NCBI GenBank assembly: GCA_049967535.1
Contig: JBMFSN010000001.1
Location: forward strand, 1-57,625
DNA length: 57,625 nucleotides
Reading direction: 5' to 3'
DNA from: Minisyncoccia bacterium
GTDB lineage: Bacteria > Patescibacteriota > Minisyncoccia > UBA6257
Part shown: positions 1-57,625 of the stretch, one piece after another
Position numbering within the stretch: the first letter of the stretch is position 1
How the letters are laid out: the number at the start of each line of letters is the position of its first letter
Notes under the pieces: model-generated
The model's database searches: none
Told to the model about the DNA's origin: nothing
The model's input: the letters and a program-made list of their open reading frames with translations, nothing else
Translations under genes and position numbers: made by a program

Positions 1-43
1 CTCTAGAGAAAAGGATTCGCTTAGAAATAAAATATCTTCCTCG

Positions 44-82
44 TTTAAAAATTAAAAATTATAAAATTAAAAATTGATTTAT
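44..82 (+). repeat. Intergenic heptamer-repeat cassette (AAAATTA type) directly upstream of rpoD
   Basis: tttaaaaattaaaaattataaaattaaaaattgatttat. The 31 nt at 48..78 are identical to 6765..6795 upstream of rpsK. Confidence 0.8.
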
Positions 83-1294
83 ATGAATAAAAAAAGAAAA
101 ACAAAACGAAAAACAACTCCCAAGCGAAGACTCGTAAAACGAATTCCAAAGAAAAAAATTAAAAAAACAAACAAGAAACAGACAAGGAAACAAAAATCTG
201 CTCTGGGAATAATGAGTATTGAGGAATTGATTAAACGAGGCAAGGGAAGAGGCTTTGTTACCCAAGATGAAATCTTAAAATATTTCCCTAACGTTGAAGA
301 GAATATTGATTTACTAGAAAAAATTTATGACTCTTTAGCTGAAGCTAATATTGAAATTGTAGAAAGTGGAGACCTCCTTCTTCCTCACGAAGAAGTTACT
401 CCGAAGGAATTAAAAGAAAGTATTCATTTAGAAGATGCAGGAGAAGTAGGAGATAATGTTCAGTCTTATCTTCGAGAAATAGGAAAGATACCTCTTCTTA
501 CCTCAGAAGAAGAAAAAACTTTAGCTAAAAAAATAGACCAAGGAGATGAACAAGCAAGAAGACAAATGATTGAGGCTAATTTAAGATTAGTAGTGTCTAT
601 TGCTAAACGCTATATTGGTCGAAGCGCCAATATGAGTCTTTTAGATCTTATTCAAGAAGGGAATATCGGTTTATCCAAAGCCGTAGATAAATTTAATTAT
701 AAAAAGGGGTTTAAATTTTCTACTTATGCCACCTGGTGGATCAAACAAGCAATTACCAGAGCCTTGGCTGACCAAGGAAGAACCATTCGTATTCCTGTAC
801 ATATGGTGGAAACTATCACTAAATATTTAAAAGCCAAAAGAACCTTAGCTCAAAACTTAGGAAGAGAACCATTGCCCGAAGAAATTGCCAAAGAAATGAA
901 TAAAAGCTTAGATGAAATATTGTATTTGATTCAAATTTCTCGAGACACTTATTCTTTGAATCAAGCTATTGGCGGAGGAGAGGGGGATGAAGAAAATAGT
1001 GAACTAGGAGATTTTGTGCCTGATAAAAAAACACCTGGCCCAGATGAATTTGCTAATTTGCAGATTTTAAGAGAAATGATAAAGGATATTCTTCAAGACT
1101 CATCCTTTGCCGACCGAGAAAGAGATATTATTAAAATGCGTTTTGGTTTAGAGGATGGCATTAATCATACTTTAGAAGAAGTGGGGAAAGAATTTGGAGT
1201 AACGAGGGAAAGAATTCGTCAAATAGAAGCTAAAACTTTAGAAAAAATAAAAGAACATCCTCATGCCCAAAGAATTAAAGAGTTTTTAGAGTAA
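83..1294 (+). CDS. rpoD: RNA polymerase primary sigma factor (sigma-70 family) with Lys/Arg-rich N-terminal extension
   Basis: Sigma-70 regions 2 ([31 protein letters not shown]), 3 and 4.2 ([24 protein letters not shown]). The track start is TTG 74. The first ATG is at 83, at the same spacing from the repeat end as the rpsK ATG. An alternative start is ATG 212 (MSIEEL). Confidence 0.93.
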
Positions 1295-1297
1295 AAA

Positions 1298-2587
1298 ATG
1301 AAAAACAAAATTATTAAATGGGTTAAGAAATTAATACCTAAAAATCTTAAAAAAAATGCTTTTTTAAGAAAGGGGTTGGCTTATTTATCTAGCGGCCTTT
1401 TTGGTTTTCCTAGTAGACATTTAACTCTTATCGGAGTAACTGGTACTACGGGAAAAACTACCACTACTTTTATGATTAGAAGTATTCTGGAAGAGGCAGG
1501 CATCAAAACTGGTTTAATTGGAACTGCTGGTTATTATTTTGGTTCAGAAGTTGTTTATAATCAGAACGAAGGTCCAGGGACCACTCCTGATCCGTTTACC
1601 CTTCATCATATATTAAGAAAAATGATAGCCCAAAATGTCAAGGTGGTAATTTTAGAAGTTTCCTCATTTGGTTTAATGTATTATCGAACTTATGGCTTAA
1701 ACTTCCAATCAGCTGTTTTAACTAATATTGCTTTTAATCATCATGTCACTTTGCATGGCAGCATGGATAATTATGTCAAAGAAAAATTAAAATTATTTCA
1801 GTACCTCTCTCCAACAAGCTTAGCAGTTTTACCTTCGGAAAGTGAATATTTTGATGTTTTCAAAAAAGCTACTAAAGCTAAAATTGTCACTTATGGTGTA
1901 AATCCCCAAAATGATTTTTGGGCGGAAGATTCTAAAATTCATTGCAAAGATCAAATTTTTGATTTAAAATTAAAGATTCTTGGAAATTTTAATATCCTGA
2001 ATGCCTTGGCAGCGATAGCCGCTGTTTCCTTTTTGAAAATTGAGCCCTCTACTATAAAACAAGGATTAGAAAAATTAATCACTATCCCTGGTCGTTTAGA
2101 GTTATTACCAAGTCGAGCTCCTTTTCAAATTATTATTGATAAAGCAAATACTCCTTTAGCTTTCGAAAAGCTTATCGAATATTTAAAAAATGACTACCGA
2201 AAACAAAGTCACAAAATTATAGCTGTTTATGGTACTTTTCATGAAAGTCCAAAGGAAGAGAGAGATATGTTAGCTAAAATTGCAACCCAATTTTTTGATT
2301 TAATAATCTTTACAGAAGATGATCCGGCTAACGAGAAAAGAGAGAAAAGTTTGGATGATTTCCTTAGTTTTGTCCATCAAAATAATGTTGACCCCAATAA
2401 ATATTTAACAATTTTAAATCGAGAAGAAGCTATCAAGGCGGCTATTAATCATGCTCAAGCTAATGACTTGATAGTTATTTTAGGTAGAGGAAACGAGCAG
2501 TTTATGCTCTACCAAGATAAAAAGATTCCCTTTGATGACAGGGAAGTAACTAAAAATATCCTCAAAGAATTAAATTATTTATTATGA
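1298..2587 (+). CDS. murE: Mur ligase, MurE-like (UDP-MurNAc-L-Ala-D-Glu: diamino acid ligase)
   Basis: GVTGTTGKTTTT P-loop, GTTPDP and EVSSFGL motifs, and a Mur ligase C-terminal domain. The N-terminal domain is short. ATGA start/stop overlap with alaS. Confidence 0.8.
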   Translation: MKNKIIKWVKKLIPKNLKKNAFLRKGLAYLSSGLFGFPSRHLTLIGVTGTTGKTTTTFMIRSILEEAGIKTGLIGTAGYYFGSEVVYNQNEGPGTTPDPFTLHHILRKMIAQNVKVVILEVSSFGLMYYRTYGLNFQSAVLTNIAFNHHVTLHGSMDNYVKEKLKLFQYLSPTSLAVLPSESEYFDVFKKATKAKIVTYGVNPQNDFWAEDSKIHCKDQIFDLKLKILGNFNILNALAAIAAVSFLKIEPSTIKQGLEKLITIPGRLELLPSRAPFQIIIDKANTPLAFEKLIEYLKNDYRKQSHKIIAVYGTFHESPKEERDMLAKIATQFFDLIIFTEDDPANEKREKSLDDFLSFVHQNNVDPNKYLTILNREEAIKAAINHAQANDLIVILGRGNEQFMLYQDKKIPFDDREVTKNILKELNYLL

Positions 2588-4374
2588 CCTCTGAAGAATT
2601 AAGACAACAATTTTTAGATTTTTTTAAGGAAAAGGGACATAGAATAATACCTTCTTCCTCTTTAATTCCTGAAAACGACCCCTCTGTGCTTTTTACTACC
2701 GCTGGGATGCAACAATTTAAATATTACTATACAGGCAAGCAAAATCCATTAGTTGATAAACATTTTAGTATAAGTGAGCCTTTAAATAACAAAAATGTTG
2801 CTACTTGCCAAAAATGTTTAAGGACAAGTGATATCGAGTCAGTGGGCGATCAAAGCCATTTAACATTCTTCGAAATGTTAGGCAACTTTTCTTTTGGCGG
2901 TTATTTTAAAAAAGAAGCAATTACATTTGCTTATGAATTATTAAATTCCAAATTCCATATTCCAGATTCTAGAATAACTGTTACCGTATTTGAAGGAGAT
3001 AAAAACATTCCTCGTGATGAAGAGTCAGCAAAAACTTGGTATCAATTTGGTTTTTCTGAAAAGAACGGCAATTTACTTTTTTTGGGTAAAGATAGTAACT
3101 TTTGGGGTCCTACTGGAAATGAAGGACCATGCGGTCCTACTACAGAAATTTATGTTGACGGGATAGAAATTTGGAATTTAGTTTTTAATGAGTATTATAA
3201 ACATTTAGACCAAACTCTTACTCCTTTAACTATTAAAGGAGTAGATACAGGAATGGGCTTAGAAAGATTAGCTTTAGTAACCCAATATCCTCAGGATAAA
3301 AACAAAACTATTTATGATACGGACTTATTTCAAGATTTATTAACTTATCTTAAACATCAAGGCACTAAACAAGAGAGCGATAACTTATATCGTATTATTG
3401 CTGACCATTTTAAAGCTAGCGTTTTTTTGGCCGGGACTGGTATTGTTCCTTCTAACACCCAGCAAGGTTATATTTTGAGAAGATTAATTCGAAGAATTGT
3501 TCGCTTTAGTAAAATTTTAAATTTCAAAAACAATTGGATAGCAGAAGCCTATGAAATTATTAAGGAAAAATATGGTTATTTTTACCCAGAAATAAATAAT
3601 CAAGAGGAAATTTTATCTATCATAGACCAAGAAACTAATAAATTTGAATCTAGTTTAATAAAAGGATTAAAAGAATGGCAAAGAATAGTTAGTCAACTAT
3701 CAGAACAGGAAAAAACTATTCCTGGGGCAACAGCCTTTTATTTATACGAAAGTTATGGTTTTCCCATAGAAATTTTAGAAGAAATGGCTAAAGAAATAAA
3801 TAAAACAGTAGATCGTTCTTCTTTTGAAGCAGAATTTCAAAAACACCAAGTTATTTCTCGCGCAAGCCAAGAGAAAAAATTTGGCGGGCACGGAATAAAT
3901 GAGGTCAAAGACGAAGACAGCAAAAAACAAATTATAAAATTACATACTGCTACCCATTTACTTTTAGCTGCCTTAAGACAAATTATTGATTCTAAAATTG
4001 AGCAAAAAGGTTCTGATATTACCCCAGAGAGATTACGTCTAGATTTTCCTTTTTCTAGAAAATTAACAGAAGAAGAAATTAAAAAAATAGAAAATTTAAT
4101 TAATCAAAAAATTCAAGAAAACTTAGAAGTTCATTTCTATGAAACAAATTATGAGCAAGCAATTAAAGAGGGAGCTCTTGGTTCTTTCAAAGACAGATAC
4201 CCGGAAAAGGTAACTGTTTATGAAATAAAAAGTCCCCAGGATAATACGATTTTTTCTAAAGAGATTTGTGCTGGTCCTCATGTTTCTTCAACTAAGGAGA
4301 TGGGGGTGTTTAAAATTATCAAAGAAGAATCTGTAGGACAAGGCATAAGACGGATTAAAGCAACTCTAATTTAA
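2584..4374 (+). CDS. alaS: Alanine--tRNA ligase (short form, 596 aa)
   Basis: FTTAGMQQFK class II core, GPCGPTTEIY, and editing-domain motifs HTATHLL and CAGPHV. It ends shortly after the editing domain. Confidence 0.9.
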   Translation: MTSEELRQQFLDFFKEKGHRIIPSSSLIPENDPSVLFTTAGMQQFKYYYTGKQNPLVDKHFSISEPLNNKNVATCQKCLRTSDIESVGDQSHLTFFEMLGNFSFGGYFKKEAITFAYELLNSKFHIPDSRITVTVFEGDKNIPRDEESAKTWYQFGFSEKNGNLLFLGKDSNFWGPTGNEGPCGPTTEIYVDGIEIWNLVFNEYYKHLDQTLTPLTIKGVDTGMGLERLALVTQYPQDKNKTIYDTDLFQDLLTYLKHQGTKQESDNLYRIIADHFKASVFLAGTGIVPSNTQQGYILRRLIRRIVRFSKILNFKNNWIAEAYEIIKEKYGYFYPEINNQEEILSIIDQETNKFESSLIKGLKEWQRIVSQLSEQEKTIPGATAFYLYESYGFPIEILEEMAKEINKTVDRSSFEAEFQKHQVISRASQEKKFGGHGINEVKDEDSKKQIIKLHTATHLLLAALRQIIDSKIEQKGSDITPERLRLDFPFSRKLTEEEIKKIENLINQKIQENLEVHFYETNYEQAIKEGALGSFKDRYPEKVTVYEIKSPQDNTIFSKEICAGPHVSSTKEMGVFKIIKEESVGQGIRRIKATLI

Positions 4375-4430
4375 GGTTGATTATTGTTTAATATTTGCTA
4401 TAATAAATTAATTGCTTTTACCTAAAATCT

Positions 4431-5930
4431 ATGAAAAATAATCCTAAGAAAAAAATATTAGATATTTATCCTCCTCACACTTTTACTAAAAAAGAAGCAG
4501 AGGTTAATGAACCATCGAAAGATAATGATGTTTTTCATTATCGGGAAGAAACAGAAAATATTATAATTCGTATTGAACCTCAACCTATCAAGAAAGAAGA
4601 AAAAAAAGAAGAAAAAGAGGAAGAAAAAGCTTCTCTCCAAGAAAAACCTACTACCATTGAAGAAGAGTTAAGAAGTATTGGAATAGAAAATGAAGAGCCT
4701 ATTATAAAACCAGAATCATATGAATCTTCAGATTTTCAGACTTCTCGATTACAAGAACCAAGAAAAAACAGAATTCCTTTTGTTGTCTTATCTCTAGTTT
4801 TTCTTGGGTTAGTATACTATTTAGGATTTTTTGCTTTAGCCAAAGCAGAAGTTTCTATTACTTCAAAAAAACTCACTTTATCGTTAAATAATCAAGCCGT
4901 TCTCGTCGATAAAAATATTAGTGCTTCTAACTTAAATCAAAATACTATTCCGGGTAATTTATTTATCTTTCCTGAAAATGCCGAACGGGATTTTAATAGT
5001 ACCGGGCAAGGGAAAGATGAAAGAAAAGCCAAGGGCACCATTACCATTATTAATAATTTTTCTACCTTATCTCAAATCTTAGTAGCTAATACTAGATTTC
5101 AAACACCAGATGGCAAGATTTTTCGTTTAGATTCTCGTATTGCTATTCCTGGTGCGACTACTCAAGATGGAAAATTAATCCCTTCTTCTATTGATGCTAG
5201 TGTCACAGCTGACCAGCCAGGGCCTAATTATAATATTCCGCCTTGCACTGATAAATGTAAATTTACCATTCCGGGATTCCAAGGAACTCCAAAATTTGAA
5301 GGTTTTTATGGCCAAAGCAAAAGTCCCATGACCGGAGGTAGCTTAGGATCTACTCCCATGATTACTAACGATGATATAAAAAACGCCGAGGACATTATCT
5401 TAAAAACAATCAATGATAAAATAGCTGAAGATTTAAAAAATAAAATACCTAATAACTTGACTATTTTGGATGGAGCAAAAAGCAGCACTAATATTACTAA
5501 TTTATCCGATGGGGGAGTATCGGCTGGAGATTTTCGTCAGACTTTTACTGTTCAGGCCACTGGAGAAGTAAAGGTTATTGCTTTTAGAGAACAAGATTTA
5601 ATAGACTTAATTCGCAACCAACTCAATTCCCAAAAACCTGAACAATATGATTATTGTGGCAATCCAACTATTAATTATATAAACATTAAGCCAGATTTTA
5701 ATGCCGGAACAATGAAAATCATTCTTAATGCTACTCAAACTTTGTGCTATCATCTTGATCCTCAGTCCATTAAAAAAGATATCATGGGAAAAAATCAAAA
5801 AGATTTAGAAATGATTTTTAAGAGTATGGATGGAGTAGAATCTAGTAAAATTAAATTTTACCCTCTTTGGATTAAAAAAGTGCCTAATACTCTAAATAAA
5901 ATTAAAGTTTCTATTGACCCCACACCATAG
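4431..5930 (+). CDS. Hypothetical membrane-anchored protein with K/E low-complexity N-terminus
   Basis: 499-aa ORF with a KKEEKKEEKEEEK tract, one hydrophobic span (IPFVVLSLVFLGLVYYLGFFALA) and a large extracytoplasmic-looking domain. No family recognised. Confidence 0.6.
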   Translation: MKNNPKKKILDIYPPHTFTKKEAEVNEPSKDNDVFHYREETENIIIRIEPQPIKKEEKKEEKEEEKASLQEKPTTIEEELRSIGIENEEPIIKPESYESSDFQTSRLQEPRKNRIPFVVLSLVFLGLVYYLGFFALAKAEVSITSKKLTLSLNNQAVLVDKNISASNLNQNTIPGNLFIFPENAERDFNSTGQGKDERKAKGTITIINNFSTLSQILVANTRFQTPDGKIFRLDSRIAIPGATTQDGKLIPSSIDASVTADQPGPNYNIPPCTDKCKFTIPGFQGTPKFEGFYGQSKSPMTGGSLGSTPMITNDDIKNAEDIILKTINDKIAEDLKNKIPNNLTILDGAKSSTNITNLSDGGVSAGDFRQTFTVQATGEVKVIAFREQDLIDLIRNQLNSQKPEQYDYCGNPTINYINIKPDFNAGTMKIILNATQTLCYHLDPQSIKKDIMGKNQKDLEMIFKSMDGVESSKIKFYPLWIKKVPNTLNKIKVSIDPTP

Positions 5931-5967
5931 CAAGCTTTTAATTATGTACTATTCAAAGGTGTAGGGG

Positions 5968-5996
5968 TTGACTAAAATCGTTTATTTTGCTAAACT
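5968..5996 (+). promoter_or_regulatory. Candidate sigma-70 promoter of the infA-rpmJ-rpsM operon
   Basis: TTGACT (5968..5973), 17-nt spacer, then TGC-TAAACT (-10 at 5991..5996, extended TG). It lies 13 nt upstream of the infA ATG. Confidence 0.5.
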
Positions 5997-6008
5997 ACTA
6001 AAGTTTTT

Positions 6009-6224
6009 ATGACTCGTAATGAAGCATTGAGAAAAGAGGGGATTGTCACTGAAGCTTTGCGTAATGCAATTTTTCGTATTAAGCTAAATGATGGTCCAGA
6101 GGTCTTGGCACATTTATCTGGCAAGCTTCGTCTCAATAGAATAAAAATTTTAAATGGAGATAAAGTTTTGGTAGAACTGTCTTCCTACGATCCTACAAAA
6201 GGTCGGATAATTTATCGTCTATGA
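6009..6224 (+). CDS. infA: Translation initiation factor IF-1
   Basis: 71 aa, S1-like fold sequence [51 protein letters not shown]. Confidence 0.95.
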
Positions 6225-6334
6225 AAGTAAGAGCCTCAGTAAAAAAAATTTGTAATAATTGCAAAATTGTTAGGAGAAAAGGGCGTCTCTATGTAATTTG
6301 CAGTAATCCTAAACATAAACAAAGACAGGGATAA
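6221..6334 (+). CDS. rpmJ: 50S ribosomal protein L36 (not on the ORF track, 37 aa)
   Basis: Manual translation gives [37 protein letters not shown], with the CxxC...C...H zinc ribbon. ATGA overlap with the infA stop. This is the canonical infA-rpmJ-rpsM order. Confidence 0.9.
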
Positions 6335-6338
6335 TTTT

Positions 6339-6731
6339 ATGATACGTATTTTAGGAGTTGATCTCCCAGACAATAAAAATATTGAAATTTCATTAGCCTA
6401 TATCTATGGGATAGGTCCTTCTTTGTCTAAAAAATTATTAAAAGAAGCAAAAATTGATCCTCAGAAAAAAACAAAAGATTTAACTAGCGAAGAGGTTAAT
6501 ATCTTAAAGGATCTAATCGAGAAAAAAGCCATAAAAATAGAAGGAGATTTAAGAAGAGAAATTAAAGCTAATATTAAAAGACTGATAGATATTAGTGCTT
6601 ATCGTGGAGTTCGCCATATGAGAAAACTTCCCGTAAGAGGCCAAAGGACAAAAACTAATTCAAGAACAGTAAGAGGTAATGTAAGAAAAACTGTTGGTTC
6701 TGGAAGAAGAAAAGCTGCTTCACCTACATAA
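6339..6731 (+). CDS. rpsM: 30S ribosomal protein S13
   Basis: MIRILGVDLPDNKNIEISLAYIYGIG and a YRGVRHMRKLPVRGQRTKTN tail. Confidence 0.95.
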   Translation: MIRILGVDLPDNKNIEISLAYIYGIGPSLSKKLLKEAKIDPQKKTKDLTSEEVNILKDLIEKKAIKIEGDLRREIKANIKRLIDISAYRGVRHMRKLPVRGQRTKTNSRTVRGNVRKTVGSGRRKAASPT

Positions 6732-6800
6732 AATTGAGTATTCAGTATTGAGTATAATTGTTTTAAAATTAAAAATTATAAAATTAAAAATTGATATAAA
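6732..6800 (+). repeat. Intergenic modular heptamer-repeat cassette (TTGAGTA module, AATTGTTTTAAAA joint, AAAATTA module)
   Basis: aattgagtattcagtattgagtataattgttttaaaattaaaaattataaaattaaaaattgatataaa, immediately before the rpsK ATG. Confidence 0.85.
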
Positions 6801-7241
6801 ATGGGGAAAAAACGAGTTGTTACTAAATCAGGAGAAGACCTGAATAAAATTGAAGAAAAAATTAGTTCTTCTCAAGCCAAAGCTTCTAAAGCCCTTTTAG
6901 AAAAGGGGAGAATTTATATTGCTGCTTCGTATAATAATACTCTTATTTCTTTAACTAATTTAAAAGGAGAATTAATTGCTTGGAGCTCTGCTGGTACTTT
7001 AGGTTTTAAAGGACCCAAAAAAGCAACTCCTTTTGCTGCTTCTAAGGTAGTGGAGGCTTTACTAGAAAAAGTTCAAAAAAGCGGATTAAAAACAGTAGAG
7101 GTTTATGTTAAAGGCATAGGAGGAGGTAGGGAATCAGCTATTCGTTCTTTAGCTACTCATGGTTTAGATATTGATTTAATTAAAGACGTTACTCCTATTC
7201 CCCACAACGGACCTAGGCCACCTAAAGTTAGAAGAGTATAA
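6801..7241 (+). CDS. rpsK: 30S ribosomal protein S11
   Basis: GRIYIAASYNNTLISLTNLKGELIAWSSAGTLGFKGPKKATPFAA and DVTPIPHNGPRPPKVRRV. Confidence 0.95.
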   Translation: MGKKRVVTKSGEDLNKIEEKISSSQAKASKALLEKGRIYIAASYNNTLISLTNLKGELIAWSSAGTLGFKGPKKATPFAASKVVEALLEKVQKSGLKTVEVYVKGIGGGRESAIRSLATHGLDIDLIKDVTPIPHNGPRPPKVRRV

Positions 7242-7285
7242 AATATTAAATTATTTTTCAAAATTTTAACAACATTGGTATTTCT

Positions 7286-7900
7286 ATGGATGCTGAATGC
7301 AAAAAATGTAGAGCAGTAGGAGAAAAACTTTTTCTCAAAGGAGAAAAATGCTATACCCCAAAATGTCCTATGACAAGAAGAGGAATAGCTTATCACGGAA
7401 AGAGCAAAAGAAAACCTGCCCTTACTCCTTATGGCAGACAATTAATAGAAAAACAGAAAGCTAAATTAATTTACGGAATTAGAGAAAAACAGTTTCATCG
7501 TTATTTTGATTTAGCTTACAAGAAAAAGGGAGCTACTCCTGATATTCTAGCTAGTATGTTAGAAAAAAGATTTGATAATGTTATCTATCGTTCTGGTTTT
7601 GCTTTGAATAGAGCTTCCACCAGGCAATTAGTCTCTCATGGCCATTTTTTCCTCAATGGAAGAAAACACAATATTGCCTCTACGATTTTAAGAAAGGGTG
7701 ACGTTGTTTCTCTTAATCCTATCAGTCTTCAAAAGAAAGTATTTAAAGATATAAAAGAACGTCTAAAAAAATATACTGCCCCTAAATTTCTCGAAGTAGA
7801 TCCGGAAAAACTTACTAGCCGAGTAATCGCTGAGCCAGATTTGGAAGAATTAAAAATGAATATTGATTTTCCTTCAATAGTTGAATTTTATAGTAAATAA
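7286..7900 (+). CDS. rpsD: 30S ribosomal protein S4 (zinc-ribbon type)
   Basis: CKKCRAVGEKLFLKGEKCYTPKCP N-terminus, YGRQLIEKQKAKLIYGIREKQF, and an S4 RNA-binding domain (RQLVSHGHFFLNGRKHNIAS). Confidence 0.95.
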   Translation: MDAECKKCRAVGEKLFLKGEKCYTPKCPMTRRGIAYHGKSKRKPALTPYGRQLIEKQKAKLIYGIREKQFHRYFDLAYKKKGATPDILASMLEKRFDNVIYRSGFALNRASTRQLVSHGHFFLNGRKHNIASTILRKGDVVSLNPISLQKKVFKDIKERLKKYTAPKFLEVDPEKLTSRVIAEPDLEELKMNIDFPSIVEFYSK

Positions 7901-7986
7901 TTGAGTATTGAGTATTGGGTATTGAGTATAATTGTTTAAAAATTGTAAATTGTAAATTAGAAATTGTAAATTTTAACAACATTAGT
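7901..7986 (+). repeat. Intergenic modular heptamer-repeat cassette (TTGAGTA x4, AATTGTTTAAAA joint, AAATTGT x4)
   Basis: ttgagtattgagtattgggtattgagtataattgtttaaaaattgtaaattgtaaattagaaattgtaaatt followed by ttaacaacattagt. The ORF track reads this as a spurious N-terminus of rpoA. Confidence 0.85.
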
Positions 7987-8919
7987 ATGTTTCAATTACC
8001 AAGTTCAATTCAAAAAATAGAGCAGTTAAAAAATTACGGCAAATTTGAGATTGATGGGCTATATCCTGGATATGGCATTACTCTTGGTAATGCTCTAAGG
8101 CGGGTTTTAATTTCATCTTTACAAGGAGCAGCGGTAACTTCTTTTAAAGTGGAAGGAGTTCAGCACGAGTTTAGTGCTATTCCTTATGTGATGGAAAGTG
8201 CCCTGGATTTAATGCTTAATCTTAAACAAATCCAAGTAAAAAATTATAGTAATGAACCTCAAATATTAATAATGAATATTTCCGGAGAAAAAGAAGTAAC
8301 TGCTAAAGATTTTGATAAAAATGCTATGGTAGAGATTTTAAATCCAGAATTGCATCTTGCTACTTTGACAGATAAAAAAGCTAAACTAAATATGGAAGTT
8401 ACCATAGAAAATGGTTTGGGTTATGTTTTAGTAGAAGAAAGAAGCAAAGAAAAATTACCTATTGGCACTATTGCCGTAGATGCCATGTTTAGCCCTGTTG
8501 TTCGAGCAAATTTTAAAGTAGAAAATATGCGAGTAGGGGACAGAACCGACTACAATAAACTAATCATTGAAATTGAAACTAATGGTTCAATAACTCCTGA
8601 TATTGCTCTAGCTCAAGCCTCTCAGATCTTAAAAGAACATTTTGAACTTATTGAGAGCAAATTTACTCCAGAAGAAGAAATTAAAACTAATGTTTCTTCG
8701 GCATTCAAACAAGAAAAAAAGGAACCCAAAGATATTATGATCGAAGATTTAGAATTAAGTGCCAAAACTAAAAATACCTTAATTAATAATGGTATTAAAA
8801 CCTTGGCGGGCTTACTGCGTTATCGAGAAGATAAATTATCTAATTTTGAAGGATTAGGACCAAAATCATTAGAAGAAATAAAAAAGGTATTACAAAATTT
8901 AGAATATACTTTAAAATAA
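7987..8919 (+). CDS. rpoA: DNA-directed RNA polymerase subunit alpha
   Basis: GYGITLGNALRRVLISSLQGAAVTS and a C-terminal HhH domain (LELSAKTKNTLINNGIKTLAGLL). Start moved to ATG 7987 because the track's TTG 7915 start lies inside the repeat cassette. Confidence 0.9.
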   Translation: MFQLPSSIQKIEQLKNYGKFEIDGLYPGYGITLGNALRRVLISSLQGAAVTSFKVEGVQHEFSAIPYVMESALDLMLNLKQIQVKNYSNEPQILIMNISGEKEVTAKDFDKNAMVEILNPELHLATLTDKKAKLNMEVTIENGLGYVLVEERSKEKLPIGTIAVDAMFSPVVRANFKVENMRVGDRTDYNKLIIEIETNGSITPDIALAQASQILKEHFELIESKFTPEEEIKTNVSSAFKQEKKEPKDIMIEDLELSAKTKNTLINNGIKTLAGLLRYREDKLSNFEGLGPKSLEEIKKVLQNLEYTLK

Positions 8920-8920
8920 A

Positions 8921-9277
8921 ATGAGACACTTAAAAGAAGGAAAAAAATTTCACCGAAAAACCGACCAGAGAAGAGCTTTACTAAAAGGGTTAATGGCTAA
9001 TTTAATCATGCGAGGAAAAATTACCACCACCTTAAGTAAGGCAAAAGAAACAAAGAAAAAAATTGAAAGATTAATTACAGTTGCCAAAAAGCAAGATTTG
9101 GCTTCTTTAAAAAGAATTAAAGCCACTTTACCGGATAAAGCTAGTAAAAAATTATATTACGAAATTGCTCCTTTGTATTTAAATACAAAGGGAGGATATA
9201 CTAGAATAATTAAAACTTCCTTAAGAAAAAAAAGAGACGCTTCTGATTTAGTAATTTTAGAGCTTATTCAAAATTAA
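8921..9277 (+). CDS. rplQ: 50S ribosomal protein L17
   Basis: MRHLKEGKKFHRKTDQRRALLKGLMANLIMRGKITTTLSKAKE, in the position after rpoA. Confidence 0.9.
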   Translation: MRHLKEGKKFHRKTDQRRALLKGLMANLIMRGKITTTLSKAKETKKKIERLITVAKKQDLASLKRIKATLPDKASKKLYYEIAPLYLNTKGGYTRIIKTSLRKKRDASDLVILELIQN

Positions 9278-9289
9278 AAATTTGTTATT

Positions 9290-9646
9290 ATGCCTCAATC
9301 TAATAATACCATCATTCTGGATGCCACTGACCAATCTTTGGGACGATTAGCTTCTCGTATTGCTGTTTTATTACAAGACAAAAATAAAGCTACTTTTGAA
9401 CCTAATAAACCCGGTACCAACACTATTATCGTTAATAATTTTAGTAAAATTAAATTTAAGGGCAATAAACCCCAAACTAAAATTTATTATAAACACACTG
9501 GTTACTTAGGGCACCTCAAAGAAACAACTTTGGATAAAATGTTTGAAAAAGACCCTCAAAGAGTTTTAAAACTAGCTGTTAGGGGAATGCTTCCCAAAAA
9601 TAAACTTCGTGACCAACGTTTAAAAAGATTAAAAATTAATTTATAG
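9290..9646 (+). CDS. rplM: 50S ribosomal protein L13 (short, 118 aa)
   Basis: ILDATDQSLGRLASRIAVLLQDK, HTGYLGHLKE and GMLPKNKL. Canonical rplM-rpsI pair. Confidence 0.85.
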   Translation: MPQSNNTIILDATDQSLGRLASRIAVLLQDKNKATFEPNKPGTNTIIVNNFSKIKFKGNKPQTKIYYKHTGYLGHLKETTLDKMFEKDPQRVLKLAVRGMLPKNKLRDQRLKRLKINL

Positions 9647-9655
9647 AACAACTGT

Positions 9656-10117
9656 ATGGTTACTCAAAATTCTAACATTACCAAAGAAGAGAAAGCTATA
9701 AAAACAAAAGAAGAAAAATCTTCTTCTAAGGAAAAATATTTTGAAGCAGTGGGAAGAAGAAAAGAATCGGTAGCTCGAGTAAGAATTAACCAAGCTCAGC
9801 CAGGTATTTCTATTAACAATAAAACTCTAGAACAATATTTCCCCCTTCTTTCTTATCAGTCAAAAATTTTATCTCCTCTTAAAGAAGCTAATTTAGAAAA
9901 TAAATTTTTTATTTCCGTTAAAGTACAGGGCGGGGGATTAACAGGACAAGCTGAGGCTATTCGTTTGGGTATTAGCCGTTCCTTGGTTAAATTTAATGAA
10001 AAATTACAATCTTTACTAAGAAATAAAGGGTTTCTTACTCGTGATAGCCGAGCCGTGGAAAGAAAGAAATATGGACTGAAAAAAGCTCGCCGCGCTCCTC
10101 AATGGCAAAAACGATAA
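9656..10117 (+). CDS. rpsI: 30S ribosomal protein S9 with K/E-rich N-terminal extension
   Basis: GRRKESVARVRI, VKVQGGGLTGQAEAIRLGISRSL and a TRDSRAVERKKYGLKKARRAPQWQKR tail. Confidence 0.9.
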   Translation: MVTQNSNITKEEKAIKTKEEKSSSKEKYFEAVGRRKESVARVRINQAQPGISINNKTLEQYFPLLSYQSKILSPLKEANLENKFFISVKVQGGGLTGQAEAIRLGISRSLVKFNEKLQSLLRNKGFLTRDSRAVERKKYGLKKARRAPQWQKR

Positions 10118-10124
10118 AACAATA

Positions 10125-11468
10125 TCAATACGATATTTGTTTTATCCCGGATGGGGTTAAATAAAAAATGTAATTTAAGGATGGATCATAAGCAAAATTG
10201 CTATTTTTTAAATCACTTCCAATAGAAATAATTTCTTTATTTTGAAAATCATAGAGATTCAAACTAGAGGAGCTAGAGTAAAGACAAAAATCGTCATTAA
10301 GAAAATAATTAGGAAAAGAGTCAGAAATCAAATCTGGCTCTTTTTTTATGTTTTGAGAAACCCCAACCTTAGTAATTTTTTTGTCATTGAGATAAAGTAA
10401 AATATTATCATTGCTAGGCGAAAAACTACCATCAATAATATTATCTCCCAATAAAATAGATGTCCCGTCTAGGGCATTAACTAGAAAAGCCTGACCCGTG
10501 CTCTTGATAATTAAAAATAAATCGCGCTGAGAAGCTTTTTTGATAATAAGAGTATCAAGATTATCTTTAGAATCATAAAAACTTACTAAAGACAACTGTG
10601 TTTCTTTTAGTTGGGATAAATTTAATTTAACAAAAAGTCCATTATTTTTAATATAATAGATATTATCAGCATCAATTATAAAAGGAGAAGTAGAAGTGTT
10701 AACCAGCTGAGTTACTGTTTTATTAAGATAATTGAATTGATACAAGCCTTGGTTAGTTTTTATTAAAACTTCGCTGTTAGTATCTAATAAAGGTGCAACT
10801 TCTTGAATAATAGGATTTTGTTTCGTTTGTAAATTATTTTGTTTTAGGCCAGACGACAATTCATTATTTAAATTTAAAGGTTGTTCAATTAGGCTTTTAG
10901 GCAAAAATACTACCTGCCAATCATTATCTTTTAATTCAACAATAATTTGTTTTCTGTCAGGGGTAAAGATAAAAATTTGGGGCAAAAGAGTTGTTTGATA
11001 AAATTTAATATTATCCTTAGTATTACGGTCATATAAATACCAATCATAATTCTTAGCCACCTTTTTAAAATAGACAAATCTATTAAATTCTTGGTCGGGA
11101 AAAAATTTGTCAATTGTTGTATCAGAAACTAATTCTTCTTTGGACCAGACTTTGGGGAATAAATAAACAGTGCCTAAATCTAATGTTTGCCTGGGTTTTA
11201 TTTCTCCTGTCTTTTGAACTAATGAATAACCAGGGTAAGAAATGACAATTTGATAAGTTTTGGCTGGCAATTGAAGGTTAAAAACACCGGTTTTGCTTGT
11301 ATAGAGTTTATCATTGATATTAAGAGTAGCACTACGAGGAAAAAGCACCACATGAAGAATACCAGTTGCTTTAAGGTAGTTTTGATAAAAATAAAAATAT
11401 AAAAGTACTCCTAAAATACTAAGAGCAGTAAAAACACTTAAAATAATAATTTTTTTAGATTTCTCCAT
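10125..11468 (-). CDS. Hypothetical membrane-anchored protein, PEGA-like N-terminal domain plus repeat-rich beta domain
   Basis: N-terminal TM (IIILSVFTALSILGVLLYFYF), then a PEGA-like segment (LHVVLFPRSATLNINDKLY...YQIVISYPGYS). The remainder is unrecognised. Confidence 0.6.
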   Translation of the reverse strand: MEKSKKIIILSVFTALSILGVLLYFYFYQNYLKATGILHVVLFPRSATLNINDKLYTSKTGVFNLQLPAKTYQIVISYPGYSLVQKTGEIKPRQTLDLGTVYLFPKVWSKEELVSDTTIDKFFPDQEFNRFVYFKKVAKNYDWYLYDRNTKDNIKFYQTTLLPQIFIFTPDRKQIIVELKDNDWQVVFLPKSLIEQPLNLNNELSSGLKQNNLQTKQNPIIQEVAPLLDTNSEVLIKTNQGLYQFNYLNKTVTQLVNTSTSPFIIDADNIYYIKNNGLFVKLNLSQLKETQLSLVSFYDSKDNLDTLIIKKASQRDLFLIIKSTGQAFLVNALDGTSILLGDNIIDGSFSPSNDNILLYLNDKKITKVGVSQNIKKEPDLISDSFPNYFLNDDFCLYSSSSSLNLYDFQNKEIISIGSDLKNSNFAYDPSLNYIFYLTPSGIKQISY

Positions 11469-11537
11469 ATTGTTTCTTTCTCTATTATAACAAGACTTTA
11501 TTTTATTGTAAAAATATTATACAATATTATTAACAAA

Positions 11538-12638
11538 ATGACTGGCCAAAACAAATATCAAAAATCATTATATCTTTTTACTTTTATCCTTGTTGTTATA
11601 GGCTTTTTAAGCTTAATTAGTGCTTCTTCTATTATTGGAGCCGAAGATTATCATAATCCTTATTACTTTGTCAAAAAACAACTCCTTCAGGGCCTTTTAG
11701 GAGGTCTGATTTTGGCCTGGATTGTTTCTAAAATCAATTATCAATCATTTAAAAAGCTGTCTCTTATTTTATTAATTATCAATTTAGGGCTGGTAGGGCT
11801 TTGTTTTATTGGCCCCTTTAAAAACCCTAGTAATGGTTCTTTTCGTTGGTTAAAGCTTGGTCCTTTATCTTTTCAGCCTTCAGAATTATTAAAAATCACT
11901 TACGTTTTATTTTTAGCTAGTATTCTTAGTTCTTTAAATACAGAAAAAAGGAGACAAATTTTTAGTAGTTCTTTTCTTATTTTTCTATTATCTCTGGGTA
12001 TAGTAACTGGACTTTTAGCAAAACAACCCTCAACGGGAACATCTATTATTATAGGATTAAGTTCCCTGGTGATGTATTTTATTGCTGGTTTAAGCCTTAA
12101 ACAAATTTTGGTAGTTTTGCTTGTGGGTGGTTTGGGGTTAACCTTTTTAGTTATTAAAACCCCATACCGGATGCAAAGGTTTACTTCATTTTTATCAGGA
12201 GCTAATGATCCTTTAGGTTCTGGTTATCAAAGTCAGCAATCATTAATTGGGATTGGTTCTGGAGGAATTATTGGAGTGGGTTTTGGCAATTCTCTTCAGA
12301 GATTTAATTATTTACCAGAAAGCCATACCGATGCTATTTTTTCTATTATTGCCGAAGAATTTGGTTTTGTAGGCTCCATTATTCTTTTAATTATTTATCT
12401 TCTCTTTGTCTCTAGTGGTTTTAAACTAGCGGGAACAGTTTCAGATTTATATGGGAAATATATTATTATTGGAGTGATTAGTGGCATTGGTTTTCAAGCT
12501 TTCATTAATATTGCCTCTATGTGTAAATTAATGCCCATCACTGGCATTCCTTTGCCCTTTATTAGCTATGGTTCCTCGGCTATGGTTGCTAATTTTTTAG
12601 GGTTAGGTCTTATACATAATATAGCAAAACAGAACTAG
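11538..12638 (+). CDS. ftsW: SEDS-family peptidoglycan glycosyltransferase (FtsW/RodA)
   Basis: Polytopic membrane protein with SEDS motifs (FQPSELLKI, LPESHTDAIFSIIAEEFGFVGS, PITGIPLPFISYGSS). Adjacent to murG, which favours FtsW. Confidence 0.85.
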   Translation: MTGQNKYQKSLYLFTFILVVIGFLSLISASSIIGAEDYHNPYYFVKKQLLQGLLGGLILAWIVSKINYQSFKKLSLILLIINLGLVGLCFIGPFKNPSNGSFRWLKLGPLSFQPSELLKITYVLFLASILSSLNTEKRRQIFSSSFLIFLLSLGIVTGLLAKQPSTGTSIIIGLSSLVMYFIAGLSLKQILVVLLVGGLGLTFLVIKTPYRMQRFTSFLSGANDPLGSGYQSQQSLIGIGSGGIIGVGFGNSLQRFNYLPESHTDAIFSIIAEEFGFVGSIILLIIYLLFVSSGFKLAGTVSDLYGKYIIIGVISGIGFQAFINIASMCKLMPITGIPLPFISYGSSAMVANFLGLGLIHNIAKQN

Positions 12639-12773
12639 ATAAAATTCAATTTTCAATTACCAATTTTCAATTTACAATAAATTTTCAATGATTCAATTTC
12701 TAATGTTTGAAAATTATAAAATTGTAAATTCAATGAAAATTGTAAATTAGAAATTGTAAATTATAAAATTATT
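12639..12773 (+). repeat. Long composite intergenic repeat (TTTTCAAT module plus AAATTGT module), a dispersed family
   Basis: 12705..12762 matches the reverse complement of 43227..43284 at 56/58. The left part (caataaattttcaatgattcaatttctaatgttt) recurs at 21449..21570 (reversed) and 28415..28470. Confidence 0.85.
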
Positions 12774-13964
12774 ATGGATCTTTCATTCTTAAAACCTAAA
12801 CTTTATTCCCAGAAAACCATTCGTATAGTCCTTACCGGGGGTGGTTCTGGTGGCCATACCTTCCCTTTAATTGCCATTACTAGAGAATTAAAGAAAATAG
12901 CCGTCAGCCAAAATATTAATTTGGAACTCATTTATATTGGTCCAAACGATTTTACCTTATCTTACATTCAAAAAGAGGGGATTAAAATCAAAACTATTAT
13001 AGCTGGCAAAATCAGAAGAGAATTTTCTTGGCAAAACATTATAGATGTTTTTAAAACAATTGGAGGAATATTTCAAGCCCTATTTTATGTTTATTTAGAA
13101 ATGCCTGATTTGATTTTCTCCAAAGGAGGTTATGGTTCTTTTCCGGTTACTTTTTGGGGAATTATTTTTGTTATTCCTGTTTACATTCATGAGAGTGATT
13201 TTATTCCTGGTGTATCCAATCATTTAATTAGCCATTTTGCTAAAAAAATTTTTATCTCTTTTGAGGAAACAAAAAATTATTTTCCTCTTCAAAAAACTAT
13301 TTTAGTCGGTAATCCCATTAGAGAAGAACTTTTAAATCAAAATATTAGTCCCCAAGATGATAAAAAGATTCTAGGTTTATCTTCACGGCCTGTTTTAACT
13401 ATCCTTGGGGGTTCGCAGGGTTCAAAGCATATTAACGACCTTATTCTTGATATTTTACCTAAATTAATCGATCGTTTAGAGATTATTCACCAGGTCGGAG
13501 ATAATAATTATGAAGATTTAATGAAAGAAAAAGAAATAATTTTTCAAGAAATTATTAAAAACGAAGATGCCAAAAAATATTATCATCCTATTCCTTTTTT
13601 GAATGAATCACCAACCCCTAACTTAACATCCCTTAAAGATGTTTTAATTGTAAGTGATTTAATTATTGCCCGGGCGGGAAGCGGTTTAATCTTTGAAATT
13701 GCTGCTCTTGGCAAGCCTTCCATTATTATTCCCTTACCCTGGGCAGCCCAAGACCACCAGAAAAAAAATGCCTATGAGTATGCTAATTCAGGAGCCGCTA
13801 TTGTCATTGAAGAACAAAATTTAAAACCCAATATCTTAACTAATTTAATTTTAGAAATTTTAGATGATCCTGAAAAATTATCCTCTATGCAAAAAGCAGC
13901 TTTGTCGTTTGCTAAACCTAACGCTGCGGAAGAAATAGCTCAATATCTACTTCAAAATACATAA
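12774..13964 (+). CDS. murG: UDP-N-acetylglucosamine--N-acetylmuramyl-(pentapeptide) pyrophosphoryl-undecaprenol GlcNAc transferase
   Basis: LTGGGSGGHTFPLIAI, GGYGSFPV, LGGSQGSKHIN and ARAGSGLIFEIAALGKPSIIIP. Confidence 0.85.
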   Translation: MDLSFLKPKLYSQKTIRIVLTGGGSGGHTFPLIAITRELKKIAVSQNINLELIYIGPNDFTLSYIQKEGIKIKTIIAGKIRREFSWQNIIDVFKTIGGIFQALFYVYLEMPDLIFSKGGYGSFPVTFWGIIFVIPVYIHESDFIPGVSNHLISHFAKKIFISFEETKNYFPLQKTILVGNPIREELLNQNISPQDDKKILGLSSRPVLTILGGSQGSKHINDLILDILPKLIDRLEIIHQVGDNNYEDLMKEKEIIFQEIIKNEDAKKYYHPIPFLNESPTPNLTSLKDVLIVSDLIIARAGSGLIFEIAALGKPSIIIPLPWAAQDHQKKNAYEYANSGAAIVIEEQNLKPNILTNLILEILDDPEKLSSMQKAALSFAKPNAAEEIAQYLLQNT

Positions 13965-14086
13965 AGTATACTGTATAATACAATTTACAATTCACAATTT
14001 ACAATGAATTTTCAATGATCCAATTTTCAAACAACGCTTGTTTCTAATTGTAAATTGTAAATTAAAAATTAAAAATTTTATAGCCC
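13965..14086 (+). repeat. Composite intergenic repeat with inverted ACAATTT / AAATTGT arms
   Basis: caatttacaattcacaatttacaatgaattttcaatgatccaattttc ... ctaattgtaaattgtaaattaaaaattaaaaatttta. The two arms are reverse complements of each other. Confidence 0.8.
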
Positions 14087-15583
14087 ATGGATGACCCTAA
14101 AACTCCACAAAAATTATTTGCCCCCCGAGTTCGTTTAGCACCCAGTCCTACTGGTTGGTTTCATATTGGTACGGCAAGAACTGGCCTTTTTAATTTTCTC
14201 TTTGCCAGAAAAAATGGAGGAAAATTTATTCTAAGAATTGAGGATACAGATAAAATTCGTTCTAAAAAAATTTATGAAGAGAATATTATTAATGGCCTTC
14301 GTTGGTTAGGTTTAGATTGGGATGAAGGGCCAGAAAAAGAAGGAGATTTTGGACCTTATTATCAAAGCCAAAGAACTGATATTTATAAAAAATATTTAAA
14401 GCAATTATTAGATGAGGGGAAAGCTTATTATTGTTTTTGCACCCCAGAAGAATTAGAAGCCCAAAGGGCAAATATGATTTCTCAAGGTTTAGCTCCCAAA
14501 TATTCAGGGAAATGTCGTAATTTGCCAGCTTCAACAGTAAAACAATATCTTGATGAGAAAAAGCCAGCAGTTATTAGGATAAAAATGCCTAACACCACTA
14601 TTTCTTTTGATGATTTAATTAGGGATAAAGTAGAGTTTGACCTTAATTTAATAGGGGATATTGTGATAGCTAAGAGCTTAGAAGAACCCTTGTATAATTT
14701 TAGTGTTGTAATTGATGACTATTTGATGCAAATAACGCACGTAATTCGCGGAGAAGACCATATTAGCAATACGCCCAAGCAGATTGTTATCCAGGAAGCC
14801 TTGGGCTTTCCTAGGCCCATTTATGCGCATTTACCAATGATTTTAGGCTCTGATAGGTCAAAATTAAGCAAAAGACATGGAGCAACAAGCCTTACAGAAT
14901 ACCAAAAATTAGGTTATTTACCAGAAGCTATAAATAACTTCTTGGCTCTTTTGGGCTGGCATCCTTATGGAGATAATGAAGTGATGACTCTAGAAGAATT
15001 GATAGATAAGTTTGATTTATCTCGAGTACAAAAGGGAGGAGCAATTTTTAATTTACAAAAATTAGATTGGTTTAATGCTCAATATTTAAAAAATATTCCT
15101 TTTGATCAGCTTTTCCAATATTTTCTTAATTATTTAAAAACATTTACTCCTCAGATTAATTTATCTCAATTCGATGAAATTCGATTAAAAAAAATTTTAG
15201 AATTAGAAATTTCCAGAATTACTAAATTCAGCGACCTTCTAGACTCATCGGATTTCTTTTTTCAAGAAACCCTTCATTATCCTAAAGAGTTGTTAAGCTG
15301 GAAAGGTGAGAGAGAAGAGGATATTAAACAAGCTCTTAACGATGCTTTGAATATCATCCAAAGTATTAAAGAGGAAGATTTTAATCAAGTTAATATTCAA
15401 ACAAGGTTTTCTAACCTTATTGATTCTCAATCATTATATCAAGAAAATAGAGGCAAGATTCTCTGGCCGTTAAGAGTGGCTCTCTCCGGTAAAAAAGCCT
15501 CAGCTGGGCCATTTGAAATAGCAGAAATTTTAGGTAAAAAAGAAACGATAAGAAGAGTTAAAAAGGCGATTGAACTAGTTTAA
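14087..15583 (+). CDS. gltX: Glutamate--tRNA ligase
   Basis: RLAPSPTGWFHIGTARTGLFNF (HIGH), IRGEDHISNTPKQ and KLSKRHG (KMSKS). Confidence 0.9.
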   Translation: MDDPKTPQKLFAPRVRLAPSPTGWFHIGTARTGLFNFLFARKNGGKFILRIEDTDKIRSKKIYEENIINGLRWLGLDWDEGPEKEGDFGPYYQSQRTDIYKKYLKQLLDEGKAYYCFCTPEELEAQRANMISQGLAPKYSGKCRNLPASTVKQYLDEKKPAVIRIKMPNTTISFDDLIRDKVEFDLNLIGDIVIAKSLEEPLYNFSVVIDDYLMQITHVIRGEDHISNTPKQIVIQEALGFPRPIYAHLPMILGSDRSKLSKRHGATSLTEYQKLGYLPEAINNFLALLGWHPYGDNEVMTLEELIDKFDLSRVQKGGAIFNLQKLDWFNAQYLKNIPFDQLFQYFLNYLKTFTPQINLSQFDEIRLKKILELEISRITKFSDLLDSSDFFFQETLHYPKELLSWKGEREEDIKQALNDALNIIQSIKEEDFNQVNIQTRFSNLIDSQSLYQENRGKILWPLRVALSGKKASAGPFEIAEILGKKETIRRVKKAIELV

Positions 15584-15639
15584 AAATTTAAACATTAAGA
15601 CATTATTTAAAAATTAAAAAATTAAAAATTTTTAAAAAT
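15584..15639 (+). repeat. Intergenic AAAATTA-type heptamer cassette
   Basis: aaaatttaaacattaagacattatttaaaaattaaaaaattaaaaatttttaaaaat, before ATG 15640. Confidence 0.7.
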
Positions 15640-15834
15640 ATGGATTGGAATCAATTTGTCACTCAATTTTCTCAATTCGTAGCCAATGCTTTGTCAGAAC
15701 TAAGTAAATTAGTCAATCAAATTTTTTTGTCAGGCATTATAGGCAACCTTTTGTCCATTCTCAAAGCTATTGGAAAATTTATTATTGCCGCTTTAGAAAT
15801 GATTGTCAGAATTCTCAAATTCTTTATCCATTAA
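15640..15834 (+). CDS. Small hydrophobic/amphipathic protein (64 aa), hypothetical
   Basis: The ORF is preceded by the same repeat cassette that precedes real genes. Sequence FLSGIIGNLLSILKAIGKFIIAALEMIVRILKFFI looks membrane-active. No homology recognised. Confidence 0.4.
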   Translation: MDWNQFVTQFSQFVANALSELSKLVNQIFLSGIIGNLLSILKAIGKFIIAALEMIVRILKFFIH

Positions 15835-15863
15835 GGGAAAAGAGGGGATTGGTTGTCTTATAT

Positions 15864-15892
15864 TTGCTTCAAATATCTAAAAATGATATAAT
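15864..15892 (+). promoter_or_regulatory. Candidate sigma-70 promoter of tdk
   Basis: TTGCTT (15864..15869), 17 nt, then TGA-TATAAT (-10 at 15887..15892, extended TG). Confidence 0.5.
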
Positions 15893-15927
15893 ATTTATAG
15901 CACTTTAAAAATATAGGGGGGTGTGAA

Positions 15928-16506
15928 ATGAATGAAAAAGCAGTTGGAAGACTAGAAGTAATTACCGGATGCATGTTTTCCGGTAAAAGTGAAGAATTAA
16001 TAAGAAGGCTTCGAAGGGCTCAGATTGCAAAACAAACAACATTGGTATTTAAACCGAAAATTGATAATCGTTATTCTAATATTGAAGTGGTGTCTCATTC
16101 CGGAGTTAAAATTGATGCCATCCCAGTTAAAGATTCAAATGTTATATTAGAATATGTTGCTCGATATCCTAATGTTCAAATAATCGGAATCGATGAGGGA
16201 CAATTTTTTGAACCTAATATTGTTTTCTTAGTACGTGAACTTCTGGAACAAAATAAAAGAATAATGGTCGCTGGACTTGATATGGATTTTCGAGGAGAGC
16301 CTTTTGGAGCAATGCCCATACTTATGGCTATGGCTGACGAAGTATTAAAATTACATGCTATTTGCACCGTTTGCGGTGAAGACGCCATGATGACTCAAAG
16401 AATAATTAATGGTCGGCCTGCGCGCTATGATGAACAGATTATTTTAATTGGGGCTTCGGAAACATATGAAGCCAGATGCAGAAAACATCACGAAATACGA
16501 TATTAA
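15928..16506 (+). CDS. tdk: Thymidine kinase
   Basis: VITGCMFSGKSEELIRR P-loop, IGIDEGQFF, and a C-terminal zinc motif CTVCGEDA...RCRKHH. Strong RBS ggggggtg. Confidence 0.9.
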   Translation: MNEKAVGRLEVITGCMFSGKSEELIRRLRRAQIAKQTTLVFKPKIDNRYSNIEVVSHSGVKIDAIPVKDSNVILEYVARYPNVQIIGIDEGQFFEPNIVFLVRELLEQNKRIMVAGLDMDFRGEPFGAMPILMAMADEVLKLHAICTVCGEDAMMTQRIINGRPARYDEQIILIGASETYEARCRKHHEIRY

Positions 16507-16520
16507 AAGGGAGGCTAGAA

Positions 16521-16742
16521 ATGAAAAAAAATAAAATGACAAAGAGTAATAAATTAAAAAGAAAGATAGACAATGAAAAACTTAACGAAAAACTGGAAGA
16601 ATTAATCAAAGATTTACCCCAATTAATTCAGACAATCATAGAATATAAACTTAATATCCCATTAACCTTTTCTCAAGAGGAGAGTGTCAAATATAATATT
16701 CAGGAATATTTGTCCAATTTAAATAAAAAATATGGCAAATAA
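16521..16742 (+). CDS. Hypothetical small protein (73 aa)
   Basis: Track ORF 16476..16742. The ATG at 16521 follows a strong RBS (aaagggaggctagaa) and avoids overlap with tdk. Lys-rich, helical; no family recognised. Confidence 0.5.
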   Translation: MKKNKMTKSNKLKRKIDNEKLNEKLEELIKDLPQLIQTIIEYKLNIPLTFSQEESVKYNIQEYLSNLNKKYGK

Positions 16743-16746
16743 AATT

Positions 16747-16773
16747 ATCGGGACCAAATGTCCCGATTTTTTA
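16747..16773 (+). terminator. Rho-independent terminator after the tdk operon
   Basis: ATCGGGAC-caaat-GTCCCGAT followed by TTTTTT. Confidence 0.75.
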
Positions 16774-16830
16774 TTTATAATAATTTATTAGTACTTTATT
16801 AGTACTAATGATTGAGTAATAGGGAAGTAC

Positions 16831-16858
16831 TTGACAGTTACTTTCCAGGCGCTATAAT
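16831..16858 (+). promoter_or_regulatory. Consensus sigma-70 promoter upstream of the recombinase gene
   Basis: TTGACA (16831..16836), 16 nt, TATAAT (16853..16858). Followed by a 9-bp leader hairpin ATACTTCGC/GCGAAGTAT (16868..16899). Confidence 0.55.
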
Positions 16859-16952
16859 GACATTAAGATACTTCGCATAAGGTAGCTTTAGCGAAGTATG
16901 ATATCTAAAGTAAGGGTTTAATTAACTAATTATCACTCCCCTAACAAAATCT

Positions 16953-17897
16953 ATGAAAAAAAGCCAAAAACCCATTCTTGAACATATTCCAGAATTTATG
17001 GAATATTTAGATATAGAAAAAGGTTTGAGCCATAACAGTCAGATTACTTATAATCGTTTAATTCATAAGTTTGAAAATTGGCTTAAGGAGAATAAATTGG
17101 CCACTCTCCTACCACATGAACTGACAGCAGAGCATCTTTGGCAATACCGCGTCTATTTATCCAAAATTTATAATAAAAACAGCCGTCAACCATTAAAAAG
17201 GGCTTCCATTAACTATTATCTTATTGTTTTAAGAAATCTTTTAAATTATTTTGCTGATAGAGACATGACAGCTTTACCAGCAGAAAAAGTAAAACTTTTT
17301 TTGGATAAAAAAGAAAAAAGCATTAAGTTTTTAAATTTAGAACAAGTTGAAGATTTGCTCTCTGCCCCAGATATTAGTAATATCAGCGGCTTAAGAGATA
17401 AAGCCATTTTAGAAACTTTATTTTCTACTGGTTTAAGAGTAGCGGAACTTGTCAGTCTCAATCGCAATCAAATTAAATTAACTAATTTAAATGATGATTT
17501 GGAAATAAATATTATTGGTAAAGGTAATCGTATTAGACCGGTTTATTTATCTCCTCGAAGTTTAATATCCATTAAAGATTATTTAGATAAAAGAACTGAT
17601 GACGAAGAAGCATTATTTATTAGCTTCAAAGGCCCAACCTCTCAAGAACACCGTTTAACCACCCGTTCCATAGAAAATATTGTTAGAAAATATGTTAATA
17701 AAGCCGGGATCTCTATCTTGGCCAGCCCTCACACCTTAAGACATAGCTTTGCCACTGATTTATTAACTCAAGGCGTTGATTTAAGAACTGTCCAAGAGTT
17801 TTTAGGTCATAAAAACATTGCTACCACTCAAATTTATACTCATATTACTAATAAACGCTTAAAAGATATTCATAAAAAATATCATAGTGAAGTATAA
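16953..17897 (+). CDS. Tyrosine recombinase, XerC/XerD family
   Basis: N-terminal SAM-like core-binding domain. Catalytic residues are in context: LFSTGLRVAELVSL (Arg), HTLRHSFAT (His-x-x-Arg), LGHKNIATTQIYTH (His...Tyr). Confidence 0.85.
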   Translation: MKKSQKPILEHIPEFMEYLDIEKGLSHNSQITYNRLIHKFENWLKENKLATLLPHELTAEHLWQYRVYLSKIYNKNSRQPLKRASINYYLIVLRNLLNYFADRDMTALPAEKVKLFLDKKEKSIKFLNLEQVEDLLSAPDISNISGLRDKAILETLFSTGLRVAELVSLNRNQIKLTNLNDDLEINIIGKGNRIRPVYLSPRSLISIKDYLDKRTDDEEALFISFKGPTSQEHRLTTRSIENIVRKYVNKAGISILASPHTLRHSFATDLLTQGVDLRTVQEFLGHKNIATTQIYTHITNKRLKDIHKKYHSEV

Positions 17898-17900
17898 TAA

Positions 17901-17925
17901 AAAAGCCCGGTTTTAACCGAGCTTT
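17901..17925. terminator. Possible bidirectional terminator between convergent genes
   Basis: AAAAGCCCGGTTTTAACCGAGCTTT: an imperfect GC stem flanked by an A-run and a T-run. Confidence 0.4.
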
Positions 17926-17930
17926 GTAAA

Positions 17931-18428
17931 CTACTCTTTAACTTGCTGTTTAGACGCCAATTTTTTATAAATTCTCATTGGCAAGGACCTTATCAGCAAT
18001 TCCCTTAATGAATACACTAGCTTCCAAAAACTATTTGGAAGTTTGATTTCGATGTATTCGATATCAAAATCCAATTTATTATCAAGCACAAGTTTCAAAT
18101 CACGTTTTATTCGAGGAATATGAATATCAGAAGCTATAATTCTAATATGCCGCAAATTGTCTAACATAGAAATATAGCCCTTGATCTCTTGCAAATAATC
18201 CAGTGTCATTTCATTTTTGGTCAGAACAACTAAATTAGAGCGAGGAGCACTTTCAATTATAGTATTGGGAGATACAAATAAGATAGCTTCTTGATCAGTA
18301 AAAGTCATCCAAAATTGTTTATTCGGAACCAAAAGACCATGTTGATTGTAAGGAAAATAGATAATGGCCTTTTGAACCCCAACGAATTTCGCCAACTTAA
18401 TTACATCGTCTTGACTTTCTTGTCTCAT
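17931..18428 (-). CDS. Hypothetical protein, weakly DUF218/YdcF-like
   Basis: 165 aa with a strong RBS (aaggaggtgagttag). IIASDIHIPRIKRDL resembles the DUF218 xTSxxHxxRA motif. The assignment is tentative. Confidence 0.45.
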   Translation of the reverse strand: MRQESQDDVIKLAKFVGVQKAIIYFPYNQHGLLVPNKQFWMTFTDQEAILFVSPNTIIESAPRSNLVVLTKNEMTLDYLQEIKGYISMLDNLRHIRIIASDIHIPRIKRDLKLVLDNKLDFDIEYIEIKLPNSFWKLVYSLRELLIRSLPMRIYKKLASKQQVKE

Positions 18429-18542
18429 CTAACTCACCTCCTTGCCTTTTGGCAGAATTTCTTTATATCTTTAAATTAAAACTCGATGTTTCTAATCGTT
18501 TATTTAGTTTTCAAAATACAACACTACACTTGACTATATTTT

Positions 18543-18571
18543 ATAATACCATACTTTATTTTATGTGTCAA
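18543..18571 (-). promoter_or_regulatory. Candidate promoter for 17931..18428
   Basis: On the minus strand: TTGACA (18571..18566), 17 nt, TATTAT (18548..18543). This leaves a leader of about 110 nt. Confidence 0.45.
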
Positions 18572-18586
18572 TAGAACTTAATGTAA

Positions 18587-18614
18587 ATAAAAAGGTAGGG
18601 ACTATCCCCTACCT
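18587..18614 (-). terminator. Rho-independent terminator of the four-gene orphan operon
   Basis: Minus strand: AGGTAGGG-gatagt-CCCTACCT followed by TTTTTATTT. The stem overlaps the TAG stop of the 261-aa ORF. Confidence 0.7.
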
Positions 18615-19394
18615 TATAAGATTTATTATTCCATTTTGGATCTTTATAGTTTTTTCACCAATATGAGCTGTTAGAGTGTTTGGATATAACGATAACAATT
18701 TTTCTAATCCTTGCCATAATAATTTTTTCGCTTGTTCAAGATTTTGTTTTTTAACTAAATCATAAATTTCATACTGAAGTTTTCGATAGATGACTAACTT
18801 AGTTTTTTCTTGATAAGGATTTACATATACCGTACCAAGTTTTTTAAAAACATCAAAATATTCGCTCCATTTGATATTTGAGGTATCTTTTTTCTCTAGT
18901 ACATTTATCATTTCTATTATTGCCAAAATTACATTTCGTATTATTAAATTGCAGCGCTCTTTTTCCTGAACCAATTTTTCCGCCCTATGTAATACTTTCT
19001 TTACGATAGATAAATCTCTTTTCTCTTGTTCCGTTAAAGCAAATTTTACCGCCTCTAAATTATTTTTTAGATTTGAAATAGATATTTCTAAATCGCTATT
19101 CTCAAGAATTGCATTAGCTTTAAGCAATGAATTAACCTTATCAACAGTATCCTCTACTTGATAAATTTTCCCTTTATGTTCTACTTTCTTTGGCCATCTA
19201 ATAATCAGATCTTCATAATGAAATGTCACATGAAGGAGTTGCTGCCTAATAGCAGCATCAATATCTTTCACAGACCAAGTTTTTTCTCTTCCAATAATTA
19301 CCACCTCGCCTTTACTATTCACTTTCAATTTTGCAGTATGAAGAGATCTTCCATAAGGAATAGTCTGGACGAATGTTTCTATATTACTTTTCAT
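18609..19394 (-). CDS. Hypothetical protein (261 aa), last gene of the orphan operon
   Basis: Strong RBS (gaaggaggtgaaagaaa). Beta-rich N-terminal third, then long helical or coiled-coil regions. No family recognised. Confidence 0.6.
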   Translation of the reverse strand: MKSNIETFVQTIPYGRSLHTAKLKVNSKGEVVIIGREKTWSVKDIDAAIRQQLLHVTFHYEDLIIRWPKKVEHKGKIYQVEDTVDKVNSLLKANAILENSDLEISISNLKNNLEAVKFALTEQEKRDLSIVKKVLHRAEKLVQEKERCNLIIRNVILAIIEMINVLEKKDTSNIKWSEYFDVFKKLGTVYVNPYQEKTKLVIYRKLQYEIYDLVKKQNLEQAKKLLWQGLEKLLSLYPNTLTAHIGEKTIKIQNGIINLIR

Positions 19395-19611
19395 TTTCTT
19401 TCACCTCCTTCTTTTTTCTCTTCTGATCTAAAACTTCAACTTCCATGTTTACATAGTTTATTTTAGGATCAAAATGGAATTCTTTATTAAACCTCTTAGC
19501 AATAATCAATCCAGCTTGTTGTTCCGAGTATGCCCAGACAAAATACTCTTTTATTTTATCTGAAAAATTCAACACCTGAACTTTAAAAAGTTTCTTTCTC
19601 ATCTCAATCAT
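19384..19611 (-). CDS. Hypothetical small protein (75 aa, or 72 aa from ATG 19602)
   Basis: Overlaps the downstream ORF by 11 nt. The AGGAGG spacing fits the second ATG (19602) better. No family recognised. Confidence 0.55.
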   Translation of the reverse strand: MIEMRKKLFKVQVLNFSDKIKEYFVWAYSEQQAGLIIAKRFNKEFHFDPKINYVNMEVEVLDQKRKKKEVKENEK

Positions 19612-19807
19612 CTCCTCCTAAACCCAATAAAAGCATTTCCGCCAATTCTCTAAAAACTCGTCTGGTTTTAGCATCAAGTTGACCTTGTTTAGGCGTTGGA
19701 GTAATTTTTATTTTTCCTGTTTCCGTTCTTCTGTATCCCCTGGTAACACCTTTTCGAACAAGAACTACTTGATTTGTCACTTCGTTTGTTTTTTTATTTT
19801 CTTTCAT
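19604..19807 (-). CDS. Hypothetical small basic protein (67 aa), paralog of 19804..20022
   Basis: RBS agaggaggcgtaaa and an ATGA overlap with the upstream ORF. Its C-terminal KTRRVFRELAEMLLLG resembles KTKRAWLKVARLVLLG of the neighbour. Confidence 0.55.
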   Translation of the reverse strand: MKENKKTNEVTNQVVLVRKGVTRGYRRTETGKIKITPTPKQGQLDAKTRRVFRELAEMLLLGLGGDD

Positions 19808-20022
19808 TTTACGCCTCCTCTAGGTGTATAATTTGGTCCTAAAAGAACCAATCTAGCAACTTTTAACCAAGCTCGTTTCGTCTTCTGAGCCAGATTCTGA
19901 GCATAAATGATCTTAACTGTCTTACCTTTAATAGTAAAGATCGCTCGGGTATTCCCTTCTTTCATCTCTAAAGTATGCCATTGAGGCACCTTTAGAATCG
20001 TCTTTCCTACTGCTTTTTCCAT
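19804..20022 (-). CDS. Hypothetical small basic protein (72 aa), first gene of the orphan operon
   Basis: RBS aaaaggaggttaaa, 72 aa. No family recognised. Confidence 0.55.
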   Translation of the reverse strand: MEKAVGKTILKVPQWHTLEMKEGNTRAIFTIKGKTVKIIYAQNLAQKTKRAWLKVARLVLLGPNYTPRGGVK

Positions 20023-20266
20023 TTTAACCTCCTTTTATTTCTAGATTTTATATATAAAAACTATCAAATTTTCAGTTTTCAAATTACAAATTAGAACAAA
20101 TAATAGATATGAGAATTCCCATATCTACTTAAATTATCGCATATTTTCAATCATTTGTCAAATTAGTTAGAGTTACATAATCTTTGGTTGTAAATAAAGC
20201 CAATTCATGGTAAATTATTATATATTATTCGTATAATTCGTATCCATTCATATATTTGCATCGATT

Positions 20267-21448
20267 ATGAGAATCTCCTACTCCAGTTTAGAAAACTTTA
20301 AAAATTGCCCCCTAAAATATAAATTTTCAGAAATTGATAAAATCAAAGAGCCTAAAACCAAAGAGGCTATTTTTGGTAATTATATTCATCAAATATTAAA
20401 ATGGTTTTATCAGCAAGACCCTCACTTCCCTACCCTCGACGGACTACGGGAATATTATTATAATCACTGGCCAAAGAAAGAAGACAATTTTTCTTGGCAA
20501 AATGAGCAAGAAGAAAAAGATTATTTCCAAGAAGGTTTAAGAATGCTAGAAGAATTTTATAAAAAAAATATGCCCCCGAAAACTATGATTATGGATTTAG
20601 AAACAAGATTTGAGGCAGTAATTGACGAAACTCCCAATGAACCGGGTGGAAAACATATTCTGACTGGAGTAATTGATAGAATTGATAAACTACCAGATGA
20701 AACTATAGAAATTATTGATTATAAAACTGGAAAACGTATGCCTTCCCAAAACGATGTAGATACTAATCTACAACTTTCTATCTATGCCTTAGGCCTTCAA
20801 AGAAAATGGCCAAAAATTAAATTAGAGGATCTTCGTTTGAGTCTTTATTTCTTAAAATTTGGCGAAAAAATAGAAACCAAAAAAACTCAAGAAGATATCA
20901 ATCAAACCCAAACTAAATTGATTGATTTAATCCATCAAATTCAAAATAGTTCCTTCGAACCAAAAGCTTCACCTCTTTGCAATTGGTGTGGTTATAAGCC
21001 AATTTGTCCCCTTTGGCGCCATCTTTATGAAAAAAACCTTGATAAACAATTTCAGGGTATTAATATCGAAGAGAAAATTGACGAATATTTTACCCTGCGC
21101 CAAAATAAAGAGCAAATTGAAGCTAAACTTAAAGAATTGAAAGACTTAATTGAAGCCTATAGTCAGCAAAACGGATTAAAAAGAGTTTATGGCAATAATG
21201 GCTATTTTAATCAAGAAGTATCTCATAAAATTTCTTATAATAAAACGCAATTAAAAGCCATCTTAGAACCTTTAGGGAAATGGGACGAAATTTTAGCTAT
21301 TGATCCTCAAAAATTAGAAAAAATATTAAAAGAAATTCCGCCAGAAGCGAGAGAAAAAATTGAACAAGCCAAAAAAATAGTGAAAAAATATGAATATTTA
21401 GAGGCTAATGATAAAAAGAAAAAAGAAATTGAAGAAGAAATGCATTAA
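20267..21448 (+). CDS. PD-(D/E)XK nuclease, Cas4/RecB/AddB-like with Cys cluster, plus C-terminal coiled-coil extension
   Basis: N-terminal Cys (ENFKNCPLKYKF), GVIDRIDKL...IEIIDYKTGK (D...D/E-x-K core), QLSIYAL, and C-terminal CNWCGYKPIC (4-Cys Fe-S pattern). About 140 extra K/E-rich residues follow. Confidence 0.8.
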   Translation: MRISYSSLENFKNCPLKYKFSEIDKIKEPKTKEAIFGNYIHQILKWFYQQDPHFPTLDGLREYYYNHWPKKEDNFSWQNEQEEKDYFQEGLRMLEEFYKKNMPPKTMIMDLETRFEAVIDETPNEPGGKHILTGVIDRIDKLPDETIEIIDYKTGKRMPSQNDVDTNLQLSIYALGLQRKWPKIKLEDLRLSLYFLKFGEKIETKKTQEDINQTQTKLIDLIHQIQNSSFEPKASPLCNWCGYKPICPLWRHLYEKNLDKQFQGINIEEKIDEYFTLRQNKEQIEAKLKELKDLIEAYSQQNGLKRVYGNNGYFNQEVSHKISYNKTQLKAILEPLGKWDEILAIDPQKLEKILKEIPPEAREKIEQAKKIVKKYEYLEANDKKKKEIEEEMH

Positions 21449-21570
21449 GAGCAATTATCAATTTACAATTTACAATTTACAATCAATGTCACAATTTTAC
21501 AATTTTTAAACATTAGAAATTGAGTCATTGAAAATTTATTGAAAATTGAGAATTAAAAATTAGAAATTCC
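21449..21570 (-). repeat. Long composite intergenic repeat (reverse orientation) between convergent genes
   Basis: The reverse complement reads ...caattttcaataaattttcaatgactcaatttctaatgtttaaaaattgtaaaattgt...attgtaaattgtaaattgtaaattg, the same architecture as 12639..12773. Confidence 0.8.
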
Positions 21571-21951
21571 TCAATCGCATTTATGATTGAGAATATATCC
21601 CTTACTTTCAGCTTCTTCTTTTGTCGAAAAGTAAATTTTATTTTTCTCACTAAGATTATCTACCAAAGGGCAATCAATGGGATAGTAATATTTTCCCTTC
21701 GAGCTAGCTACATAGAGATTAGAGAGGTTAGAAGAAGAACTAGCCATTGAAGAAGAAATATTAGAAGTTTCTTCTAAATTAGCAATTAATTCTTTGTCAA
21801 TTATTATTGGCGGTCTATTAATAATTTTGCCTCCCATAATAAATCCTAAACTAAATACAAAAATTATCAGGAGTATTTCTCCTAAAATCCAAAACCATCC
21901 TTTTTTGACAAAAAAGAAGATTCTTGGTAAGATATTTTGGTGGGGATTCAT
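21571..21951 (-). CDS. Membrane-anchored protein with C-terminal Ada-like/Cys-containing small domain
   Basis: N-terminal TM (WFWILGEILLIIFVFSLGFIMGG), Ser-rich linker, then KYYYPIDCPLVDNLSEKNKIYFSTKEEAESKGYILNHKC. The domain assignment is tentative. Confidence 0.5.
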   Translation of the reverse strand: MNPHQNILPRIFFFVKKGWFWILGEILLIIFVFSLGFIMGGKIINRPPIIIDKELIANLEETSNISSSMASSSSNLSNLYVASSKGKYYYPIDCPLVDNLSEKNKIYFSTKEEAESKGYILNHKCD

Positions 21952-21984
21952 ATAAAATGAAATTTAAATTTTAAATTTTTAAAC

Positions 21985-22272
21985 ATGGCACATACCAAAG
22001 CAGGAGGTTCAACGAAATTAGGACGAGATTCCGCTTCTAAATATTTAGGAGTTAAAAGGTTTGATCACCAAGTTGTGAAAGCTGGTGAAGTTTTGGTTAG
22101 ACAGCGCGGTTCTAAATGGTACCCAGGACTTAATACCAAAAAAGGAGCTGATGATACTATTTATGCTTTAAAAAATGGATTAATAAGATTTTCTACTGCT
22201 CAAAAAACAGATTATACTGGCCATAAAAAAAAGATTTCCAAAATTAATGTTATTCCAAAGCCACTACCCTAA
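21985..22272 (+). CDS. rpmA: 50S ribosomal protein L27
   Basis: [50 protein letters not shown]. Confidence 0.95.
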
Positions 22273-22699
22273 TTTTCAAAGTAGCCTCAACTTGAAAAGG
22301 TAATTGTATTTTTATCTCGTAAAGCCCCTCAAGTTTAAGAGGCCTTTCTAATACAATTTGTTCGGGTTTTAATTCTAAACCTCTATTTTTTAATTCCTCA
22401 ACAATTTTATTTTTATTAACAGAGTCAAAAGCTTCTTTACCTTTTTCACTAAATTTCAAGGGAATCTCTAGAATGGTTTTCTCTATCTCTTTCGCTATTT
22501 CTTGGGATTGAATTTTCACTTTATTTTCTTTTTCTTGTTTTTGTTCTTGTTCTTTAGAAACTTGTTGGATCACTTCTTTAGTTGCTTGCTTGGCTAATTG
22601 ATTGGGAAATAAATAATTTCTTGCATAACCAAGTGAGACTTCTTTTAAAGAGCCTTTTTGCCCTAAACCAAGAACATCTTTTAGAAGATATACTTTCAT
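22250..22699 (-). CDS. rplI: 50S ribosomal protein L9
   Basis: [37 protein letters not shown]-domain, K/E linker and C-domain. Confidence 0.9.
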
Positions 22700-22707
22700 A
22701 AAAATAT

Positions 22708-23958
22708 TTAATTAGTTTTTTGTAATATATTATTAATAGCACCGAGAGCCGCTTGAAGCTGAGTATCTTTTTCTAAATCGATTTTAGAATAAGAACCTAT
22801 TTCAGCAGCATTTTTTACTTCTTTATCTGGCGTTAAGCCATTGTTCTGGATAATGGTTCCGTGAGGTGTTAGCCATTTAGCAATAGTAATTTTAACACTA
22901 TCCTTATTAATGATAGGTACTAATTCTTGAACTGAACCCTTGCCAAATGTTTTGGCTCCAATTAATTCTATCCCCCTCTCATCTCTTAAGGCTCCAGCTA
23001 AAATTTCCGCTGCCGAAGCAGTTCCTTCATTGACCAAGACTACCGTAGGAATATCTTTTAATAAACCATTACCTGTAGCTCGATAAATAGTAACATTATC
23101 ATTACCAAAGTCTTCTTTTAAAACAATAGCTCCTTTAGGAAGTAACCAACCGCTAATATTAACTACTGAATCTAAATAACCACCAGGATTATTTCTTAAA
23201 TCTATAATCAGACCTTTAGGATTAGCTTGTAAAATTTCTAAAGCGGCTTGAGTAAAGTTTAGCTCTAGGGGTTGATCAAAACTATAAATCCTTAAATAGG
23301 CAATGTTATTATTGAGCATTTGCCATTGCAAAGAAGGAACAGTAATTTTTTCTCTAGTTAATTTTACTTCCTTGGCTTCATTCCAAGAGGGACGATAAAT
23401 TGTCAATGTCACTGTTGTTCCTTGAGGTCCTCGAATTAAATTAGCCGCCTCCTGACTGGAAATATTACTTGTTTCTTGATTATTAATTTTTAAAATAATA
23501 TCATTGGGCTGAAGACCGGCTTTTTCCGCTGGAGTATTAGGCAAAGGAGAAACAACCACAATCGCATTATCTTTTCTGCTAATCTCCATCCCTACTCCAA
23601 AAAATTCTCCTGTTAATTCTTGGGACAAGGCATTAGTTTCGTCGGCATTTAAAAATTCCGAAAAGGGATCTCCTAAGGAATCAACTAATCCCTTAGTAGC
23701 TCCTTCTATCATTTGATTAGTATTCAAGTCTTGGCGATTAACATATTTTTGAAGAATAACTTTCCAGGTATCCCAAAAAATACTCATATCACCGCTAGGT
23801 AATTCAGCTGGCTTTTCTCGATTGATAATTTTATTAAAAGGTGAAGGTAAATGAGCATTCCAACCCCACTCTGTTCCTATAAAAAAACCTACTACCCAAA
23901 CGCCACTAATAATTAAAACAGCGGCAACAATAGCAATAATTTGTTTTATTTTTTTCAT
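22708..23958 (-). CDS. Carboxy-terminal processing peptidase (S41 family) with PDZ domain
   Basis: N-terminal TM, PDZ ([19 protein letters not shown]), [10 protein letters not shown], and [18 protein letters not shown] (catalytic Ser context). Confidence 0.85.
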
Positions 23959-24076
23959 AATAATAAATTGCTCAGATTTATAGTATTATATCACCTTTTA
24001 TAAAAGATATCAAAGATTTATTAATTTTCTCTCCTTTACTAAGACTTAAAAAATTGTTAAAATACAATAGTTTATT

Positions 24077-24637
24077 ATGTCTTTTCATAGGGTATTTTTA
24101 GCTATTAAACTACCAGAACCATTCATTGCCTCCCTTGCTCAATATCAAGCAAGCTTAGATTCTTCTCTTTTTAAAATAGAAAAACCAGAGCAGCTGCACC
24201 TTACTTTAATTTTTTTAGGTTCTCTTCAAGACAAAGATATTGATTTGGTTCAAAACATTGTTTCTAATCTTACAAAAGATTTGAAACCTCTTAAAGTAAA
24301 ATTTACTAATATTACTTACGGTCCCAATACTTATAATCCACGTTTAATCTGGGCGCAAGGAGAACCAAATAAATTCCTAGAAACATTAAAACGAGATATT
24401 GAAGCAGATTTAGAAAATAAAATTAATTTTAGTCCAGAAAACCGTCCCTTGCTTCCTCATATTACTTTAGCGAGAGTCAAAACAAATAATTATCATTATC
24501 TTCCGCCTCAGTCTAAAATTAATACTTCTTTGTTTTTTGAGTTTATTCCGCAAAGCTTATGGTTAGTAGAAAGTCAATTAAAAACCACGGGAGCCGAGTA
24601 TACTGATTTAAAAGAATTTTATTTCAAAAAGAATTAA
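24077..24637 (+). CDS. thpR: RNA 2',3'-cyclic phosphodiesterase (2H family, ThpR/LigT-like)
   Basis: Two H-x-T-x motifs: HLTLIFLG and HITLARV. Confidence 0.8.
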   Translation: MSFHRVFLAIKLPEPFIASLAQYQASLDSSLFKIEKPEQLHLTLIFLGSLQDKDIDLVQNIVSNLTKDLKPLKVKFTNITYGPNTYNPRLIWAQGEPNKFLETLKRDIEADLENKINFSPENRPLLPHITLARVKTNNYHYLPPQSKINTSLFFEFIPQSLWLVESQLKTTGAEYTDLKEFYFKKN

Positions 24638-24638
24638 T

Positions 24639-25313
24639 ATGAGTGAAACTAATAAAAAAATAGCCCTCATTTTAAAAGATATCAGCCGCTTACTTGATAT
24701 TAATGGCATTAGATTTAAGCCCCAAGCATATCTTCGAGCCTCTCTTTTTATTGAAACAATGCCTCAAGATTTAAAAATTATTTATTTAAAAGATGGAGTA
24801 AAGGGTTTAGAAAAATTACCTCGAGTTGGAAAAAGTATTGCCCTTAAAATTGAAGAATATTTAAAATATGGCAAAATAAAATATTATGAGGAATTAAAAG
24901 AAAAAACAGCTATCAGAGACATTATTACTTTTTATTTTCAAACTAAAGGCATTAGTTTAGAACAATTAAAAAAGGAAAGTAGAAAACAAAAAATTATTTA
25001 CTCCAGATTTACTAAACCCGCCAAAGAACTTCTCGAACTCTCTGGTTCTCTCGATAAAGCTAAAGAAGCTATAAAAAAGGTAGCAGAATGGGCTAATTCT
25101 AGAAACTTAGATTATGCTATTGAAACAGTTTTTAAAAAATGGCTTGAATTAGACCGGCTTAAACCAAAAGAAATAGTGAAAAAACCTTTTTATCGTGGGC
25201 TGCCAATGGCTTGGTCAGAAGCAAGAAAAAAATGGTATGTTATTGATGAATCAGGCGAATGGCTTGAGTTTGTAGGCAAAAAAGAAGATATCGAGTGGCG
25301 AATAATTAAATAA
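24639..25313 (+). CDS. PolX N-terminal (8-kDa/HhH) domain protein lacking a polymerase domain
   Basis: NKKIALILKDISRLLDINGIRFKPQAYLRASLFIE...LEKLPRVGKSIALKIEEYLKYGKIKYYEEL follows the Pol beta/PolX lyase-HhH pattern. The C-terminal 130 aa are unrecognised. Confidence 0.55.
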   Translation: MSETNKKIALILKDISRLLDINGIRFKPQAYLRASLFIETMPQDLKIIYLKDGVKGLEKLPRVGKSIALKIEEYLKYGKIKYYEELKEKTAIRDIITFYFQTKGISLEQLKKESRKQKIIYSRFTKPAKELLELSGSLDKAKEAIKKVAEWANSRNLDYAIETVFKKWLELDRLKPKEIVKKPFYRGLPMAWSEARKKWYVIDESGEWLEFVGKKEDIEWRIIK

Positions 25314-25324
25314 ACAGGAAAAAC

Positions 25325-25795
25325 ATGGAAATTATTACAGGAGAAAACAATCCTCTTTTAAGGAAAAAAAGCCAACCCGTAGAGCATCTGACTAAAGAAA
25401 TAAGACTTTTAATTAGCCAGATGAAACCCATCATGGAAACTTATGATGGAATAGGTTTAGCTGCTCCCCAGGTGGGGATTTCTTTAAGAATTATAGTTTG
25501 TGAAGTAGAAGATAAATTCTACGCCCTTATTAATCCTGAAATTATTAAAACTTCTAAAAAAACTGTTACCATGACAGAGGGTTGTTTAAGTTTACCGAAT
25601 ATTTATGGTGATGTAGAGAGACCAGAGAGAATTATTGTCAAAGCCATAAATCAAGAAGGAGAAAAAATAAAATTCAAGGCTTTTGGTTTATTGTCTCGAG
25701 TAATTCAACACGAAGTTGATCATTTAGATGGTATTTTATTCATTGATAAAGCAAAAAATATTATTAAGACCACGGAAGAAAAAAATCTATTATAA
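25325..25795 (+). CDS. def: Peptide deformylase
   Basis: GIGLAAPQVG, EGCLS and HEVDHLDG motifs. Confidence 0.92.
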   Translation: MEIITGENNPLLRKKSQPVEHLTKEIRLLISQMKPIMETYDGIGLAAPQVGISLRIIVCEVEDKFYALINPEIIKTSKKTVTMTEGCLSLPNIYGDVERPERIIVKAINQEGEKIKFKAFGLLSRVIQHEVDHLDGILFIDKAKNIIKTTEEKNLL

Positions 25796-26100
25796 TTTGC
25801 TTCTGGCCTAAATTTTAAAAGAAGTATTGAGTATTGAGTATAAAAGTTTAAAATTCAAAAATCAAAAAAGACCCTACGGGGAGTCGCAAGCGACTGCAAA
25901 ATGTAAAATGACAATATAAAGTTTAAAAAAGTAAATTTTAACATTTTAAACTGTCATTTTGATTTTTGATATTTACATTTTGAATTAAAAAAGCATTTAT
26001 GATTCGTAATTTCCATAATTTTGAGTTTCGGGTTATAAGTTTACAAATTATAAGGATTATGATTAAAAATTGTAAATTAGAAATTGTAAATTTCTAAAAC
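25796..26100 (+). repeat. Complex 305-bp intergenic region: heptamer modules, a large imperfect inverted repeat and a GC-rich mini-palindrome
   Basis: gtattgagtattgagta (25824..25840). caaaatgtaaaatgaca (25896..25912) pairs with tgtcatttt...atttacattttg (25952..25982). AGTCGCAAGCGACT lies at 25881..25894. attaaaaattgtaaattagaaattgtaaatt sits before the fmt ATG. Confidence 0.7.
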
Positions 26101-27042
26101 ATGCGCTATATATTTTTCGGTTCATCTGAGTTTGCAAAAATAATACTTCAAGAGCTTCTTGAATCTGATATGAAGCCTCTTTTAGTTATTACTCAACCAC
26201 CAAAGCCAAAAGGAAGAAAGCAAATTCTCTCCCCTACCCCAGTACAACTTTTTGCTGAACAAAATAAACTACCAGTTTTAACACCAGAAAATTTGAATAA
26301 TTTAAATTTCTTAAAACAAATTGAAGATATTAATCCTAATTTTATTCTTCTCACTGCTTACGGAAAAATTATTCCTTCTTCACTGATTAAATTGCCACCT
26401 TTTGGTTTTTTAAATTTACACCCCTCGCTTTTACCAAAATGGCGCGGCGCGACTCCAATTCAATCTGCTATTTTAGAGGGAGAAACGGAAACTGGAGTTA
26501 CCTTATTTAAAATGGATGAGCAAATTGACCATGGCCCAATAATTCAGTATACAGTATACAGAATACAGTATACAAGGATTACTTATTTGGAATTATCACA
26601 ACAGCTAGCACAAGTCGGCGCTAACTTAATCATTAAAACTCTTCCCCAATGGCTTGAGGGAAAAATAATTCCTCAACCTCAAAATGAACAATTAGCTACT
26701 TACTGCCATAAAATTACTCCGGAAGACGAAAAGATTAATTGGCAAACAAGTGCTGAAGAAGTTGATAGAAAAGTAAGAGCTCTGAACCCTAGTCCTGGCA
26801 CTTATACTATTATCCAAGACAAAATTCTTAAAATTATCAGTGGCTCACCTTTTATTGATAATTCTCTTTCCAAAAATAAAAAAGAAGGAGAAATTTTTGA
26901 AACTTCTAACCATAAAATAGCCATCCAATGCCATAATAGTATTTATCAAATTGATTTTTTAAAACCAGCAGGTAAAAATATAATGACGAGTCAGGATTTT
27001 TTACGAGGCAATCAATGGGTTTTAGGACAAATTATTTCATAA
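26101..27042 (+). CDS. fmt: Methionyl-tRNA formyltransferase
   Basis: FFGSSEFA, LNLHPSLLPKWRGATPIQSAIL, and C-terminal domain NPSPGTYT. def-fmt pair. Confidence 0.9.
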   Translation: MRYIFFGSSEFAKIILQELLESDMKPLLVITQPPKPKGRKQILSPTPVQLFAEQNKLPVLTPENLNNLNFLKQIEDINPNFILLTAYGKIIPSSLIKLPPFGFLNLHPSLLPKWRGATPIQSAILEGETETGVTLFKMDEQIDHGPIIQYTVYRIQYTRITYLELSQQLAQVGANLIIKTLPQWLEGKIIPQPQNEQLATYCHKITPEDEKINWQTSAEEVDRKVRALNPSPGTYTIIQDKILKIISGSPFIDNSLSKNKKEGEIFETSNHKIAIQCHNSIYQIDFLKPAGKNIMTSQDFLRGNQWVLGQIIS

Positions 27043-27056
27043 AAGTATATTCTTAT

Positions 27057-27620
27057 ATGACAACCTTAACTAATCAAAAATATTTGCTTCAAATAGCGCG
27101 TAAAACTATTGAGAAATACTCTCTTAACGGCTCTCTTTTGGAATTAGATGACACTGATTTTGATTCAGAGCTCCTAGTAAAAAGAGCAACCTTTGTTACC
27201 TTAACTAAAAACAACGAACTTCGAGGTTGTATGGGAGAACTTGAGGCACATAAACCTCTTTACCAAAGTGTGATTGATAATAGTTTAGCAAGTGCCTTTT
27301 TAGACCCTCGCTTTTCCCCAATCACCCATGACGAATTAACAGATTTAAAAATAGAAATTTCTATTTTAAGCCCTTTAAAAAAACTGGCGCTTAATAATAC
27401 TCAAAAATTATTGAAATATCTTCAAGAAAAAAGACCTGGTTTGTTAATTAAAAAAAATGGTTTTCAAGCCACTTTTCTACCACAGGTTTGGGAAGAATTA
27501 CCAAACCCCAAGGATTTTCTCTCTCAATTATGTTTAAAAGCGGGTTTACCTCAAGAGCAATGGCAAAATTTAGATTTAGAAATCTCAGAATATCAAGTAG
27601 AAGAATTTAAAGAAGAATAA
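27057..27620 (+). CDS. amrA: AMMECR1-domain protein (AmmeMemoRadiSam system protein A)
   Basis: ATFVTLTKNNELRGCMGE (LRGCIG motif) and DPRFSP. Start moved to ATG 27057 because track start 27015 overlaps the fmt end. Confidence 0.8.
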   Translation: MTTLTNQKYLLQIARKTIEKYSLNGSLLELDDTDFDSELLVKRATFVTLTKNNELRGCMGELEAHKPLYQSVIDNSLASAFLDPRFSPITHDELTDLKIEISILSPLKKLALNNTQKLLKYLQEKRPGLLIKKNGFQATFLPQVWEELPNPKDFLSQLCLKAGLPQEQWQNLDLEISEYQVEEFKEE

Positions 27621-28414
27621 TAACCAATGCTAGCATAACCGACTACTTGGCTTTTGTCTCCTGTAATCTCGCCTGAATTTAAAGAGCAAAGCAATTTTGA
27701 TTGCCATTTTCTCTTTTGAGCAATCTCTATTAAAACTTCGATGCCAGTTTTACCACAAGCTTCACCGTATTCTTCTAATCTTTGAATATCGTTGTCTAAA
27801 ATAGCATCAATTGTCACTTTATCTAATTGTTGCGCTTCATGATAGGGATAATAATGACTTAAATCAGAACTGATAACTAATAAAGTAGTTTCATCCAAAA
27901 GTTTGTCAATAATACCCGCTGCTTGTTGAGGATTAACTTCTCCTGTCAAAAAAGGAATAATTTTAAAATTTTGAAGAATCGTTTGAAGATAAGGTAATTC
28001 TACTTCTAAACAATGTTCTGGCTCGTGAATCTCTGAAGATTCAATAATTTCTTCACTATTTTTTACCTCTTTTAAGTTTTCTTTTCCCAAGGATTCTACT
28101 TGGCCTAAAGGAGTTTCCCAAATACCCTGAGGACTAAGAGCTAGACCTTGAAAGCTAAAATGATGGCTAGGGCCTAAAAGAATAATTCTTTGATAGGAAT
28201 AATTTTGTAAAATCTTAAAACCGTAAGCCGCTACTGGCCCAGAATAAATATAACCAGCGTGGGGAACAATAATCGCTTTTGGTGAAAAATCAAATTTTTC
28301 TACTGTTGCCTGATGCAAAAACTTGTCAATCATCTCTTTTAAAGCCCGAGGTTCATTAGGGTAAAAAGTTCCCGCAAATTGTGGTGAACGAATAAACATA
28401 AATGCAATTTTCAA
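27593..28414 (-). CDS. amrB: Memo-like protein (AmmeMemoRadiSam system protein B)
   Basis: PHAGYIYSGPVAAYGF, LGPSHH, SSDLSHY and EACG. Confidence 0.8.
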   Translation of the reverse strand: MKIAFMFIRSPQFAGTFYPNEPRALKEMIDKFLHQATVEKFDFSPKAIIVPHAGYIYSGPVAAYGFKILQNYSYQRIILLGPSHHFSFQGLALSPQGIWETPLGQVESLGKENLKEVKNSEEIIESSEIHEPEHCLEVELPYLQTILQNFKIIPFLTGEVNPQQAAGIIDKLLDETTLLVISSDLSHYYPYHEAQQLDKVTIDAILDNDIQRLEEYGEACGKTGIEVLIEIAQKRKWQSKLLCSLNSGEITGDKSQVVGYASIGYYSSLNSST

Positions 28415-28509
28415 TTATCAATTCTCAATTTTCAATAAATTTTCAATGATTTAATTTTTAATTTTCCCCATTTTAAATACAGAATACAAAATACTAGATA
28501 CTAAATACT
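28415..28509 (-). repeat. Intergenic modular repeat cassette (sense to the minus-strand gene)
   Basis: Plus strand: caattttcaattatcaattctcaattttcaataaattttcaatgatttaatttttaatttt...aaatacagaatacaaaatactagatactaaatac. Confidence 0.8.
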
Positions 28510-29523
28510 TTATTTCCACCTTCCCGGAATCTTTTCCCCACATTTCGGACATTTACCATCTTGAAGATTGTTTTGAATCATTTCTATCCCCCACCTTTCA
28601 ATTATCTTGGTGCCGCATTTGGGACAATAAGTACTTTCATAATTTTCGTCTGGAATATTACCTGTATAAACATAATTAAGACCAGCTTTTTTCCCGATTT
28701 TATAAGCTCGAATTAAAGTATTTTGAGTAGTAGAAGGAACATTCAACATTTTATAAGCGGGATAAAAAGCAGAGATATGCCAAGGTAAATCGGGAGAGAT
28801 TTTCACTAAGAATTCAGCAATATCTTTTAATTCTTTAAGAGAATCATTAAAACCAGGAATGATTAAGGTTGTGACTTCTTCCCAAACTCCCATTTGCCAG
28901 ATTTTTTTAATATTTTCTTTTACCGGCTCCAAATGAGCATGAATAATGCGTCGATAAAAATCTTCGCGAAAACTTTTTAGATCAACATTAATCGCGTCTA
29001 AATAAGGACTAATTAGCTTTAATGTTTCTTTGCTCATATAACCATTAGAAACCCAAACATTTTTGATTTTCGCTTTTTTAGCTAATTTCATAATAGCTAG
29101 AGCATATTCTATCCAAACTGTTGGCTCATTATAAGTATAAGCAATGACTGGAATATTATTTTCTTGACAATAATCAATAATTCTCTCTGGAAACCATTCT
29201 TCCCCCCAAAAAGAAACTGATTGATTTTTGGGAGCTTGGGAAATATCCCAATTCTGGCAAAATTCGCAGCCAAAATTACACCCCAAAGTACCTAAAGAAA
29301 ATGCTAGAGAACCTGGCAAAAAATGAAATAAGGGCTTCTTTTCTATGGGGTCTAAATTCAAAGCAGCTACGCGATTGTCAACTAAAAGTTTTAATTTTCC
29401 TTTATCATTCTGTCTTACCCCGCAAAGACCGCTTTTCCCTTCAGAAATAATACAATAATTATTACAAGCCAAACATTGTATCTTCTCTTCTTTTAGTTTT
29501 TTATATAACTTTATTTCAGGCAT
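28510..29523 (-). CDS. amrS: Radical SAM enzyme (AmmeMemoRadiSam system, AmrS)
   Basis: CNFGCEFCQNW (CxxxCxxC), an N-terminal CLACNNYC cluster and C-terminal CPKCG...CPKCG zinc-ribbon-like Cys pairs. Confidence 0.85.
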   Translation of the reverse strand: MPEIKLYKKLKEEKIQCLACNNYCIISEGKSGLCGVRQNDKGKLKLLVDNRVAALNLDPIEKKPLFHFLPGSLAFSLGTLGCNFGCEFCQNWDISQAPKNQSVSFWGEEWFPERIIDYCQENNIPVIAYTYNEPTVWIEYALAIMKLAKKAKIKNVWVSNGYMSKETLKLISPYLDAINVDLKSFREDFYRRIIHAHLEPVKENIKKIWQMGVWEEVTTLIIPGFNDSLKELKDIAEFLVKISPDLPWHISAFYPAYKMLNVPSTTQNTLIRAYKIGKKAGLNYVYTGNIPDENYESTYCPKCGTKIIERWGIEMIQNNLQDGKCPKCGEKIPGRWK

Positions 29524-29610
29524 TACTAATATTATAACATAAAATATCTTTAATAATTAAGAGGATAATATATTTGCCTTAAGAAACGCTCAAACGATTC
29601 TTGAAGCCTG

Positions 29611-30549
29611 CTATGGCGTGGAACTCAATTTAATATGAGAAAAAATATAATCAGCTATGGGTTGATAAAAATCCACTAGTCTTTCAGGGCAGGTTAAGCT
29701 GATACTCAACAAAAATCTTTTTCCTAAAAAACTTTTTTCCAAATAAGTCTTGTTAAAAACAATATAACTCATTCCCTTGGTAATAGTTCTTACTTTTAAA
29801 AACATCTCCTTATCCCCATACTGTTTATTTAAAATAGTATAATCATCAATTAATCGAGCTTTCAAAAGGGCCTTATTTTCACTTTCTGTAATAGTTTGCA
29901 CCAAATTACCAAAAGGTAAATTTTTATAATTTGATACCATCCTTTGGGTAATAGAAAATTGAGCGCCATTTTCATCTTGGACCACCAGTAAAGTGGACAC
30001 TCCCTTGCTTAAGTCTTTAGAATAATAAGAAAAAACATCAGTGATCAAGTTATTAATCAAACCCACATCTAATACCGACCAGCGAGGATATGAAATAGTG
30101 CCTACTCCTAATAAATTAAAATCCTGGTATTCTGTTAATTTATCTTGTACCTCAAAAGGAACATCATACTCTTGAATCCCAATAATAAATTTTAAATTAT
30201 AATGACCAATGTCTTTCGGCGCCTCAAAACAACATATTTTGTTATCCCCGGAGGAAAGAGTAGTTTGAGATAAAAAAATATCCTTTTGTCTATTACTATC
30301 TACTAAAATAATTGTCGCAGGTATTTTAGTTACATAATTTTTACCACTAATCAAAAATTCATCACCTTTCATAAAAGAATTGGTGTTCAAAACTTCTTTT
30401 GATTGAGAATTAATTTTTCCTAGCTGAATATCTCTTAAAGGAAAAGATAAATTCTGAGTATTATGTTTGTTTTTCAAAATTATCTCTAAGCCAAGAAGAA
30501 CAAATAATACTAGGATAGAGCTAATAAAAATTATATTTTTTCTTTTCAT
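29611..30549 (-). CDS. Hypothetical membrane-anchored protein
   Basis: 312 aa, N-terminal TM (IIFISSILVLFVLLGLEIIL). Overlaps the tgt stop by 4 nt. No family recognised. Confidence 0.55.
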   Translation of the reverse strand: MKRKNIIFISSILVLFVLLGLEIILKNKHNTQNLSFPLRDIQLGKINSQSKEVLNTNSFMKGDEFLISGKNYVTKIPATIILVDSNRQKDIFLSQTTLSSGDNKICCFEAPKDIGHYNLKFIIGIQEYDVPFEVQDKLTEYQDFNLLGVGTISYPRWSVLDVGLINNLITDVFSYYSKDLSKGVSTLLVVQDENGAQFSITQRMVSNYKNLPFGNLVQTITESENKALLKARLIDDYTILNKQYGDKEMFLKVRTITKGMSYIVFNKTYLEKSFLGKRFLLSISLTCPERLVDFYQPIADYIFSHIKLSSTP

Positions 30550-31691
30550 AAAACAATATGTTTTCTTAGGTCTTGAATTAGTTTTATCATAAATCTTAAA
30601 TTATGAAGAGTTGCTAATCTTAAATATAATGGTTCTTGGGCTTGATATAAATGTCTTAAATAAGCTCGAGAAAAATTTTTGCAGGTATAACAATCGCAAG
30701 AGTCATCAATGGGTTTTTTGTCGTCTTTAAATCGACTATTATTAATATTTAAGATACCATTTTTATCTTCCGATTCAAAGGTTATCTCTTTCTCATGAAA
30801 AACTAAATGTCCAGAATATAATCCTCCGTGGCGGGCAATTCTGGCGGGATTTACACAATCGAACATATCAACTCCTCGTTTCACTACTTCTAATACGTCT
30901 AATGGCGAGGCTCCTAAGCCCATGGTATATAAAGGTTTATCTTGGGGCAAAATAGATTTTAATTCTTCTATAATTTCCAAGGTTCTTGGCATATTATAAC
31001 CGATGGTCTCCCCTCCCAAGGCTAAACCATCAAAAGGTAAGCTCGAAATAAACTCTGCTGATTGTTTTCTTAAATCAGAAAAGATTCCTCCTTGGATAAT
31101 ACCAAATAAAAGAGGTGAATTTTGATTATTGTCTTTTTCTTTTTGGCTTAATTCTTGATGTTTTAAAAGAGATCTTTCGGCCCAGCGATGGGTTCTTTCC
31201 ATTGATTGCCTAATATATTCTTTATCATTATTATCAGGAGCACACTCATCAAAAGCCATAATAATATCAGAGCCAATTTTATGTTCAATTTCAATGGCTT
31301 TTTCAGGGGTAATAAAGTGTTTAGAACCATTAATAGGTGATTGAAATTCTACCCCTTCTTCGGTAATTTTACTTAATTTTGGCCCTCTTTGACTTAAACT
31401 CCAGGCCTGAAAACCCCCAGAATCGCTCAAAATGGGCCTTTTAAAGCCCATAAAGTTATGAATACCTCCTAAATACTGGATAAGCTCTTCCCCTGGCCTT
31501 AAATGCAAATGAAGCGCATTCACTAAAATAATTTCTGCCTCTATCCTTTCTAAGTCATCTGGGGCAATAGCCTTTACTGATGCCTGAGTGCCGGGAGGCA
31601 TAAAAATAGGGGTATGAAAAATGCCATGATTAGTAGCTATTTCTCCTATCCTACTTTGGTCTTTTTTTGATTGTTTAATAAGCCTAAACAT
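30546..31691 (-). CDS. tgt: Queuine tRNA-ribosyltransferase (tRNA-guanine transglycosylase)
   Basis: TPIFMPPGTQA, SDSGGFQ, LFGIIQGG, DMFDCVNPAR and the zinc site CDCYTC...H. Confidence 0.92.
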   Translation of the reverse strand: MFRLIKQSKKDQSRIGEIATNHGIFHTPIFMPPGTQASVKAIAPDDLERIEAEIILVNALHLHLRPGEELIQYLGGIHNFMGFKRPILSDSGGFQAWSLSQRGPKLSKITEEGVEFQSPINGSKHFITPEKAIEIEHKIGSDIIMAFDECAPDNNDKEYIRQSMERTHRWAERSLLKHQELSQKEKDNNQNSPLLFGIIQGGIFSDLRKQSAEFISSLPFDGLALGGETIGYNMPRTLEIIEELKSILPQDKPLYTMGLGASPLDVLEVVKRGVDMFDCVNPARIARHGGLYSGHLVFHEKEITFESEDKNGILNINNSRFKDDKKPIDDSCDCYTCKNFSRAYLRHLYQAQEPLYLRLATLHNLRFMIKLIQDLRKHIVL

Positions 31692-31804
31692 GATAATAAT
31701 TCAAAAGTCAAAATTTAGTATTCAGTATTGAGTATTGAGTATTGGGTATAATTGTTTAAAAGTTAAAAATTAAAAATTTATTATTGTATTCCAGATTCAT
31801 AATT
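31692..31804 (+). repeat. Intergenic modular heptamer cassette in plus orientation between two minus-strand genes
   Basis: tagtattcagtattgagtattgagtattgggtataattgtttaaaagttaaaaattaaaaattt. Orientation is opposite to the flanking genes. Confidence 0.85.
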
Positions 31805-32851
31805 CTAAGTAATAAACATTGCGTCTCCAAAAGAAAAAAATCTATATTTTTTATCAATAGCTTCAGAATAGGCTTTTAAAATTAAATCCCTGCCTGCAAA
31901 AGCGCTTACCAACATTAATAAAGTAGACTTAGGTAAATGAAAGTTAGTAATTAAAGCATCAGTAAATCGAAACTGGAATCCTGGATAAATATATAAATTA
32001 GTCCAACCTTCTTTTGCTTTCAATTGATGGTTTTCTTGGCTGCAACTTTCCAAAACTCTGGCTACGGTTGTTCCTACGCTGATAATTCTTTTACCTTCAG
32101 CTTTATCTTGGTTTAATTTTTGAGTGATATCTTGGGGTAGAATAAAATATTCCGAATGCATTTGATGTTTTTCTATTTCTTGCTCTTTCACGGGTAAAAA
32201 AGTACCCAAACCTACGTGTAAAGTAATAAATTCTATTTCAATTCCTTTGTTTTTTATTTGTTCTAAAAGAGATTCGGTAAAATGAAATCCAGCAGTGGGG
32301 GCCGCCACCGCTCCTTCTTTAGAGGCATAAACTGTTTGGTATTTTTCGAAAGATTCTGGCGACGGTTGATTAACATAAGGAGGGAGTGGCATCTGGCCTA
32401 ATTTGATAATTTCTTCTTTTAAATCGTTCCCTTCTAGATTAAAAAGAATAGTTCTTTCGTAGCCATTTTTTTCAATAATTTCTCCTTTCAATTTGTCAGA
32501 AAAAATAATCTCTTGATTTAATTTTAATTCTGGTTGGCCAATAATCATCCATTCCTTTGGCCAATGAATAAAATCAAAAAAATTTAAACCCTTAGGTTTA
32601 ATTAAAACAATTTCTGCTTTGCCACCAGTTTTAGTTTTTTTGCCAAATAAGCGGGCGGGTACTACTTTGGTATTATTAAATACCAAAACATCTTGAGGTG
32701 TTAAATAATCTAAAATTTGATAAAAATAATGATGTTGAATCTCTTGGGTTTTTCGGTCGAGAATTAAAAGCCGAGAGTGGTCTCTCGGCTCTATTGGCTT
32801 TTGAGCAATTAATTCTTTAGGTAAATAATAATCAAATAAAGAAATATCCAT
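31805..32851 (-). CDS. queA: S-adenosylmethionine:tRNA ribosyltransferase-isomerase
   Basis: FDYYLPKELIAQKP, AAPTAGFHFT, GTTVARVLES and FFSFGDAMFI. Confidence 0.92.
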   Translation of the reverse strand: MDISLFDYYLPKELIAQKPIEPRDHSRLLILDRKTQEIQHHYFYQILDYLTPQDVLVFNNTKVVPARLFGKKTKTGGKAEIVLIKPKGLNFFDFIHWPKEWMIIGQPELKLNQEIIFSDKLKGEIIEKNGYERTILFNLEGNDLKEEIIKLGQMPLPPYVNQPSPESFEKYQTVYASKEGAVAAPTAGFHFTESLLEQIKNKGIEIEFITLHVGLGTFLPVKEQEIEKHQMHSEYFILPQDITQKLNQDKAEGKRIISVGTTVARVLESCSQENHQLKAKEGWTNLYIYPGFQFRFTDALITNFHLPKSTLLMLVSAFAGRDLILKAYSEAIDKKYRFFSFGDAMFIT

Positions 32852-32860
32852 ATTCTTTGA

Positions 32861-33433
32861 TTACTCCTTGCAACAATCTAAAACCTGTTGAATCATGTCT
32901 CCTAATTTACTAAAAACATTAAGTTTTTTGTTTTTTTTATTATTATTATTTTCAGAATCATTCGAAAGAGTAACTGTTTCAGATTCTTGAGGGTCATCTT
33001 CTTTTCCTTTGACATCTTTGACGTCAATTAATCCTAAATTTAAACCCCAAAAAATATTCCAAAATAAATAAGCCTTATCAAATAAATCTTGAGCTTTAGC
33101 TTTGTCTCCATCAGATAATTTCTTTGTTCCTACCTCCATTAATCTCATGGTAACAGCTAATAAATGCTTAGAAATACACCAAACTTCCCCCTCGGGATTT
33201 TTAACTATCTCCTGAAGCAAAGTTTTTCTTACTTCTCTAGTTTGATTAAGGAGCTCTAAATATTTATTATCTTTAGTCTTGTTATAGGTAAAAAAGAAAT
33301 GTTCTTCCATAGAAATTAAATTCATGATGCCAACTGCTAAATCTTCTTTAGAGGATAAATCTAAAGGATTTTTACCATTTTTTAATTCCTGAATTTTATC
33401 AATAATATGAGAAAATTGTTCTTCTTTGTACAT
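32861..33433 (-). CDS. Hypothetical helical protein ending in CCKE
   Basis: 190 aa with no TM. Asn/Lys-rich segment near the C-terminus; C-terminal LDCCKE. No family recognised. Confidence 0.55.
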   Translation of the reverse strand: MYKEEQFSHIIDKIQELKNGKNPLDLSSKEDLAVGIMNLISMEEHFFFTYNKTKDNKYLELLNQTREVRKTLLQEIVKNPEGEVWCISKHLLAVTMRLMEVGTKKLSDGDKAKAQDLFDKAYLFWNIFWGLNLGLIDVKDVKGKEDDPQESETVTLSNDSENNNNKKNKKLNVFSKLGDMIQQVLDCCKE

Positions 33434-33443
33434 AGCTTTTAAT

Positions 33444-33890
33444 TTAAATTAAAATTTTACACAGCCATAATTCAAAAATGAAACTCACTATTATTAAGAC
33501 CACGATAGGAACAATCACCCTCTGATAAGGGAAATACACTTTATTTTGATGAAATTTTTTAATAAGAAAATTATTTATTAAGTCGCTGATAAATAAAATT
33601 AACATGCCTAAAATAGTGCCAGCTATTACTCTTGGCAATCCACAAAAAAGATTACTCCAATCTAATTGATGCCAAATCGGTAAAAAAGACAAAATAATAG
33701 TTAGGATAAAGATAACCCAAAAACTAAAAGGAAAATTTTTCTTTCTTTTAAAAAGAAATTTATTAATTTGAACGGAAAGAGAGAGAATTAAGGCTCCAAT
33801 CCATAAACCCAAAGTTAAATCATTAATCCCCAAAAGCCTGGAAAGCCATAATCCCCCGGCAATTCCTACAGCACATAATGGTCCGCACAT
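33444..33890 (-). CDS. Hypothetical polytopic membrane protein starting MCGPLC
   Basis: 148 aa, about 4 hydrophobic spans, N-terminal Cys pair. No family recognised. Confidence 0.55.
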   Translation of the reverse strand: MCGPLCAVGIAGGLWLSRLLGINDLTLGLWIGALILSLSVQINKFLFKRKKNFPFSFWVIFILTIILSFLPIWHQLDWSNLFCGLPRVIAGTILGMLILFISDLINNFLIKKFHQNKVYFPYQRVIVPIVVLIIVSFIFELWLCKILI

Positions 33891-33961
33891 ATTAGTAATT
33901 TTAAATTTTAAATTTAAATTTTAAATTTTTTAACCTTTATACTTAATACTCAATACTTATT
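33891..33961 (-). repeat. Intergenic modular repeat cassette (sense to the minus-strand gene)
   Basis: Reverse complement: aataagtattgagtattaagtataaaggttaaaaaatttaaaatttaaatttaaaatttaaaattactaat, then ATG. Confidence 0.8.
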
Positions 33962-34903
33962 TTATTCTTTATCATTAGTAATTTTTAAAAAACCATTAAC
34001 AATAAGATTGACAGCTTCTTTTTGGGTTAATCCCCTGCTTCTTAAATAATTAATTTCTTCCTGATTAATTTTACCAATAGAAGCTTCATGGGTCAAGATG
34101 GACTCTTTATTTCTATTAATTAAAGCGGGAACTAGTTCGATAGAAGAGTGGTGATCTAAAATAATGCCCCGACAGTCTAAATGGCCCTTTCCCTCTGCCT
34201 GGGCTACTAATTTATTAACAGCTTTTATTTGGGCATTTTTGTCGGCAACCAATCTCAAATACACTGCTCCTTGAGAGTTCTTTCCCAATAAGTCCATTTC
34301 CTCTTCTAGATTAACAGCAGTATTCTTACTTCTTATGCCTACATTAATATTTGCCGACGCTTTTTCTTTTAAAATAATTTTAGTTTTAAAATTTAGTTCT
34401 TTAGGAGGATTGAGTAGTTGATATAAATAATTTAATTTTGCTCCCTTTTCTAGAATAAATTCATAATCAGGCTCTACATAATCATGTTCCCCCCAAGAAT
34501 GTAAATGTTTATATATCAAACTCGCTCCTTCTTTGAGGATTATTTTCCCTTGGGCATAATGATTGGCACATAAACCATTAGCCAAAGCGCTACAAGAGAC
34601 AAAAGATTCAATAGTTAATCCCTTTTCAATAATTAAAAGATTCTGTAATTGTTGATTAATTTTAGATTGAGAAATAGCTACACAGGTAGATAAAGGATTA
34701 CTTTGTTGCTTTTTTACCCAAATAAAATAACCTTCTTTTGGTATTTGATTAAAATATTGCTTTGCCCAGGGATATTTTTGATAAGCTTGAAAGGATTCTA
34801 ATATTTCCACCCCAAAAGGAGCATAAATACTAACCAAAGCATGATTAAGATAGTAGAAATTAGCAGACTTTTTTGTAACAGATTTTACATTTCTCATAGC
34901 CAT
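33962..34903 (-). CDS. Fe-S cluster assembly protein SufB/SufD family
   Basis: C-terminal ILTHEASIGKINQEEINYLRSRGLTQKEAVNLIVNGF is typical of SufB/SufD. Track start 34954 would overlap sufC by 95 nt; an internal ATG at 34903 or 34897 is more plausible. Confidence 0.75.
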   Translation of the reverse strand: MAMRNVKSVTKKSANFYYLNHALVSIYAPFGVEILESFQAYQKYPWAKQYFNQIPKEGYFIWVKKQQSNPLSTCVAISQSKINQQLQNLLIIEKGLTIESFVSCSALANGLCANHYAQGKIILKEGASLIYKHLHSWGEHDYVEPDYEFILEKGAKLNYLYQLLNPPKELNFKTKIILKEKASANINVGIRSKNTAVNLEEEMDLLGKNSQGAVYLRLVADKNAQIKAVNKLVAQAEGKGHLDCRGIILDHHSSIELVPALINRNKESILTHEASIGKINQEEINYLRSRGLTQKEAVNLIVNGFLKITNDKE

Positions 34904-35591
34904 ATTGATTAATTGTTTTCCAGGGAATACGCCAATTTTTAGAAGAACAAACAATTTGCCCTTCTATAAGAATATGGGTCATCGAAGGATTAAAATATTT
35001 TAAGATGTCTTCACGATGAGTAATAACCAAAAAAGATTTCTGTTTGAAAAAATGATTATTTTTAATAAAACTAATTATCTGTTTTAATCTTTCTATATCC
35101 AAACCAGAATCAATTTCATCCAAAATAATTAATTGAGGATTCAAATAAATTAACTGATAGAGTTCTGATATTTTTTTCTCTCCCCCTGAAAAACCTACAT
35201 TGATTTCTCTATCTAAAAGATTCGCAATGGTTTTGTCTTGAAAAAGTTCTTGGGGTTGTTTCGGAGAAGAAGAAATTTGGTCTATTAAATTTTTTAAAAC
35301 TACTCCTTTAATAGCAGGAGGATTTTGAAAGACTAAACCAATGCCCAAATGGGCTCTCTTTTCGGGAGCTAATCTCGTAATATTTTGACCTTGAAAATAA
35401 ATGGCACCCTGACTAATTTTATAAGGAGGAAGACCCATTAAGACCTGAGACAAAGTGGTTTTACCACTGCCATTAGGACCCAAAAGAGCATGAATTTCTC
35501 CTTTTCGAATATTAAAATTAATATGCTGGAGAATAGTTTTCTGACCTAACCTCACTGATAGGTTTTCAATTTTCAACAAATCGGTTGTCAT
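34860..35591 (-). CDS. sufC: Fe-S cluster assembly ATPase SufC
   Basis: GPNGSGKTTL Walker A, FSGGEKK signature, LIILDEIDSGLD Walker B, ITH. Confidence 0.9.
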   Translation of the reverse strand: MTTDLLKIENLSVRLGQKTILQHINFNIRKGEIHALLGPNGSGKTTLSQVLMGLPPYKISQGAIYFQGQNITRLAPEKRAHLGIGLVFQNPPAIKGVVLKNLIDQISSSPKQPQELFQDKTIANLLDREINVGFSGGEKKISELYQLIYLNPQLIILDEIDSGLDIERLKQIISFIKNNHFFKQKSFLVITHREDILKYFNPSMTHILIEGQIVCSSKNWRIPWKTINQYGYEKCKICYKKVC

Positions 35592-35595
35592 TTAA

Positions 35596-36531
35596 CTATT
35601 TATTCAAATTAGTTTGCTGTCTAAGCCATTTATCTGCTTCAATGGCCGCTATGGCTCCAAAGCCGGCAGCAGTCACTACCTGGCGATATTGGGAATCACA
35701 AACATCCCCTGCGGCAAAAACTCCTTCCACTGACGTTTTTACAATATCATGTACTTTAATATATCCTTTTTCATCGATTTCTAATTGGTTATTTAAAAAA
35801 TCAACTACTGGTTGAAACCCAATGGCTAAAAATAAACCGCTTATTTCTAAAATATTTTCTTCTTGAGTTTGATTATTTTTTACAACAATCCTATTTAATT
35901 GTTTATCACCTTCTAATTTAACTACTTCACTATTAAATAAAATTTTTATTTTAGGATTATTCTTTACTTCTTCTTGTAAAAATTCCGAGCCACGAAATTC
36001 TCCCCGACGATGAATAAGATATACTAATTCACTGTATTTAGTTAAATAAAGAGCATCCTCCAACGCCACATCTCCTCCTCCTACTACGGCTACTTTTTGG
36101 TTTTTAAAAAATGCCCCATCACAAACAGCACAAACTGAAACACCATGGCCAATTAATTCTTTTTCTCTTTCTAACCCTAAAAATCTATTAGTACCACCAG
36201 TAGCAATAATTAAAGATTGGGTCAAGTATTCCTCCCCATCCTGACTAATTAATTTGAAAGGTCTTTGGGATAAATCAATTTTTTGCACTTTTTTTTCTTC
36301 TAACTGACAGCGATATTTTTCTGCCTGTTGACGCATGAGATTTAATAAATCTAATCCAGAGATACTTTGAGGAAAACCAGGAAAATCATCGATATCAGTA
36401 GCTAAAGATAATTCGCCTTCTCCTAGCTGACCAGCAAAAATTAAAGGTTGAAGATTAGCTCTTCCTGCATAAACCCCAGCTGATAAGCCTGCTGGCCCCC
36501 CACCAATAATAACTAGATTTTGAATATTCAT
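35596..36531 (-). CDS. trxB: Thioredoxin-disulfide reductase
   Basis: IIGGGPAGLSAGVYAGR, redox-active CAVCDG, VVGGGDVALEDALYL, and AAGDV. Confidence 0.92.
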   Translation of the reverse strand: MNIQNLVIIGGGPAGLSAGVYAGRANLQPLIFAGQLGEGELSLATDIDDFPGFPQSISGLDLLNLMRQQAEKYRCQLEEKKVQKIDLSQRPFKLISQDGEEYLTQSLIIATGGTNRFLGLEREKELIGHGVSVCAVCDGAFFKNQKVAVVGGGDVALEDALYLTKYSELVYLIHRRGEFRGSEFLQEEVKNNPKIKILFNSEVVKLEGDKQLNRIVVKNNQTQEENILEISGLFLAIGFQPVVDFLNNQLEIDEKGYIKVHDIVKTSVEGVFAAGDVCDSQYRQVVTAAGFGAIAAIEADKWLRQQTNLNK

Positions 36532-36544
36532 TAAAATTAAGTAA

Positions 36545-36631
36545 ATTTTTGTAACAAAAATCGGTGACCCCCTCCTTTCTTTCGAAAGGAGGGGGCAGCC
36601 CCACCGTTGGTAATCTTGCGACTACCAATAT
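36545..36631 (-). promoter_or_regulatory. Candidate promoter plus two-hairpin leader with U-tract upstream of trxB (attenuator or small RNA)
   Basis: Minus strand: TGCTATAAT (36631..36623); hairpin TTGGTA-N10-TACCAA (36618..36597); CGGTG...[CCCCCTCCTTTC-GAAA-GAAAGGAGGGGG]...CACCG (36596..36552), followed by ATTTTTGTT. The trxB ATG lies about 20 nt further on. Confidence 0.4.
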
Positions 36632-36727
36632 TATTATAGCAAAATTTAGAGAAAAATCAACTTCCCTCTTGAGCCTCTAATATAAAAATGATATCATAAT
36701 ATTAATACCAATTAGTTTTATGAAACT

Positions 36728-38161
36728 ATGAAACAAAGTGAGTTAAAAAATCAAAAAGTTTTATTAATAGGTTTGGGTATTTTGAAAGGTGGTCTTTCCA
36801 CTGCCTTGTGGTTATTAAAGCAAAAAACTCAATTAACTATCACTGACTTAAAATCTCAAGCAGCGTTAGCCCCTTCCATTAAACCCCTAAAAAAACATTA
36901 TTCCCAAATAAAATTTGTTTTAGGACAAAATCGTCAAAGCGATATTTTAAAGAATGATTTAATTATTTTGAACCAAGCAGTGCCAGTTTTAAATAATCCT
37001 CTAATTCAATTTGCTAATAATCACCATAAAAAAGTTATTAAAGAGCTAGAATTATTTTTAGATAACATCGAAGCGCCTCTTATTGGAATTACAGGCACAA
37101 GAGGCAAAACTACTACTACTTTATGGACCCATCATTTATTAAAAGCTAAGTTCCCCCAAGCTCAAGTTGGAGGTAATAACCCTGACTATCCTCTTTTTGC
37201 GTTTATTAATAAAATAAAAGAGAGTCAACCAGTAGTTTTAGAAATCCCTTGTTTCCAATTGGAATTACCTCCTCATCAAGCACCTCATATTGCCTTAATT
37301 ACCAATCTCTATACTGACCACCTTAATCGCTATAAAACCTTAAAACAATATGCCAAAATTAAGGCCAATCTTTTTCGCTTTCAAACCAAAAATGACTATC
37401 TCATTTTAAATTACGATAATTCTTGGACCAAATATTTTCTTTCTTTAAAGCCAAAATCTCAGGTATACTTTACTTCTTTAAAAAAATTACCTCAAAACAA
37501 AAATGGGGTTTTTCTTTTAAAGGATTTTGTTATTTACCAAAATAATCAAAAACAAGAAAAAGTTTTTCAAGCAAAAACATTTATAGAATCCTGGGGGCTT
37601 CACAATTTAGATAATCTTTTAAGAGCTATTCTTGTTGCTAAAATCTTTAAATTATCCAATAAACAAATAATCAAACAAATCAAAACATTGCCCCAGGTTA
37701 AAATGAGAGAAGAAATAATATTTCAAAATAAATCCTTAACCATTGTTAATGATAGCGCTGGTACTTCCCCAGAAGCAGCTGAACAAGTTTTAACTAGGTT
37801 TCCTAGTAAAAATTTAATTCTGATTACCGGAGGCACTGATAAAAATTTAGATTTTGCTTCATTAGCTCAAAGAATTAATAGAACTTTGCCCCCAAAAAAT
37901 TTGATTCTTTTAAATGGCTCTGCTACCAAAAAATTAATCCAAAATCTTAACCGATTAAACTATAGTAGAATCTATAATGTTTTCGAAAATTTAGAAGAGT
38001 GTTTTGCCTATGGGTTATCTTTGGCCAAGAATAAATCTCAATCTTATCTTGTTTTTTCACCTGGCGCAGCTAGTTTTGAAAAATTTAAAAACGAGTTTGA
38101 CCGTGGTAATAAATTCAATCAAATTGTTAAAAAATATCTCAAACTAAAAACCGAGGTTTAA
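36728..38161 (+). CDS. murD: UDP-N-acetylmuramoylalanine--D-glutamate ligase
   Basis: N-terminal Rossmann-like domain, GITGTRGKTTTT, NLYTDHLNRY, and C-terminal LVFSPGAASFEKFKNEFDRG. Confidence 0.85.
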   Translation: MKQSELKNQKVLLIGLGILKGGLSTALWLLKQKTQLTITDLKSQAALAPSIKPLKKHYSQIKFVLGQNRQSDILKNDLIILNQAVPVLNNPLIQFANNHHKKVIKELELFLDNIEAPLIGITGTRGKTTTTLWTHHLLKAKFPQAQVGGNNPDYPLFAFINKIKESQPVVLEIPCFQLELPPHQAPHIALITNLYTDHLNRYKTLKQYAKIKANLFRFQTKNDYLILNYDNSWTKYFLSLKPKSQVYFTSLKKLPQNKNGVFLLKDFVIYQNNQKQEKVFQAKTFIESWGLHNLDNLLRAILVAKIFKLSNKQIIKQIKTLPQVKMREEIIFQNKSLTIVNDSAGTSPEAAEQVLTRFPSKNLILITGGTDKNLDFASLAQRINRTLPPKNLILLNGSATKKLIQNLNRLNYSRIYNVFENLEECFAYGLSLAKNKSQSYLVFSPGAASFEKFKNEFDRGNKFNQIVKKYLKLKTEV

Positions 38162-38172
38162 CCTCGGTTTTT
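38146..38172. terminator. Bidirectional rho-independent terminator between murD and the cupin gene
   Basis: AAAAACCGAGGtttaaCCTCGGTTTTT. Overlaps the murD stop codon. Confidence 0.7.
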
Positions 38173-38188
38173 AAAAACAAATATTTTT

Positions 38189-38587
38189 CTACTCCGTAGT
38201 AATACCATCAAACTCTTCTTCATTAGCTTCTGCCTCTGCTTTAGTAGAATGAATCGTTCCATCTTTATGATGAGCTGGAGAATAAATAGTGTAAAGCTTT
38301 AAATCTTCAGTTTCTGAAGTATTAATTATATTGTGCTCTGCTCCTGCTGGAACAATAGCAGCAAATCCATCTTTAACTTCATATTCATTTCCATCAATAA
38401 TGACTTTGCCCTCCCCTTGCTCAAAACGAAAAAATTGATCGCTTTCTGGATGCACTTCCATTCCTATCTCTTCCTGGGGTTTTAAAGTCATCAGTACTAA
38501 TTGGCTATGATGAGCCGTATACAGAACCTTGCGAAAATTATTATTTTCCAAAGTTCCTTCTTCAATATTGGTAATATATCCTTTCAT
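38189..38587 (-). CDS. Cupin-domain protein
   Basis: GMEVHPESDQFFRFEQGEGKVIIDG...VPAGAEHNIIN matches the two cupin motifs. Confidence 0.75.
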   Translation of the reverse strand: MKGYITNIEEGTLENNNFRKVLYTAHHSQLVLMTLKPQEEIGMEVHPESDQFFRFEQGEGKVIIDGNEYEVKDGFAAIVPAGAEHNIINTSETEDLKLYTIYSPAHHKDGTIHSTKAEAEANEEEFDGITTE

Positions 38588-38795
38588 ATGTTTATATTAA
38601 TTTAATTTTATTATCGACCCTTTTATTTCTTGTGTAGTATCTCAAATTTTGTTTTTTGCTTTATATTTTCTTTTTCTAGATCGGATTTAATTTTTTCCAA
38701 ATCCTTTAAAAAAATACTCAATTAGTTTCCTGATAATTAAAACAAGCTCACTGGAAAATATTGTTGCTATACCCTATGTTTTTAAAAAATCCATA

Positions 38796-38990
38796 TTATT
38801 TTGCAATAATCAAAATTTTAGAGATCGTTGTGTAGGTTTTCTTTTTGAAACTAAAGACAATTTCGTCTTTCGTTGATACTGAAGCACTATCAAAAAATTT
38901 ATCAATTTCGCCAATAATCCATAAACTATCAGATATGATATCCTGATATTATTTCCAATTTTTTAAATTTAAGTCGTTTATCTTGGGCAT
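38796..38990 (-). pseudogene. Decayed N-terminal fragment of a DNA methyltransferase-like gene
   Basis: Manual minus-strand translation: MPKINDLNLKNWK*YQDIISDSLWIIGEIDKF... The W-x-Y-x-D-I-x-(T/S)-DSLWI pattern resembles N-termini of N4/N6 methyltransferases. There is an in-frame TAA at 38949..38951, and no catalytic motifs follow. Confidence 0.35.
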
Positions 38991-38991
38991 A

Positions 38992-39045
38992 TTATTTTAT
39001 TAAATCATCAACAGTCACACCTAATGCTTTGGCAATTTTTGCCAT
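38992..39045 (-). pseudogene. C-terminal remnant of an XRE-type HTH (controller-like) gene
   Basis: The minus strand encodes MAKIAKALGVTVDDLIK*, matching the recognition-helix/C-terminus of XRE HTH proteins. Stops lie upstream. The remnant's stop is 1 nt from the ATG of the methyltransferase fragment. Confidence 0.35.
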
Positions 39046-39271
39046 ACAATTTAGTATTTATACCTTTTTATTTTATCAGAAATATATTATTTTGTCTAAA
39101 GAAAAATAGCACTTTAAAACACCGCTTTTTGCTGAAAGTAAAATTTTGCGGAGCCCCTCACTTGAAAAAGATTTGCTATCGTAAAATACTCATAAAATAA
39201 AAAATTTTTGAATAAGTAATTATTCCTTATTAAGAAAATTCTTAGATTTATGAAATAAATTTATCTTTTTC

Positions 39272-39447
39272 AAGTGAGGGACGGAGGAGGTGGGATTCCT
39301 CTTCGGTCAATTGCCTGACGACAATTGCCTCCGAGCCTGGCCTCGCGGTGCTCGCCTTTTGCTTCGCAAAAACTCGCACAGCGCTCCGGCCTTCGAATTC
39401 CCACCCGCAAACCAAGCAGTTGGTTTGCTCTCCTTCCTCGCTCACTT
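39272..39447 (-). ncRNA. GC-rich structured element of unknown class, immediately 3' of tRNA-Ser
   Basis: Sharp GC-rich island in an AT-rich window. An 18-nt closing helix pairs 39447..39430 with 39289..39272 (15/18). Perfect 9-bp hairpin at 39428..39407. Contains an exact copy of tRNA positions 71-87. Confidence 0.4.
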
Positions 39448-39456
39448 TGTTCGCTG

Positions 39457-39543
39457 CGGAGGAGGTGGGATTCGAACCCACGATACCCTTGCGGATATAC
39501 AGCTTTTCCAAAGCTGCGCACTCGGCCACTATGCGACTCCTCC
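39457..39543 (-). tRNA. tRNA-Ser (anticodon GGA), class II, no encoded CCA
   Basis: Folded by hand. 7-bp acceptor GGAGGAG/CTCCTCC, 3-bp D stem with GG loop, anticodon stem CAGCT/AGCTG with loop TTGGAAA. 6-bp variable arm with GCAA loop. T arm GTGGG-TTCGAAT-CCCAC. Discriminator G. Confidence 0.92.
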
Positions 39544-39573
39544 TCAACCTCCTCTTTTGAGGAGGATTGATTA

Positions 39574-39972
39574 TTAAATTTTTATCTTATAAGCATATTT
39601 ACCTACTAAAGGAATTTCTTTCTTTTGATTCTGTACTACATTAATAATTCCAATAATTGATAAAACTAATAAACCAAGATTAACTAGCTCAACAATAATG
39701 CCTAAAATTGATAGTAATCCCCAAGTAAAAAGAGAACCTATCAAAATAGCCACTAAAATTCTATAAATAACGTAAACAATACCTTCTAAGATAAAAAGGA
39801 TTAAACCTTGCTTGGCATGAAAATATACAAACTCATTATCTTTTTTGGTTAGCAAAGGAATGAAACACAAAAATGAAAGATAGCTTAAAATACCCATAAG
39901 TTTATTATCATCCATTTTTGCATTATCTGATGCTGGTTGGCTAACCGGCATTGGTTGTTTGTCTTCTTCCAT
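39574..39972 (-). CDS. Small membrane protein, DUF4870-like
   Basis: MGILSYLSFLCFIPLLTKKDNEFVYFHAKQGLILFI matches the DUF4870-type signature. Three hydrophobic spans. Confidence 0.6.
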   Translation of the reverse strand: MEEDKQPMPVSQPASDNAKMDDNKLMGILSYLSFLCFIPLLTKKDNEFVYFHAKQGLILFILEGIVYVIYRILVAILIGSLFTWGLLSILGIIVELVNLGLLVLSIIGIINVVQNQKKEIPLVGKYAYKIKI

Positions 39973-40068
39973 ATTTTTTATTTAGTATTAAATTTAAATT
40001 TCGACCTTTAATAATAATAGCAAGAAACAACCAATATTCCAAATTTTAAAGTTGTTAATTACTAATTG

Positions 40069-40974
40069 TTATTTGTCTCCGTCCATTTCTCTTAAAACCT
40101 TGATTCTTTCCTCTATTGGCGGGTGGGTTTGCCAAAGATTAGAAAACCAAGATATTTTCTTTGGCTTCAAAGGATCAGCAATAAATAGATGAGCAGTAGC
40201 TTGACTAGCAGTTCTTAAAGGATTAGGATCATTAGCGATTTTTTCCAAAGCTCGGGCTAATCCCTCGGGATAGCGAGTTAAGAGAGCCCCATTAGCATCG
40301 GCCAAAAATTCTCTTTTACGAGAGATAGCTAATTGTAGAAGAGTGGCGGCTAGAGGAGCAAAAAGAGCAGCTAATAATCCCAGAATTAAAAAAATAAATT
40401 CTAAATTGTCATTTTTTTCTCTTCTTCTTTCCCCACCAAAAGCCATTTCTCTAATCAACCAATTAGATAAAAGAGAAATCACTCCTACTAAAACAACGAT
40501 AACAGAATCTAATAAAATATCGCGGTTACCAATATGAGATAATTCATGGCTTACCACCCCTTCTAACTCAACTTTATCTAATTTATTCAAAAGCCCAGAA
40601 GTAACGCAAATCGCAGCGTGTTGAGGGTCACGCCCAGTAGCAAAAGCGTTGGGAGAAACATCATTAATAATATAAACTTTAGGCATGGGTAATCCAGCCG
40701 TAATAGATAAATTTTCCACAAGACGATATAACTCTGGATTATCCCCCTTTTGAAGGGGACCTTGAGCTTGGGATAAAGATAAAATTATTTTATCTGAGTT
40801 CCAATAACTTAAAAAACTTTGAGTAATAGCTAAGGCAACTGCTATAAATAAAATCCATTGTTCATTAAATAAATAACTAAAAATCCAACCTAAAAAAATA
40901 ACAAAAACCAAAAACAGGGTCATAAAAAGCCACGTTTTCCTAATATTGGATGCTGCTTGGGTATAAAGAGTCAT
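40069..40974 (-). CDS. htpX: Zinc metalloprotease HtpX (M48)
   Basis: HELSHIGNRD (HExxH), TM segments, EFLADANGA, and C-terminal THPPIEERI. Confidence 0.88.
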   Translation of the reverse strand: MTLYTQAASNIRKTWLFMTLFLVFVIFLGWIFSYLFNEQWILFIAVALAITQSFLSYWNSDKIILSLSQAQGPLQKGDNPELYRLVENLSITAGLPMPKVYIINDVSPNAFATGRDPQHAAICVTSGLLNKLDKVELEGVVSHELSHIGNRDILLDSVIVVLVGVISLLSNWLIREMAFGGERRREKNDNLEFIFLILGLLAALFAPLAATLLQLAISRKREFLADANGALLTRYPEGLARALEKIANDPNPLRTASQATAHLFIADPLKPKKISWFSNLWQTHPPIEERIKVLREMDGDK

Positions 40975-40975
40975 T

Positions 40976-41518
40976 TTAGAATTGCACTTTTACTGGCTCT
41001 TTTTCTTCTGGGGCTTCGGTTTCAAATAAATTCTCTGCTTTAAAACCAAACATTCCAGCGATAATATTAGAAGGAAAAGTTTGAATAGCAATATTATAAT
41101 CTCTTACATTGCCATTATAAAAACGTCGAGCAGCTTGAATTTTATCCTCTGTATCAATTAGTTCTTGTTGTAATTCAAGAAAATTAGTATTAGCTTTTAA
41201 TTCGGGATAATTTTCTGCTACTGCAAATAATGATTTAACAGTGTCACTTAATTCATTTTCCGCTTTTATTTTATCTAGGCCCTGGGCTTGCATAGCCTGG
41301 CTCCGAGTAGCAGTCACTTTCTCAAAAACTTCTTTTTCGTGACTGGCATAACCTTTGACAGCTTCTACGATATTGGGAATTAAATCATAGCGTCTCTTTA
41401 ACTGAACATCAATATCTGCCCAAGCCTCCTTCACTCTTACTCTTCTTTGAATTAAGGAATTAAAAACCCAAACAACAAAACCTACAATTAAACCGATAAT
41501 AACCAAGAGAGCAATCAT
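40976..41518 (-). CDS. lemA: LemA family protein
   Basis: N-terminal TM, QLKRRYDLIPNIVE, ENYPELKAN and RRFYNGNVRDYN. Confidence 0.88.
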   Translation of the reverse strand: MIALLVIIGLIVGFVVWVFNSLIQRRVRVKEAWADIDVQLKRRYDLIPNIVEAVKGYASHEKEVFEKVTATRSQAMQAQGLDKIKAENELSDTVKSLFAVAENYPELKANTNFLELQQELIDTEDKIQAARRFYNGNVRDYNIAIQTFPSNIIAGMFGFKAENLFETEAPEEKEPVKVQF

Positions 41519-41590
41519 ATTTATATTTTTATTTATATTTTTTAGTAATTTTACGACCTCCTTTTATATTATACTAAATTTCTCATGTTT

Positions 41591-43334
<1,744 letters not shown>

Positions 43335-43622
43335 TTACTCTAATATCGCTAAGACATCGTCTTCGCGAATTACTAAATATTCTTTCTCATCTATTTTAAT
43401 TTCATTGGGAGCGTATTTAGTAAAAAGGATTTTATCTCCCACTTTTACGGTTAAAGGAATGATCTTGCCTTCCTCTGTGACTTTGCCAGACCCTACGGCA
43501 ATCACTTTACCGGCCACTGGTTTTTCTTCAGTAGTATCAGGAATAAAAATTCCTGATTTAGTCACTTTTTCTTCGTTTAATGGTTCAACAAAAATATGAT
43601 CTGATAGTGGTTTAATATTCAT
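43335..43622 (-). CDS. groS: Co-chaperonin GroES
   Basis: MNIKPLSDHIFVEPLNEEKVTKSGIFIPDT...GKVIAVGSG. Confidence 0.95.
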   Translation of the reverse strand: MNIKPLSDHIFVEPLNEEKVTKSGIFIPDTTEEKPVAGKVIAVGSGKVTEEGKIIPLTVKVGDKILFTKYAPNEIKIDEKEYLVIREDDVLAILE

Positions 43623-43661
43623 ATTATTTAAAGTAATTAGTAATTTATAATTAATTTAATT

Positions 43662-43722
43662 TTAGCAATCGCCGACCACGTTTGCCAATTATCTATTTTA
43701 CTCAAACAAAAAAAATTGTCAA
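43662..43722 (-). promoter_or_regulatory. groESL promoter with degenerate CIRCE-like operator
   Basis: Minus strand: TTGACA (43722..43717), 16 nt, TAAAAT (43700..43695). Then TTGGCAAAC-N9-GATTGCTAA (43688..43662), a partial match to CIRCE TTAGCACTC-N9-GAGTGCTAA. Confidence 0.5.
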
Positions 43723-43758
43723 CACCCACATCAAATAAGTTTAAGCGAGGGAAAATAT

Positions 43759-44823
43759 TTACTCTCCATTAGTTTCCTCAAAGTCTTCTGATGGTTTATC
43801 TATTTCTAATGGTTCGGTTCCTATTTTTTTACCAGAAATATGATAAACATCTTTATCAATTTTGCTTAATTCTTTATAGGCAGAATTATACATTCCTACT
43901 GTCGTTCCTAAATGATTACCTAATTTTTGCATATAAGTTTCATAACTCATCAAATGGCGGCCTAATTCTTCTACTCTCTTTTTAATTTCTTTAGCGGATT
44001 CTTCAATTTCTAAAGCCTTTAATCCCTGAAGAACAGTTTGTAAATAAGCCAAAAAAGAAGTAGGAGAAACAATAATGACTTTCTTCTCTCCCATGGCATA
44101 TTCAATTAAGTCCCGAGTATTAGCTTTAATCGCTCCGATACGGTTAATTAATAAATCATAGTAAATAGCTTCGGAGGGAATAAACATAAAGGCGAATTCC
44201 ATCGTCCCCTCTTCTGGTTTAATGTATTTAGAAGTTTCATCAATCCTGGTTTTTAAATCATTTCTAAATAAATCTTCCAGCTTTTTCTTTTCTGTTTCGT
44301 CATGAGCTTCTAAAATACGATTATAATTTTCTAAACTAAATTTAGAATCAATAGGAATTATTTTATCTTTTATAAAAATAACTGCATCTACTGCTGTCCC
44401 ATCTTTAAAAGCATATTGAGTTTGATAGCTCCCCGGCGGTAAAACATTTTTTAAAACTGTTTCTAAGTAATATTCTCCAAGAACTCCCCTCTGTTTGGGA
44501 TTAGTTAAGGTATCTTCTAATTTACGCAATTGGTCGGTAAAATTAATTACTTGTTTATTAGTTTCATCTAGTTTAGTTAATTTTTCTGTCACTTCTTTAA
44601 TCATTTGGGCGCTCTGTCCAAATTGGTTCTGAAACATATGGGTTGACTCTCCTAATTTATTATCTAAAGTTCTCACAATCTCCTGAATTTGATTTTGGAG
44701 TAATAACAACGACTGTTCATCTTTCACCTCTCTCTGGTTCCCCCTTTCTTTTAAAAACAAAATGATTAAAAAAAATAAACCTATTAAAATTAATCCAATT
44801 AAAAAATATAAAATAGTGAGCAT
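43759..44823 (-). CDS. rmuC: DNA recombination protein RmuC
   Basis: N-terminal TM, coiled coil, then the RmuC core (RGVLGEYYLE, IPIDSKF, FAFMFIPSEAIY, VIIVSPTSFLAYL). Confidence 0.85.
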   Translation of the reverse strand: MLTILYFLIGLILIGLFFLIILFLKERGNQREVKDEQSLLLLQNQIQEIVRTLDNKLGESTHMFQNQFGQSAQMIKEVTEKLTKLDETNKQVINFTDQLRKLEDTLTNPKQRGVLGEYYLETVLKNVLPPGSYQTQYAFKDGTAVDAVIFIKDKIIPIDSKFSLENYNRILEAHDETEKKKLEDLFRNDLKTRIDETSKYIKPEEGTMEFAFMFIPSEAIYYDLLINRIGAIKANTRDLIEYAMGEKKVIIVSPTSFLAYLQTVLQGLKALEIEESAKEIKKRVEELGRHLMSYETYMQKLGNHLGTTVGMYNSAYKELSKIDKDVYHISGKKIGTEPLEIDKPSEDFEETNGE

Positions 44824-44870
44824 AAATATAATAATAAATTTTTAATTTTTAATTTTTAAACTTTTGTTTG
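44824..44870 (-). repeat. Intergenic AAAATTA-type heptamer cassette (sense to rmuC)
   Basis: Reverse complement: caaacaaaagtttaaaaattaaaaattaaaaatttattattatattt, then ATG. Confidence 0.75.
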
Positions 44871-45986
44871 TCATTCTCCCTCTTTCTTTAATTCTTCTAA
44901 TAATTCTTTTGCTCTCTTAGAAAGATTCTTTGGAGTTTTTATTTTAACCGTAACATATAAATCACCAAAACCAACATTATTAAAATGTTTAATACCTTTG
45001 CCTCTTAAACGGAAAATTTCTCCCGAATCAGTCCCTGCCGGTATTTTTAATACTATTATTTTATGATCCAAAGTAGAAATTTCTTTTTCTGCTCCTAAGG
45101 CAGCTTCAGGAAAAGAAATATAAAGAGTCATAAATAAATCATCACCCTTTCTGGTAAAAACTGGATGAGATTTGATTAAAATCTTTAAATATAAATCACC
45201 GCTAGGATTACCTAAAATGCCTGCCTCACCCTCTTCTTTTATTTTAATTACCTCACCATCTCTTATTCCTTGAGGAATATCAACCCTGATTGTTTTGTTA
45301 TCATAATAACGTCCATCTCCTCCACAAACATGACAAGGTTCTTCTGGTATTTTTCCTCGACCATGACATTTAGGACATTCAGTAATTTGAGTAAAAACAC
45401 CAAAAATAGTTCGTTTAGTTTCTCGAATAACTCCTTCTCCTTTACAGGTAGGGCAGGTTTTTAATTTGGAACCAGGTTCATATCCCTTACCATGACAATG
45501 TTCGCAAGCCACATAAGTTTTAAAAGAAACTTCTTTTTTTACTCCATAAGCTGCTTCCTCTAAGGTTAATTCTACAGTTAGTTCTAAATCCCTTCCTCGA
45601 TTCTGATTTTTTGTTTTTTGTCTTTGTCTTGTTTCTCCTCCAAAAAAATCAGAAAAAATGTCGCTAAAATCAAATGTTTCCCCAAAATTAGATGAAAAAC
45701 TGAAGGGTTGTCCTTCAAAATTAATATTTTGCCAGTCAAAACCATTGAAACCAGCTTCTGTCCCTGCCCCGGTCTGAGCTCCTTCAAAAGTCGTTCCAAA
45801 TTTATCGTATTGAGCTCGTTTTTCTGGATCAATGAGAACATGGTAAGCCTCATTAATTTCTTTAAATTTTTCTGTATCCCCTCCTTTATCAGGATGATAT
45901 TTATGAGCTAACTTATAATAGGCATTTTTAATGTCGGATTGAGAAGCATTTTTTGGCACACCTAAAATTTCATAATAATCTTTCAT
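44871..45986 (-). CDS. dnaJ: Molecular chaperone DnaJ
   Basis: J domain (KDYYEILGV...HPDK), G/F region and four CxxCxGxG repeats ([32 protein letters not shown]). Confidence 0.95.
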
Positions 45987-46011
45987 ACAAATAATTTTTA
46001 TTAAATTTCTT

Positions 46012-47379
46012 TCAATTCAATAATCCTACCTGAGAAAAGATTAATTGAAGTTCTTGCTCTTTTTCTTTTAAAAGTGATTGGGTATGAGCTTCAATATTGG
46101 TTCTAATAAACGGTTCGGTATGAGCAGGGTGGAGATGAATCCAAAAATCTTTCCCCTGAATAATTATGCCATCATAGTGTTCAACCGTCATTCCTTTATC
46201 TAAATAATATTTTTCTACTTGAATTAATTTCTTTTCATATCCTTCATTTTGTTGATAATTAGTTTCTTGAGAATGAAAGTAAGGATTTGTTTCTTTTACC
46301 AATTCTGATAAAGTTTTTTTATTCTGAGATAATATTTCTAATAAGACAAGAAAGGCAATCATGCCAGAATCAGAATAAAAATTCTCTTTGAAATAAAAGT
46401 GTCCCGTATGTTCTCCTCCCAAAAGAGCGTCATTTTCTCTCATGGTCGCCTTCATAAAAGAATGGCCAATAGGAGACCTTATAGGGATGCCTTGATATTT
46501 TAAAATTGTTTCTTTGATAATCAGAGACGAAGCAGAATCGTACACTACTCTAGCCTTTGGATTACTAGGTAAGAAATGTTTAATAAAAAGAGCTAAAATT
46601 GTACTGGCTTCCACAAATTTTCCTTTTTCATCAATAAAAGCCACTCTATCAGCATCTCCATCAAAAATTACTCCTAAATCCAACTGCTTTTTTAAAACAA
46701 CTTCGGATAATTGCTTTAAAGCTTTGGGGTTGTTGGAATTCGGCAAATGATGAGGAAAGGTACCATCCAGTTTAAGATTTAAATAATGAGGGCGAAGAGA
46801 TAATCTCGAAACAATTTCTTCAATAATTAAACCCGCCATACCATTTGAGGTATCAATGGCAAGATGAAATGGTTTAATATTTTTTATTTGAATAAATGAT
46901 AACAGATGCTTGAGATAATCATTATGAATATTCTGCTTAACAATTTCTCCTTTTTGTACATTTAAAAGAACAAAATTATTAGAGGTTAAGATGTTTTGTA
47001 AAACTTGAAGTCCATTATCTTCATAGAGCATAATGGCTCCTTTTTTGCAGATTTTAAATCCATTATCCGAGGGAGGATTATGACTAGCCGTAATCATTAC
47101 TCCTGCCTCAAAGCCAAATTTTCCTACAGCAAAATAAAAAGCATCCGTGGAAACAAGGCCTAAATCAATCACCTCAGCTCCATTAGAAATAATCCCTTCC
47201 GACAAAGCCTGAAATAAAGACTCCGATGATAACCTAATATCTCTTCCTAAAGCAACGTTTTTACAAGCTAAATATTTTACTAATGATTGGCCTATTTTGA
47301 AAGCAACGTCTTCATTCAATTCATTAGGATAACTACCCCTAATATCATTTCCTTTAAAAATACCACTATAATAATCCAT
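46012..47379 (-). CDS. Phosphohexomutase (phosphomannomutase/phosphoglucomutase family)
   Basis: Active-site [13 protein letters not shown], metal loop FDGDADR, and GGEHTGH. Confidence 0.85.
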
Positions 47380-47393
47380 TTATTTGAAAAAAA

Positions 47394-48350
47394 TTAAGCC
47401 AAAGCAATTTCATCTTTTTCTATTCCCACTTTTTTAATTTGAAGATATTTCACTAAAATTAGAAATTTGAATAACAACCAACTCAAAATAATAATAAGAG
47501 AACCAAAAAGATAATTAAAAGCAACTAAGATACTCCAGGCAGTAGTAAGAAACACAAAATAAACAATAATTTTCAGGGGAAAACTCATTGTTGACCAATG
47601 AAGTTTAAAATAATCAAAAAGTAAATTTGTAATAGTCTCTTTTCCTGTAATAGTCAAACCAAGCATTTGAGATAAACCTTCTCTTGTTTGCTTCAATAAT
47701 AATTGCTGAGCTGAATAGTTTAAAATACCCAATTGGCTACTTTCGGTTTTAAGATAAGCCAATAAGACATCATCTACCGTTCCGCCAAGATTAATACCCC
47801 TTATTATGCCGCCATTGGGGGAAATTAAATTATCCAGTTTATATTGACCAAGATCTAGATTATTTTTTTCAAAATAAACTAAAGAACCAATGACAATAAA
47901 AAAAACTAAACTAAGAAACAGAACTCCCTTGGAAATAATTCTTGATAAATTCAAATCAATTAAACTATTGGCTTCTATTTTCATTTTCCATCCAGCCCAA
48001 AAAAAGGAGATAATAATGGCCAAAATAACAAAAATAAGATTTTGATTCCGTGTTTGGTCTAAAATAATAGGTAAAAAAGGAACAACACTAAATAAAATAG
48101 TAAAGAAATAAAAATGACTTTTAGGAGCAACTAAGAAGAAAATAGGTAAAAGAGCAAAGGAGACTAGCCATAAAGCGCTCGCTCCAATTAAAATAGTTAA
48201 ACTGAAATTCTTAATTGCTCCCAAAGTTAAAAGAGAAGCTAGACTTAAACAACTAACAATAATTGCTACTAAGATCAGTGACTTTAAAGATTCACTCCGG
48301 TCTCGGTAAGCTAATTTATAAACTCGATAAAAATTAGAATCTTGAGGCAT
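47394..48350 (-). CDS. Hypothetical polytopic membrane protein embedded in the dnaK cluster
   Basis: 318 aa with multiple hydrophobic spans. No family recognised. Confidence 0.55.
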   Translation of the reverse strand: MPQDSNFYRVYKLAYRDRSESLKSLILVAIIVSCLSLASLLTLGAIKNFSLTILIGASALWLVSFALLPIFFLVAPKSHFYFFTILFSVVPFLPIILDQTRNQNLIFVILAIIISFFWAGWKMKIEANSLIDLNLSRIISKGVLFLSLVFFIVIGSLVYFEKNNLDLGQYKLDNLISPNGGIIRGINLGGTVDDVLLAYLKTESSQLGILNYSAQQLLLKQTREGLSQMLGLTITGKETITNLLFDYFKLHWSTMSFPLKIIVYFVFLTTAWSILVAFNYLFGSLIIILSWLLFKFLILVKYLQIKKVGIEKDEIALA

Positions 48351-48388
48351 TAATAACAGTATAACAATTTTGGCCTAGGAAAGCAAAA

Positions 48389-50326
48389 TTATTTTTCCTC
48401 AAAATTAGCATCCTGAGCATCTGGTGGTTCTTTTTTCTTCTCTTCTGATTGTTCTGGATTGCTATCTTCTGGCTTAGACTCTTGTGAACTGCCACCCGTC
48501 TGCTTATATAAAGCAGCTCCTAATTCCGATAAACTTTTGCTTAAATCATCAATGTTCTCTTTAATAGAGTTGACATCTGTTCCGTCTTTAACCCCTTTTA
48601 AGGCTTTTATTTTATCCTCTACTTGAGTTTTTAGATCACTGGGAGCTTTTTCAGCATTATCCTTTAAAGTTTTTTCTGCTGTATAAATTAAAGTTTCTGC
48701 ATTATTCTTGATTTCTGCTAGCTCTTTCTTTTGTTTATCTTCATTAGCATATATCTCTGCCTCATGCTTTAACTTTTCTATTTCTTCTTTAGATAAACCA
48801 GTAGAACCCTCAATTCTTACTGCCTGAGTTTTACCTGACGCTTTGTCTTTTGCAGTCACATTTAAAATTCCATTGGCATCAATGTCAAAAGTTACTTCTA
48901 TTTGAGGTAAACCTCGAGGAGCAGGAGGAAGACCATCTAAGATAAACTTACCTAAAGAACGACAGTCATTAGCCATTGGCCTTTCACCTTGCAAAACATT
49001 AATTTCTACTGAGGTCTGGTTATCAGAAGCTGTAGAAAAAATCTGACTCTTCGAAACAGGAATAGTGGTATTTTTATTAATCATGATAGTATTGATTCCT
49101 CCCAATGTCTCAATTCCCAAAGATAAGGGAAGAACATCCAAGAGGACAACATTTTTTATTTCTCCCTCTGTTCCTCTCCCCTCAGCTGTGGCTGTCAAAA
49201 TTTCTGCCTCAATAGCTGCGCCAATAGCCACAATTTCTTCTGGATTAATAGATTTATTGGGTTCTTTACCAAAAAAAGCTTTTACATTATCCCGCACACT
49301 AGGAATCAAAGTTGTTCCTCCTACTAAAACTATTTCCTCTATTGCTTCCTTCTCTAGATGGGCGTCCTTTAATGTTTCTTTCACTTTTTCAATAGATTGA
49401 TCTATTAGATCTTTTACTAGCTCATTAAACTTAGCTCTTGTTATTTTGGTATATAGATGCTTAGGACCAGAAGCATCAGCAGAAATATAGGGTAAATTAA
49501 TTTCTGTCTCTAGGGTACTTGATAATTCTATCTTGGCTTTTTCGGCTGCCTCCTTTATTCTCTGAAGAGCCAGAGGATCTTTTGAAAGATCCATTCCTTG
49601 CTCTTTCTTAAAATCTGCTAATACCCAATCAATAATTCTTTGGTCAAAATCCTTACCCCCAAGATGAGCTGCTCCTCCAGTAGCCAAAACCTCTACTGTT
49701 TCTGGGGCAACATCAAGGATGGTAACATCAAAAGTTCCTCCTCCAAAATCATAAACTAAAACCTTTTGAGCTTGTTTTTTACCCAAGCCATAAGCTAAAG
49801 CAGCTGCTGTTGGTTCATTAATTACCCTCAAGACCTTGAAGCCAGCAATTTCTCCTGCTGTTTTAGTAGCTTTTCTTTGAGAATCATCAAAATTAGCTGG
49901 ACAAGTAATTACAGCACTTTCCACTTTTTCTCCTAATTTTTCTTCCGCATCTAATTTTAATTTTTGTAAGATCATGGAAGAAATTTCAATGGGGCTATAC
50001 CATTTGTCACCCATCTTTACCTCCACCTCTCCATCACTTCTTTTTCGTGTTTCATAAGGCAGTTTTTTTATTTCTTTTTGAATTTCTGGATCATCAAATT
50101 TTCTGCCAATAAATCTTTTCACCTCAAAAATAGTATTTTGAGGATTAGTAACCACTTGCCTTTTGGCTAAATCACCCACCAATCTTTCGCTATTTTTAGT
50201 AATAGCAACCACTGAAGGGGTTAAAATAGAACCTTCTCTATTTTCTAAACATTTGGGTTCCCCTTGAACAATGGAAGCCATTTTTGATATTGAAGTTCCT
50301 AAATCAATTCCTAATATTTTTGACAT
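48389..50326 (-). CDS. dnaK: Molecular chaperone DnaK (Hsp70)
   Basis: [29 protein letters not shown] and a substrate-binding domain. Confidence 0.97.
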
Positions 50327-50342
50327 ATTTGTTATTTGTTAG

Positions 50343-50888
50343 TTATTTTTTGTTATTTGTTTTTGCGACCGCGACCCTAACAGGCCTAATTAATTTACCA
50401 TTAAAACGATAGCCTTTCTGAAATACTTCGACAATGGTACCAGGGGGCACAGAAGAATTTTCTACTTCTGAAATAATTTCATTTTGATTCAAATCTGGCA
50501 TTGCTCCTTTTTCTGCTTGAATCTCTTCTAGTCCCTCCTTCTTCATAACATCCTCTAATTGATTCTTGATTAAATAAATCCCTTTTAAATATTTATCCTT
50601 TTCTTTTGATTGACTATTATTTTCTAAACTTTCAATGGCAAGTTCAAAACTATCTAAAATGGTAATAAGTTCTTTTACAAGACGTTCATTAGCAAACTTT
50701 ATTACTCCTCTCAATCTTTCCTCTTCTTCTTTCTTGTAATTAATCAAATCGGCTCTGGCCTTCTGGTAATCATTAATATACTTATCTCTTTCTTTCTTTA
50801 ATGCTTCTATCTCTAGGCCATCATTTAGAGGTTTAGTTTTTTCGTTTTTTTGATCTTGATTGTTTTCTGAGTTATTTTTGTTATCCAT
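50343..50888 (-). CDS. grpE: Nucleotide exchange factor GrpE
   Basis: RARADLINYKKEEE, LDSFELA and a GKLIRPVRVAV C-terminus. Confidence 0.9.
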   Translation of the reverse strand: MDNKNNSENNQDQKNEKTKPLNDGLEIEALKKERDKYINDYQKARADLINYKKEEEERLRGVIKFANERLVKELITILDSFELAIESLENNSQSKEKDKYLKGIYLIKNQLEDVMKKEGLEEIQAEKGAMPDLNQNEIISEVENSSVPPGTIVEVFQKGYRFNGKLIRPVRVAVAKTNNKK

Positions 50889-50907
50889 ATTTTTTAATTT
50901 TTAATAT

Positions 50908-50947
50908 ATCGACGCCAATATACGAATGAATACGAATTATACGAATA
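50908..50947 (-). repeat. 40-bp ATTCGTA-type upstream element shared with the PD-(D/E)XK nuclease gene
   Basis: The reverse complement, tattcgtataattcgtattcattcgtatattggcgtcgat, matches 20226..20265 (tattcgtataattcgtatccattcatatatttgcatcgat) at 36/40. Confidence 0.8.
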
Positions 50948-51008
50948 TATATCTTATCTTCCATTTTTTCATTCATATCATTCGTAAGATTTGTATATTA
51001 GTATCGTG

Positions 51009-51719
51009 TTATCTTCTTTCTGCTACGGCCTTTAATAAACTAATATTTTTATCGTAAGGCATTCTTTTATTCCCCAAAATGCCTAAAATATTTTTTGAGC
51101 GATGGGTTTGAGCCAAAACAGCGCTAAATTCATCGGACTTAATAAAGGGGTTATCTCGGCCAATAAAAACTAATGGTTCGTTTTTTATTTTAATATTTTT
51201 CACCTGTTCATCTAAAGTTTCTAAGGATTCAGCGATTTTAGGAACCAGTTCTAAAGCTGAATCCAGATCTGTTAAAATACTAGAAAAAATATATTTTAAA
51301 CCACATTTTTTCACTTCATCGCTTTCTTTAATATAACAAAAACTGAGAGACTGGCTAGTATTAGAAATAAAATTAATAATTTCTTCCCAATTATTTCTTG
51401 ATTCTTCTCTAGTTTGAATGATTTTATCCCATTTTTCCATCCAGGAGTTTATAATATTTTTCTCGGAAAGAATATCCACAAAAAATCTCCAAGCTTTGTC
51501 AGTAGGAACTCTCCCTCCGGAAATATGAAATTTATATAAATATCCCTCTTCTGTTAATTCCTGAAAATCATTTCTAATAGTCGCTGGACTAACATTAAAA
51601 TTATAATGAACAACTAAAAACTGAGAGGCAATTGGCTCTCCTTTTTGGATATAGGATTTTACTAGCTTTTCTAAAATTCCCTTCTGGCGATTTTTTAATT
51701 TGGAATTAAAATTTCTCAT
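51009..51719 (-). CDS. hrcA: Heat-inducible transcription repressor HrcA (short form, 236 aa)
   Basis: N-terminal winged helix (EPIASQFLVVHYNFNVSPATIRNDFQELTEEGYLYKFHISGGRVPTDKAWRFFV). Gene order is hrcA-grpE-dnaK, with CIRCE upstream. Confidence 0.8.
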   Translation of the reverse strand: MRNFNSKLKNRQKGILEKLVKSYIQKGEPIASQFLVVHYNFNVSPATIRNDFQELTEEGYLYKFHISGGRVPTDKAWRFFVDILSEKNIINSWMEKWDKIIQTREESRNNWEEIINFISNTSQSLSFCYIKESDEVKKCGLKYIFSSILTDLDSALELVPKIAESLETLDEQVKNIKIKNEPLVFIGRDNPFIKSDEFSAVLAQTHRSKNILGILGNKRMPYDKNISLLKAVAERR

Positions 51720-51740
51720 CAGGTTCTTATCTCTTTATTT

Positions 51741-51777
51741 ATTATACTCGTTAGCAATCAAATGTCAAGAGTGCTAA
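51741..51777 (-). promoter_or_regulatory. hrcA promoter overlapping a near-consensus CIRCE operator
   Basis: CIRCE is TTAGCAATC-N9-GAGTGCTAA at 51751..51777. On the minus strand, TTGACA (51768..51763) sits inside the CIRCE spacer, then 16 nt, then TATAAT (51746..51741). Confidence 0.75.
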
Positions 51778-51778
51778 C

Positions 51779-51814
51779 CCAGAATTTGGCCTGCCTGCGC
51801 AGGCAGGAATCTGG
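51779..51814. repeat. GC-rich perfect palindrome with extended arms
   Basis: CCTGCCTGCGCAGGCAGG (51790..51807) is an 18-bp perfect palindrome, flanked by CCAGAATTT / AATCTGG arms. Confidence 0.7.
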
Positions 51815-51890
51815 AATCTGGAATACAATAATACATTTTTAATTTTTCATTTTTAAACAATTATACTCAATACTCTATACTCAATACTTC
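51815..51890 (-). repeat. Intergenic modular heptamer cassette oriented toward hrcA
   Basis: Plus strand: aatctggaatacaataatacatttttaatttttcatttttaaacaattatactcaatactctatactcaatacttc. This is the reverse complement of the TTGAGTA / AATTGTTTAAAA / AAAATTA architecture. Confidence 0.8.
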
Positions 51891-51985
51891 TTTATTCGCC
51901 CCTTTTCCACTATTTACTCACAAAAACAGTTGTCTCAATTTGAATCTCATGATAAACTAAAGAAGTAATATTTAAAACTATTTCT

Positions 51986-52894
51986 ATGCGGCAAATATAT
52001 AAAGGCAAAATAACCTGGGTAGATATTACTGCGCCAGATGAAGAAGATATTAAATATCTACAAAAAAATTATCATTTTCACCCTTTAATTCTAAAGGAAC
52101 TTGAAACCCTCAGCCAAAGAAATAAAGCTGAGATTTATGACAATTATCTTTTTCTTGTGACCCATTTTCCTAATTGGGACTCCCAAAAACAAATTTCTCT
52201 TCCCTGGGAAGTAGATCTTATTATTGCCCAAAAATATTTAATCACCGTTAGTTATGATGATTCTTCAGAAGCTCATTTAGAACTTAAGGAAAAAATTTAT
52301 CAAAAAGATTTTGAACATGAATATCTTAGCGATACTGTAAAATTGCTTTATTTCATTTTTGAACATTATCTTGAATTTGCTGATAGGCAAATTACTCATA
52401 TTCAAACTAAAATTAATAATATTGAAGAACAAATTTTCCAACACAAACAAGAAGAAGTTATTCCTCAACTCTCCTTTGTTAAAAGAGATATTTTAAATTT
52501 TCGAAGAATTTTTAACTATTTAAAAGAAGATCTTAATTCTTTAAACAGAAAAGGAAAATTACTGCTTGGAGATGATTACAAAATCTATTTTGATGATCTC
52601 GTTGGTGATAGTCTTAAGTTAGATAATGTGATTGACAATTTTAAAGACACTCTAGAGGCTTTAGAAAATACCAATAATTCTTTTATCGAGCATAAAATCA
52701 ATATTTTAACTAGGATTTATACTATTATTTCTTTCATGACTCTACCAACTATTTTAGTGATTAGTCTATACCAAACCAATACTCATTATCTCCCTTTTGT
52801 TGGCTCTCGTTATGATACTTTAATTGTTTTATTAATTGCCCTCACCCCTTCTTTCCTTGTTTATCTATACTTAAGAAAGAAAAAGCTCCTCTAA
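51986..52894 (+). CDS. CorA-like divalent cation transporter with non-canonical pore motif
   Basis: CorA architecture: cytoplasmic domain plus two C-terminal TMs, TLPTILVISLYQTNTHYLPF...LYLRKKKLL. YQTN (52769..52780) occupies the position of the YGMN signature. Confidence 0.7.
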   Translation: MRQIYKGKITWVDITAPDEEDIKYLQKNYHFHPLILKELETLSQRNKAEIYDNYLFLVTHFPNWDSQKQISLPWEVDLIIAQKYLITVSYDDSSEAHLELKEKIYQKDFEHEYLSDTVKLLYFIFEHYLEFADRQITHIQTKINNIEEQIFQHKQEEVIPQLSFVKRDILNFRRIFNYLKEDLNSLNRKGKLLLGDDYKIYFDDLVGDSLKLDNVIDNFKDTLEALENTNNSFIEHKINILTRIYTIISFMTLPTILVISLYQTNTHYLPFVGSRYDTLIVLLIALTPSFLVYLYLRKKKLL

Positions 52895-52906
52895 TTACCT
52901 CTCAAT

Positions 52907-54403
52907 ATGATTAAGTTATACAATACTCTTACTCACAAGAAAGAAACTTTTAAACCCTTACATAATAAAAAGGTGACTCTTTATACCTGTGGGCCAACTG
53001 TCTATTCTTATGCCCATATCGGTAATTTAAGAACCTACCTTTTTGAAGATATTCTCAAAAGAGTTTTGATTATCAATGGTTATAAAGTTAAACACTTGAT
53101 GAATATTACTGATGTTGGCCATTTAACCTCTGATGCTGATACGGGTGAAGATAAAATGGAAAAAGAGGCTAAAAACGAAAAGAAAACTGCCTGGCAAATT
53201 GCCGAATTTTATACTCAAGCTTTCTTTGAAGATATTAAAAAATTAAATATTATTAAACCTAATCTTATAAAAAAAGCCACTGATTATGTTTCAGAAGATA
53301 TTGAACTTATTAAAGCTTTAGAAAAAAATGGCTTTACCTACAAAACTTCCGATGGTATTTATTTTGACTCTTCAAAACTGAAAGATTACGGCAAACTCAC
53401 AGGAATGAATTTTACTACCTTAAATCAAGCTCTTCAAGCTGGTGCCCGAATTGAAATTTCTCCCGAAAAAAAGAATATTACTGATTTTTCCTTATGGAAA
53501 TTCTCGCCTCAAGATGTTAAAAGGCAAATGGAATGGAATTCTCCTTGGGGGATTGGTTTTCCTGGTTGGCATATTGAATGCGCTACTTTAAATTTAAAAT
53601 TTCTAGCTCAAGCCTTCCGGGGTAAACAGTTGGTGCCAGAAAAAGCTCAAACTATTGATATTCATTGCGGTGGTATTGACCATATCCCTATTCATCATAC
53701 TAATGAAATTGCTCAGGTAGAAGCAGTAACTCATAAACCATTTGTTAAATATTGGTTACATGGTGAATTTTTAAAGTTACCTAAAGCTAGAATGGGAAAA
53801 TCAGAAGGTAATGCGATTCTCTTAAACAGTTTAATAGATGAAGGTTTCTCTCCTCTTAGTTATCGTTATTTAGTTTTAAATACTCACTATCGTGCTCCTT
53901 TGGATTTTTCTTTTGAAGCTCTCCGAGCTAGCCAAGAAACTCTTTTGAAAATTTATGATTTTATTTATGATATTCTCTTTAAAATCCACTATTTTAAAAC
54001 TCATAAAATAAAAATTAATCAACCATCATCGTTTGATTTGAAGCAATACCAAGATAAATTTCTTCAAGCTATAAATAATGATCTTAATACCCCTCAAGCC
54101 TTAGCTATTCTTTGGGAACTTATTAATCAGTCTCAAAAAAACATCAATCAATTTTCTCTTAAAGATCTCAAAAATATCTATCAGTCAATGTTATTTTTTG
54201 ATAAGATTCTTGGTTTAAATTTTGAGAAAATTAAACTAATTAAAATTACTAACCCTCTGCGCAAATTAATAGCGGAACGAGAAATTAGCCGTCAAAATAA
54301 AGACTGGTCTCAGGCTGATGAAATCCGAAAGCAAATAGAACAATTAGGTTACACTATTAAAGATACATCGTTTGGTCCTCAACTTAAACCCCGCACTTTT
54401 TAA
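52907..54403 (+). CDS. cysS: Cysteine--tRNA ligase
   Basis: [16 protein letters not shown] (HIGH), GWHIECA, and KMGKSEGN (KMSKS). Confidence 0.92.
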
Positions 54404-54488
54404 GAATTAGCTTCGCTTAAAAATAATAATTTATTCTTAAAAGGTGTGGGACGAAGGATCTCTGGGTTTATCCCAGTTACATTAAATT

Positions 54489-55868
54489 ATGACTCCCATT
54501 CCTCAAGATAAAATGCCCCCTCAAAATCCTGAAGCTGAGGAATCAGTTTTAGGCTCTATTATTATTGATAATGACGCTTTGATCAAAGTAGCTGATATCA
54601 TTGGCCCAGATGATTTTTATGTTCCTGCTCATCGTCATATTTTTGAGGCTATTCTTGATTTGTATTACAAAAATGCTCCGATTGATATTTTATCTTTATC
54701 TAATCGTTTAGAAGAAAAGAAATTATTAAGCGAGGTAGGAGGAGCCAGTTTCTTAACTTCTTTGGTAAATAAAACACCCACTAGTGCTCATATTCTTCAT
54801 TATGCCGAGATTATTCACCAGAAAAAAGTTTTGCGCGACCTGATTGCTGCTTCATATAAGATAGCTGAATTAGGTTGGAATGAATCAGAGGATATTGAGG
54901 ATTTATTAGACCAAGCCGAACAAACTATTTTTACTATTTCTCAAAAATCAGTTTCTCAAGATTTTATCATCTTAAAAGATGAACTTACTAAAGCCTTTGA
55001 AAGAATCGATCAATTACAAAAAGGAGGTGGTAAATTAAGAGGAGTACCTACTGGTTTTGAGGCTTTAGATAACTATCTCTCTGGATTGCAAAAATCTGAT
55101 TTAATTATTTTAGGTGCCCGACCTTCTATTGGTAAAACTTCTTTAGCCATGGATATTGCCAGAAATATTGCTCTAAAAGAAAAAGTTCCTGTAGGAATTT
55201 TCAGTTTAGAAATGTCTAAAGATCAAGTAGTCGACCGCCTTATTGCTGCCGAATCAACAGTTGACCTTTGGAAAATTAGAACTGGTCATCTTTCTACTGA
55301 TGGAGAAATTAATGATTTTTCCCTTATTCAAGATGCCTTTAGCCGCTTATCAGAAGCTCCTATTTATATTGATGACGCCGCGTCCCCTACGGTTATGCAA
55401 ATGAGAACAATGGCTCGCAGGCTATTATCTCAAAGTAATTTAGGATTAATTATTGTGGATTATCTTCAATTAATCACCCCTATGATGACCAGAGAAAGCA
55501 CGGTTCAACAATATTCAGAGGTTTCTCGTTCTTTAAAGAGTTTAGCTCGAGAGTTGAATATTCCTATCTTAGCTCTTTCTCAACTTTCCCGAGCTGTGGA
55601 ACAACGTTCTCCGGCTATTCCTCGGCTTTCTGATTTAAGAGAAACAGGAAGCTTAGAGCAAGATGCAGATGTGGTTCTCTTTATTTATCGCGAGGATAAA
55701 TATTATCCAGAGTCAGAAAGAAAGAATATTGCCGATATCATAATTGCCAAACATCGCAATGGCCCTTTAGGAAAAGCTTCTTTATATTTTAATGAACAAT
55801 TAGCTAGTTTCAGAAACTTAGAAAAAGAAGAAAAATACGGCGAGTTAGACGAATTAGAAGGAGAATAA
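54489..55868 (+). CDS. dnaB: Replicative DNA helicase DnaB
   Basis: PQNPEAEESVLGSIIIDN, GARPSIGKTSLAMD Walker A, IIVDYLQLI, LSQLSR and IIAKHRNGP. Confidence 0.93.
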   Translation: MTPIPQDKMPPQNPEAEESVLGSIIIDNDALIKVADIIGPDDFYVPAHRHIFEAILDLYYKNAPIDILSLSNRLEEKKLLSEVGGASFLTSLVNKTPTSAHILHYAEIIHQKKVLRDLIAASYKIAELGWNESEDIEDLLDQAEQTIFTISQKSVSQDFIILKDELTKAFERIDQLQKGGGKLRGVPTGFEALDNYLSGLQKSDLIILGARPSIGKTSLAMDIARNIALKEKVPVGIFSLEMSKDQVVDRLIAAESTVDLWKIRTGHLSTDGEINDFSLIQDAFSRLSEAPIYIDDAASPTVMQMRTMARRLLSQSNLGLIIVDYLQLITPMMTRESTVQQYSEVSRSLKSLARELNIPILALSQLSRAVEQRSPAIPRLSDLRETGSLEQDADVVLFIYREDKYYPESERKNIADIIIAKHRNGPLGKASLYFNEQLASFRNLEKEEKYGELDELEGE

Positions 55869-55980
55869 TTTGGAATAAATTTTTAATTTTTAATTTTTAA
55901 ACAATTATACTCAATACTGAATACAGAATACAGAATACTGAATACTTATTTTTGTTATTTGGAATTTTAAATTATAATGT
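55869..55980 (-). repeat. Intergenic modular heptamer cassette in reverse orientation between two plus-strand genes
   Basis: aaatttttaatttttaatttttaaacaattatactcaatactgaatacagaatacagaatactgaatac. Confidence 0.85.
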
Positions 55981-56604
55981 ATGGAACCTCCCAAATCAAT
56001 TCAAAATTTTATTAAACTTTTTTCCCAAATTCCTGGCATTGGTCCTAGACAAGCTACAAGGATTGCTTTTTGGTTTCTTCATCAACCCAAAGAAACTCAA
56101 GCAGAATATCTAAAAGAAATTAATAACCTTTCTACTAAAATTAGATTATGTAAAAACTGTTTTTTGCCTTTTGAGCCAAAAAATAATGAAACTCTCTGTG
56201 AAATTTGTCGTAACCCCCTAAGAGACCATTCTCTTATTTGTGTAGTAGAAAAAGAAACCGATTTATTTTCTATAGAAAAAACTAATAAATACCGAGGAGT
56301 TTATTATATTTTAGGTAGATTACTTTCAGAGATTGAGGAACAAAAAACAAGTCCCATTAATCTTATCCCTCTTCTTTCGCAAATTAAAAACAGCTTTCGT
56401 GCCAAAAAGCCTGTTAAAGAAATTATCCTTGCCCTTAGCCCTACCTCGGAAGGTAATCTCACTACTTATTATTTAGAGCGTCAGCTAAAAAATCTAAAGC
56501 TTAATTTTAAAATTACTAAATTAGCTCGTGGCTTGCCTCATGGTGGAGAAGTAGAATTTGCCGACAGCGAGACTTTGATAAACGCCTTGGAAGGTAGAAA
56601 ATGA
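55981..56604 (+). CDS. recR: Recombination protein RecR
   Basis: HhH (FSQIPGIGPRQATRIAF), a C4 zinc finger (CKNCF...CEIC) and a Toprim domain (ICVVEKETD...ILALSPTSEG). Confidence 0.9.
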   Translation: MEPPKSIQNFIKLFSQIPGIGPRQATRIAFWFLHQPKETQAEYLKEINNLSTKIRLCKNCFLPFEPKNNETLCEICRNPLRDHSLICVVEKETDLFSIEKTNKYRGVYYILGRLLSEIEEQKTSPINLIPLLSQIKNSFRAKKPVKEIILALSPTSEGNLTTYYLERQLKNLKLNFKITKLARGLPHGGEVEFADSETLINALEGRK

Positions 56605-56691
56605 CAATCGCTCGTCTTTTCTTCTGCTCATTTTAAATCTTAAGGCTCGGGTATGTTGTTACAAAAACACGCTTAATTTAAAAAGACTAAT

Positions 56692-56720
56692 TAAAAATAT
56701 CACCCAAAGGCGATATTTTA
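56692..56720. terminator. Bidirectional terminator between recR and rplU
   Basis: AAAAATATCACCC-aaa-GGCGATATTTT. The stem is flanked by an A-run and a T-run (with one G-U pair on the minus strand). Confidence 0.6.
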
Positions 56721-56744
56721 ATTTCCATAAATTTCTACTATATT

Positions 56745-57059
56745 TCAATGTATTTCTTTTATTACTGCCTTCATATAAGGCTGACGATGACCTTTCTTTT
56801 TGTGATAACGAGTCTTGGAATGATAACGAAAAACAATAATTTTTCTACCTCGCCCAGCTTTTTCTATTTGAGCCACTACTTTTAACCCTTCCAAATAGGG
56901 CTTGCCTATTTTAATGTTTCCCTCATCATCTACCAAAAGAAGTACTTTATCAAAAACCACCTCTTCTCCCTCTTTAGCGGTTTTAATTTGTTCTATGGTA
57001 ATTCTTTGCTCCGGAGTAATTAAATATTGTTTTCCTCCTGTTTCGATAACAGCTATCAT
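56745..57059 (-). CDS. rplU: 50S ribosomal protein L21
   Basis: MIAVIETGGKQYLITPEQ...FRYHSKTRYHKKKGHRQPY. Confidence 0.92.
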   Translation of the reverse strand: MIAVIETGGKQYLITPEQRITIEQIKTAKEGEEVVFDKVLLLVDDEGNIKIGKPYLEGLKVVAQIEKAGRGRKIIVFRYHSKTRYHKKKGHRQPYMKAVIKEIH

Positions 57060-57079
57060 ATAATTGTAATTTAATTTTT

Positions 57080-57116
57080 ACCTACCCAAGTTTTGTTTTA
57101 GAAAATTTGGGCAGGT
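57080..57116 (-). promoter_or_regulatory. 10-bp hairpin in the rplU leader
   Basis: Minus strand: ACCTGCCCAA-N17-TTGGGTAGGT (one G-U pair), ending 20 nt upstream of the rplU ATG with no U-tract. Confidence 0.4.
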
Positions 57117-57158
57117 GAATTTTTGATTGGTATTCCTGTGAAAGCGAAAATCTCTTCT

Positions 57159-57482
57159 CTATCTATTTAAAAAATACACCTGAAGACTAATTAATAATAG
57201 CAAGAACCCTATTCCTATATTAGCAAAAAATAATAATTTACTCAAGTTTTCCTGATCTCTTTTAAGAAAATAGCTTAAAGCGCTATTAATGAGAATTAAA
57301 ATTACACCTAAAAGAGGAACCTGCCAAAGAGCATAACGATTGGCTAAAAAATGAATTCCAAAATCATTGGTCCTTAAAGCCACGGGAAAATTAGGTCCAG
57401 TTTTTTTAAACACCAAAAAATTCAATGTTAAAGAAATAAACAAACAGCTTATTAAAACAAAATAATATATTTTTTTATGCAC
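57159..57482 (-). CDS. Hypothetical small membrane protein
   Basis: 107 aa with three hydrophobic spans. No family recognised. Confidence 0.5.
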   Translation of the reverse strand: MHKKIYYFVLISCLFISLTLNFLVFKKTGPNFPVALRTNDFGIHFLANRYALWQVPLLGVILILINSALSYFLKRDQENLSKLLFFANIGIGFLLLLISLQVYFLNR

Positions 57483-57511
57483 CGATATTTTTATTCAAAA
57501 TCTCCTTGATT

Positions 57512-57625
57512 TCAATTTTGCTTTTCTGATTTTTGATTTTGCTTTTCTAATTGCAATTGCATCTTTTGAATAATTTCCTGAATTTGGGCAATTTTTTCAT
57601 TAACCATTTGCATTTGTATATTCCA
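57512..57625 (-). CDS. 3' end of a coiled-coil ORF running off the window edge
   Basis: Minus-strand frame: ...NIQMQMVNEKIAQIQEIIQKMQLQLEKQNQKSEKQN*. Partial; coding status uncertain. Confidence 0.3.
   Translation of the reverse strand, partial: WNIQMQMVNEKIAQIQEIIQKMQLQLEKQNQKSEKQN

Follow-up and report, generated by a model that had tools for sequence, protein, structure and literature searches.

The spacers behind the ribosomal protein genes rpsM and rpsD of this genome are filled with tandem units of seven nucleotides, which raises the question of what these repeats are, how they came to lie there and whether they serve the genes that follow. The window analysed is the whole stretch of 57,625 nucleotides, and its genome (G000) was compared with relatives (G007, G022, G005, G008, G012, G015, G018, G020 and G002). 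An initial annotation had described tandem heptamer arrays in fifteen spacers of the window and attributed them to a dispersed, modular, 7-nt-periodic repeat family. The arrays were found in the spacers concerned, and the family is genuine. Genome-wide, the 240 spacers of at least 30 nt held 52 strict period-7 arrays (at least 16 of 18 lag-7 matches), far above the random expectation of 0.1 in composition-matched, dinucleotide-preserving shuffles, and periods of 4-6 and 8-12 yielded only 0-3 arrays each in the same spacers. Lag-7 identity in intergenic DNA was 0.324 vs about 0.30 at adjacent lags, with harmonics at 14 and 21; by the same measure the signal was absent from coding DNA. Arrays numbered 123 in intergenic DNA, which makes up only 12.5% of the genome, vs 43 in DNA called coding, labels that are approximate because the genes were called by a crude greedy ORF caller. 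As in the repeats known as LSSR or STRR, the units are tandem 7-nt units, longer and commoner than expected by chance and enriched in intergenic DNA. The joint GAGTATAATTGTTTAAAA, with at most one mismatch, was found 14 times genome-wide and its reversed control not once. For (AAAAATT)n a reversed-pattern control was uninformative, since reversal gives a nearly identical array. An Rfam scan of the window returned one tRNA only and matched the cassettes to no family, and an exact-protein look-up of S11 found no record.

Two statements about the extent and uniformity of the family had to be revised. Strict arrays occur in 15 of the 38 window spacers and 61 of the 240 genome-wide (at least 30 nt in length), so they do not fill most intergenic spacers, and the fifteen spacers are not all built from the same three modules. 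Eight (starting at 6732, 7901, 25796, 28415, 31692, 33891, 51815 and 55869) carry (GTATTSA)n, and seven of these, all but 28415, also have the joint in its standard or a variant form. Three (44, 15584 and 44824) hold A-rich arrays only, and four (12639, 13965, 21449 and 43214) are palindromic (CAATTTW)n/(WAAATTG)n foldbacks without module A or joint. The complete cassette is also longer than three modules. It consists of AATTCAAAAGTCAAAA (module U), (AGTATTS)n (module A), GTATAATTGTTTAAAA, (ATTAAAA)n (the A-rich module C), TTTATT and (ATTCCAR)n (module D), with a GC hairpin after it in some copies.

In the rpsM-rpsK spacer, all modules lie on the plus strand: a module A of TTGAGTA and TTCAGTA units (6733..6755) begins 2 nt past the rpsM (S13) stop and leads via the joint GAGTATAATTGTTTTAAA (6750..6767; one mismatch, TATAAT included) to an A-rich (AAAATTA)n module C (6764..6792), which stops 8 nt short of the rpsK (S11) ATG at 6801. 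Between rpsD and rpoA, again on the plus strand, four TTGAGTA units (7900..7929) stand immediately 3' of the rpsD (S4) stop, and the orthologous array in G007 starts identically, with TAA followed by TTGAGTATTGAGTATTGG. An exact joint (7924..7941), a module C variant of AAATTGT and AAATTAG units (7940..7976) and the recurrent pre-start motif TTTTAACAACATTAGT (7971..7986) complete this spacer; the motif adjoins the rpoA ATG at 7987 and has a second copy before rpsD (7264-7278). Another candidate for a recurrent start module, ATGCCCCACC, was dropped because just 2-3 relevant copies exist. A composite spacer of 305 nt opens with module A and the joint variant GAGTATAAAAGTTTAAAA (25823..25853, plus strand) and is closed by (AAATTGT)n (26062-26092), which precedes fmt. 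Among the eight, the spacer that has no joint (28415) contains the module A variant (AGTATYT)n (28474..28509, minus strand), sense to minus-strand genes and followed by (AAAATTG)-type arrays (28405-28466). The full cassette at 31698..31798 (plus strand) is antisense to its flanking minus-strand genes and comprises U, A (31713-31749), the joint (31744-31761), C (31756-31778), TTTATT and a remnant of D. The remaining three lie on the minus strand. That at 33897..33959 is sense to minus-strand genes and is made of A (33935-33959), the joint variant GTATAAAGGTTAAAAAA and (AAATTTA)n (33897-33929). That at 51806..51888, in a divergent spacer, contains A (51863-51888), the joint (51851-51868), C (51835-51856) and a D of (ATTCCAG)n (51806-51824) and runs on into the GC hairpin CCTGCCTGCGCAGG. 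That at 55869..55946, antisense to its flanking plus-strand genes, contains A (55907-55946), the joint (55895-55912), C (55878-55900) and TTTATTCCAAA.

The spacers with A-rich arrays alone carry (TTAAAAA)n at 45..75, where the window begins within the spacer, and at 15579..15639, both on the plus strand, and GTTTAAAA(ATTAAAA)3TTTATT at 44837..44859 on the minus strand; the last combines module C with the right half of the joint, lacks module A and is sense to the gene at 43759-44823. The palindromic foldbacks, which have no assigned strand, had RNA fold z-scores of -2.0 to -3.6: -3.6 (with -24 kcal/mol) for the (CAATTTW)n-loop-(WAAATTG)n structure at 12645..12770, -2.0 at 13979..14077, -2.25 at 21459..21566 between convergent genes, and -2.5 at 43227..43330. 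No stable RNA structure was detected in the A-joint-C cassettes (fold z from -1.7 to +1.6), and the two at 6732 and 7901 gave +0.26 and +0.27 when tested for a stem between complementary termini.

Several properties of the cassettes would suit selected expression modules. In such modules the joint would provide a promoter through its TATAAT, the A-rich heptamers would form an unstructured, SD-independent leader that binds S1 or a cold-shock protein, and the arrays would serve as UP-like elements or as sites for protein binding. Sense cassettes span the spacer between the stop codon of one gene and the ATG of the following one, and A-rich arrays stand directly before rpoA and rpsK in several relatives. 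SD sequences are scarce, as had been noted (only about 11% of the genes in the genome have an SD-like motif before them), and A makes up 45-50% of positions -25 to -1. In addition, Correia and other small repeats carry promoters (PMC10969869), and MacGregor proposed a role as translational elements for TAACTGA repeats (PMC4679880). The orientation of the copies fits this less well. The initial annotation had most copies facing the downstream gene, and the majority is indeed sense, but the bias is only about 2:1 in tandem-gene spacers (10 sense and 6 antisense for module A, 9 and 5 for the joint), which leaves about one third of the copies antisense. Two copies (31692-31804 and 55869-55980) run opposite to the genes beside them, the copy at 21449-21570 lies between convergent genes, and we concur that promoter function alone is insufficient as an explanation.

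The joint does not resemble a canonical promoter either. TTGAGT hexamers of the arrays, read from the sequence, lie 13 or 20 nt from TATAAT and not at the 16-18 nt of a sigma-70 promoter, and a promoter scan left the joints at 6753 and 7926 uncalled while returning 52 sites in total vs 45.3 expected; a canonical promoter at the joint was rejected for lack of a -35 at proper spacing and of a scan call. In long spacers, a better promoter, TTGATT-17-TAAAAT, was read by eye beside the cassette. The sense bias of (AAAAATT)2 (31:10), which might speak for a landing pad, is close to the bias expected from the A>T skew of leaders (an estimated ~1.2^6, about 3). Identical modules also occur within coding sequences, in frame in housekeeping genes, and outgroup relatives manage with spacers of only 8-35 nt at the ribosomal protein junctions homologous to those of the window. 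The two orientations, the in-frame copies and the short outgroup spacers together argue against a dedicated promoter or landing pad, and the earlier proposal of dedicated ribosome landing pads, UP elements or nucleoid-protein arrays is left unsupported. We regard selected expression modules as an unlikely explanation of the family.

In-frame copies of the modules were found in tsaD, ksgA, gatA, alaS, ileS and trmD of this genome. Within alaS, a module-D-type array of ATTCCAA and ATTCCAG units (2942..2973, plus strand) is read as LNSKFHIPDSR. In tsaD, a 16-aa insertion that is missing from five orthologs corresponds to a two-hairpin module, which is itself non-repetitive. Three compensatory changes were spotted by eye in the two-hairpin module. 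A target-site duplication at the tsaD insertion was considered and found unconvincing, as the flanking TTTTCAA pair belongs to local heptamers. Within fmt, an (ACAGTAT)n-like array (26541..26574, plus strand) is read as IIQYTVYRIQYT; insertion was ruled out here because a segment of equal length is present in 5/5 orthologs. In-frame insertion into conserved protein genes, as in the Rickettsia palindromic elements (RPE), is thus observed. Going by the summary of RPE in PMC10969869, the two have in common that they are small and transposase-free and occur both in spacers and in frame in unrelated housekeeping genes. According to that summary, RPE are palindromes of about 100-150 bp, whereas the present repeats are heptamer arrays with coding copies of 20-50 nt; several of these (fmt, the tsaD loop), unlike RPE, lie in similar-length segments of all orthologs and are not clean insertions.

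Comparison with sister genomes confirmed that syntenic cassettes exist, at orthologous sites of G000 and G007, and this did not extend to the outgroups, whose ribosomal protein junctions are short. Within the clade, the modules at these junctions differ from lineage to lineage, and the tsaD loop and the spacers carry differing units in differing lineages. Orthologous cassettes of G000 and G007 differ by exact 7-nt indels, with unit variants homogenised within an array; whole-unit change of copy number between relatives, a further property of LSSR/STRR, was therefore observed. Assembly or binning artefacts could be suspected in a 106-contig MAG, in which some joints lie at contig ends and whose bin includes contigs identical to G007. 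Most cassettes, however, lie mid-contig on long contigs, the same cassettes recur at orthologous sites in the independently assembled MAG JBAMLJ01, and arrays were not enriched at contig ends (6/212, 2.8%, vs 95/5000 random windows, 1.9%), which makes an artefact hardly credible.

Whole-unit indels, within-array homogenisation and the lineage-specific units at one tsaD loop and in the same spacers are also what would be expected of plain simple-sequence repeats, born locally by a polymerase slippage that favours 7-nt units and having neither element identity nor a link to any gene. Heptanucleotides are, moreover, the most over-represented repeat class in many prokaryotes, as PMC4679880 and PMC4692102 cite from Mrazek 2007. 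Local birth does not account for a fixed composite order with a unique 18-nt joint at no fewer than 14 loci in G000 and at 15 in G007, nor for a non-repetitive two-hairpin module copied into tsaD. It also has to face the insertion of array and gene together in G022 at a site that is empty in its congeners, and inverted arrays that flank genes of one family far more often than other genes, both described below. We consider purely local slippage improbable as the full account.

The gene family in question is PF05635 (23S_rRNA_IVP/S23p). Relatives contain an inserted element that carries a PF05635 gene between two arms: (GTATTCW)n followed by GTATAAT on the left, and the reverse complement of this sequence on the right. 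An element of G022 (L129) reads (GTATTCA/GTATTCT)n-GTATAAT-AAATTAGAT-ATG[IVP]...(TACAGAA)n, its IVP scoring 125.9 bits against a profile cut-off of 33.8, and an element of the same build is present in G005 (L146). The arms found in contig C29 of G022 and in G008 are module U, (GTCAAAA)n. Three genera retain TATAAT at the array's inner end, 9 nt 5' of the IVP ATG, which, like the conservation of orthologous cassettes discussed below, could be taken in favour of expression modules; in gene-bearing copies it is probably the -10 box of the IVP gene. An element of about 520 nt, complete with both arms, occupies the pilD-pilin junction of G022, whereas four congeners (G012, G015, G018 and G020) have short, array-free spacers there; a near-identical copy of this element is present in G005 at another site.

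The association holds across the order, where PF05635 was found in 70 of 121 genomes with at most seven copies per genome. When the upstream flank was compared with the reverse complement of the downstream flank, 35 of 39 IVP genes gave z>4; the inverted-flank score reached at least 18 for 25 of the 39 vs one in the direct-orientation control, and 25 of the 39 had period-7 arrays in one or both flanks. As a comparison set, only 5 of 450 genes of G000 had inverted arrays of the same unit on both flanks. G000 itself has no PF05635 match and no tblastn remnant at E<0.1. It does contain a gene-less pair of module A and its reverse complement (C8:5160-5417), with a complementary-termini stem, upstream of a pilin gene with an array-coded leader peptide, and it encodes RNase III (C2:36954-37343).

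On balance, we therefore lean towards reading the cassettes as orphans that derive from small IVS-like elements, lack the gene and change by slippage. The parent elements would be foldback units with tandem heptamer arrays as arms and an IVP gene in the loop. The elements, or pieces of them, would have been copied to positions of low harm in this Parcubacteria family, namely gene-to-gene spacers and surface loops of proteins, where the arrays may then win or lose whole 7-nt units and homogenise internally through replication slippage. Module A with the TATAAT of the joint would represent the inner end of a left arm, module U the arm of a second element type, and the palindromic (CAATTTW)n/(WAAATTG)n cassettes pairs of arms minus the gene. 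What ties the two together is the heptamer unit and the TATAAT end shared by the cassettes of G000 and the IVP arms of its relatives. We infer both the direction of descent, from IVP elements to the cassettes of G000 and not the reverse, and the way in which the elements would be copied. As the same repeats are element arms in relatives, the cassettes are most likely gene-less leftovers of selfish DNA and not a purpose-built regulatory device; they may secondarily have been co-opted as promoters, A-rich leaders or sites for RNase III.

Some observations sit less easily with orphan arms. Most A-joint-C-D (family-1) cassettes have a single arm type and lack a nearby inverted partner and are therefore not plain gene-less foldbacks, and the IVP elements examined contained nothing that corresponds to module C, module D or the right half of the joint. 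Orthologous cassettes of G000 and G007 are 74-91% identical vs 68-98% for flanking coding DNA, values that low-complexity AT-rich alignments inflate; conservation about equal to that of coding DNA speaks more for constraint or gene conversion than for junk in decay. An enzyme able to copy the cassettes was not found among the four transposase and reverse transcriptase families searched. This search bears on the notion of a MITE or REP moved in trans by a DDE or a RAYT/IS200-type Y1 transposase, to which the dispersed copies, both orientations, the patchy phylogenetic distribution and a DDE_Tnp_1 fragment on the small contig C80 of G000 would conform. Y1 transposase was absent from G000, G007, G002, G012 and G022, on which ground the RAYT/REP model was rejected, the rve domain was absent from G000, G007 and G022, and DDE_Tnp_1 from G007, G022 and G005. 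Reverse transcriptase (RVT_1) occurred in G007 alone and not in G000, and a telomerase-like or reverse-transcriptase origin of the arrays was rejected. Neither terminal inverted repeats nor target-site duplications were seen around family-1 cassettes, and mobilisation in trans by such a transposase is very improbable.

The orphan-element reading has its nearest precedent in 23S rRNA intervening sequences (IVS; Coxiella, Leptospira, Xanthomonas; PMC4990558). In Coxiella, the S23p ORF of the 23S IVS is preceded by tandem GACAGAT heptamers of strain-variable copy number, and the terminal inverted repeats are cleaved by RNase III (PMC4990558); IVP ORFs are also known from rRNA insertions in CPR bacteria (PMC11270868). 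The elements of the relatives similarly place a PF05635 gene between complementary arms with the potential for a long stem, have tandem heptamers of variable copy number right upstream of the ORF and are selfishly present or absent at a site, and the host encodes RNase III. Unlike IVS, they lie between or inside protein-coding genes, as do all copies in the window, and not at helices 25 or 45 of 23S rRNA; their arms consist almost entirely of heptamer arrays, and G000, without an IVP gene, has orphan arms only, mostly single. The statement that this is not a described repeat family holds for the exact cassette, found with its joint in just one further species representative among 185,579, but not for its kind, since heptanucleotide repeats and the heptamers at the S23p ORF of the Coxiella IVS are known.

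Over-represented heptanucleotide repeats have been described in prokaryotes (PMC4679880, PMC4692102), such as the STRR of Calothrix and Nostoc, TAACTGA of Beggiatoaceae, cyanobacteria and Bacteroidetes, and GGGAATC of Xanthomonas. Like those of the window, they are intergenic tandem 7-nt units that often adjoin start codons, including those of ribosomal protein operons, with occasional ORF copies, patchy phylogeny and variable length among relatives. The cassettes differ from them in units and phylum, in the fixed order of several arrays via a unique non-repetitive joint and in the association with a gene-carrying element in relatives. They share with pneumococcal BOX, RUP and SPRITE (PMC3049150, as reported in PMC10969869) and with BIME/REP and REPIN of E. 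coli (PMC3116915), as far as those sources describe them, a modular build with variable internal unit number, both orientations, clustering and nesting in spacers and some terminator- or promoter-like modules. They have no RAYT/Y1 transposase, consist of 7-nt arrays and not of boxes of 35-45 nt, and show no similarity to the sequences given there.

Heptanucleotide repeats have been recognised since 2007 as the simple repeats in greatest excess in bacterial genomes, without an agreed cause. The occurrence of the same units with TATAAT both as orphan cassettes and as element arms suggests a concrete origin for at least part of this excess, in the arms of S23p IVS-like elements and slippage, and makes the four-helix-bundle IVP protein a putative array-binding partner. 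A wider claim, which we put forward tentatively and as rather doubtful, is that heptamer-array foldbacks with a 23S_rRNA_IVP/S23p gene may form a widespread, undescribed class of CPR elements outside rRNA, that their orphan arms might be the source of the heptanucleotide excess, and that some (array, TATAAT and A-rich leader) may have been domesticated as promoter and leader in essential operons such as rpsM-rpsK-rpsD-rpoA. In a 0.6-Mb CPR genome, where non-coding DNA is scarce, such repeats can shape much of that DNA and even loops in essential proteins, which is relevant to gene calling, MAG assembly and promoter inference in these uncultured organisms.

Intergenic DNA of the genome that carries the window (G000; 600,546 bp on 106 contigs, 32% GC) showed a lag-7 identity of 0.324, compared to about 0.30 at adjacent lags, with harmonics at 14 and 21; no lag-7 signal was found in its coding DNA. 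The window constitutes contig C1 of G000, which a public scan assigned to Minisyncoccia/Parcubacteria (CPR). Gene positions beyond the window were obtained with our own greedy ORF caller, which is crude, and the labels coding and intergenic are approximate. Arrays were defined identically for every period (at least 16 of 18 lag matches) and searched for in the 240 spacers that measure 30 nt or more. This identified 52 period-7 arrays, compared to 0.1 in dinucleotide-preserving shuffles, while periods 4-6 and 8-12 yielded 0-3 arrays. The 7-nt periodicity and the modules described in the initial annotation were borne out, and Tandem Repeats Finder placed the arrays at the coordinates where they had been annotated. 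Their reported presence in most spacers was an overestimate, as, of the spacers with a length of 30 nt or more, just 15 of 38 in the window and 61 of 240 in the whole genome contain a strict array.

The 15 spacers originally listed as sharing the same three modules represent several families. A (GTATTSA)n array is present in eight, seven of which also contain the joint itself or a variant, and three consist of A-rich arrays alone. In the remaining four, (CAATTTW)n-loop-(WAAATTG)n makes up a palindromic foldback whose folding is significant (z -2.0 to -3.6); G000 contains about 17 foldbacks of this type. No significant fold was found for the A-joint-C cassettes. The joint GAGTATAATTGTTTAAAA (at most one mismatch) occurs 14 times, and its reversed control not at all. 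The cassette modules are real, but the full-length cassette exceeds what had been seen before: it consists of AATTCAAAAGTCAAAA (module U), (AGTATTS)n (module A), GTATAATTGTTTAAAA (the joint, J), (ATTAAAA)n (module C), TTTATT and (ATTCCAR)n (module D), and in some copies the hairpin CCTGCCTGCGCAGGCAGG comes after D. This perfect GC palindrome lies between direct CCAGATTCC repeats at about 51790-51826 of the window, at C3:39900-39940 of G000, at locus L017 of the relative G007 and in the rpsD-rpoA spacer of L038; G000 and G007 both retain it beside a tRNA gene, and it also occurs in closer relatives without module A. A separate module of more than 100 nt, AAAGACCCTACGGGGAGTCGCAAGCGACTGCAAAATGTAAAATGACA..., is common to the 305-nt pre-fmt spacer (window 25855-26060) and C20:3430-3560, and is preceded by an A-joint cassette at both sites.

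The joint was found 15 times in G007 (JBAMLJ01), which belongs to another genus of the same family; G001 and G030 have a single copy each, and the 37 other relatives searched have none. A search of 185,579 species representatives located the exact 22-mer in G007 and G001 only. Module A arrays gave 28 matches in G000 and 40 in G007, occurred at one or two loci in five other family genomes, and were absent outside the family among the genomes searched. A four-protein tree had the topology (G007,(G000,(L038-L043))). The window carries the rpsM-rpsK-rpsD-rpoA-rplQ operon; at the same ribosomal protein junctions outgroup spacers measure 8-35 nt, and all members of this clade have expanded spacers with modules that differ per member (in L038-L043, GC-richer repeats followed by TTTAAAAATTAAAAATT).

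The A arrays of G000 and G007 begin at the identical base 3' of the rpsD stop codon, and three more cassettes are orthologous (C10 and L024, C8 and L021, C3 and L017). These three differ by exact 7-nt indels, with unit variants homogenised inside each array. Pure slippage, generating arrays without element identity, is a decidedly unlikely explanation, being contradicted by the unique joint and by unit-wise insertion. Identity between orthologous cassettes is 74-91%, compared to 68-98% for flanking coding DNA, values inflated by the alignment of AT-rich sequence; on this comparison the orthologous cassettes appear to be old and their decay appears not to be free. Proteins on contigs C38, C51, C13 and C20 are 93-100% identical to those on C106, C121, C44 and C104 of G007, and those on most other contigs 60-80%. 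Given protein identities of up to 100%, the two populations co-occur or were cross-binned. Probably the G000 bin combines two related populations that occur together, or recombination takes place between them, and exchange between the G000 and G007 populations is conceivable. Two gatA copies on C18 and C38 are 87% identical to each other, and small contigs of G000 (e.g., C92:150-300) contain about 38 copies of a CRISPR-like repeat, GTTGCATTCTTTCCCGCTTTGAAGGGAATTACGAC (variant ...CCCGTTTTGAAGGG...).

Cassette units also lie in frame within housekeeping genes: tsaD, ksgA, two gatA copies, alaS, ileS, trmD and others. Alignment with five orthologs revealed a 16-amino acid insertion in TsaD of G000 (PEPHRVQGHKPHVVYG), which is a copy of a two-hairpin module; elsewhere this module is found 3' of the joint, on C8 of G000 and in about nine cassettes of G007. 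All six genomes use heptamer arrays, with differing units, to encode the GGPAI...LPRPM loop of TsaD. The array previously flagged in fmt is not an insertion, since all orthologs have a segment of the same length. Coding copies are beyond the reach of regulatory selection, and copy-and-paste combined with tolerance suffices to explain them. The two-hairpin module (about 60 nt) forms CCCTGAACC-loop-GGTTCAGGG and CCATAAACC-loop-GGTTTATGG, and is located in G000 at C4:17750-17800 (tsaD, in frame), C8:15480, C11:11175 and C13:1006, with about nine copies in G007. Its second stem shows compensatory changes among copies (AAA/TTT vs. GCA/TGC), and TTTTT comes after the first hairpin on the opposite strand, giving this hairpin a terminator-like look.

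Elements with a gene for the 23S_rRNA_IVP/S23p protein (IVP; PF05635) have similar arms in relatives. PF05635 was not found in G000; it is present in 10 of 27 family genomes and in 70 of 121 genomes of the order (up to seven copies in genomes of about 0.7 Mb), a draw in which none of the five genomes sampled from the window's own family has it. The IVP gene of G022 (L129) is preceded by (GTATTCA/GTATTCT)n-GTATAAT-9 nt-ATG and followed by (TACAGAA)n. Judged by sequence, its left arm corresponds to module A plus the TATAAT of the joint, and its right arm to the reverse complement. The same element is present at a different site in G005, and (GTCAAAA)n arms in G022 (C29) and G008 equal module U. 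The pilD-pilin junction has short, array-free spacers in four congeners, whereas that of G022 is occupied by the complete element (about 520 nt); arms and gene therefore arrived, or left, jointly. For the 39 best-scoring IVP loci with adequate flanks, the upstream flank matched the reverse complement of the downstream flank in 35 (z > 4), with a score of at least 18 in 25 of the 39, compared to one of 39 in the direct-orientation control. A period-7 array is present in a flank of 25 of these 39 genes; inverted arrays of the same unit lie on both sides of only 5 of 450 genes in G000. At C8:5160-5417, G000 has an A...rc(A) pair with no gene in it, upstream of a pilin gene with an array-coded leader peptide. 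Type IV pilin genes (G000 C8:5162-5201; G022 L129) start inside the right-arm array, and the heptamer-coded leader peptides read MFYTKYKIQNTKYS-HGFTLIEM and MKLFNTEYRIQNTEYS...KGFTLIEM.

We somewhat favor the explanation that the cassettes derive from elements resembling intervening sequences (IVSs) of 23S rRNA, of which they would be orphan arms and fragments; the cassettes would have spread by a copy-and-paste route, been retained at harmless positions and been reshaped by slippage. No mobilizing enzyme for the cassettes was found in searches for Y1 transposase (G000, G007, G002, G012, and G022), reverse transcriptase (G000), rve (G000, G007, and G022) and DDE_Tnp_1 (G007, G022, and G005); the sole match in G000 is a DDE fragment on one small contig. 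Against the orphan-arm origin, the majority of A-J-C-D cassettes have a single arm, the IVP elements examined contain nothing equivalent to modules C and D, and the conservation of orthologous cassettes is suggestive of constraint. A live rival, if an unlikely one, is therefore secondary use, in which TATAAT would serve as promoter, A-rich arrays as leaders and foldbacks as RNase III sites or bidirectional terminators. RNase III is encoded by G000. TATAAT lies within the joint, with TTGAGT hexamers of the array 13 or 20 nt off; a promoter scan called neither joint and showed no excess of promoter-like sites (52 vs. 45.3 expected). In spacers between co-directional genes, sense and antisense copies number 10 and 6 for module A, 9 and 5 for the joint, and 31 and 10 for (AAAAATT)2. 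Leaders contain 45-50% A and 35-40% T, a skew that alone is estimated to give a roughly threefold bias for a word of 10 A and 4 T. G000 is SD-poor, with an SD-like motif upstream of about 11% of its genes; A/U-rich leaders are thus the norm with or without arrays.

In at least eight unrelated genes, including rpsD, rpoA, an rplF-like gene and gatA (window 7264-7285 and 7971-7989; C2:17212, C6:6649, C7:14423, C8:6642, C8:1512, and C18:5146), the start codon forms the end of a conserved motif, TTTTAAYMACATTRGYATG, which also precedes start codons in the related metagenome loci L041, L042 and L045. As the lineage is SD-poor, this motif may represent a start-proximal signal for translation or a leaderless-promoter signal. 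Within C8:15352-15430, upstream of the gene at C8:14329-15351, a 52-nt non-coding stretch is 100% identical in G007 (L021). It contains a promoter-like site (TTGATT-17-TAAAAT) followed by a GC-rich leader and adjoins an antisense cassette.

The Coxiella IVS, in which an S23p ORF is preceded by tandem GACAGAT heptamers of strain-variable number and the terminal stem is cut by RNase III (PMC4990558), is a precedent for an S23p ORF with upstream heptamers, and rRNA insertions in CPR bacteria also hold IVP ORFs (PMC11270868). Heptanucleotide LSSR/STRR, TAACTGA repeats, IVSs with S23p and RPE-like in-frame repeats are known kinds. In the literature searched, we found neither the U-A-J-C-D cassette nor IVP elements with heptamer arms located outside rRNA in CPR bacteria. 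The window represents an IVP-free example of the heptamer-repeat phenomenon.

Follow-up and report, generated by a model that had tools for sequence, protein, structure and literature searches.

Strong Shine-Dalgarno sequences on accessory genes around a putative Xer/dif locus in a Parcubacteria-type genome whose 16S rRNA lacks the anti-Shine-Dalgarno

Introduction

In the Bacteroidia, translation is initiated independently of Shine-Dalgarno (SD) sequences; the anti-SD is retained but sequestered, and rpsU is SD-led. As the anti-SD is still present in the 16S rRNA, SD-led genes there have a known reader. The genome described here, from a tiny uncultured bacterium, is similar in that its genes mostly have A/U-rich leaders without an SD, strong SDs being limited to a few. 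It differs in two respects: the 16S anti-SD is absent, and the SD-led set consists of accessory genes and not of a ribosomal protein gene.

The SD-led genes in question lie beside a tyrosine recombinase gene. Streptococci and lactococci (XerS/difSL) and Helicobacter and Campylobacter (XerH/difH) possess a single recombinase, with dif located beside its gene. Likewise, a single xer gene here adjoins a unique 28-nt palindrome of 11-6-11 architecture at the terminus defined by skew. However, this putative dif is part of the xer 5′ UTR, downstream of the promoter and ahead of the start codon, with the halves of a covarying GGGGAG/CTCCCC repeat on either side. Its left arm shares CGCATAA with what we take to be the XerC arm of E. 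coli dif.

Two kinds of mobile DNA offer further parallels. IMEX are mobile elements that integrate at dif by means of the host Xer. Like phage morons and IMEX, the modules described here each combine promoter, SD, ORF and terminator in a self-contained unit and consist of small, variable orphan genes beside dif. Unlike IMEX, no module is flanked by a duplicated or degenerate dif, and unlike both, the variable slot is ~1 kb from dif, across the xer gene, and its promoter and leader are conserved while the genes change. The locus also resembles chromosomal integrons, with a tyrosine recombinase next to a variable array of small ORFs that have their own ribosome-binding sites and a fixed promoter. 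However, the recombinase scores 90 bits against the integron-integrase model (cut-off 265), and the array lies at the 3′ end of the recombinase gene and runs towards it. No repeated attC-like element was found among the cassette genes, which leave no room for attC sites because they overlap. An integron was therefore rejected, as neither an IntI-type integrase nor attC was found.

Loss of the anti-SD in Parcubacteria has already been published (Tsurumaki et al. 2022, RNA 28:1041, PMC9297842). According to the passages of that paper retrieved by term search, CCUCC(U) is detected in only 48% of Parcubacteria and the lineages without it overlap the group lacking uL1. The 16S 3′ end of the present genome also lacks CCUCC(U), as in that subgroup. 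Moreover, on contig C51 rplK is followed by tmk-thyX, without rplA next to it, which is consistent with the uL1-less group. What sets this genome apart is an SD-led minority, which those same passages (PMC9297842) do not mention: it has a 10-nt canonical consensus, is kept on homologues, and is as common as in relatives that bear the anti-SD.

Results

Strong SDs are confined to accessory genes

The window analysed is a stretch of 57,625 nt, within which the block of interest occupies 15.9-20.0 kb. A preliminary description of this DNA had assigned strong SDs to seven genes of the block. All seven canonical SDs were present at the positions given (7/7), and in each case (7/7) a GGAGG-type motif precedes the start codon by 5-10 nt (Table 1). 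Genome-wide, upstream regions are A/T-rich (G ~0.1) with T at -1 in 63% of genes, in keeping with the earlier observation that core genes have only A/T upstream. A set of 578 ORFs from our own crude caller was scored for SD:anti-SD duplex energy and compared with random ATGs. Only the class at or below -12 kcal/mol was enriched (9 observed, 1.3 expected), and most of its authentic members sit in the block. The class between -9 and -12 kcal/mol showed no excess (6 observed, 6 expected), and moderate SDs were equal to or under expectation. Contamination probably accounts for some of the SD-led genes that lie on small contigs. Within the window, 5 of 64 called genes scored at or below -9 kcal/mol, all five within 15.9-20.0 kb; the 67-aa and 73-aa genes, missed or mis-started by the caller, add two more SD-led genes to these.

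SD-led starts also differ from other starts immediately before the AUG. T at -1 was found in 7% of the former versus 62% of the latter (p=1e-15), and SD sites thus exclude the native U-before-AUG signal. Across the family the spacing between SD and AUG peaks at 6-9 nt, and the extended consensus is AAGGAGGTGA, which is complementary to the canonical 16S tail over 10 nt. At overlapping gene junctions the SDs are located within the coding sequence of the upstream gene. Ahead of lemA, a AAGGAGGT box immediately follows a -10 box; its distance of 32 nt to the start is not SD spacing. In this genome SDs are confined to accessory genes; almost no other genes are SD-led. The remaining signals reported for the block were found as well, namely three consensus-like sigma-70 promoters (11-12 of 12 matches) and GC-stem terminators (7 terminator-like stems, compared with 2.1 +/- 1.4 in shuffles).

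Table 1. Features of the block and its flanks, in window coordinates (rc, reverse complement).
Feature	Position	Strand	Details
64-aa small protein gene after gltX	15640..15834	+	left core flank; no SD; homologues at same position in relatives
SD of tdk, GGGGGGTG	15916-15923	+	duplex energy -12.3 kcal/mol
tdk, thymidine kinase gene	15928..16506	+	accessory; PF00265 E=1.9e-55; NF003296 269 bits
73-aa orphan ORF	16521-16742	+	SD AGGGAGG 16508-16514
GC-stem terminator	16747..16767	+	closes tdk/73-aa module
xer promoter TTGACA-16-TATAAT	16831..16858	+	sigma-70, 12/12 match
dif-like site ACTTCGCATAA-GGTAGC-TTTAGCGAAGT	16870..16897	+	28 nt; 11-6-11 imperfect palindrome; in xer 5′ UTR
xer, XerC/D-like tyrosine recombinase gene	16953..17897	+	core; no SD; PF00589, PF02899
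GC-stem terminator	17902..17925		between convergent xer and 165-aa genes; reported on minus strand
165-aa orphan gene	17931-18428	-	SD AAGGAGGTG (rc of 18434-18442); own promoter 18571-18543
Terminator of four-gene operon	18592..18615	-	
261-aa orphan gene	18609-19394	-	SD AAGGAGGTG (rc of 19402-19410)
75-aa gene	19384..19619	-	SD AGGAGG (rc of 19614-19619)
67-aa gene	19604..19820	-	SD GAGGAGG (rc of 19814-19820)
72-aa gene, first of operon	19804..20034	-	SD AAGGAGGTT (rc of 20026-20034)
Leader motif TTGTAATTTGAAAACTGA	~20071-20090 (rc)	-	conserved
Cassette promoter TTGACA-17-TG-GATAAT	20161-20133	-	conserved
Sigma-70 promoters, 11-12/12 match	16831-16858; 18571-18543; 20161-20133	+; -; -	
Cas4-like PD-(D/E)XK nuclease gene	20267..21448	+	right core flank; no SD; PF12705 E=5.7e-40; Cas4 models

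The 16S rRNA tail cannot pair with the SDs

In the only assembled 16S gene of the genome, GAAACUUUUAUUUU aligns where the consensus has GGAUCACCUCCUUU, which leaves the SDs of the block without complementarity to the 16S tail of the cell and hence unable to pair with it. The tails of two relatives (G006 and G009), located after a homing-endonuclease intron, are of the same type. Of 30 16S tails sampled from ~25 families of the order, not one contained CCUCC, and the motif is also absent from the rest of this genome's 16S. Searches revealed neither a conserved CU-rich extension of the tail across the order nor a hidden locus resembling a 16S tail. The anti-SD is kept in 7 of 19 sampled families from other orders of the class, and counts of AAGGAGG-N4-10-ATG are alike whether or not a member of the class has kept GATCACCTCCTT.

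With no anti-SD in the 16S rRNA, GGAGG might have a reader other than the initiating ribosome, for instance a regulator that binds RNA or an RNA element of antisense or structural type, and might serve as an operator by which the accessory genes are tuned or silenced. The xer promoter, dif site and leader are enclosed by a GGGGAG/CTCCCC inverted repeat that covaries, which shows that G-rich boxes of this kind engage in pairing here; the lemA box, at its non-SD distance, points the same way. However, reading by the ribosome would predict both the tight spacing (6-9 nt) and the match of 10 nt to the canonical tail, SDs inside upstream coding sequence at overlapping junctions are as in translational coupling, and the genome has no CsrA gene. 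We consider the operator improbable.

A single core xer and a dif-like site mark the terminus

The preliminary description had noted a tyrosine recombinase in the block as a sign of an integrated element. The gene is present, but it is a core, SD-less xer with its own dif-like site and not the integrase of an island. Its product scores ~195-219 bits against XerD, XerC and XerA models, under their equivalog cut-offs, and is the only full-length tyrosine recombinase of the genome. The gene was found in 25 of 26 relatives (54-83% identity) and adjoins gltX in most family loci read. A conserved GGGRAG box lies directly 5′ of the xer promoter. The dif-like site is single copy in this genome and occurs upstream of xer, as two sequence variants, in 22 of the 24 family genomes read. 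Cumulative G-C reaches its maximum at 16916, 19 nt from the site, and gene orientation flips there (left, 18 plus and 1 minus; right, 12 plus and 33 minus). This GC-skew maximum marks the replication terminus. A unique palindrome of ~28 nt, its position at the terminus and its conservation in relatives together argue, at the level of sequence, for a putative Xer/dif locus. The xer and 165-aa genes converge, and we read the terminator that separates them as serving both.

Accessory modules lie on both sides of xer

On the left, tdk is present in only 3 of 27 family genomes (absent in 24). The other two copies, in G006 and G010, have the SDs AAGGAGGTG and AGGGAGGTG respectively. In the tdk tree the present genome (G000) groups with G006, and the G010 gene falls outside that pair; the nearest homologues beyond the clade come from other phyla (Caldisericota, Chloroflexota, Bacillota). 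At the place equivalent to the 73-aa ORF, G006 has a 75-aa ORF with the SD AAGGAGGTG, which we judged homologous by eye. The tdk/73-aa module is thus common to sister genera.

On the right, the slot from xer to the Cas4-like nuclease is occupied in nearly all family loci read by 1-5 small SD-led orphans. Gene content varies among genera and is partly homologous, with the promoter and leader conserved ahead of the changing genes; the cassette promoter is shared by all nine relatives compared (9/9) and the leader motif was seen in seven. Successive cassette genes overlap by 4-11 nt. Profile searches gave no family match for the 165-aa protein. The DUF218 gene at the equivalent position in G007 is not homologous to it. 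The 261-aa family comprises nine proteins, this one counted, in a database of 5.8 billion. Homologues occur in five relatives, every one SD-led (six genomes in all, 21-48% identity), and all members with examined contigs belong to this lineage and synteny. The AlphaFold2 model of the 261-aa protein (pLDDT 77) had no fold match, BFVD included. The G000 allele is much more diverged from those of G006 and G007 than xer is. The 75-aa gene probably starts at Met4 (19602), giving 72 aa and an 11-nt SD spacing, as suggested by a by-eye alignment with the G006 and G007 homologues (MKK(N)LYK.TVLNF).

The block is unlikely to be one imported island

Strong canonical SDs, a patchy tdk with its nearest outside homologues in other phyla, consensus promoters and private terminators would all suit a recent phage or plasmid island of 4.2 kb from an SD-using lineage, equipped with its own tyrosine recombinase and with its SDs undecayed. 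That was the interpretation offered initially. Against it, the recombinase gene is the core xer, present once, lacking an SD and carrying a dif-like site of its own, and an equivalent architecture exists in other genera of the family, where the order gltX, 64-aa gene, (tdk), xer, SD-led cassette, Cas4-like nuclease, L27 is found again and the nuclease flank is conserved. Synteny across distant relatives, which had been named as evidence against import, is thus found in part, as the architecture recurs and homologous cassette genes keep their SDs; it largely refutes a single island. Composition also argues against one. The GC content of the block is 0.29-0.39 (genome, 0.33) and codon-usage scores are within 0.5-2.5 standard deviations of the genome mean, the shortest genes deviating most, so that the block is native-like. 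As first reported, no significant flanking direct repeats were found (best att-like candidate pair, p ~0.04 versus random windows), and the genome has no second dif copy, duplicated or degenerate, flanking any module. Comparison with phage and plasmid databases failed to produce the relatives that an island would be expected to have: PHROGs and PADLOC gave only generic matches to tdk, integrase and nuclease, no phage or plasmid DNA matched beyond tdk and xerD, IMG/VR held no relatives, and no phage or plasmid hallmark genes were found in the block. A single island is accordingly very improbable. The initial reading is nevertheless supported in part, in that the SD-led genes are accessory (tdk in 3/27), slot content varies and tmk-thyX shows exchange, but not as one element.

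SDs are retained, lost and exchanged among relatives

SDs persist on homologues at 21-66% identity, being retained on tdk in three genera and on homologues of the 73-aa and 75-aa genes. They can also be lost while the gene stays. Thus thyX is SD-led in 12 of 15 family genomes and lacks an SD in G006, G001, G016 and families f14 and f20, and in G007 a 15-nt indel has taken away the SD of tmk, the rest of the spacer being nearly unchanged. The thyX genes of two genera are 98% identical, against 71% for their gltX, and the thyX tree is in conflict with taxonomy, which shows horizontal exchange of the SD-led pair tmk-thyX. In relatives, genes of a type usual on mobile elements, HNH and NT5C among them, occur in SD-led islands. 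Genes for deoxynucleotide salvage, which are typical phage cargo, are well represented among those with an SD (tdk, tmk, thyX, NT5C).

These observations bear on whether the SDs do anything in this cell. They may be functionless passengers in a host whose translation is SD-independent, hitch-hiking on a mobile accessory pool (phage morons, dif-associated or other small elements) re-seeded from Patescibacteria that bear the anti-SD or from their elements. The terminus and dif would then be a hot spot for landing and swapping, at which genes are replaced before their SDs decay. Exchange of thyX at up to 98% identity across genera, tolerance of SD loss, mobile-type genes in the islands of relatives, the abundance of salvage genes, differing slot content, and a consensus that complements the tail kept in those 7 of 19 families of other orders all favour such passengers. 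However, a circulating pool sits poorly with a 261-aa family of so few members, whose examined representatives are in this lineage and synteny and which is absent from IMG/VR, or with native composition. Moreover, the energy distribution has no decay tail, SD-led gene counts are not lower in genomes without the anti-SD than in those with it, and the conserved promoter and leader ahead of the slot speak for a locus that is resident and regulated. Functionless hitch-hiking is therefore a reading we regard as rather unlikely, though worth serious consideration.

Discussion

The SDs of this block look like a maintained signal and not the scar of one recent import, because related genera keep them. 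Their exact fit to the canonical tail fits an origin in anti-SD-bearing lineages, which are extant in sister orders. Given the transfer of tmk-thyX, the tdk tree and the diverged 261-aa allele, SD retention could partly reflect replacement of alleles from a pool.

Taken together, the block would represent the replication-terminus region of a Parcubacteria-type (Patescibacteria) chromosome, where the GC skew switches and the leader of xer, a core gene in one copy, contains a unique dif-like site. Accessory modules flank xer-dif, tdk and the 73-aa gene to the left and the variable slot to the right. Small, fast-evolving orphans between the xer terminator and the nuclease would be transcribed from the conserved promoter and leader. 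The accessory genes start with an SD of the AAGGAGGTGA type, with GGAGG 6-9 nt before the AUG and no U at -1, and selection would keep these SDs as a start signal specific to accessory genes although the 16S rRNA lacks CCUCC. We lean, by a modest degree of confidence, towards this account of a terminus region, and not one island, in which the SDs of accessory genes may be a maintained second start signal of the organism instead of decaying import scars.

Strong Shine-Dalgarno sites are few in the genome

The assembly under study spans 600 kb in 106 contigs (32% GC, completeness 99.6%), the window being contig C1. Judged by the recombinase, its closest named relatives are Candidatus Paceibacterota and Candidatus Kuenenbacteria MAGs, and the organism is thus a Parcubacteria-type member of the Patescibacteria. 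A simple longest-ORF caller gave 578 ORFs, and the 18 nt upstream of each start were scored against the canonical anti-Shine-Dalgarno sequence (anti-SD). Upstream regions were rich in A/T (G approximately 0.1), with a T immediately 5′ of the ATG in 63% of genes. Only 15 genes (2.6%) reached -9 kcal/mol. Relative to random ATGs of the same genome, enrichment was confined to the class at or below -12 kcal/mol (9 observed, 1.3 expected); the range from -9 to -12 kcal/mol showed no excess (6 vs 6) and weaker classes lay at or below expectation.

All genes of the window at or below -9 kcal/mol fall within 15.9–20.0 kb, a block holding tdk with a 73-aa ORF, a tyrosine recombinase gene (xer) with a dif-like site, and five minus-strand genes (165, 261, 75, 67 and 72 aa). 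The seven strong SD sequences listed in the preliminary description are all present, and its account of consensus-like promoters and GC-stem terminators was upheld for the block. As it had also stated, there are no significant flanking direct repeats; the pairs at 15856/20248 and 15894/20287 were considered as island flanks and rejected on that ground. As annotated, the 75-aa gene begins only 2 nt past AGGAGG; Met4 (19602) extends the gap to 11 nt and agrees with homologue N-termini. Elsewhere in the window, a AAGGAGGT box sits directly 3′ of a TAGTATAAT -10 box, 32 nt upstream of the lemA start and outside SD spacing.

Outside the window, tmk and thyX are among the authentic SD-led genes; on contig C51 they are flanked by gatB and rplK. 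No rplA follows rplK there, consistent with a uL1-less group. Some further SD-led genes on small contigs look mis-binned, and the 7.4-kb contig C19, which carries SD-led genes, is probably bin contamination. On C19, a 725-aa protein resembling a TonB-dependent outer-membrane receptor was seen along with a transposase-like fragment, both judged by eye only. Coordinates are collected in the table.

Features discussed in the text, with their coordinates
Feature	Location	Strand	Remarks
xer promoter	window 16831–16858	+	perfect; dif-like site between promoter and start codon
dif-like site ACTTCGCATAA-GGTAGC-TTTAGCGAAGT	window 16870–16897	+	28 nt, 11-6-11 imperfect palindrome in xer 5′ UTR
GGGGAG-type box	window ~16822–16830		immediately 5′ of xer -35
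CU-rich box	window ~16933–16943		before xer ATG
75-aa gene start region	window 19600–19611		
Slot promoter and leader motif TTGYAAYTTGAAAAC	window 20071–20161	-	also in loci L117, L122, L124, L125, L127, L129
tRNA-Ser(GGA) 3′ strand CCCACCUCCUCCG	window 39272–39290	-	
Downstream copy of CCCACCUCCUCCG	window 39456–39472	-	ends a GC-rich insert
AAGGAGGT box	window 41556–41563	-	
tmk and thyX	C51 393–1722		
TonB-receptor-like protein	C19 150–2327		
Transposase-like fragment	C19 7110–7364		
SD-led run of relative G002	L137 (G002:C1:196000-207000) 2940–9676		~12 genes, 7 kb; shortly downstream of apparent rplQ, rplM, rpsI, after two 75-aa genes
16S intron, with its ORF, in G006 and G009	L026 and L028, each about 700–1520	-	

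A core xer-dif pair at the replication terminus

The block had been proposed to be an island acquired by integration from an SD-using lineage. As a single recent island it was rejected, its recombinase being a core, single gene that lacks an SD and has its own dif-like site. The xer product is the genome's only full-length tyrosine recombinase and scores best on XerD, XerC and XerA models; the gene occurs in 25 of 26 family relatives at 54–83% identity and adjoins gltX in most loci read. Nor was foreign character found in the block: GC and codon usage are native-like, its DNA is without phage or plasmid relatives, and the 261-aa protein has no relative in IMG/VR. Searches of family libraries matched only tdk, xer and the nuclease among the block proteins. 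What remains is a pair of terminus-proximal accessory modules around a core xer-dif, carrying a canonical start signal with which the genome's own 16S rRNA cannot pair.

The dif-like site occurs once in the genome and lies upstream of xer in 22 of 24 family genomes read, in two sequence variants. The cumulative G-C maximum falls at 16916, 19 nt from the site, where gene orientation flips from 18 plus and 1 minus to 12 plus and 33 minus. Skew peak, orientation flip and dif-like site together therefore identify the region as the replication terminus with its xer-dif pair, which is akin to the XerS and XerH single-recombinase systems. IMEX-type integration was rejected, a second or degenerate dif site not being found, as was an integron, for which integrase and attC tests both failed. 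The xer promoter, dif-like site and leader are enclosed by two complementary boxes, GGGGAG-type and CU-rich, which covary among relatives: GGGGAG/CTCCCC in G006, GGGGAGAG/CTCTCCCC in G009 and GGGAAGAG/CTCTTCCC in G010 (loci L036, L115 and L119).

Accessory modules on either side of dif

To the right, the interval between xer and a gene for a Cas4-like PD-(D/E)XK nuclease forms a variable slot, which in nearly all relatives read contains 1–5 small genes transcribed convergently with xer. Gene content varies among genera, and nearly all of the slot genes have strong SDs. The interval is headed by an extended -10 promoter, TTGACA-N17-TG-TATAAT, in all nine relatives compared, whatever genes follow; the leader motif ACTTGCAATTTGAAAAC or its variants is found in seven of the nine, likewise independent of the genes behind it. 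The 261-aa protein has homologues in five relatives (21–48% identity), and its family numbers nine members, itself included, in a database of 5.8 billion proteins. Synteny is shared by the homologues examined, those of the relatives and of one metagenome contig. Its AlphaFold2 model (pLDDT 77) matched nothing in PDB or BFVD, that is, no solved or viral fold, and five of the cassette proteins matched nothing in Pfam, PHROGs, PADLOC or NCBIfam. The 165-aa protein was compared with a DUF218 gene at the equivalent position in G007 and proved unrelated.

To the left, tdk is present in only 3 of 27 family genomes, at an identical position in all three. All copies are SD-led (GGGGGGTG, AAGGAGGTG, AGGGAGGTG); the 73-aa gene accompanies tdk in the genome under study, and its counterpart, judged homologous by eye, does so in G006. 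These two copies cluster in the tdk tree (97/94 support), with that of G010 elsewhere, in a poorly resolved cluster.

SD-led genes form a class across the family

Non-redundant ORFs were pooled from fetched family loci, giving 67 SD-led and 167 other starts. A T at -1 precedes 7% of the former and 62% of the latter (p=1e-15). The gap from GGAGG to ATG peaks at 6–9 nt, and the consensus around the GGAGG core, AAGGAGGTGA, complements the canonical UCACCUCCUU exactly. In most genomes of the family and order, AAGGAGG-N4-10-ATG is more frequent than its reversed control, typically by ~2–10 fold, the genome under study being an exception (15 vs 12). Its counts are similar in class members that keep and that lack the anti-SD.

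Deoxynucleotide salvage genes (tdk, tmk, thyX, NT5C) are abundant in the SD-led set. The SD-led cluster of relative G002 encodes an NT5C deoxynucleotidase, a metallophosphatase with a weak HTH, a trypsin-like peptidase, an HNH nuclease and tiny Cys-rich ORFs, and this 7-kb run looks like a mobile element. The cluster of G012 holds, on inspection of its sequence only, a probable glycosyltransferase and secreted-looking proteins.

The anti-SD is absent from the 16S tail

Pairing of SD and anti-SD is the textbook mechanism of start-site selection in bacteria. The sole 16S gene of the genome reads GAAACUUUUAUUUU where the Rfam consensus has GGAUCACCUCCUUU, and CCUCC occurs nowhere in the gene; thus the SDs of the block are not readable by the ribosome in the textbook manner. 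The same tail type is found in two other genera of the family (G006, G009), in which a group-I-like intron near position 1506, absent from the genome under study, precedes the tail. The ORF of the intron looks, by eye, like a LAGLIDADG homing endonuclease, and in both intron-bearing genes the 3′ end was mis-aligned by Rfam. CCUCC is missing from all 30 16S tails read, which represent ~25 families of the order. Among 19 sampled families from other orders of the class, 7 keep GATCACCTCCTTTCT and 12 lack it. This survey agrees with PMC9297842, in which the motif was detected in only 48% of Parcubacteria; anti-SD loss in part of that group is already published.

No reader of the SDs was found in the 16S gene, the 16S tails of the order, the CACCTCC/ACCTCCT sites of the genome or a search for csrA. 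A relocated anti-SD in an extended tail was rejected: UUUCUCCUC, 20 nt past helix 45 in the genome under study, is one arm of a spacer hairpin that covaries in G006 and G009, and the 30 tails of the order share no conserved CU-rich element. A second CCUCC site within the 16S was likewise dismissed, none being present, and CsrA was rejected as the csrA gene is absent. A hidden 16S-tail-like RNA was sought among the CACCTCC and ACCTCCT sites, all of which were listed genome-wide. Those of the larger contigs were antisense to SDs, coding, arms of rRNA-spacer hairpins, or the 3′ strand of tRNA-Ser and a copy downstream of it; small contigs held several additional non-coding matches. Across the order, GGATCACCTCCTT gave one exact match, in GC-rich non-rRNA sequence where Rfam recognised no RNA family.

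The tRNA-Ser(GGA) strand and its copy are the only non-coding CACCUCC sites of the larger contigs that are neither antisense to an SD nor an rRNA-spacer hairpin arm, and this tRNA end is the only anti-SD-like RNA end seen. The likeness is probably a coincidence, because the strand belongs to an acceptor stem.

Maintained signal or imported relics

In the literature searched we did not find strong, correctly spaced canonical SDs persisting on a defined gene class despite anti-SD loss. Where such SDs occur the native start signal is excluded, and their frequency is not below that in relatives with a retained anti-SD. The SDs may be hitch-hiking relics of an imported, mobile gene pool, since the signal fits a tail carried only by other orders. 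The same reading is favoured by thyX, 98% identical between the genome under study and G007, separate genera that share 71% identity in gltX, and by a thyX tree at odds with taxonomy (tmk/thyX locus L039). The SD is sometimes lost while the gene stays, as in G007, where a 15-nt indel removed that of tmk from an otherwise near-identical spacer. Moreover, the 261-aa allele of the genome under study is far more diverged than the adjoining xer.

Alternatively, the SDs may be maintained and functional, with a reader not yet recognised, a reading judged somewhat more likely than that of relics. They are kept on diverged homologues, their energy distribution has no decay tail, their spacing is tight and the native -1 U is excluded. 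Native composition, cassette families confined to this lineage, and conservation of the slot promoter and leader argue in the same direction. Tentatively, and we regard it as rather doubtful, Patescibacteria without the anti-SD might keep a reader for AAGGAGGTGA, an RNA or protein as yet unrecognised and perhaps provided by mobile elements, as a private initiation channel for accessory and mobile genes, apart from the U-AUG, A/U-rich mode of the core.

If the SDs are functional, an unrecognised SD reader exists and accessory genes reach the ribosome by a route of their own; if not, they are a clean marker and clock of gene flow into SD-blind genomes. Lastly, the xer-dif terminus and the adjoining family-wide variable slot provide a landmark for orienting and comparing the fragmented genomes of this family.

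Follow-up and report, generated by a model that had tools for sequence, protein, structure and literature searches.

A conserved four-gene operon (A–D), organised around a coiled-coil protein, D, is present in a bacterium of the Parcubacteria (CPR). It was analysed within the whole stretch of 57,625 nt, referred to here as the window, and compared with related loci (L numbers) that carry orthologues of D. The four genes are carried on one mRNA, which starts at a promoter close to the consensus and ends at a clean terminator, and their cistrons are translationally coupled. The conserved unit consists of D and a coupled upstream gene, usually C, to which A or B may be added. The cluster has been inherited vertically in a sub-clade of the Parcubacteria/Minisyncoccia, where it occupies a fixed slot between a Xer/dif site and a core nuclease gene. 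The novelty of the operon rests on exclusion, nothing known being found to match it, and its mechanism is known only as a proposal, which is set out below with its rivals.

The A–D operon and its products

All four genes lie on the minus strand. Gene A (19804–20022; 72 aa, pI 10.7) and gene B (19604–19807; 67 aa, pI 10.3), both orphans, share an ATGA overlap at 19804–19807, and gene C (19384–19602; pI 9.5) overlaps gene D (18609–19394; 261 aa) by 11 nt at 19384–19394. Between B and C there is either an 8-nt overlap, with C starting at ATG 19611, or a 1-nt gap, with C starting at ATG 19602. The second start, which gives a protein of 72 aa, is favoured because of its SD spacing and the NCBI annotation; the original prediction had given C as 75 aa, which the start at 19611 would allow. 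Otherwise, re-analysis of the ORFs confirmed what had been predicted for the minus-strand frames, their overlaps and junctions, the SD sites and the terminator.

Upstream of A is the operon promoter, TTGACA-17-TGcGATAAT, with an extended -10 element (20133..20161, minus strand). It is the sole match in the window at no more than one mismatch, against 0.03 expected by chance, and recurs nearly base for base in the 13 related loci whose Xer/dif slot is covered by sequence upstream of the cluster (not in L015). The identity of D has fallen to about 26% in L023 and L027, and the promoter is kept even there. Directly 3' of the -10 box there is a palindrome, TAGATATGGGAATTCTCATATCTA (20102..20129, minus), a candidate operator or 5'-terminal mRNA hairpin. 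It is kept in L011/L018 (as GGATATGAGAATCCTCATATCC) and in L012, with co-varying outer arm positions, and is absent from L001-type loci. The 5' UTR includes a leader box, TTGTAATTTGAAAACTGAA (20071..20089, minus), that agrees at 17 of 19 positions with the box in the leader of a neighbouring gene, E, and is also seen in the cluster leaders of L014, L018, L023 and L027. The motif TTGAAAAYTRAA occurs five times in the window (0.6 expected), and within the window the C-containing form of the box is confined to the operon and E leaders. Transcription would end at an intrinsic terminator (18582..18615, minus) with the stop codon of D inside its stem; the stem (18615–18592) is followed by a T-run (-14.7 kcal/mol, z = -2.25), and the element is kept in related loci. 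A search of Rfam with the region 16.5–22 kb gave no significant match.

The original prediction counted two small basic proteins, and by calculated pI all three of A, B and C are basic. All of the products are soluble, having negative GRAVY values and no hydrophobic segments. A and B are paralogous (hhalign 80%, E = 1.4e-5); orthologues of A occur in L001, L005, L013, L017, L019, L020 and L021, whereas B has orthologues just in L004 and, included within an ORF of 150 aa, in L012. C is found directly upstream of D as a small protein in 11 loci and as the C-terminal domain of a 139–185-aa protein in L010, L011/L018 and L034, and the C–D adjacency recurs in at least 15 loci. C is the usual coupled partner of D, while A and B are lineage-specific paralogous additions. 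Homologues of A and C were found through loci anchored on D, since word-indexed searches with these two proteins returned only self-matches. Values of dN/dS were about 0.1–0.35 for A, C and D (A 0.10–0.34; D 0.22), and for B a pN of 0.36 was well under a saturated pS of 0.75. As judged from these substitution patterns, the A–D genes are under purifying selection. Resemblances noted by eye, between C and the N-terminus of the G family and between A/B and the C-terminus of G or the N-terminus of the H family, were rejected at hhalign probabilities below 3%.

An AlphaFold2 model of D from a 22-sequence alignment (pLDDT 83, pTM 0.74) shows a four-stranded N-terminal beta domain and a helix, then a long coiled-coil hairpin (residues 76–95 and 100–167), a helical bundle and finally a beta meander. 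The N-terminus had not been resolved in an earlier model from nine sequences (pLDDT 71). Hydrophobic residues occupy 79% of the heptad a/d positions, and both model and heptads confirm the predicted beta-rich N-terminus followed by long coiled-coil or helical segments. The most conserved parts are the N-terminal beta domain and helix a1. Among 5.8 billion proteins the D family forms nine clusters, and a set of 1.84 billion contained 21 of its representatives.

The prediction that none of the proteins could be assigned to a family also held. A–E gave no significant match in Pfam, NCBIfam, PHROGs, PADLOC or PDB sequences, and the model of D matched no fold in PDB or BFVD (best Foldseek E values 0.12 and 0.11, respectively; none <0.1), so neither sequence nor fold searches revealed confident homology to phage structural or housekeeping proteins. 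Matches to PHROGs were weak (E of 0.016 or weaker) and all to families of unknown function; within the C family, six of seven members weakly matched one such family, phrog_17358 (best E = 0.0027). The PADLOC search likewise gave weak matches only (D to AriA, 0.017; C to PDC-S31, 0.001) and no reproducible significant match to any defence-system family; the match to PDC-S31 is regarded as chance because just one of the seven C-family members shows it. No recognisable effector (nuclease, NTPase, protease or pore) was found among the products and no toxin or antitoxin domain in A–D (Pfam, NCBIfam, PADLOC); nor did any of the proteins show a DNA-binding fold or motif. The order of strands and helices in D recalls Rad52-type annealing proteins and the 'jellyfish' topology of Skp/prefoldin, and neither reading is proposed because Foldseek and Pfam gave no support for them. 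A literature search returned nothing on Xer/dif in CPR bacteria or on a cluster of the A–D type.

The slot between xerC and the nuclease gene

The gene on one side of the slot encodes a XerC/D-type tyrosine recombinase (16953..17897, plus strand; Pfam Phage_integrase, 3.4e-42, with a SAM-like N-terminal domain), 57–79% identical and syntenic across the clade. In its leader, cross-locus conservation revealed a dif-like site, ACTTCGCATAA-GGTAGC-TTTAGCGAAGT (16870..16897, plus), which has the attributes of a Xer/dif system: 28 bp in an 11-6-11 arrangement with inverted arms of about 11 bp and a 6-bp centre, a single copy in the window (0 expected) and in each locus, a Xer gene as neighbour, and a position at the skew switch. 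The cumulative G-C maximum falls at 16916, beside the site; in L027 the maximum is at 9434 and the dif-like site at 9407–9430, and the maximum in L023 agrees too. The core is kept in L022–25, L027, L029, L033 and L035 and is degenerate in L030. Direct matching to E. coli dif, B. subtilis dif, difSL and difH gave noise only. The left arm of the site looks closer to the XerC arm of the classical dif. On these sequence features the recombinase is taken to be a chromosomal Xer, not the integrase of a mobile element, and the site to be dif-like. Linkage of a recombinase gene to its dif site is known from XerS/difSL (PMC2731167, PMC5357621). The likeness to XerS/difSL and XerH/difH is one of context only, i.e., a tyrosine recombinase gene preceded directly by a palindromic site of 28 bp (11-6-11) at the terminus; the sequence of the site differs and the A–D operon belongs to no known Xer system. 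A dif-like site in the xerC leader also provides an anchor for the replication terminus in fragmentary genomes.

The other border of the slot is a Cas4/AddB-like PD-(D/E)XK nuclease gene (20267..21448, plus; PDDEXK_1, 5.7e-40), divergent from the operon. It is a conserved core gene, 63–81% identical and syntenic in 12 loci, and the flanking genes are housekeeping ones (GluRS, Tdk, L27, L9, Ctp). No bracketing repeats of the kind left by att or dif duplication were found, only short AT-rich chance repeats around the cluster. D and C have no relatives in 2.9 million viral contigs (IMG/VR) or in phage GenBank entries, and D has none in plasmids. The original prediction had read the recombinase and the nuclease as signs of a mobile-element or defence setting, and this is contradicted by the chromosomal nature of the Xer, with its dif-like site at the GC-skew maximum, by the syntenic, core status of the nuclease gene, and by housekeeping flanks, the lack of repeats and the lack of viral, plasmid or reproducible PADLOC matches. 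Nor was the patchy distribution of a defence island or prophage seen; the content of the slot varies and its position is fixed.

Across about 29 loci with D-family orthologues, D alone is always present, and all four of A-B-C-D together occur in this window only. Genes of the set do co-occur elsewhere, though not as the exact four. The gene directly upstream of D is always tightly coupled to it but varies in identity (C, G, an E-like gene, a PyrE-like gene or p171), and the stop/start overlaps are tight and kept across related loci. Vertical synteny of D can be traced down to about 20–25% identity. Proteins of the slot evolve two to three times faster than those of the flanks, D being 26% identical where XerC is 75%, and genes are split, fused or exchanged as cassettes; the SD sites, like the promoter and the leader, are kept across this deep divergence and are not decaying. 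In only one lineage (L015/L016) D lies outside the Xer slot and beside MurB, away from the skew switch and the Xer gene and without the nuclease gene next to it. Sister loci also encode a zinc-ribbon protein.

Several known systems share part of this arrangement. Integrative mobile elements exploiting Xer (IMEX), such as CTX-phi, TLC and GGI, likewise place small genes next to Xer/dif, with a variable content and with expression signals of their own. The cluster differs from them in having no bracketing dif duplicate, in the position of xerC between dif and the cluster, in its lack of replication or morphogenesis genes, and in its vertical inheritance and absence from viral contigs. An IMEX or island model was rejected, there being no flanking repeats and no second dif. 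Type II toxin-antitoxin operons are similar in their small, overlapping, translationally coupled genes and in a palindrome at the promoter (here a candidate operator), but the present genes match none of their families, number four or five including that for a 261-aa coiled-coil protein, and occupy a fixed, syntenic rather than sporadic locus. Tus and RTP are terminus-encoded, autoregulated, lineage-restricted and mutually non-homologous. The A–D genes are comparable to theirs in being terminus-encoded and lineage-restricted, with a palindrome at their own promoter, and unlike them in sequence and fold, in the position of D off the terminus in L015/L016, and in that Ter-like repeats were not found.

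Gene E and the translation signals of the slot

Gene E (17931..18428, minus; 165 aa) is a separate transcription unit and a conserved partner of D. A promoter scan of the window gave it a promoter, TTGACA-17-(TG)TATTAT (18543..18571, minus), which is followed by the second copy of the operon's leader box, TTGTATTTTGAAAACTAAA (18503..18521, minus); its own terminator lies at 17925–17902. E-family genes adjoin D, either upstream or downstream, in the window and in L010, L022, L023–25, L026, L027/28 and L030/31, and true DUF218 genes stand beside D in L003, L004, L011, L032, L033 and L035. In L035, a distant lineage, D overlaps the Pfam-confirmed DUF218 gene by 8 nt. The E-type promoter is kept downstream of D in L010, L011, L030 and L033 whichever gene follows, such that the same terminator-promoter-leader arrangement 3' of D drives E (in the window, L010 and L030) or DUF218 (L011 and L033). 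E itself has no Pfam match, only one of six E-family members matches DUF218 (PF02698), at E = 0.13, and hhalign comparisons of E with DUF218 gave probabilities of 0.06–0.07%. Profile comparisons thus did not support reading either E or the p140 family as diverged members of DUF218, and the earlier description of this ORF as DUF218-like holds for its position and regulation but not for homology by profile. This equivalence to true DUF218 genes supports the view that E works like a DUF218 protein without being a member of the family.

The characterised DUF218 relatives ElyC and SanA are found in the membrane of Gram-negative bacteria and act in the homeostasis of the peptidoglycan precursor lipid II (PMC3879167, PMC12176290; see also PMC13251401 on DUF218 biology). 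Compared with the family that includes ElyC, SanA and YdcF of E. coli, the points of likeness are the true DUF218 genes beside D in six loci, the coupling to D in L035, and the placement of the window's E in exactly the position of a true DUF218 gene with the same terminator, promoter and leader. The points of difference are that E shows no detectable homology, that A–D are unrelated, and that ElyC and SanA are membrane-anchored proteobacterial proteins whereas those described here are cytoplasmic.

A perfect anti-SD complement of 6–10 nt precedes each of A–D, namely AAGGAGGT for A, AGGAGG for B and C, and AAGGAGGTGA for D, and E also has AAGGAGGTGA as its SD. Such sites are rare in this genome, where at most three of 56 long ORFs could be SD-led. 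The foreign-looking translation signals of the original prediction are accordingly more pronounced than had been claimed, the genes of the slot being SD-led in a genome that is essentially SD-less. Their GC content is unchanged from that of the rest, and their synonymous codon usage deviates (0.126 vs 0.078 ± 0.010, a value reached in 0 of 500 samples). An anomaly against the host, of the kind looked for in a mobile element, is present in both codon usage and SD-led genes; by itself it does not establish that the genes belong to such an element.

Ribosomes of the Bacteroidia are SD-blind; their genes have A-rich, SD-less leaders, and in the few with an extended SD, such as rpsU, it serves as a regulatory device (PMC7797042, PMC9976891, PMC13000453). 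The present genome is similar in being SD-less with very few genes that keep an extended SD, but it belongs to another phylum and the SD-led genes make up a whole terminus-proximal orphan cluster instead of a ribosomal protein gene; the comparison is drawn here from the SD sites alone, the window carrying no 16S rRNA. By analogy with rpsU it could be imagined, though we consider it unlikely, that the A–D operon is the visible centre of a second mode of expression, one that depends on SD sites in a CPR genome that otherwise does without them. In it a conserved terminus-flanking set (A–D, E or DUF218, and their equivalents in sister loci) would be gated by the availability of the 16S anti-SD, and the products of these genes would form a new kind of complex, based on a fold without a PDB relative. 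The SD island offers a tractable handle on the partition of translation initiation in CPR bacteria, and, as a simple signature in the sequence, a means of recognising orphan genes with linked functions.

Possible functions of the cluster

The reading preferred here, tentatively, is that of a cytoplasmic complex, scaffolded by D, which may have a role in the envelope or in division together with a partner of the DUF218 type. The A–D products would assemble into a cytoplasmic hetero-oligomer in which D, going by its model, may serve as a coiled-coil scaffold whose conserved N-terminal beta domain could be the docking surface for C, A and B. These small basic partners would be made in fixed ratios through coupled translation, and one of them may feed back on the palindrome or the leader box to regulate both the operon and the E units. 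More speculatively, the complex might cooperate with a DUF218-type or E-type protein. An envelope or division role is placed ahead of defence because the DUF218 relatives ElyC and SanA affect lipid II homeostasis. In its favour are the operon anatomy, purifying selection, vertical synteny, the universality of D and the paralogy of A and B, as well as the shared leader box, the swapping of E and DUF218 cassettes, the overlap in L035, the MurB neighbour in L015/L016, and a coiled-coil D that is most conserved in its N-terminal beta domain and has soluble, basic companions. Against it, there is no homology or fold likeness to any envelope or division factor, E is not demonstrable as a DUF218 protein, known DUF218 proteins are membrane-anchored and these cytoplasmic, and the associations with DUF218 and MurB, small in number, could be due to nothing more than synteny. 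Roughly half of CPR genes are unexplained, and if the complex is real it would establish a protein family and a fold that are both new and restricted to one branch of the CPR, and would be the first functional partner for cytoplasmic DUF218-type proteins.

The main rival, essentially the reading of the original prediction and one that we hold to be rather doubtful, is that the cluster is an ancient, domesticated phage or mobile-element module, close to the terminus and engaged in genetic conflict (defence, superinfection exclusion or addiction). Fast evolution, gene turnover, deviant codons and the SD island fit a conflict role or foreign origin at least as well as they fit an envelope or division role. 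A strong promoter with the AAGGAGGTGA SD would be self-sufficient in a genome without SD, codon usage deviates at unchanged GC, evolution is two to three times faster than in the flanks, and genes turn over through splitting, fusion and the exchange of cassettes. Further points are the small size and basic nature of the products, a zinc-ribbon protein in sister loci, the weak but consistent match of the C family to the phage family phrog_17358, and a place next to dif, a hotspot where acquired DNA is known to accumulate. A module of this kind is, however, difficult to reconcile with the lack of any reproducible PADLOC family match or recognisable effector, the absence of relatives of D and C from viral contigs and phage GenBank entries (and of D from plasmids), and the absence of att or dif duplicates around the cluster. 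Its fixed position, vertical inheritance down to about 20–25% identity, purifying selection, and promoter, leader and SD sites that are kept rather than decaying also argue against it.

It is improbable, in our estimate, that the cluster encodes a terminus DNA-transaction factor beside its site of action, in the way of tus and rtp, whether an accessory or activator of Xer, a Ter organiser, a fork trap or a partner of the nuclease. Such a role would agree with the 1.0–3.1 kb that separate the cluster, a neighbour of xerC, from the conserved dif-like site and skew maximum (in the window, L022, L023, L027, L029, L030, L033 and L035), with the divergently adjacent nuclease gene in 12 loci, with the basic small proteins and the zinc-ribbon protein of sister loci, and with a palindrome overlapping the promoter, as in tus, which is autoregulated through TerB overlapping its promoter. 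Yet D in L015/L016 is away from the skew switch, the Xer gene and the nuclease, no protein shows a detectable DNA-binding fold or motif, and the adjacency is explained equally well by synteny among relatives; moreover, the nuclease and XerC are 63–81% conserved while D drifts to 26%, which would be unusual for obligate partners. Least probable is a fortuitous run of fast-evolving ORFans without joint function, co-transcribed in a permissive, terminus-proximal slot. It would account for the varying gene content upstream of D (C, G, E-like, PyrE-like, p171), the restriction of the exact A-B-C-D set to this window, and the failure of by-eye domain links between partner families in profile tests. 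It would not account for the tight, conserved stop/start overlaps, purifying selection on all of the genes, the C–D adjacency in at least 15 loci, or a promoter, leader box and SD that are conserved over deep divergence.

A D-centred module and its orphan proteins

The data show a module centred on D that is vertically inherited, co-regulated and tightly coupled. In the window, which is a contig from a MAG of the Minisyncoccia (Parcubacteria, CPR), it comprises four minus-strand ORFs at the predicted positions, A at 19804-20022, B at 19604-19807, C at 19384-19611 (from its first ATG) and D at 18609-19394, and both the ATGA overlap of A with B and the 11-nt overlap of C with D are exact. C has a second ATG at 19602, which gives 72 aa and leaves 1 nt between B and C; this start agrees with the spacing of the SD site and with the NCBI annotation. 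The SD sites are as strong as claimed, with 6-10 nt of perfect anti-SD complement before all four starts. That the genes are real follows from their substitution patterns: A, C and D have dN/dS values of about 0.1-0.35, and the pN of B falls well short of its pS, which is saturated.

A is preceded by an extended -10 promoter (TTGACA-17-TGcGATAAT; 20161-20133); at the other end, the stop codon of D overlaps an intrinsic terminator (18615-18592, followed by a T-run). The next gene downstream of the minus-strand cluster, E (165 aa; 17931-18428), has its own promoter and terminator. The operon promoter is near-identical base for base across the clade, a palindrome following the -10 box shows co-variation within one sub-clade, and a 19-nt box is common to the leaders of A-D and E. 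Directly upstream of the SD site, the leader at 20023-20070 and its equivalents in related loci (L001, L023, L027) carry a hairpin or palindrome of differing sequence (TAGTTTTTATATATAAAATCTA in the window, a 30-nt perfect palindrome in L023, CCCCGAAAAGGGG in L027 and GCCAAAAGGC in the E leader), which may be a structure conserved without sequence conservation.

The operon also deserves the description of orphan. None of A-E gave a significant match in Pfam, NCBIfam, PHROGs or PADLOC, family profiles of the cluster proteins returned only noise against PDB sequences, and no Pfam family recurred when all D-family members were scanned. By exclusion, the cluster is remote from all known kinds of system. 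Orphan operons as such are a frequent feature of CPR genomes. The D family is very small. It accounts for nine clusters among 5.8 billion proteins and for 21 representatives among 1.84 billion, and a pattern scan detected D in two of 185,579 GTDB species representatives, one of them labelled as a Parcubacteria MAG.

An AlphaFold2 model of D from a 22-sequence alignment (pLDDT 83, pTM 0.74) displays the beta-rich N-terminal module and long helical or coiled-coil segments that had been expected: a four-stranded beta domain, a helix (45-65), a coiled-coil hairpin (76-95 and 100-167; 79% of a/d positions hydrophobic), a helical bundle (176-234) and a C-terminal beta meander. Conservation is highest in the N-terminal beta domain and helix a1. 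Foldseek found no relative of the model in the PDB (best E = 0.12, TM <=0.38), nor of an earlier, lower-confidence model in BFVD (best E = 0.11).

Gene content around D

About 29 distinct D-containing loci were compared, their ORFs being classed with jackhmmer and BLAST, and D is the only universal gene. Directly upstream, C is a small protein in 11 loci and the C-terminal domain of a larger protein in four more; A is present in eight, and B is restricted to the window, L004 and L012. By hhalign, A and B are paralogues of each other (80%, E = 1.4e-5). The genes do co-occur in other genomes: they recur together around D, usually as A-C-D, B-C-D or C-D, but the full A-B-C-D set is found in this window only. 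In more distant lineages the position upstream of D is taken by a member of family G (213-255 aa), a 171-aa protein (L015/L016), a PyrE-like gene (L014) or an E-like protein, and whichever gene it is overlaps D or lies tightly against it.

Downstream, a zinc-ribbon protein (H) often follows D in sister loci. E-family genes adjoin D, upstream or downstream, in seven distinct loci and true DUF218 genes in six, with an 8-nt overlap between D and a Pfam-confirmed DUF218 gene in L035. Homology between E and DUF218 was not detectable; since the terminator, promoter and leader after D are conserved whichever of the two comes next, they are interchangeable cassettes. A hydrophobic mini-ORF of about 30 aa (MLIGLTIIAIFAFLCAIFSPDDPGDLGRGG in L010) separates the E gene from the conserved leader in L010 (~2020-2110) and L030 (~1000-1110) and is absent from the window. 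An orphan family of small acidic slot proteins (84-117 aa; EEGS.F..EGR.Y.V.NG.A), likewise not in the window, recurs downstream of D (L001 6203-6457; L002 1545-1823; L032 6776-7048; L035 1438-1791).

Chromosomal position beside xerC and a dif-like site

The slot holding these genes is fixed, with xerC, a 64-aa gene and GluRS or enolase on one side and, on the other, a divergent PD-(D/E)XK nuclease followed by L27, L9, Ctp and LigT, and loci in which D has only about 20-30% identity keep this order. Within the leader of xerC are a promoter (TTGACA-16-TATAAT; 16831-16858) and a 28-bp, 11-6-11 dif-like palindrome on the plus strand (ACTTCGCATAA-GGTAGC-TTTAGCGAAGT; 16870-16897), present once in the window. 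At least eight related loci (L022-25, L027, L029, L033, L035) share its arms and vary in the 6-bp centre. By this site, at 16916, the cumulative G-C skew reaches its maximum and gene orientation flips; the corresponding maximum in L027 (9434) coincides with this element (9407-9430), and that in L023 is close to it. Given the fixed slot, the conserved palindrome and the skew maximum with its orientation flip, the recombinase is most likely the chromosomal Xer with its dif site, and not a mobile-element integrase. Linkage of recombinase gene and dif site has been described for XerS/difSL (PMC2731167, PMC5357621), and is resembled here by the site in the xerC leader; a literature search found no account of Xer/dif in CPR bacteria. 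No direct repeats were found bracketing the cluster, no relatives of D and C in viral contigs or phage GenBank records, and none of D in plasmids. The original prediction of a defence or mobile-element setting was, on these grounds, not borne out.

The Cas4/AddB-like nuclease (20267-21448, plus strand) resembles Fe-S Cas4-type nucleases in its 1+3 cysteine pattern, has no CRISPR array nearby and carries a C-terminal extension (residues 267-307) weakly matching DUF7376 (2.4e-5) and a Mu Gam/Sipho_Gp157-like TOTE domain (0.033). Just upstream of its start, the heptamer TACGAAT occurs twice (20227-20242, minus strand), three times in L014 and four times in L004, and AAGTCAAAA repeats take its place in L001, L017, L019 and L021; these may be regulator sites of the nuclease gene. 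Elsewhere in the window, near-identical AT-rich intergenic repeats at ~12540-12660 and ~43200-43330 (aatttacaattt.taatttacaattttcattgaatttacaatttta.aattttcaaac, then TTGAAAATTGAA runs) look like a dispersed element.

Translation signals and possible functions

The translation signals that had seemed foreign are real: every gene from A to E is preceded by an SD site of the AAGGAGGTGA type, in a genome largely lacking such sites. Leaders of GluRS, XerC, the nuclease, L27, L9, Ctp, LigT and Def are A/T-rich without an SD site, and no more than 3 of the window's 56 long ORFs can be SD-led (D, E and queA), an upper bound that allows any start within the first 40 codons. SD-led slot genes, including slot DUF218 genes, also stand among SD-less neighbours in L001, L015, L022, L023, L027 and L030. 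The SD site of queA (gene at 31805-32851, minus strand) is AAGGAG. The only other strongly SD-led start in the window belongs to a small Lys-rich ORF between tdk and the dif-like site (16521-16742, plus strand; the SD-led ATG at 16521 gives 73 aa, and the first ATG, at 16476, gives 88 aa), and L030 has four small SD-led ORFs on the equivalent side of xerC, so that the SD island flanks dif on both sides. In Bacteroidia, the strong SD site of rpsU in a largely SD-less genome is a regulatory device (PMC7797042, PMC9976891); the SD sites here similarly lie amid SD-less genes, and by analogy might be regulatory.

Judged by sequence identity the cluster is fast-evolving, D being 26% identical to that of L023, compared with 75% for XerC, 63% for the nuclease and 66% for L27. 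Its products may form a cytoplasmic hetero-oligomer scaffolded by the coiled coil of D, with the small basic proteins docking on the conserved N-terminal beta domain. More speculative, and put forward tentatively, is that they work with a DUF218-type protein in the biology of the envelope or of division; the characterised DUF218 proteins ElyC and SanA act in peptidoglycan-precursor homeostasis (PMC3879167, PMC12176290, PMC13251401). In L015/L016, the loci in which D is no longer in the Xer slot, its neighbour is MurB. An anciently domesticated conflict module, itself rather doubtful, would fit the fast evolution, the gene turnover, the SD island and the codon usage about as well; at the same GC content, synonymous codons in the cluster are used differently from those elsewhere in the window. 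A DNA function tied to the terminus or to Xer is unlikely, and is weakened by the context of D in L015/L016. In the distant lineage of these two loci the conserved N-terminal motif of D (EKFVQPIP...; L015 3985-4050, L016 ~7160-7225) is found upstream of any in-frame ATG, GTG or TTG; it follows an AAAGGAGGAG SD site, spans a G_AAA_AAT stretch and is in frame -1 relative to the 171-aa gene before it, and D may there have a non-canonical start or be a -1 frameshift fusion.

Follow-up and report, generated by a model that had tools for sequence, protein, structure and literature searches.

The window, meaning the whole 57,625-nt stretch that was analysed, carries on its minus strand a tRNA-Ser(GGA) gene (39457..39543; Rfam RF00005, 55.9 bits; 39456-39543 according to ARAGORN), which both tools recognize as intact and in which the CCA end is not encoded. 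A tRNA-Ser(GGA) gene lies downstream of HtpX and a MamF-like gene in about 80 Patescibacteria loci; for the proteins neighbouring it in the window, an exact-sequence look-up gave no record. Directly behind the tRNA gene, on the same strand, lies a GC-rich structured element (39282..39456, 175 nt), which starts with the base that follows the tRNA discriminator and closes with a second copy of the tRNA 3' end. The minus strand contains the 17-mer GAATCCCACCTCCTCCG at exactly two places, as repeat copy 1 within the tRNA, of which it forms the last 17 nt (39473..39457), and as repeat copy 2 at 39298..39282, which confirms the recurrence described in the initial annotation. In the tRNA it begins midway through the T loop and ends at the discriminator, and an exact repeat of this length within 700 nt is not expected by chance. 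GC content is 58.3% in the element and 57.6% in the 158 nt between the copies, compared with 31.6% for the contig, and the contig maxima in 60-, 100- and 160-nt windows all fall in this region. Both the GC excess and the five overlapping stop-free ORFs noted earlier are thus found, the latter in the ORF listing. Other GC-rich patches of the contig were considered as copies of the element and rejected; the patch at 36560-36620, for example, is an ordinary terminator-like hairpin. The first bases after the tRNA form a trailer, CAGCGAAC (39449..39456, minus strand), which also follows the tRNA or the repeat as native flank in relatives (...CTCCG CAGCGAACGAAATC in locus L173, CTCCG CAGTGAATAAAA next to a cupin gene in L170, and CAGCGAATGAAG in L194). 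Because this sequence is native flank there, the insert's left edge can be placed only to within about 12 nt.

At its other end, the element adjoins an independent small mobile DNA, which lies outside the GC-rich region. This segment (39154..39281, minus strand; 128 nt) has an AT-rich non-coding body, terminal inverted repeats (C)CCCTCACTTGAAAAAGAT of 18-19 bp that pair at 18/18 positions, and a 5-bp target duplication, CGGAG on the plus strand, at 39149-39153 and 39282-39286. A copy that is 87.5% identical lies between metK and groES in L031 (3173-3300), flanked by the duplication TTGAC, and further copies occur in L090 and L173. The duplications of the four copies read CGGAG, TTGAC, CTAA(C) and CTCCG, and the same pentanucleotide served as insertion site in the window and in L173. 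With its inverted repeats, target duplication, non-coding body and copies elsewhere, the segment can be classified from its sequence as a MITE; no parent transposon was identified. This assignment affects the extent of the neighbouring element, which had been described as closing on itself through an 18-nt pairing. The pairing exists, at 15/18 positions, but its 3' half, CCCTCACTT (39280..39272), is the MITE terminal repeat. Since CCCTCACTT belongs to the MITE, the element ends at 39282, not at 39272, and is 175 nt long. Beyond the MITE, comparison with L003, L006 and L179 identifies 38992..39148 (minus strand) as the conserved left end of a restriction-modification (RM) cassette. It holds the ORF MAKIAKALGVTVDDLIK, 18 codons long with its stop (17 residues), and a terminator hairpin that has decayed. 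The equivalent sequence of relatives directly follows the tRNA end and precedes RM genes, listed in the gene tables as N6_N4_Mtase, MutH, RE_HindVP and RE_BsaWI; in the window these genes are gone.

The region folds into a stable secondary structure. A 192-nt stretch reaches a minimum free energy (MFE) of -83.8 kcal/mol (z = -4.8), and 0/200 shuffled sequences fold as well; its opposite strand is also stable (z = -4.3). For the element itself (39282-39456), the MFE is -73.1 kcal/mol on the tRNA-sense strand versus -59.9 on the other. In the window as in both homologous loci, L194 and L138, G is abundant on the tRNA-sense strand, and it is this strand that gives the more stable fold.

Five helices, P1 to P5, make up the fold, all on the minus strand. 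The 5' strand of P1, GGAAGGAG (39430..39437), pairs with CTCCTCC of repeat copy 2 (39283-39289) as an acceptor-like stem (helix 2 of the consensus, 6 pairs), which is invariant between the window and L194. P2, taken from the inverted-repeat listing, is the perfect 9-bp hairpin GCAAACCAA-CTGC-TTGGTTTGC (39407..39428) that had been recognized by eye; its L138 counterpart, GCAAGGCAA-CTGC-TTGCCTTGC, has two pairs altered on both sides and an unchanged loop. The 5' strand of P3, GGGTGGGAATTC (39395..39406), pairs with GAATCCCACCT of repeat copy 2 (39288-39298), forming a T-stem-like helix that closes a three-way junction. In L194 the P3 arm reads GTGTGGGA and the repeat copy TCCCACAC, the arm co-varying with copy 2 and not with the tRNA itself. 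An antisense regulator of the tRNA was also considered and rejected, since in L194 the repeat copy is a better pairing partner for the arm than the tRNA is. P4 is a long hairpin (39339..39391) with the base 5' GGCC-G-GA-GCG ... CGC-GA-GGCC 3' and the tip TTTTGC-GAA-GCAAAA; this tip and the pairing of GGGTGGGAATTC with GAATCCCACC, both proposed in the initial annotation, are present in the minimum-energy fold. The P4 base contains a tandem G.A motif and a one-base bulge (helices 5-8), and its stem reads GGCC/GGCC in the window, GCTC/GAGC in L194 and CGCC/GGCG in L138, while an inner pair switches from U-A to G-C among the homologs. P5 (39299..39335) consists of a CTC/GAG stem and the 10-bp hairpin GGCAATTGTC-GTCA-GGCAATTGACC with a bulged A (helices 9-10); in L194 three of its pairs are altered on both sides and one on one side, with the GTCA loop and the bulged A retained. 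Repeat copy 2 (39282..39298) supplies the 3' strands of P3 and P1; its equivalent has diverged in L194 (GAATCCCACACCTCCG+CCA) and decayed in L138. The CGAAG direct repeats reported earlier do flank the P4-P5 block. Overall, the fold has two three-way junctions, and its purine-rich internal loops and hairpin loops are conserved (CTGC, GTCA, GGAGC/GCGA). In the modelled structure, P1 and P3 are built on the copy of the tRNA 3' end, P2 lies between the arms, and the T loop is replaced by P4 and P5.

The initial annotation had proposed looking for homologs beside tRNA-Ser and for compensatory covariation, and both were found. Comparison loci were gathered by HtpX synteny from genome and metagenome collections and are mostly relatives at 55-63% identity. 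With the element as query, blastn and nhmmer against all fetched loci at first matched L138 alone, the nhmmer link between window and L138 having E = 0.01-0.02 in 1.1 Mb. The two homologs, at 2638-2817 in L194 (82% identical over about 175 nt) and at about 1148-1321 in L138 (distant), both lie directly 3' of tRNA-Ser(GGA) and score 200 and 116 bits, respectively, with covariance model R1. Applied to 99 sources (705 kb), this model found no members beyond these three. The element has a GC content of 53-58% in all three hosts, each of which is AT-rich, and gene callers place no ORF over its homolog in L194.

The window and L194 differ by 30 substitutions, of which 14 fall in the 114 paired columns of the alignment and 16 in the 63 unpaired ones. 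They break none of the consensus pairs, changing six on both sides and two on one side, as judged with a consensus structure derived from the same alignment and from three members, mainly one close pair. Structures shifted by 1-3 columns yield no compensated pairs and only 34-45% pairing, and random placement of an equal number of changes left zero pairs broken in 0/200,000 trials. When the MFE structure of the window alone serves as reference, 47 pairs are unchanged, eight are changed but kept and five are broken. Supporting the model, the independent MFE structure of L194 has the same five-helix architecture, and in L138 two further pairs of P2 are compensated and one pair of the P4 base is flipped. 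Identity between the window and L194 is 82% in the element, 74-76% in the neighbouring genes, 64% in the tRNA body and 59% in the leader, which makes the element at least as conserved as the neighbouring genes and more conserved than the tRNA body and leader. The alignment of the three sequences indicates that the secondary structure is kept through compensatory substitutions, as expected of a non-coding RNA.

No known RNA family accounts for the element. Among the 4227 models of Rfam 15, which include ribozymes, RNase P, SRP, 6S, Y-RNA-like RNAs and group I/II introns, it matches none, and at gathering and E-value thresholds the tRNA alone was found in the window, L138 and L194. The top non-tRNA scores, sX4 at 17-24 bits (threshold 70) and plastid UTR motifs, are due to the tRNA portion. 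ARAGORN and the Rfam tRNA model detect nothing within 39282-39456 even at E = 10, and neither ARAGORN nor Rfam reports a tmRNA; the earlier visual judgement that tmRNA, SRP RNA, RNase P RNA and hammerhead ribozyme cores are missing is therefore upheld. A captured fragment of rRNA or another structural RNA was rejected, there being no local Rfam match. The element had no blastn match in phage and plasmid collections, and scans of IMG/VR with three patterns returned no matches or chance ones in GC-rich phage genes.

The 3' end of tRNA-Ser appears, from the compared Patescibacteria loci, to be a recombination hot spot. The site is empty in L170/L171, where the cupin gene begins 30 nt after the tRNA; the initial annotation had proposed looking for such an empty site. 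The closest relatives have either an empty site or a different small insert, L173 carrying such an insert at the same place. Each small insert in other relatives is terminated by a copy of the 3' end of the tRNA beside it, and the design of arm, interior and repeat copy recurs in L017, L098, L117, L002 and L006. In L132 a gene for a large serine recombinase overlaps the 3' end of tRNA-Ser, in L098 one overlaps repeat copy 2, another abuts tRNA-Ser in L106, and recombinase remnants adjoin it in L097, L113, L135 and L143. Across the syntenic loci, the site harbours genes for homing endonucleases, cargo of the RM and CBASS kinds, and tRNA alleles that are mosaic, and strains with identical HtpX differ in cargo and carry mosaic tRNA. 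L120 has tandem tRNA-Ser(GGA) genes, and L016 and L172 have tRNA copies that are decayed, the one in L172 containing a 20-nt GC palindrome. The element itself has a patchy distribution (3 of about 80 loci), and because close relatives lack it, it is dispensable.

With respect to an attL/attR pair, the locus shows the exact 17-nt direct repeat from T loop to discriminator, a restored tRNA and the empty site in relatives; an integrase is absent, as the 158 nt hold no gene. No recombinase was found in the window, and when the large serine recombinases from L098 and L132 were used as tblastn queries, neither the window nor L194 nor L138 gave a match. The bases immediately to the left of repeat copy 2 are unlike a recombinase half-site. 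A remnant of a recombinase C-terminus was rejected as a source, since it would lie on the wrong side of repeat copy 2 and tblastn was negative. It is copy 1, and not copy 2, that is followed by the native flank CAGCGAAC, an arrangement not predicted by a simple attL/attR model. As to whether the small inserts represent the far (P-side) end of serine-recombinase elements, the sole IMG/VR relative (L195) is without a tRNA-like end, and both ends of one such element were found together in no locus.

These observations are most likely explained by combining two of the earlier readings, the tRNA-derived non-coding RNA and the attachment-site scar with structured cargo, into something more than recombination debris. 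The first stands in its structural part, the two homologs keeping the five helices by compensatory changes; the second stands as regards origin, on account of the span of the 17-mer, the empty sites, the inserts of relatives and the abutting recombinases. The element is accordingly interpreted, at roughly even odds (about 0.5), as a real, conserved, non-coding structured cassette and as a member of a small new family derived from the tRNA 3' end and residing at a tRNA attachment site. Its ultimate origin from tRNA 3'-end sequence is clear. Going by its three members, the family would always stand immediately 3' of tRNA-Ser(GGA), in Minisyncoccia and related Patescibacteria.

The cassette may have been inserted by recombination at the tRNA 3' end, with the 17-mer as the duplicated attachment core of a site that is used by large-serine-recombinase elements in the clade. 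A search of the tRNA strand between tRNA and element gave no site resembling a promoter or a terminator; as the two also share a strand and no CCA is encoded, the element is predicted to be transcribed as the 3' trailer of tRNA-Ser. Cleavage by RNase Z after the tRNA discriminator would free it, and the freed element would fold alone into a tRNA-minihelix-like RNA whose P1/P3 stack might again be recognisable by tRNA end-processing enzymes. A bolder and improbable extension is that of a horizontally exchanged, mobile tRNA-mimic gene, in which the tRNA-Ser 3'-end copy would serve both as recombination site and as half of an acceptor/T-stem minihelix, and an RNA of about 175 nt, released by tRNA-processing enzymes, would act on factors directed at tRNA-Ser. 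Such an RNA could, for example, be a decoy or regulator of tRNA-targeting defence or toxin enzymes of the adjacent defence island.

An interpretation at the DNA level, rather unlikely on the present evidence, is a palindromic mobile element of the REP/BIME, PATE or MITE kind, whose hairpins would serve a transposase or recombinase in the form of single-stranded or cruciform DNA, or would be symmetric through template switching, and which would have no RNA function. The inverted and direct copies of the tRNA 3' end do resemble terminal inverted repeats, both strands fold significantly, the distribution is patchy, and other small mobile DNAs occupy the locus (the MITE in the window and L173, and the L172 palindrome). 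Template switching, or selection on hairpins of single-stranded DNA, can moreover produce compensated changes in hairpins at the level of the DNA itself. However, all three copies lie at one site, with no further copy elsewhere on the 57.6-kb contig or within the 705 kb of related loci, and no transposase or RAYT-like gene is evident among the neighbours. The two three-way junctions and conserved purine-rich loops are more typical of RNA, and the strands are asymmetric, with G exceeding C on the tRNA-sense strand, conserved G.U pairs and a better sense fold. MITE likeness is confined to 39154-39281, with its 128 nt, inverted repeats, 5-bp duplication and copies at unrelated sites; unlike REP/BIME or MITE sequences, the GC-rich element is without dispersed copies in the material examined, namely one 57.6-kb contig of the genome and 705 kb.

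It is quite unlikely that the region is a functionless scar, left by one or more elements that integrated at tRNA-Ser and were then deleted, with the structure arising from the direct and inverted tRNA copies. Decay would be expected in a 32%-GC genome, yet the element keeps a GC content of 53-58%, and its 82% identity exceeds that of the flanking genes (74-76%) and the leader (59%). Compensated stem changes also occur in P4 and P5, both of which are without tRNA-derived sequence. These points weigh against a history that would otherwise fit the 17-nt repeat from T loop to 3' end, the empty site in close relatives, the recombinase genes and C-terminal remnants adjoining tRNA-Ser in relatives, and the RM-cassette remnants and MITE of the window. 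The degenerate second tRNA raised in the initial annotation, taken here as a decaying tandem duplicate of tRNA-Ser with a 90-nt insertion in its T loop, is very unlikely. The negative tRNA models speak against it, as do the lack of a D arm, anticodon loop and variable arm and the P2 loop of 4 nt. The order of parts is tRNA-like (an acceptor-like strand, a hairpin, a T-stem strand with TTCGAA, then the 3' strands), CGAAG repeats flank the P4-P5 block, and tandem or decayed copies of the gene are known from L120, L016 and L172. Nevertheless, the non-tRNA parts P2, P4 and P5 are conserved and compensated in L194 and L138, not decaying, and other relatives have as their arm an uninterrupted inverted copy of the 3' end, a layout unlike that of a tRNA.

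Williams is said to have defined, in 2002, sublocation classes for integration within tRNA genes. In the Islander concept, displaced tRNA fragments mark genomic islands integrated at tRNA genes (PMC4383910). Like such islands, the element has a direct repeat of the tRNA 3' end starting in the T loop, an intact tRNA and empty sites in relatives, and it occupies an island hot spot where recombinase genes abut the tRNA in relatives. Its "island" of 158 nt differs in holding no integrase or other gene and in having an interior that is a conserved multi-helix structure; furthermore, the recombinases of the site are large serine enzymes, none of them in the window, whereas tyrosine integrases are usual. 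The CIMEs of streptococcal ICEs are non-autonomous, att-flanked deletion derivatives of ICEs that are kilobases long. The element, a short segment, likewise has att-type repeats at its ends and no recombination genes, at a site used by autonomous elements, but it is compact and structured and shares no sequence with the recombinase elements at the site.

Modules resembling tRNA and processed by tRNA enzymes include MALAT1 mascRNA, the tRNA-miRNA transcripts of MHV68, bacterial YrlA and the tRNA-like domain of tmRNA. In the modelled fold, the element's acceptor/T-stem-like coaxial stack likewise appears to be made with genuine tRNA sequence from the 3' strand; a single presumed transcript joins this stack to other hairpins, and RNase P or RNase Z could define the transcript's ends. 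It differs from these modules in lacking a T loop, which is replaced by a junction and two hairpins, in having no Rfam match, and in its setting as the predicted trailer of a real tRNA in a bacterial CPR host. If this reading of the cassette is right, it would represent a structured RNA family not described before, in a group, the Patescibacteria, about whose non-coding RNAs hardly anything is known, and an unusual recruitment of a duplicated attachment core as a structural strand of the inserted RNA. The locus also illustrates the traffic of serine-recombinase elements, homing endonucleases, MITEs and defence cassettes at one CPR tRNA gene, which is useful for understanding gene exchange in reduced genomes.

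A further feature concerns the base of P4, whose GGAGC...GCGA(G/A)G sequence is also present in a 60-nt insert of L002 and L006. By inspection, it departs from the kink-turn consensus in having a bulge of a single G where three nucleotides are required, but as in a kink-turn it places a tandem G.A between stems, and this arrangement is kept in all three members and in the L002 and L006 inserts.

The window is a complete contig of 57,625 bp from a Minisyncoccia MAG (Patescibacteria/CPR), with a GC content of 31.6%. On its minus strand, groES, groEL, lemA and htpX (40069-40974) are followed by a MamF/DUF4870-like gene (39574-39972), a tRNA-Ser(GGA) gene without an encoded CCA (39543..39457), the GC-rich element (39456..39282) and, beyond it, a cupin gene (38189-38587). 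The initial annotation had described a structured, GC-rich segment bounded by a copy of the tRNA 3' end, and this description was borne out. The 17-mer GAATCCCACCTCCTCCG has exactly two occurrences, at 39473..39457 (copy 1, the tRNA 3' end) and 39298..39282 (copy 2, the last 17 nt of the element). The 175 nt of 39456-39282 are 58% GC and contain the contig's top 60-, 100- and 160-nt GC windows, five overlapping ORFs run across them, and all the hairpins listed earlier are found there. The region folds at -83.8 kcal/mol (z = -4.8), far better than shuffles, and its opposite strand likewise folds well (z = -4.3). No known RNA family is represented: an Rfam scan at both thresholds returned the tRNA alone, and ARAGORN called no second tRNA or tmRNA. 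Phage and plasmid records and IMG/VR contigs likewise gave no match to the element, nor did any curated RNA family.

The element is real and represents an insertion relative to close relatives. An empty site exists in the related loci L170/L171 (MamF-like protein 82% identical), where the tRNA is followed by CAGTGAATAAAA... and the cupin gene begins 30 nt on; the element is dispensable. In L173 (87%), the site holds a different insert of ~100 nt, whose last 11 nt copy the tRNA end; after it come a MITE of another subfamily, at the pentanucleotide also used in the window, and then the native flank CAGCGAAC. Still other inserts, of 60-145 nt, occupy the site in L017, L098, L117, L002 and L006/L007. 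All of these inserts follow one plan, in which an arm able to pair with the tRNA 3' strand is followed by an interior and then by a repeat of the tRNA 3' end of the genome concerned. True homologs of the element were found at two loci, L194 and L138. The L194 copy (2638-2817) lies directly after tRNA-Ser(GGA), in a locus whose MamF-like protein is 73% identical. Its identity to the window element is 82%, compared with 74-76% for the flanking lemA and MamF-like genes, 64% over the initial 60 nt of the tRNA and 59% for the leader. L138 (HtpX ~56% identical) carries a more distant copy. A three-member covariance model scores its own members at 203, 200 and 116 bits and detected no further ones in 705 kb of related loci. 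Separately, L009 has a GC-rich insert between groEL and lemA (about 1700-1900, minus strand) with many GAGCGAG/GCGAGG motifs and flanking AT-rich inverted repeats, possibly a small GC-rich element of a related type located away from any tRNA.

The three copies form a small family with conserved secondary structure. The consensus fold, obtained with RNAalifold on the window and L194, comprises 57 pairs in five main helices: P1, an acceptor-like stem in which GGAAGGAG pairs with CTCCTCC; P2, a 9-bp hairpin; P3, a T-stem-like helix of GGGTGGGAATTC and GAATCCCACC; P4, a long hairpin; and P5, a second further hairpin after P4. Repeat copy 2 provides the 3' strand of both P1 and P3. The two sequences differ by 30 substitutions, 14 in the 114 paired columns and 16 in the 63 unpaired ones, and no consensus pair is broken; six pairs are changed on both sides (two at the P4 base, one inside P4, three in P5) and two compatibly on one side. 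When partners were slid by 1-3 columns, no compensated pairs and 34-45% pairing remained, and random placement of the 30 changes gave an outcome without a broken pair in 0 of 200,000 trials. Because this consensus was derived from the alignment on which it was tested, the pairs were recounted on the window-only MFE structure: 47 were unchanged, eight changed but kept and five broken. Two of the broken ones, in P1 and in the T-like stem, adjoin a 2-nt indel in repeat copy 2. The MFE structure of L194 itself has the same architecture. Repeat copy 2 of L194 no longer matches the real tRNA end (TCCCACAC vs TCCCACCT), and the P3 arm shows a corresponding change (GTGTGGGA), so the selected pairing is inside the element and not with the tRNA. 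L138 contributes two compensated P2 pairs around an unchanged CTGC loop. It also brings the known variants of the P4 base stem to three (GGCC/GGCC, GCTC/GAGC and CGCC/GGCG). The P4-base internal loop GGAGC.../...GCGA is kept in all three members and recurs in the L002 and L006 inserts of 60 nt; its tandem G.A motif is K-turn-like, but it departs from the K-turn consensus because the bulge is of one base. In 3/3 members the strand in tRNA sense is rich in G and has a better fold than its complement.

The element is situated at an attachment hot spot and bounded by a repeat running from the T loop to the 3' end of the tRNA. In the ~80 Patescibacteria loci compared, tRNA-Ser(GGA) lies downstream of htpX, mostly after a MamF-like gene, and the sequence 3' of it is hypervariable. 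Contigs with an identical HtpX protein carry different cargo, including RM systems, CBASS genes and metabolic genes, and L174-L182, sharing one HtpX protein (P0019), as well as L001 and L002, show strain-level cassette exchange on the 3' side of the tRNA. In contigs whose flanking proteins are identical, tRNA-Ser alleles diverge beginning at the anticodon stem or at the acceptor 3' strand: L174 and L179 agree over 26 nt from the 5' end but not across the anticodon and variable arms, and L001 and L002, with the same HtpX, have unlike 3' acceptor strands. Such mosaics imply that recombination has taken place within the tRNA gene. Genes for large serine recombinases (Resolvase + Recombinase + Zn_ribbon_recom) converge on the tRNA from the opposite strand, their last codons overlapping the tRNA 3' end in L132 (5208-6695) or a copy of it in L098 (4203-5708); a more distant one occurs in L106 (about 4614-6149), and C-terminal remnants adjoin the tRNA in L097, L113, L135 and L143. 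Homing-endonuclease-like ORFs lie just 5' of the tRNA, LAGLIDADG in L007 (2899-3573) and L009 (about 4120-4770) and GIY-YIG in L172 (1653-2028). Variable cargo, mosaic tRNAs, recombinases and endonucleases together identify the tRNA-Ser 3' end as a recombination and attachment hot spot.

Several further features of these loci were recorded. The recombinase C-terminal codons (...NWRRGWDSNP) are read from the reverse complement of the tRNA T arm and acceptor end. In other relatives, several of the GC-rich hairpins that follow the tRNA represent decayed recombinase 3' ends, such as the palindrome-encoded AEAQRAEA. In L172, a decayed partial tRNA copy (5' half), split by the perfect 20-nt GC palindrome CCTGCCTGCCGGCAGGCAGG, precedes the GIY-YIG ORF. 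L117 (5900-6090) has a 144-nt tandem duplication of the tRNA 3' end and ~52 nt of flank with an inverted 3'-end copy inside, and in L120 (5251-5582) a tandem pair of non-identical tRNA-Ser(GGA) genes is followed by a third 3'-end fragment.

The element would have been acquired through recombination at the 3' end of the tRNA, and the obvious candidates for its entry are the serine recombinases found here in relatives. The window contains no serine recombinase, and its flanks are not a simple attL/attR pair, since the native CAGCGAAC flank follows copy 1. The element probably acts as an RNA: it shares its strand with the tRNA, a search of that strand between the two revealed no promoter- or terminator-like site, and its GC content and structure are maintained in AT-rich genomes. 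RNase Z processes CCA-less tRNA precursors, so release of the element as a trailer is predicted for this tRNA, whose gene lacks CCA. A reasonable alternative is a palindromic element acting at the DNA level, its hairpins selected or homogenised as DNA, since both strands fold and the family has only three sequences.

A functionless scar is unlikely, given conservation and compensation in parts unrelated to the tRNA, and a decaying tRNA pseudogene, the earlier suggestion of a degenerate second copy, does not fit the tRNA model searches or the conservation pattern. The element, as a putative RNA, is a combination of known kinds, a tRNA-like structured RNA and an att-flanked non-autonomous insert. 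Literature searches returned no report of such an element in Patescibacteria.

The adjoining AT-rich segment of 128 nt (39154-39281) is an independent MITE that landed exactly at the element end. The 18-nt stem proposed to close the element is thus retained only in part: its pairing halves are present, but the 3' half, CCCTCACTT (39280..39272), falls in one arm of the MITE's perfect 18-bp inverted repeat (second arm 39172..39155). A copy between metK and groES in L031 (3173-3300) is 87.5% identical, and more occur in L090 (1292-1425) and L173 (663-796). Members of the family measure 126-134 nt, end in terminal repeats (C)CCCTCACTTGRAAA and are flanked by target duplications of 5 bp that differ per copy; in the window the duplication is CGGAG (plus strand), with which repeat copy 2 ends. 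In L194, the element is present without the MITE and its 5' sequence AAGTGAGCGAGG is kept. Two MITE subfamilies, one in the window and one in L173, have inserted at an identical pentanucleotide, the CTCCG that terminates the copied tRNA 3' end, and the MITE right-end motif AAGTGAGGGG resembles the element 5' end (AAGTGAGCGAGG in the window, GCGTGAGGGGAG in L138).

Further along, 38900-39148 holds what is left of a restriction-modification cassette. It consists of a terminator hairpin in decay, a short segment similar to the beginning of a DNA methyltransferase but broken by a stop, and the 18-codon ORF MAKIAKALGVTVDDLIK (17 residues plus stop; 38992-39045, minus strand), which is also kept upstream of RM genes in L006, L101 and L179. 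On the other side, a CT/GA-rich hairpin, CCTCCTC-AAAA-GAGGAGG (39538-39566), separates the stop codon of the MamF-like gene from the tRNA and could be a leader structure, a terminator without a T run or another recombination trace. Its arms repeat the acceptor-stem strands of the tRNA, and relatives have a hairpin of other sequence at the equivalent place.
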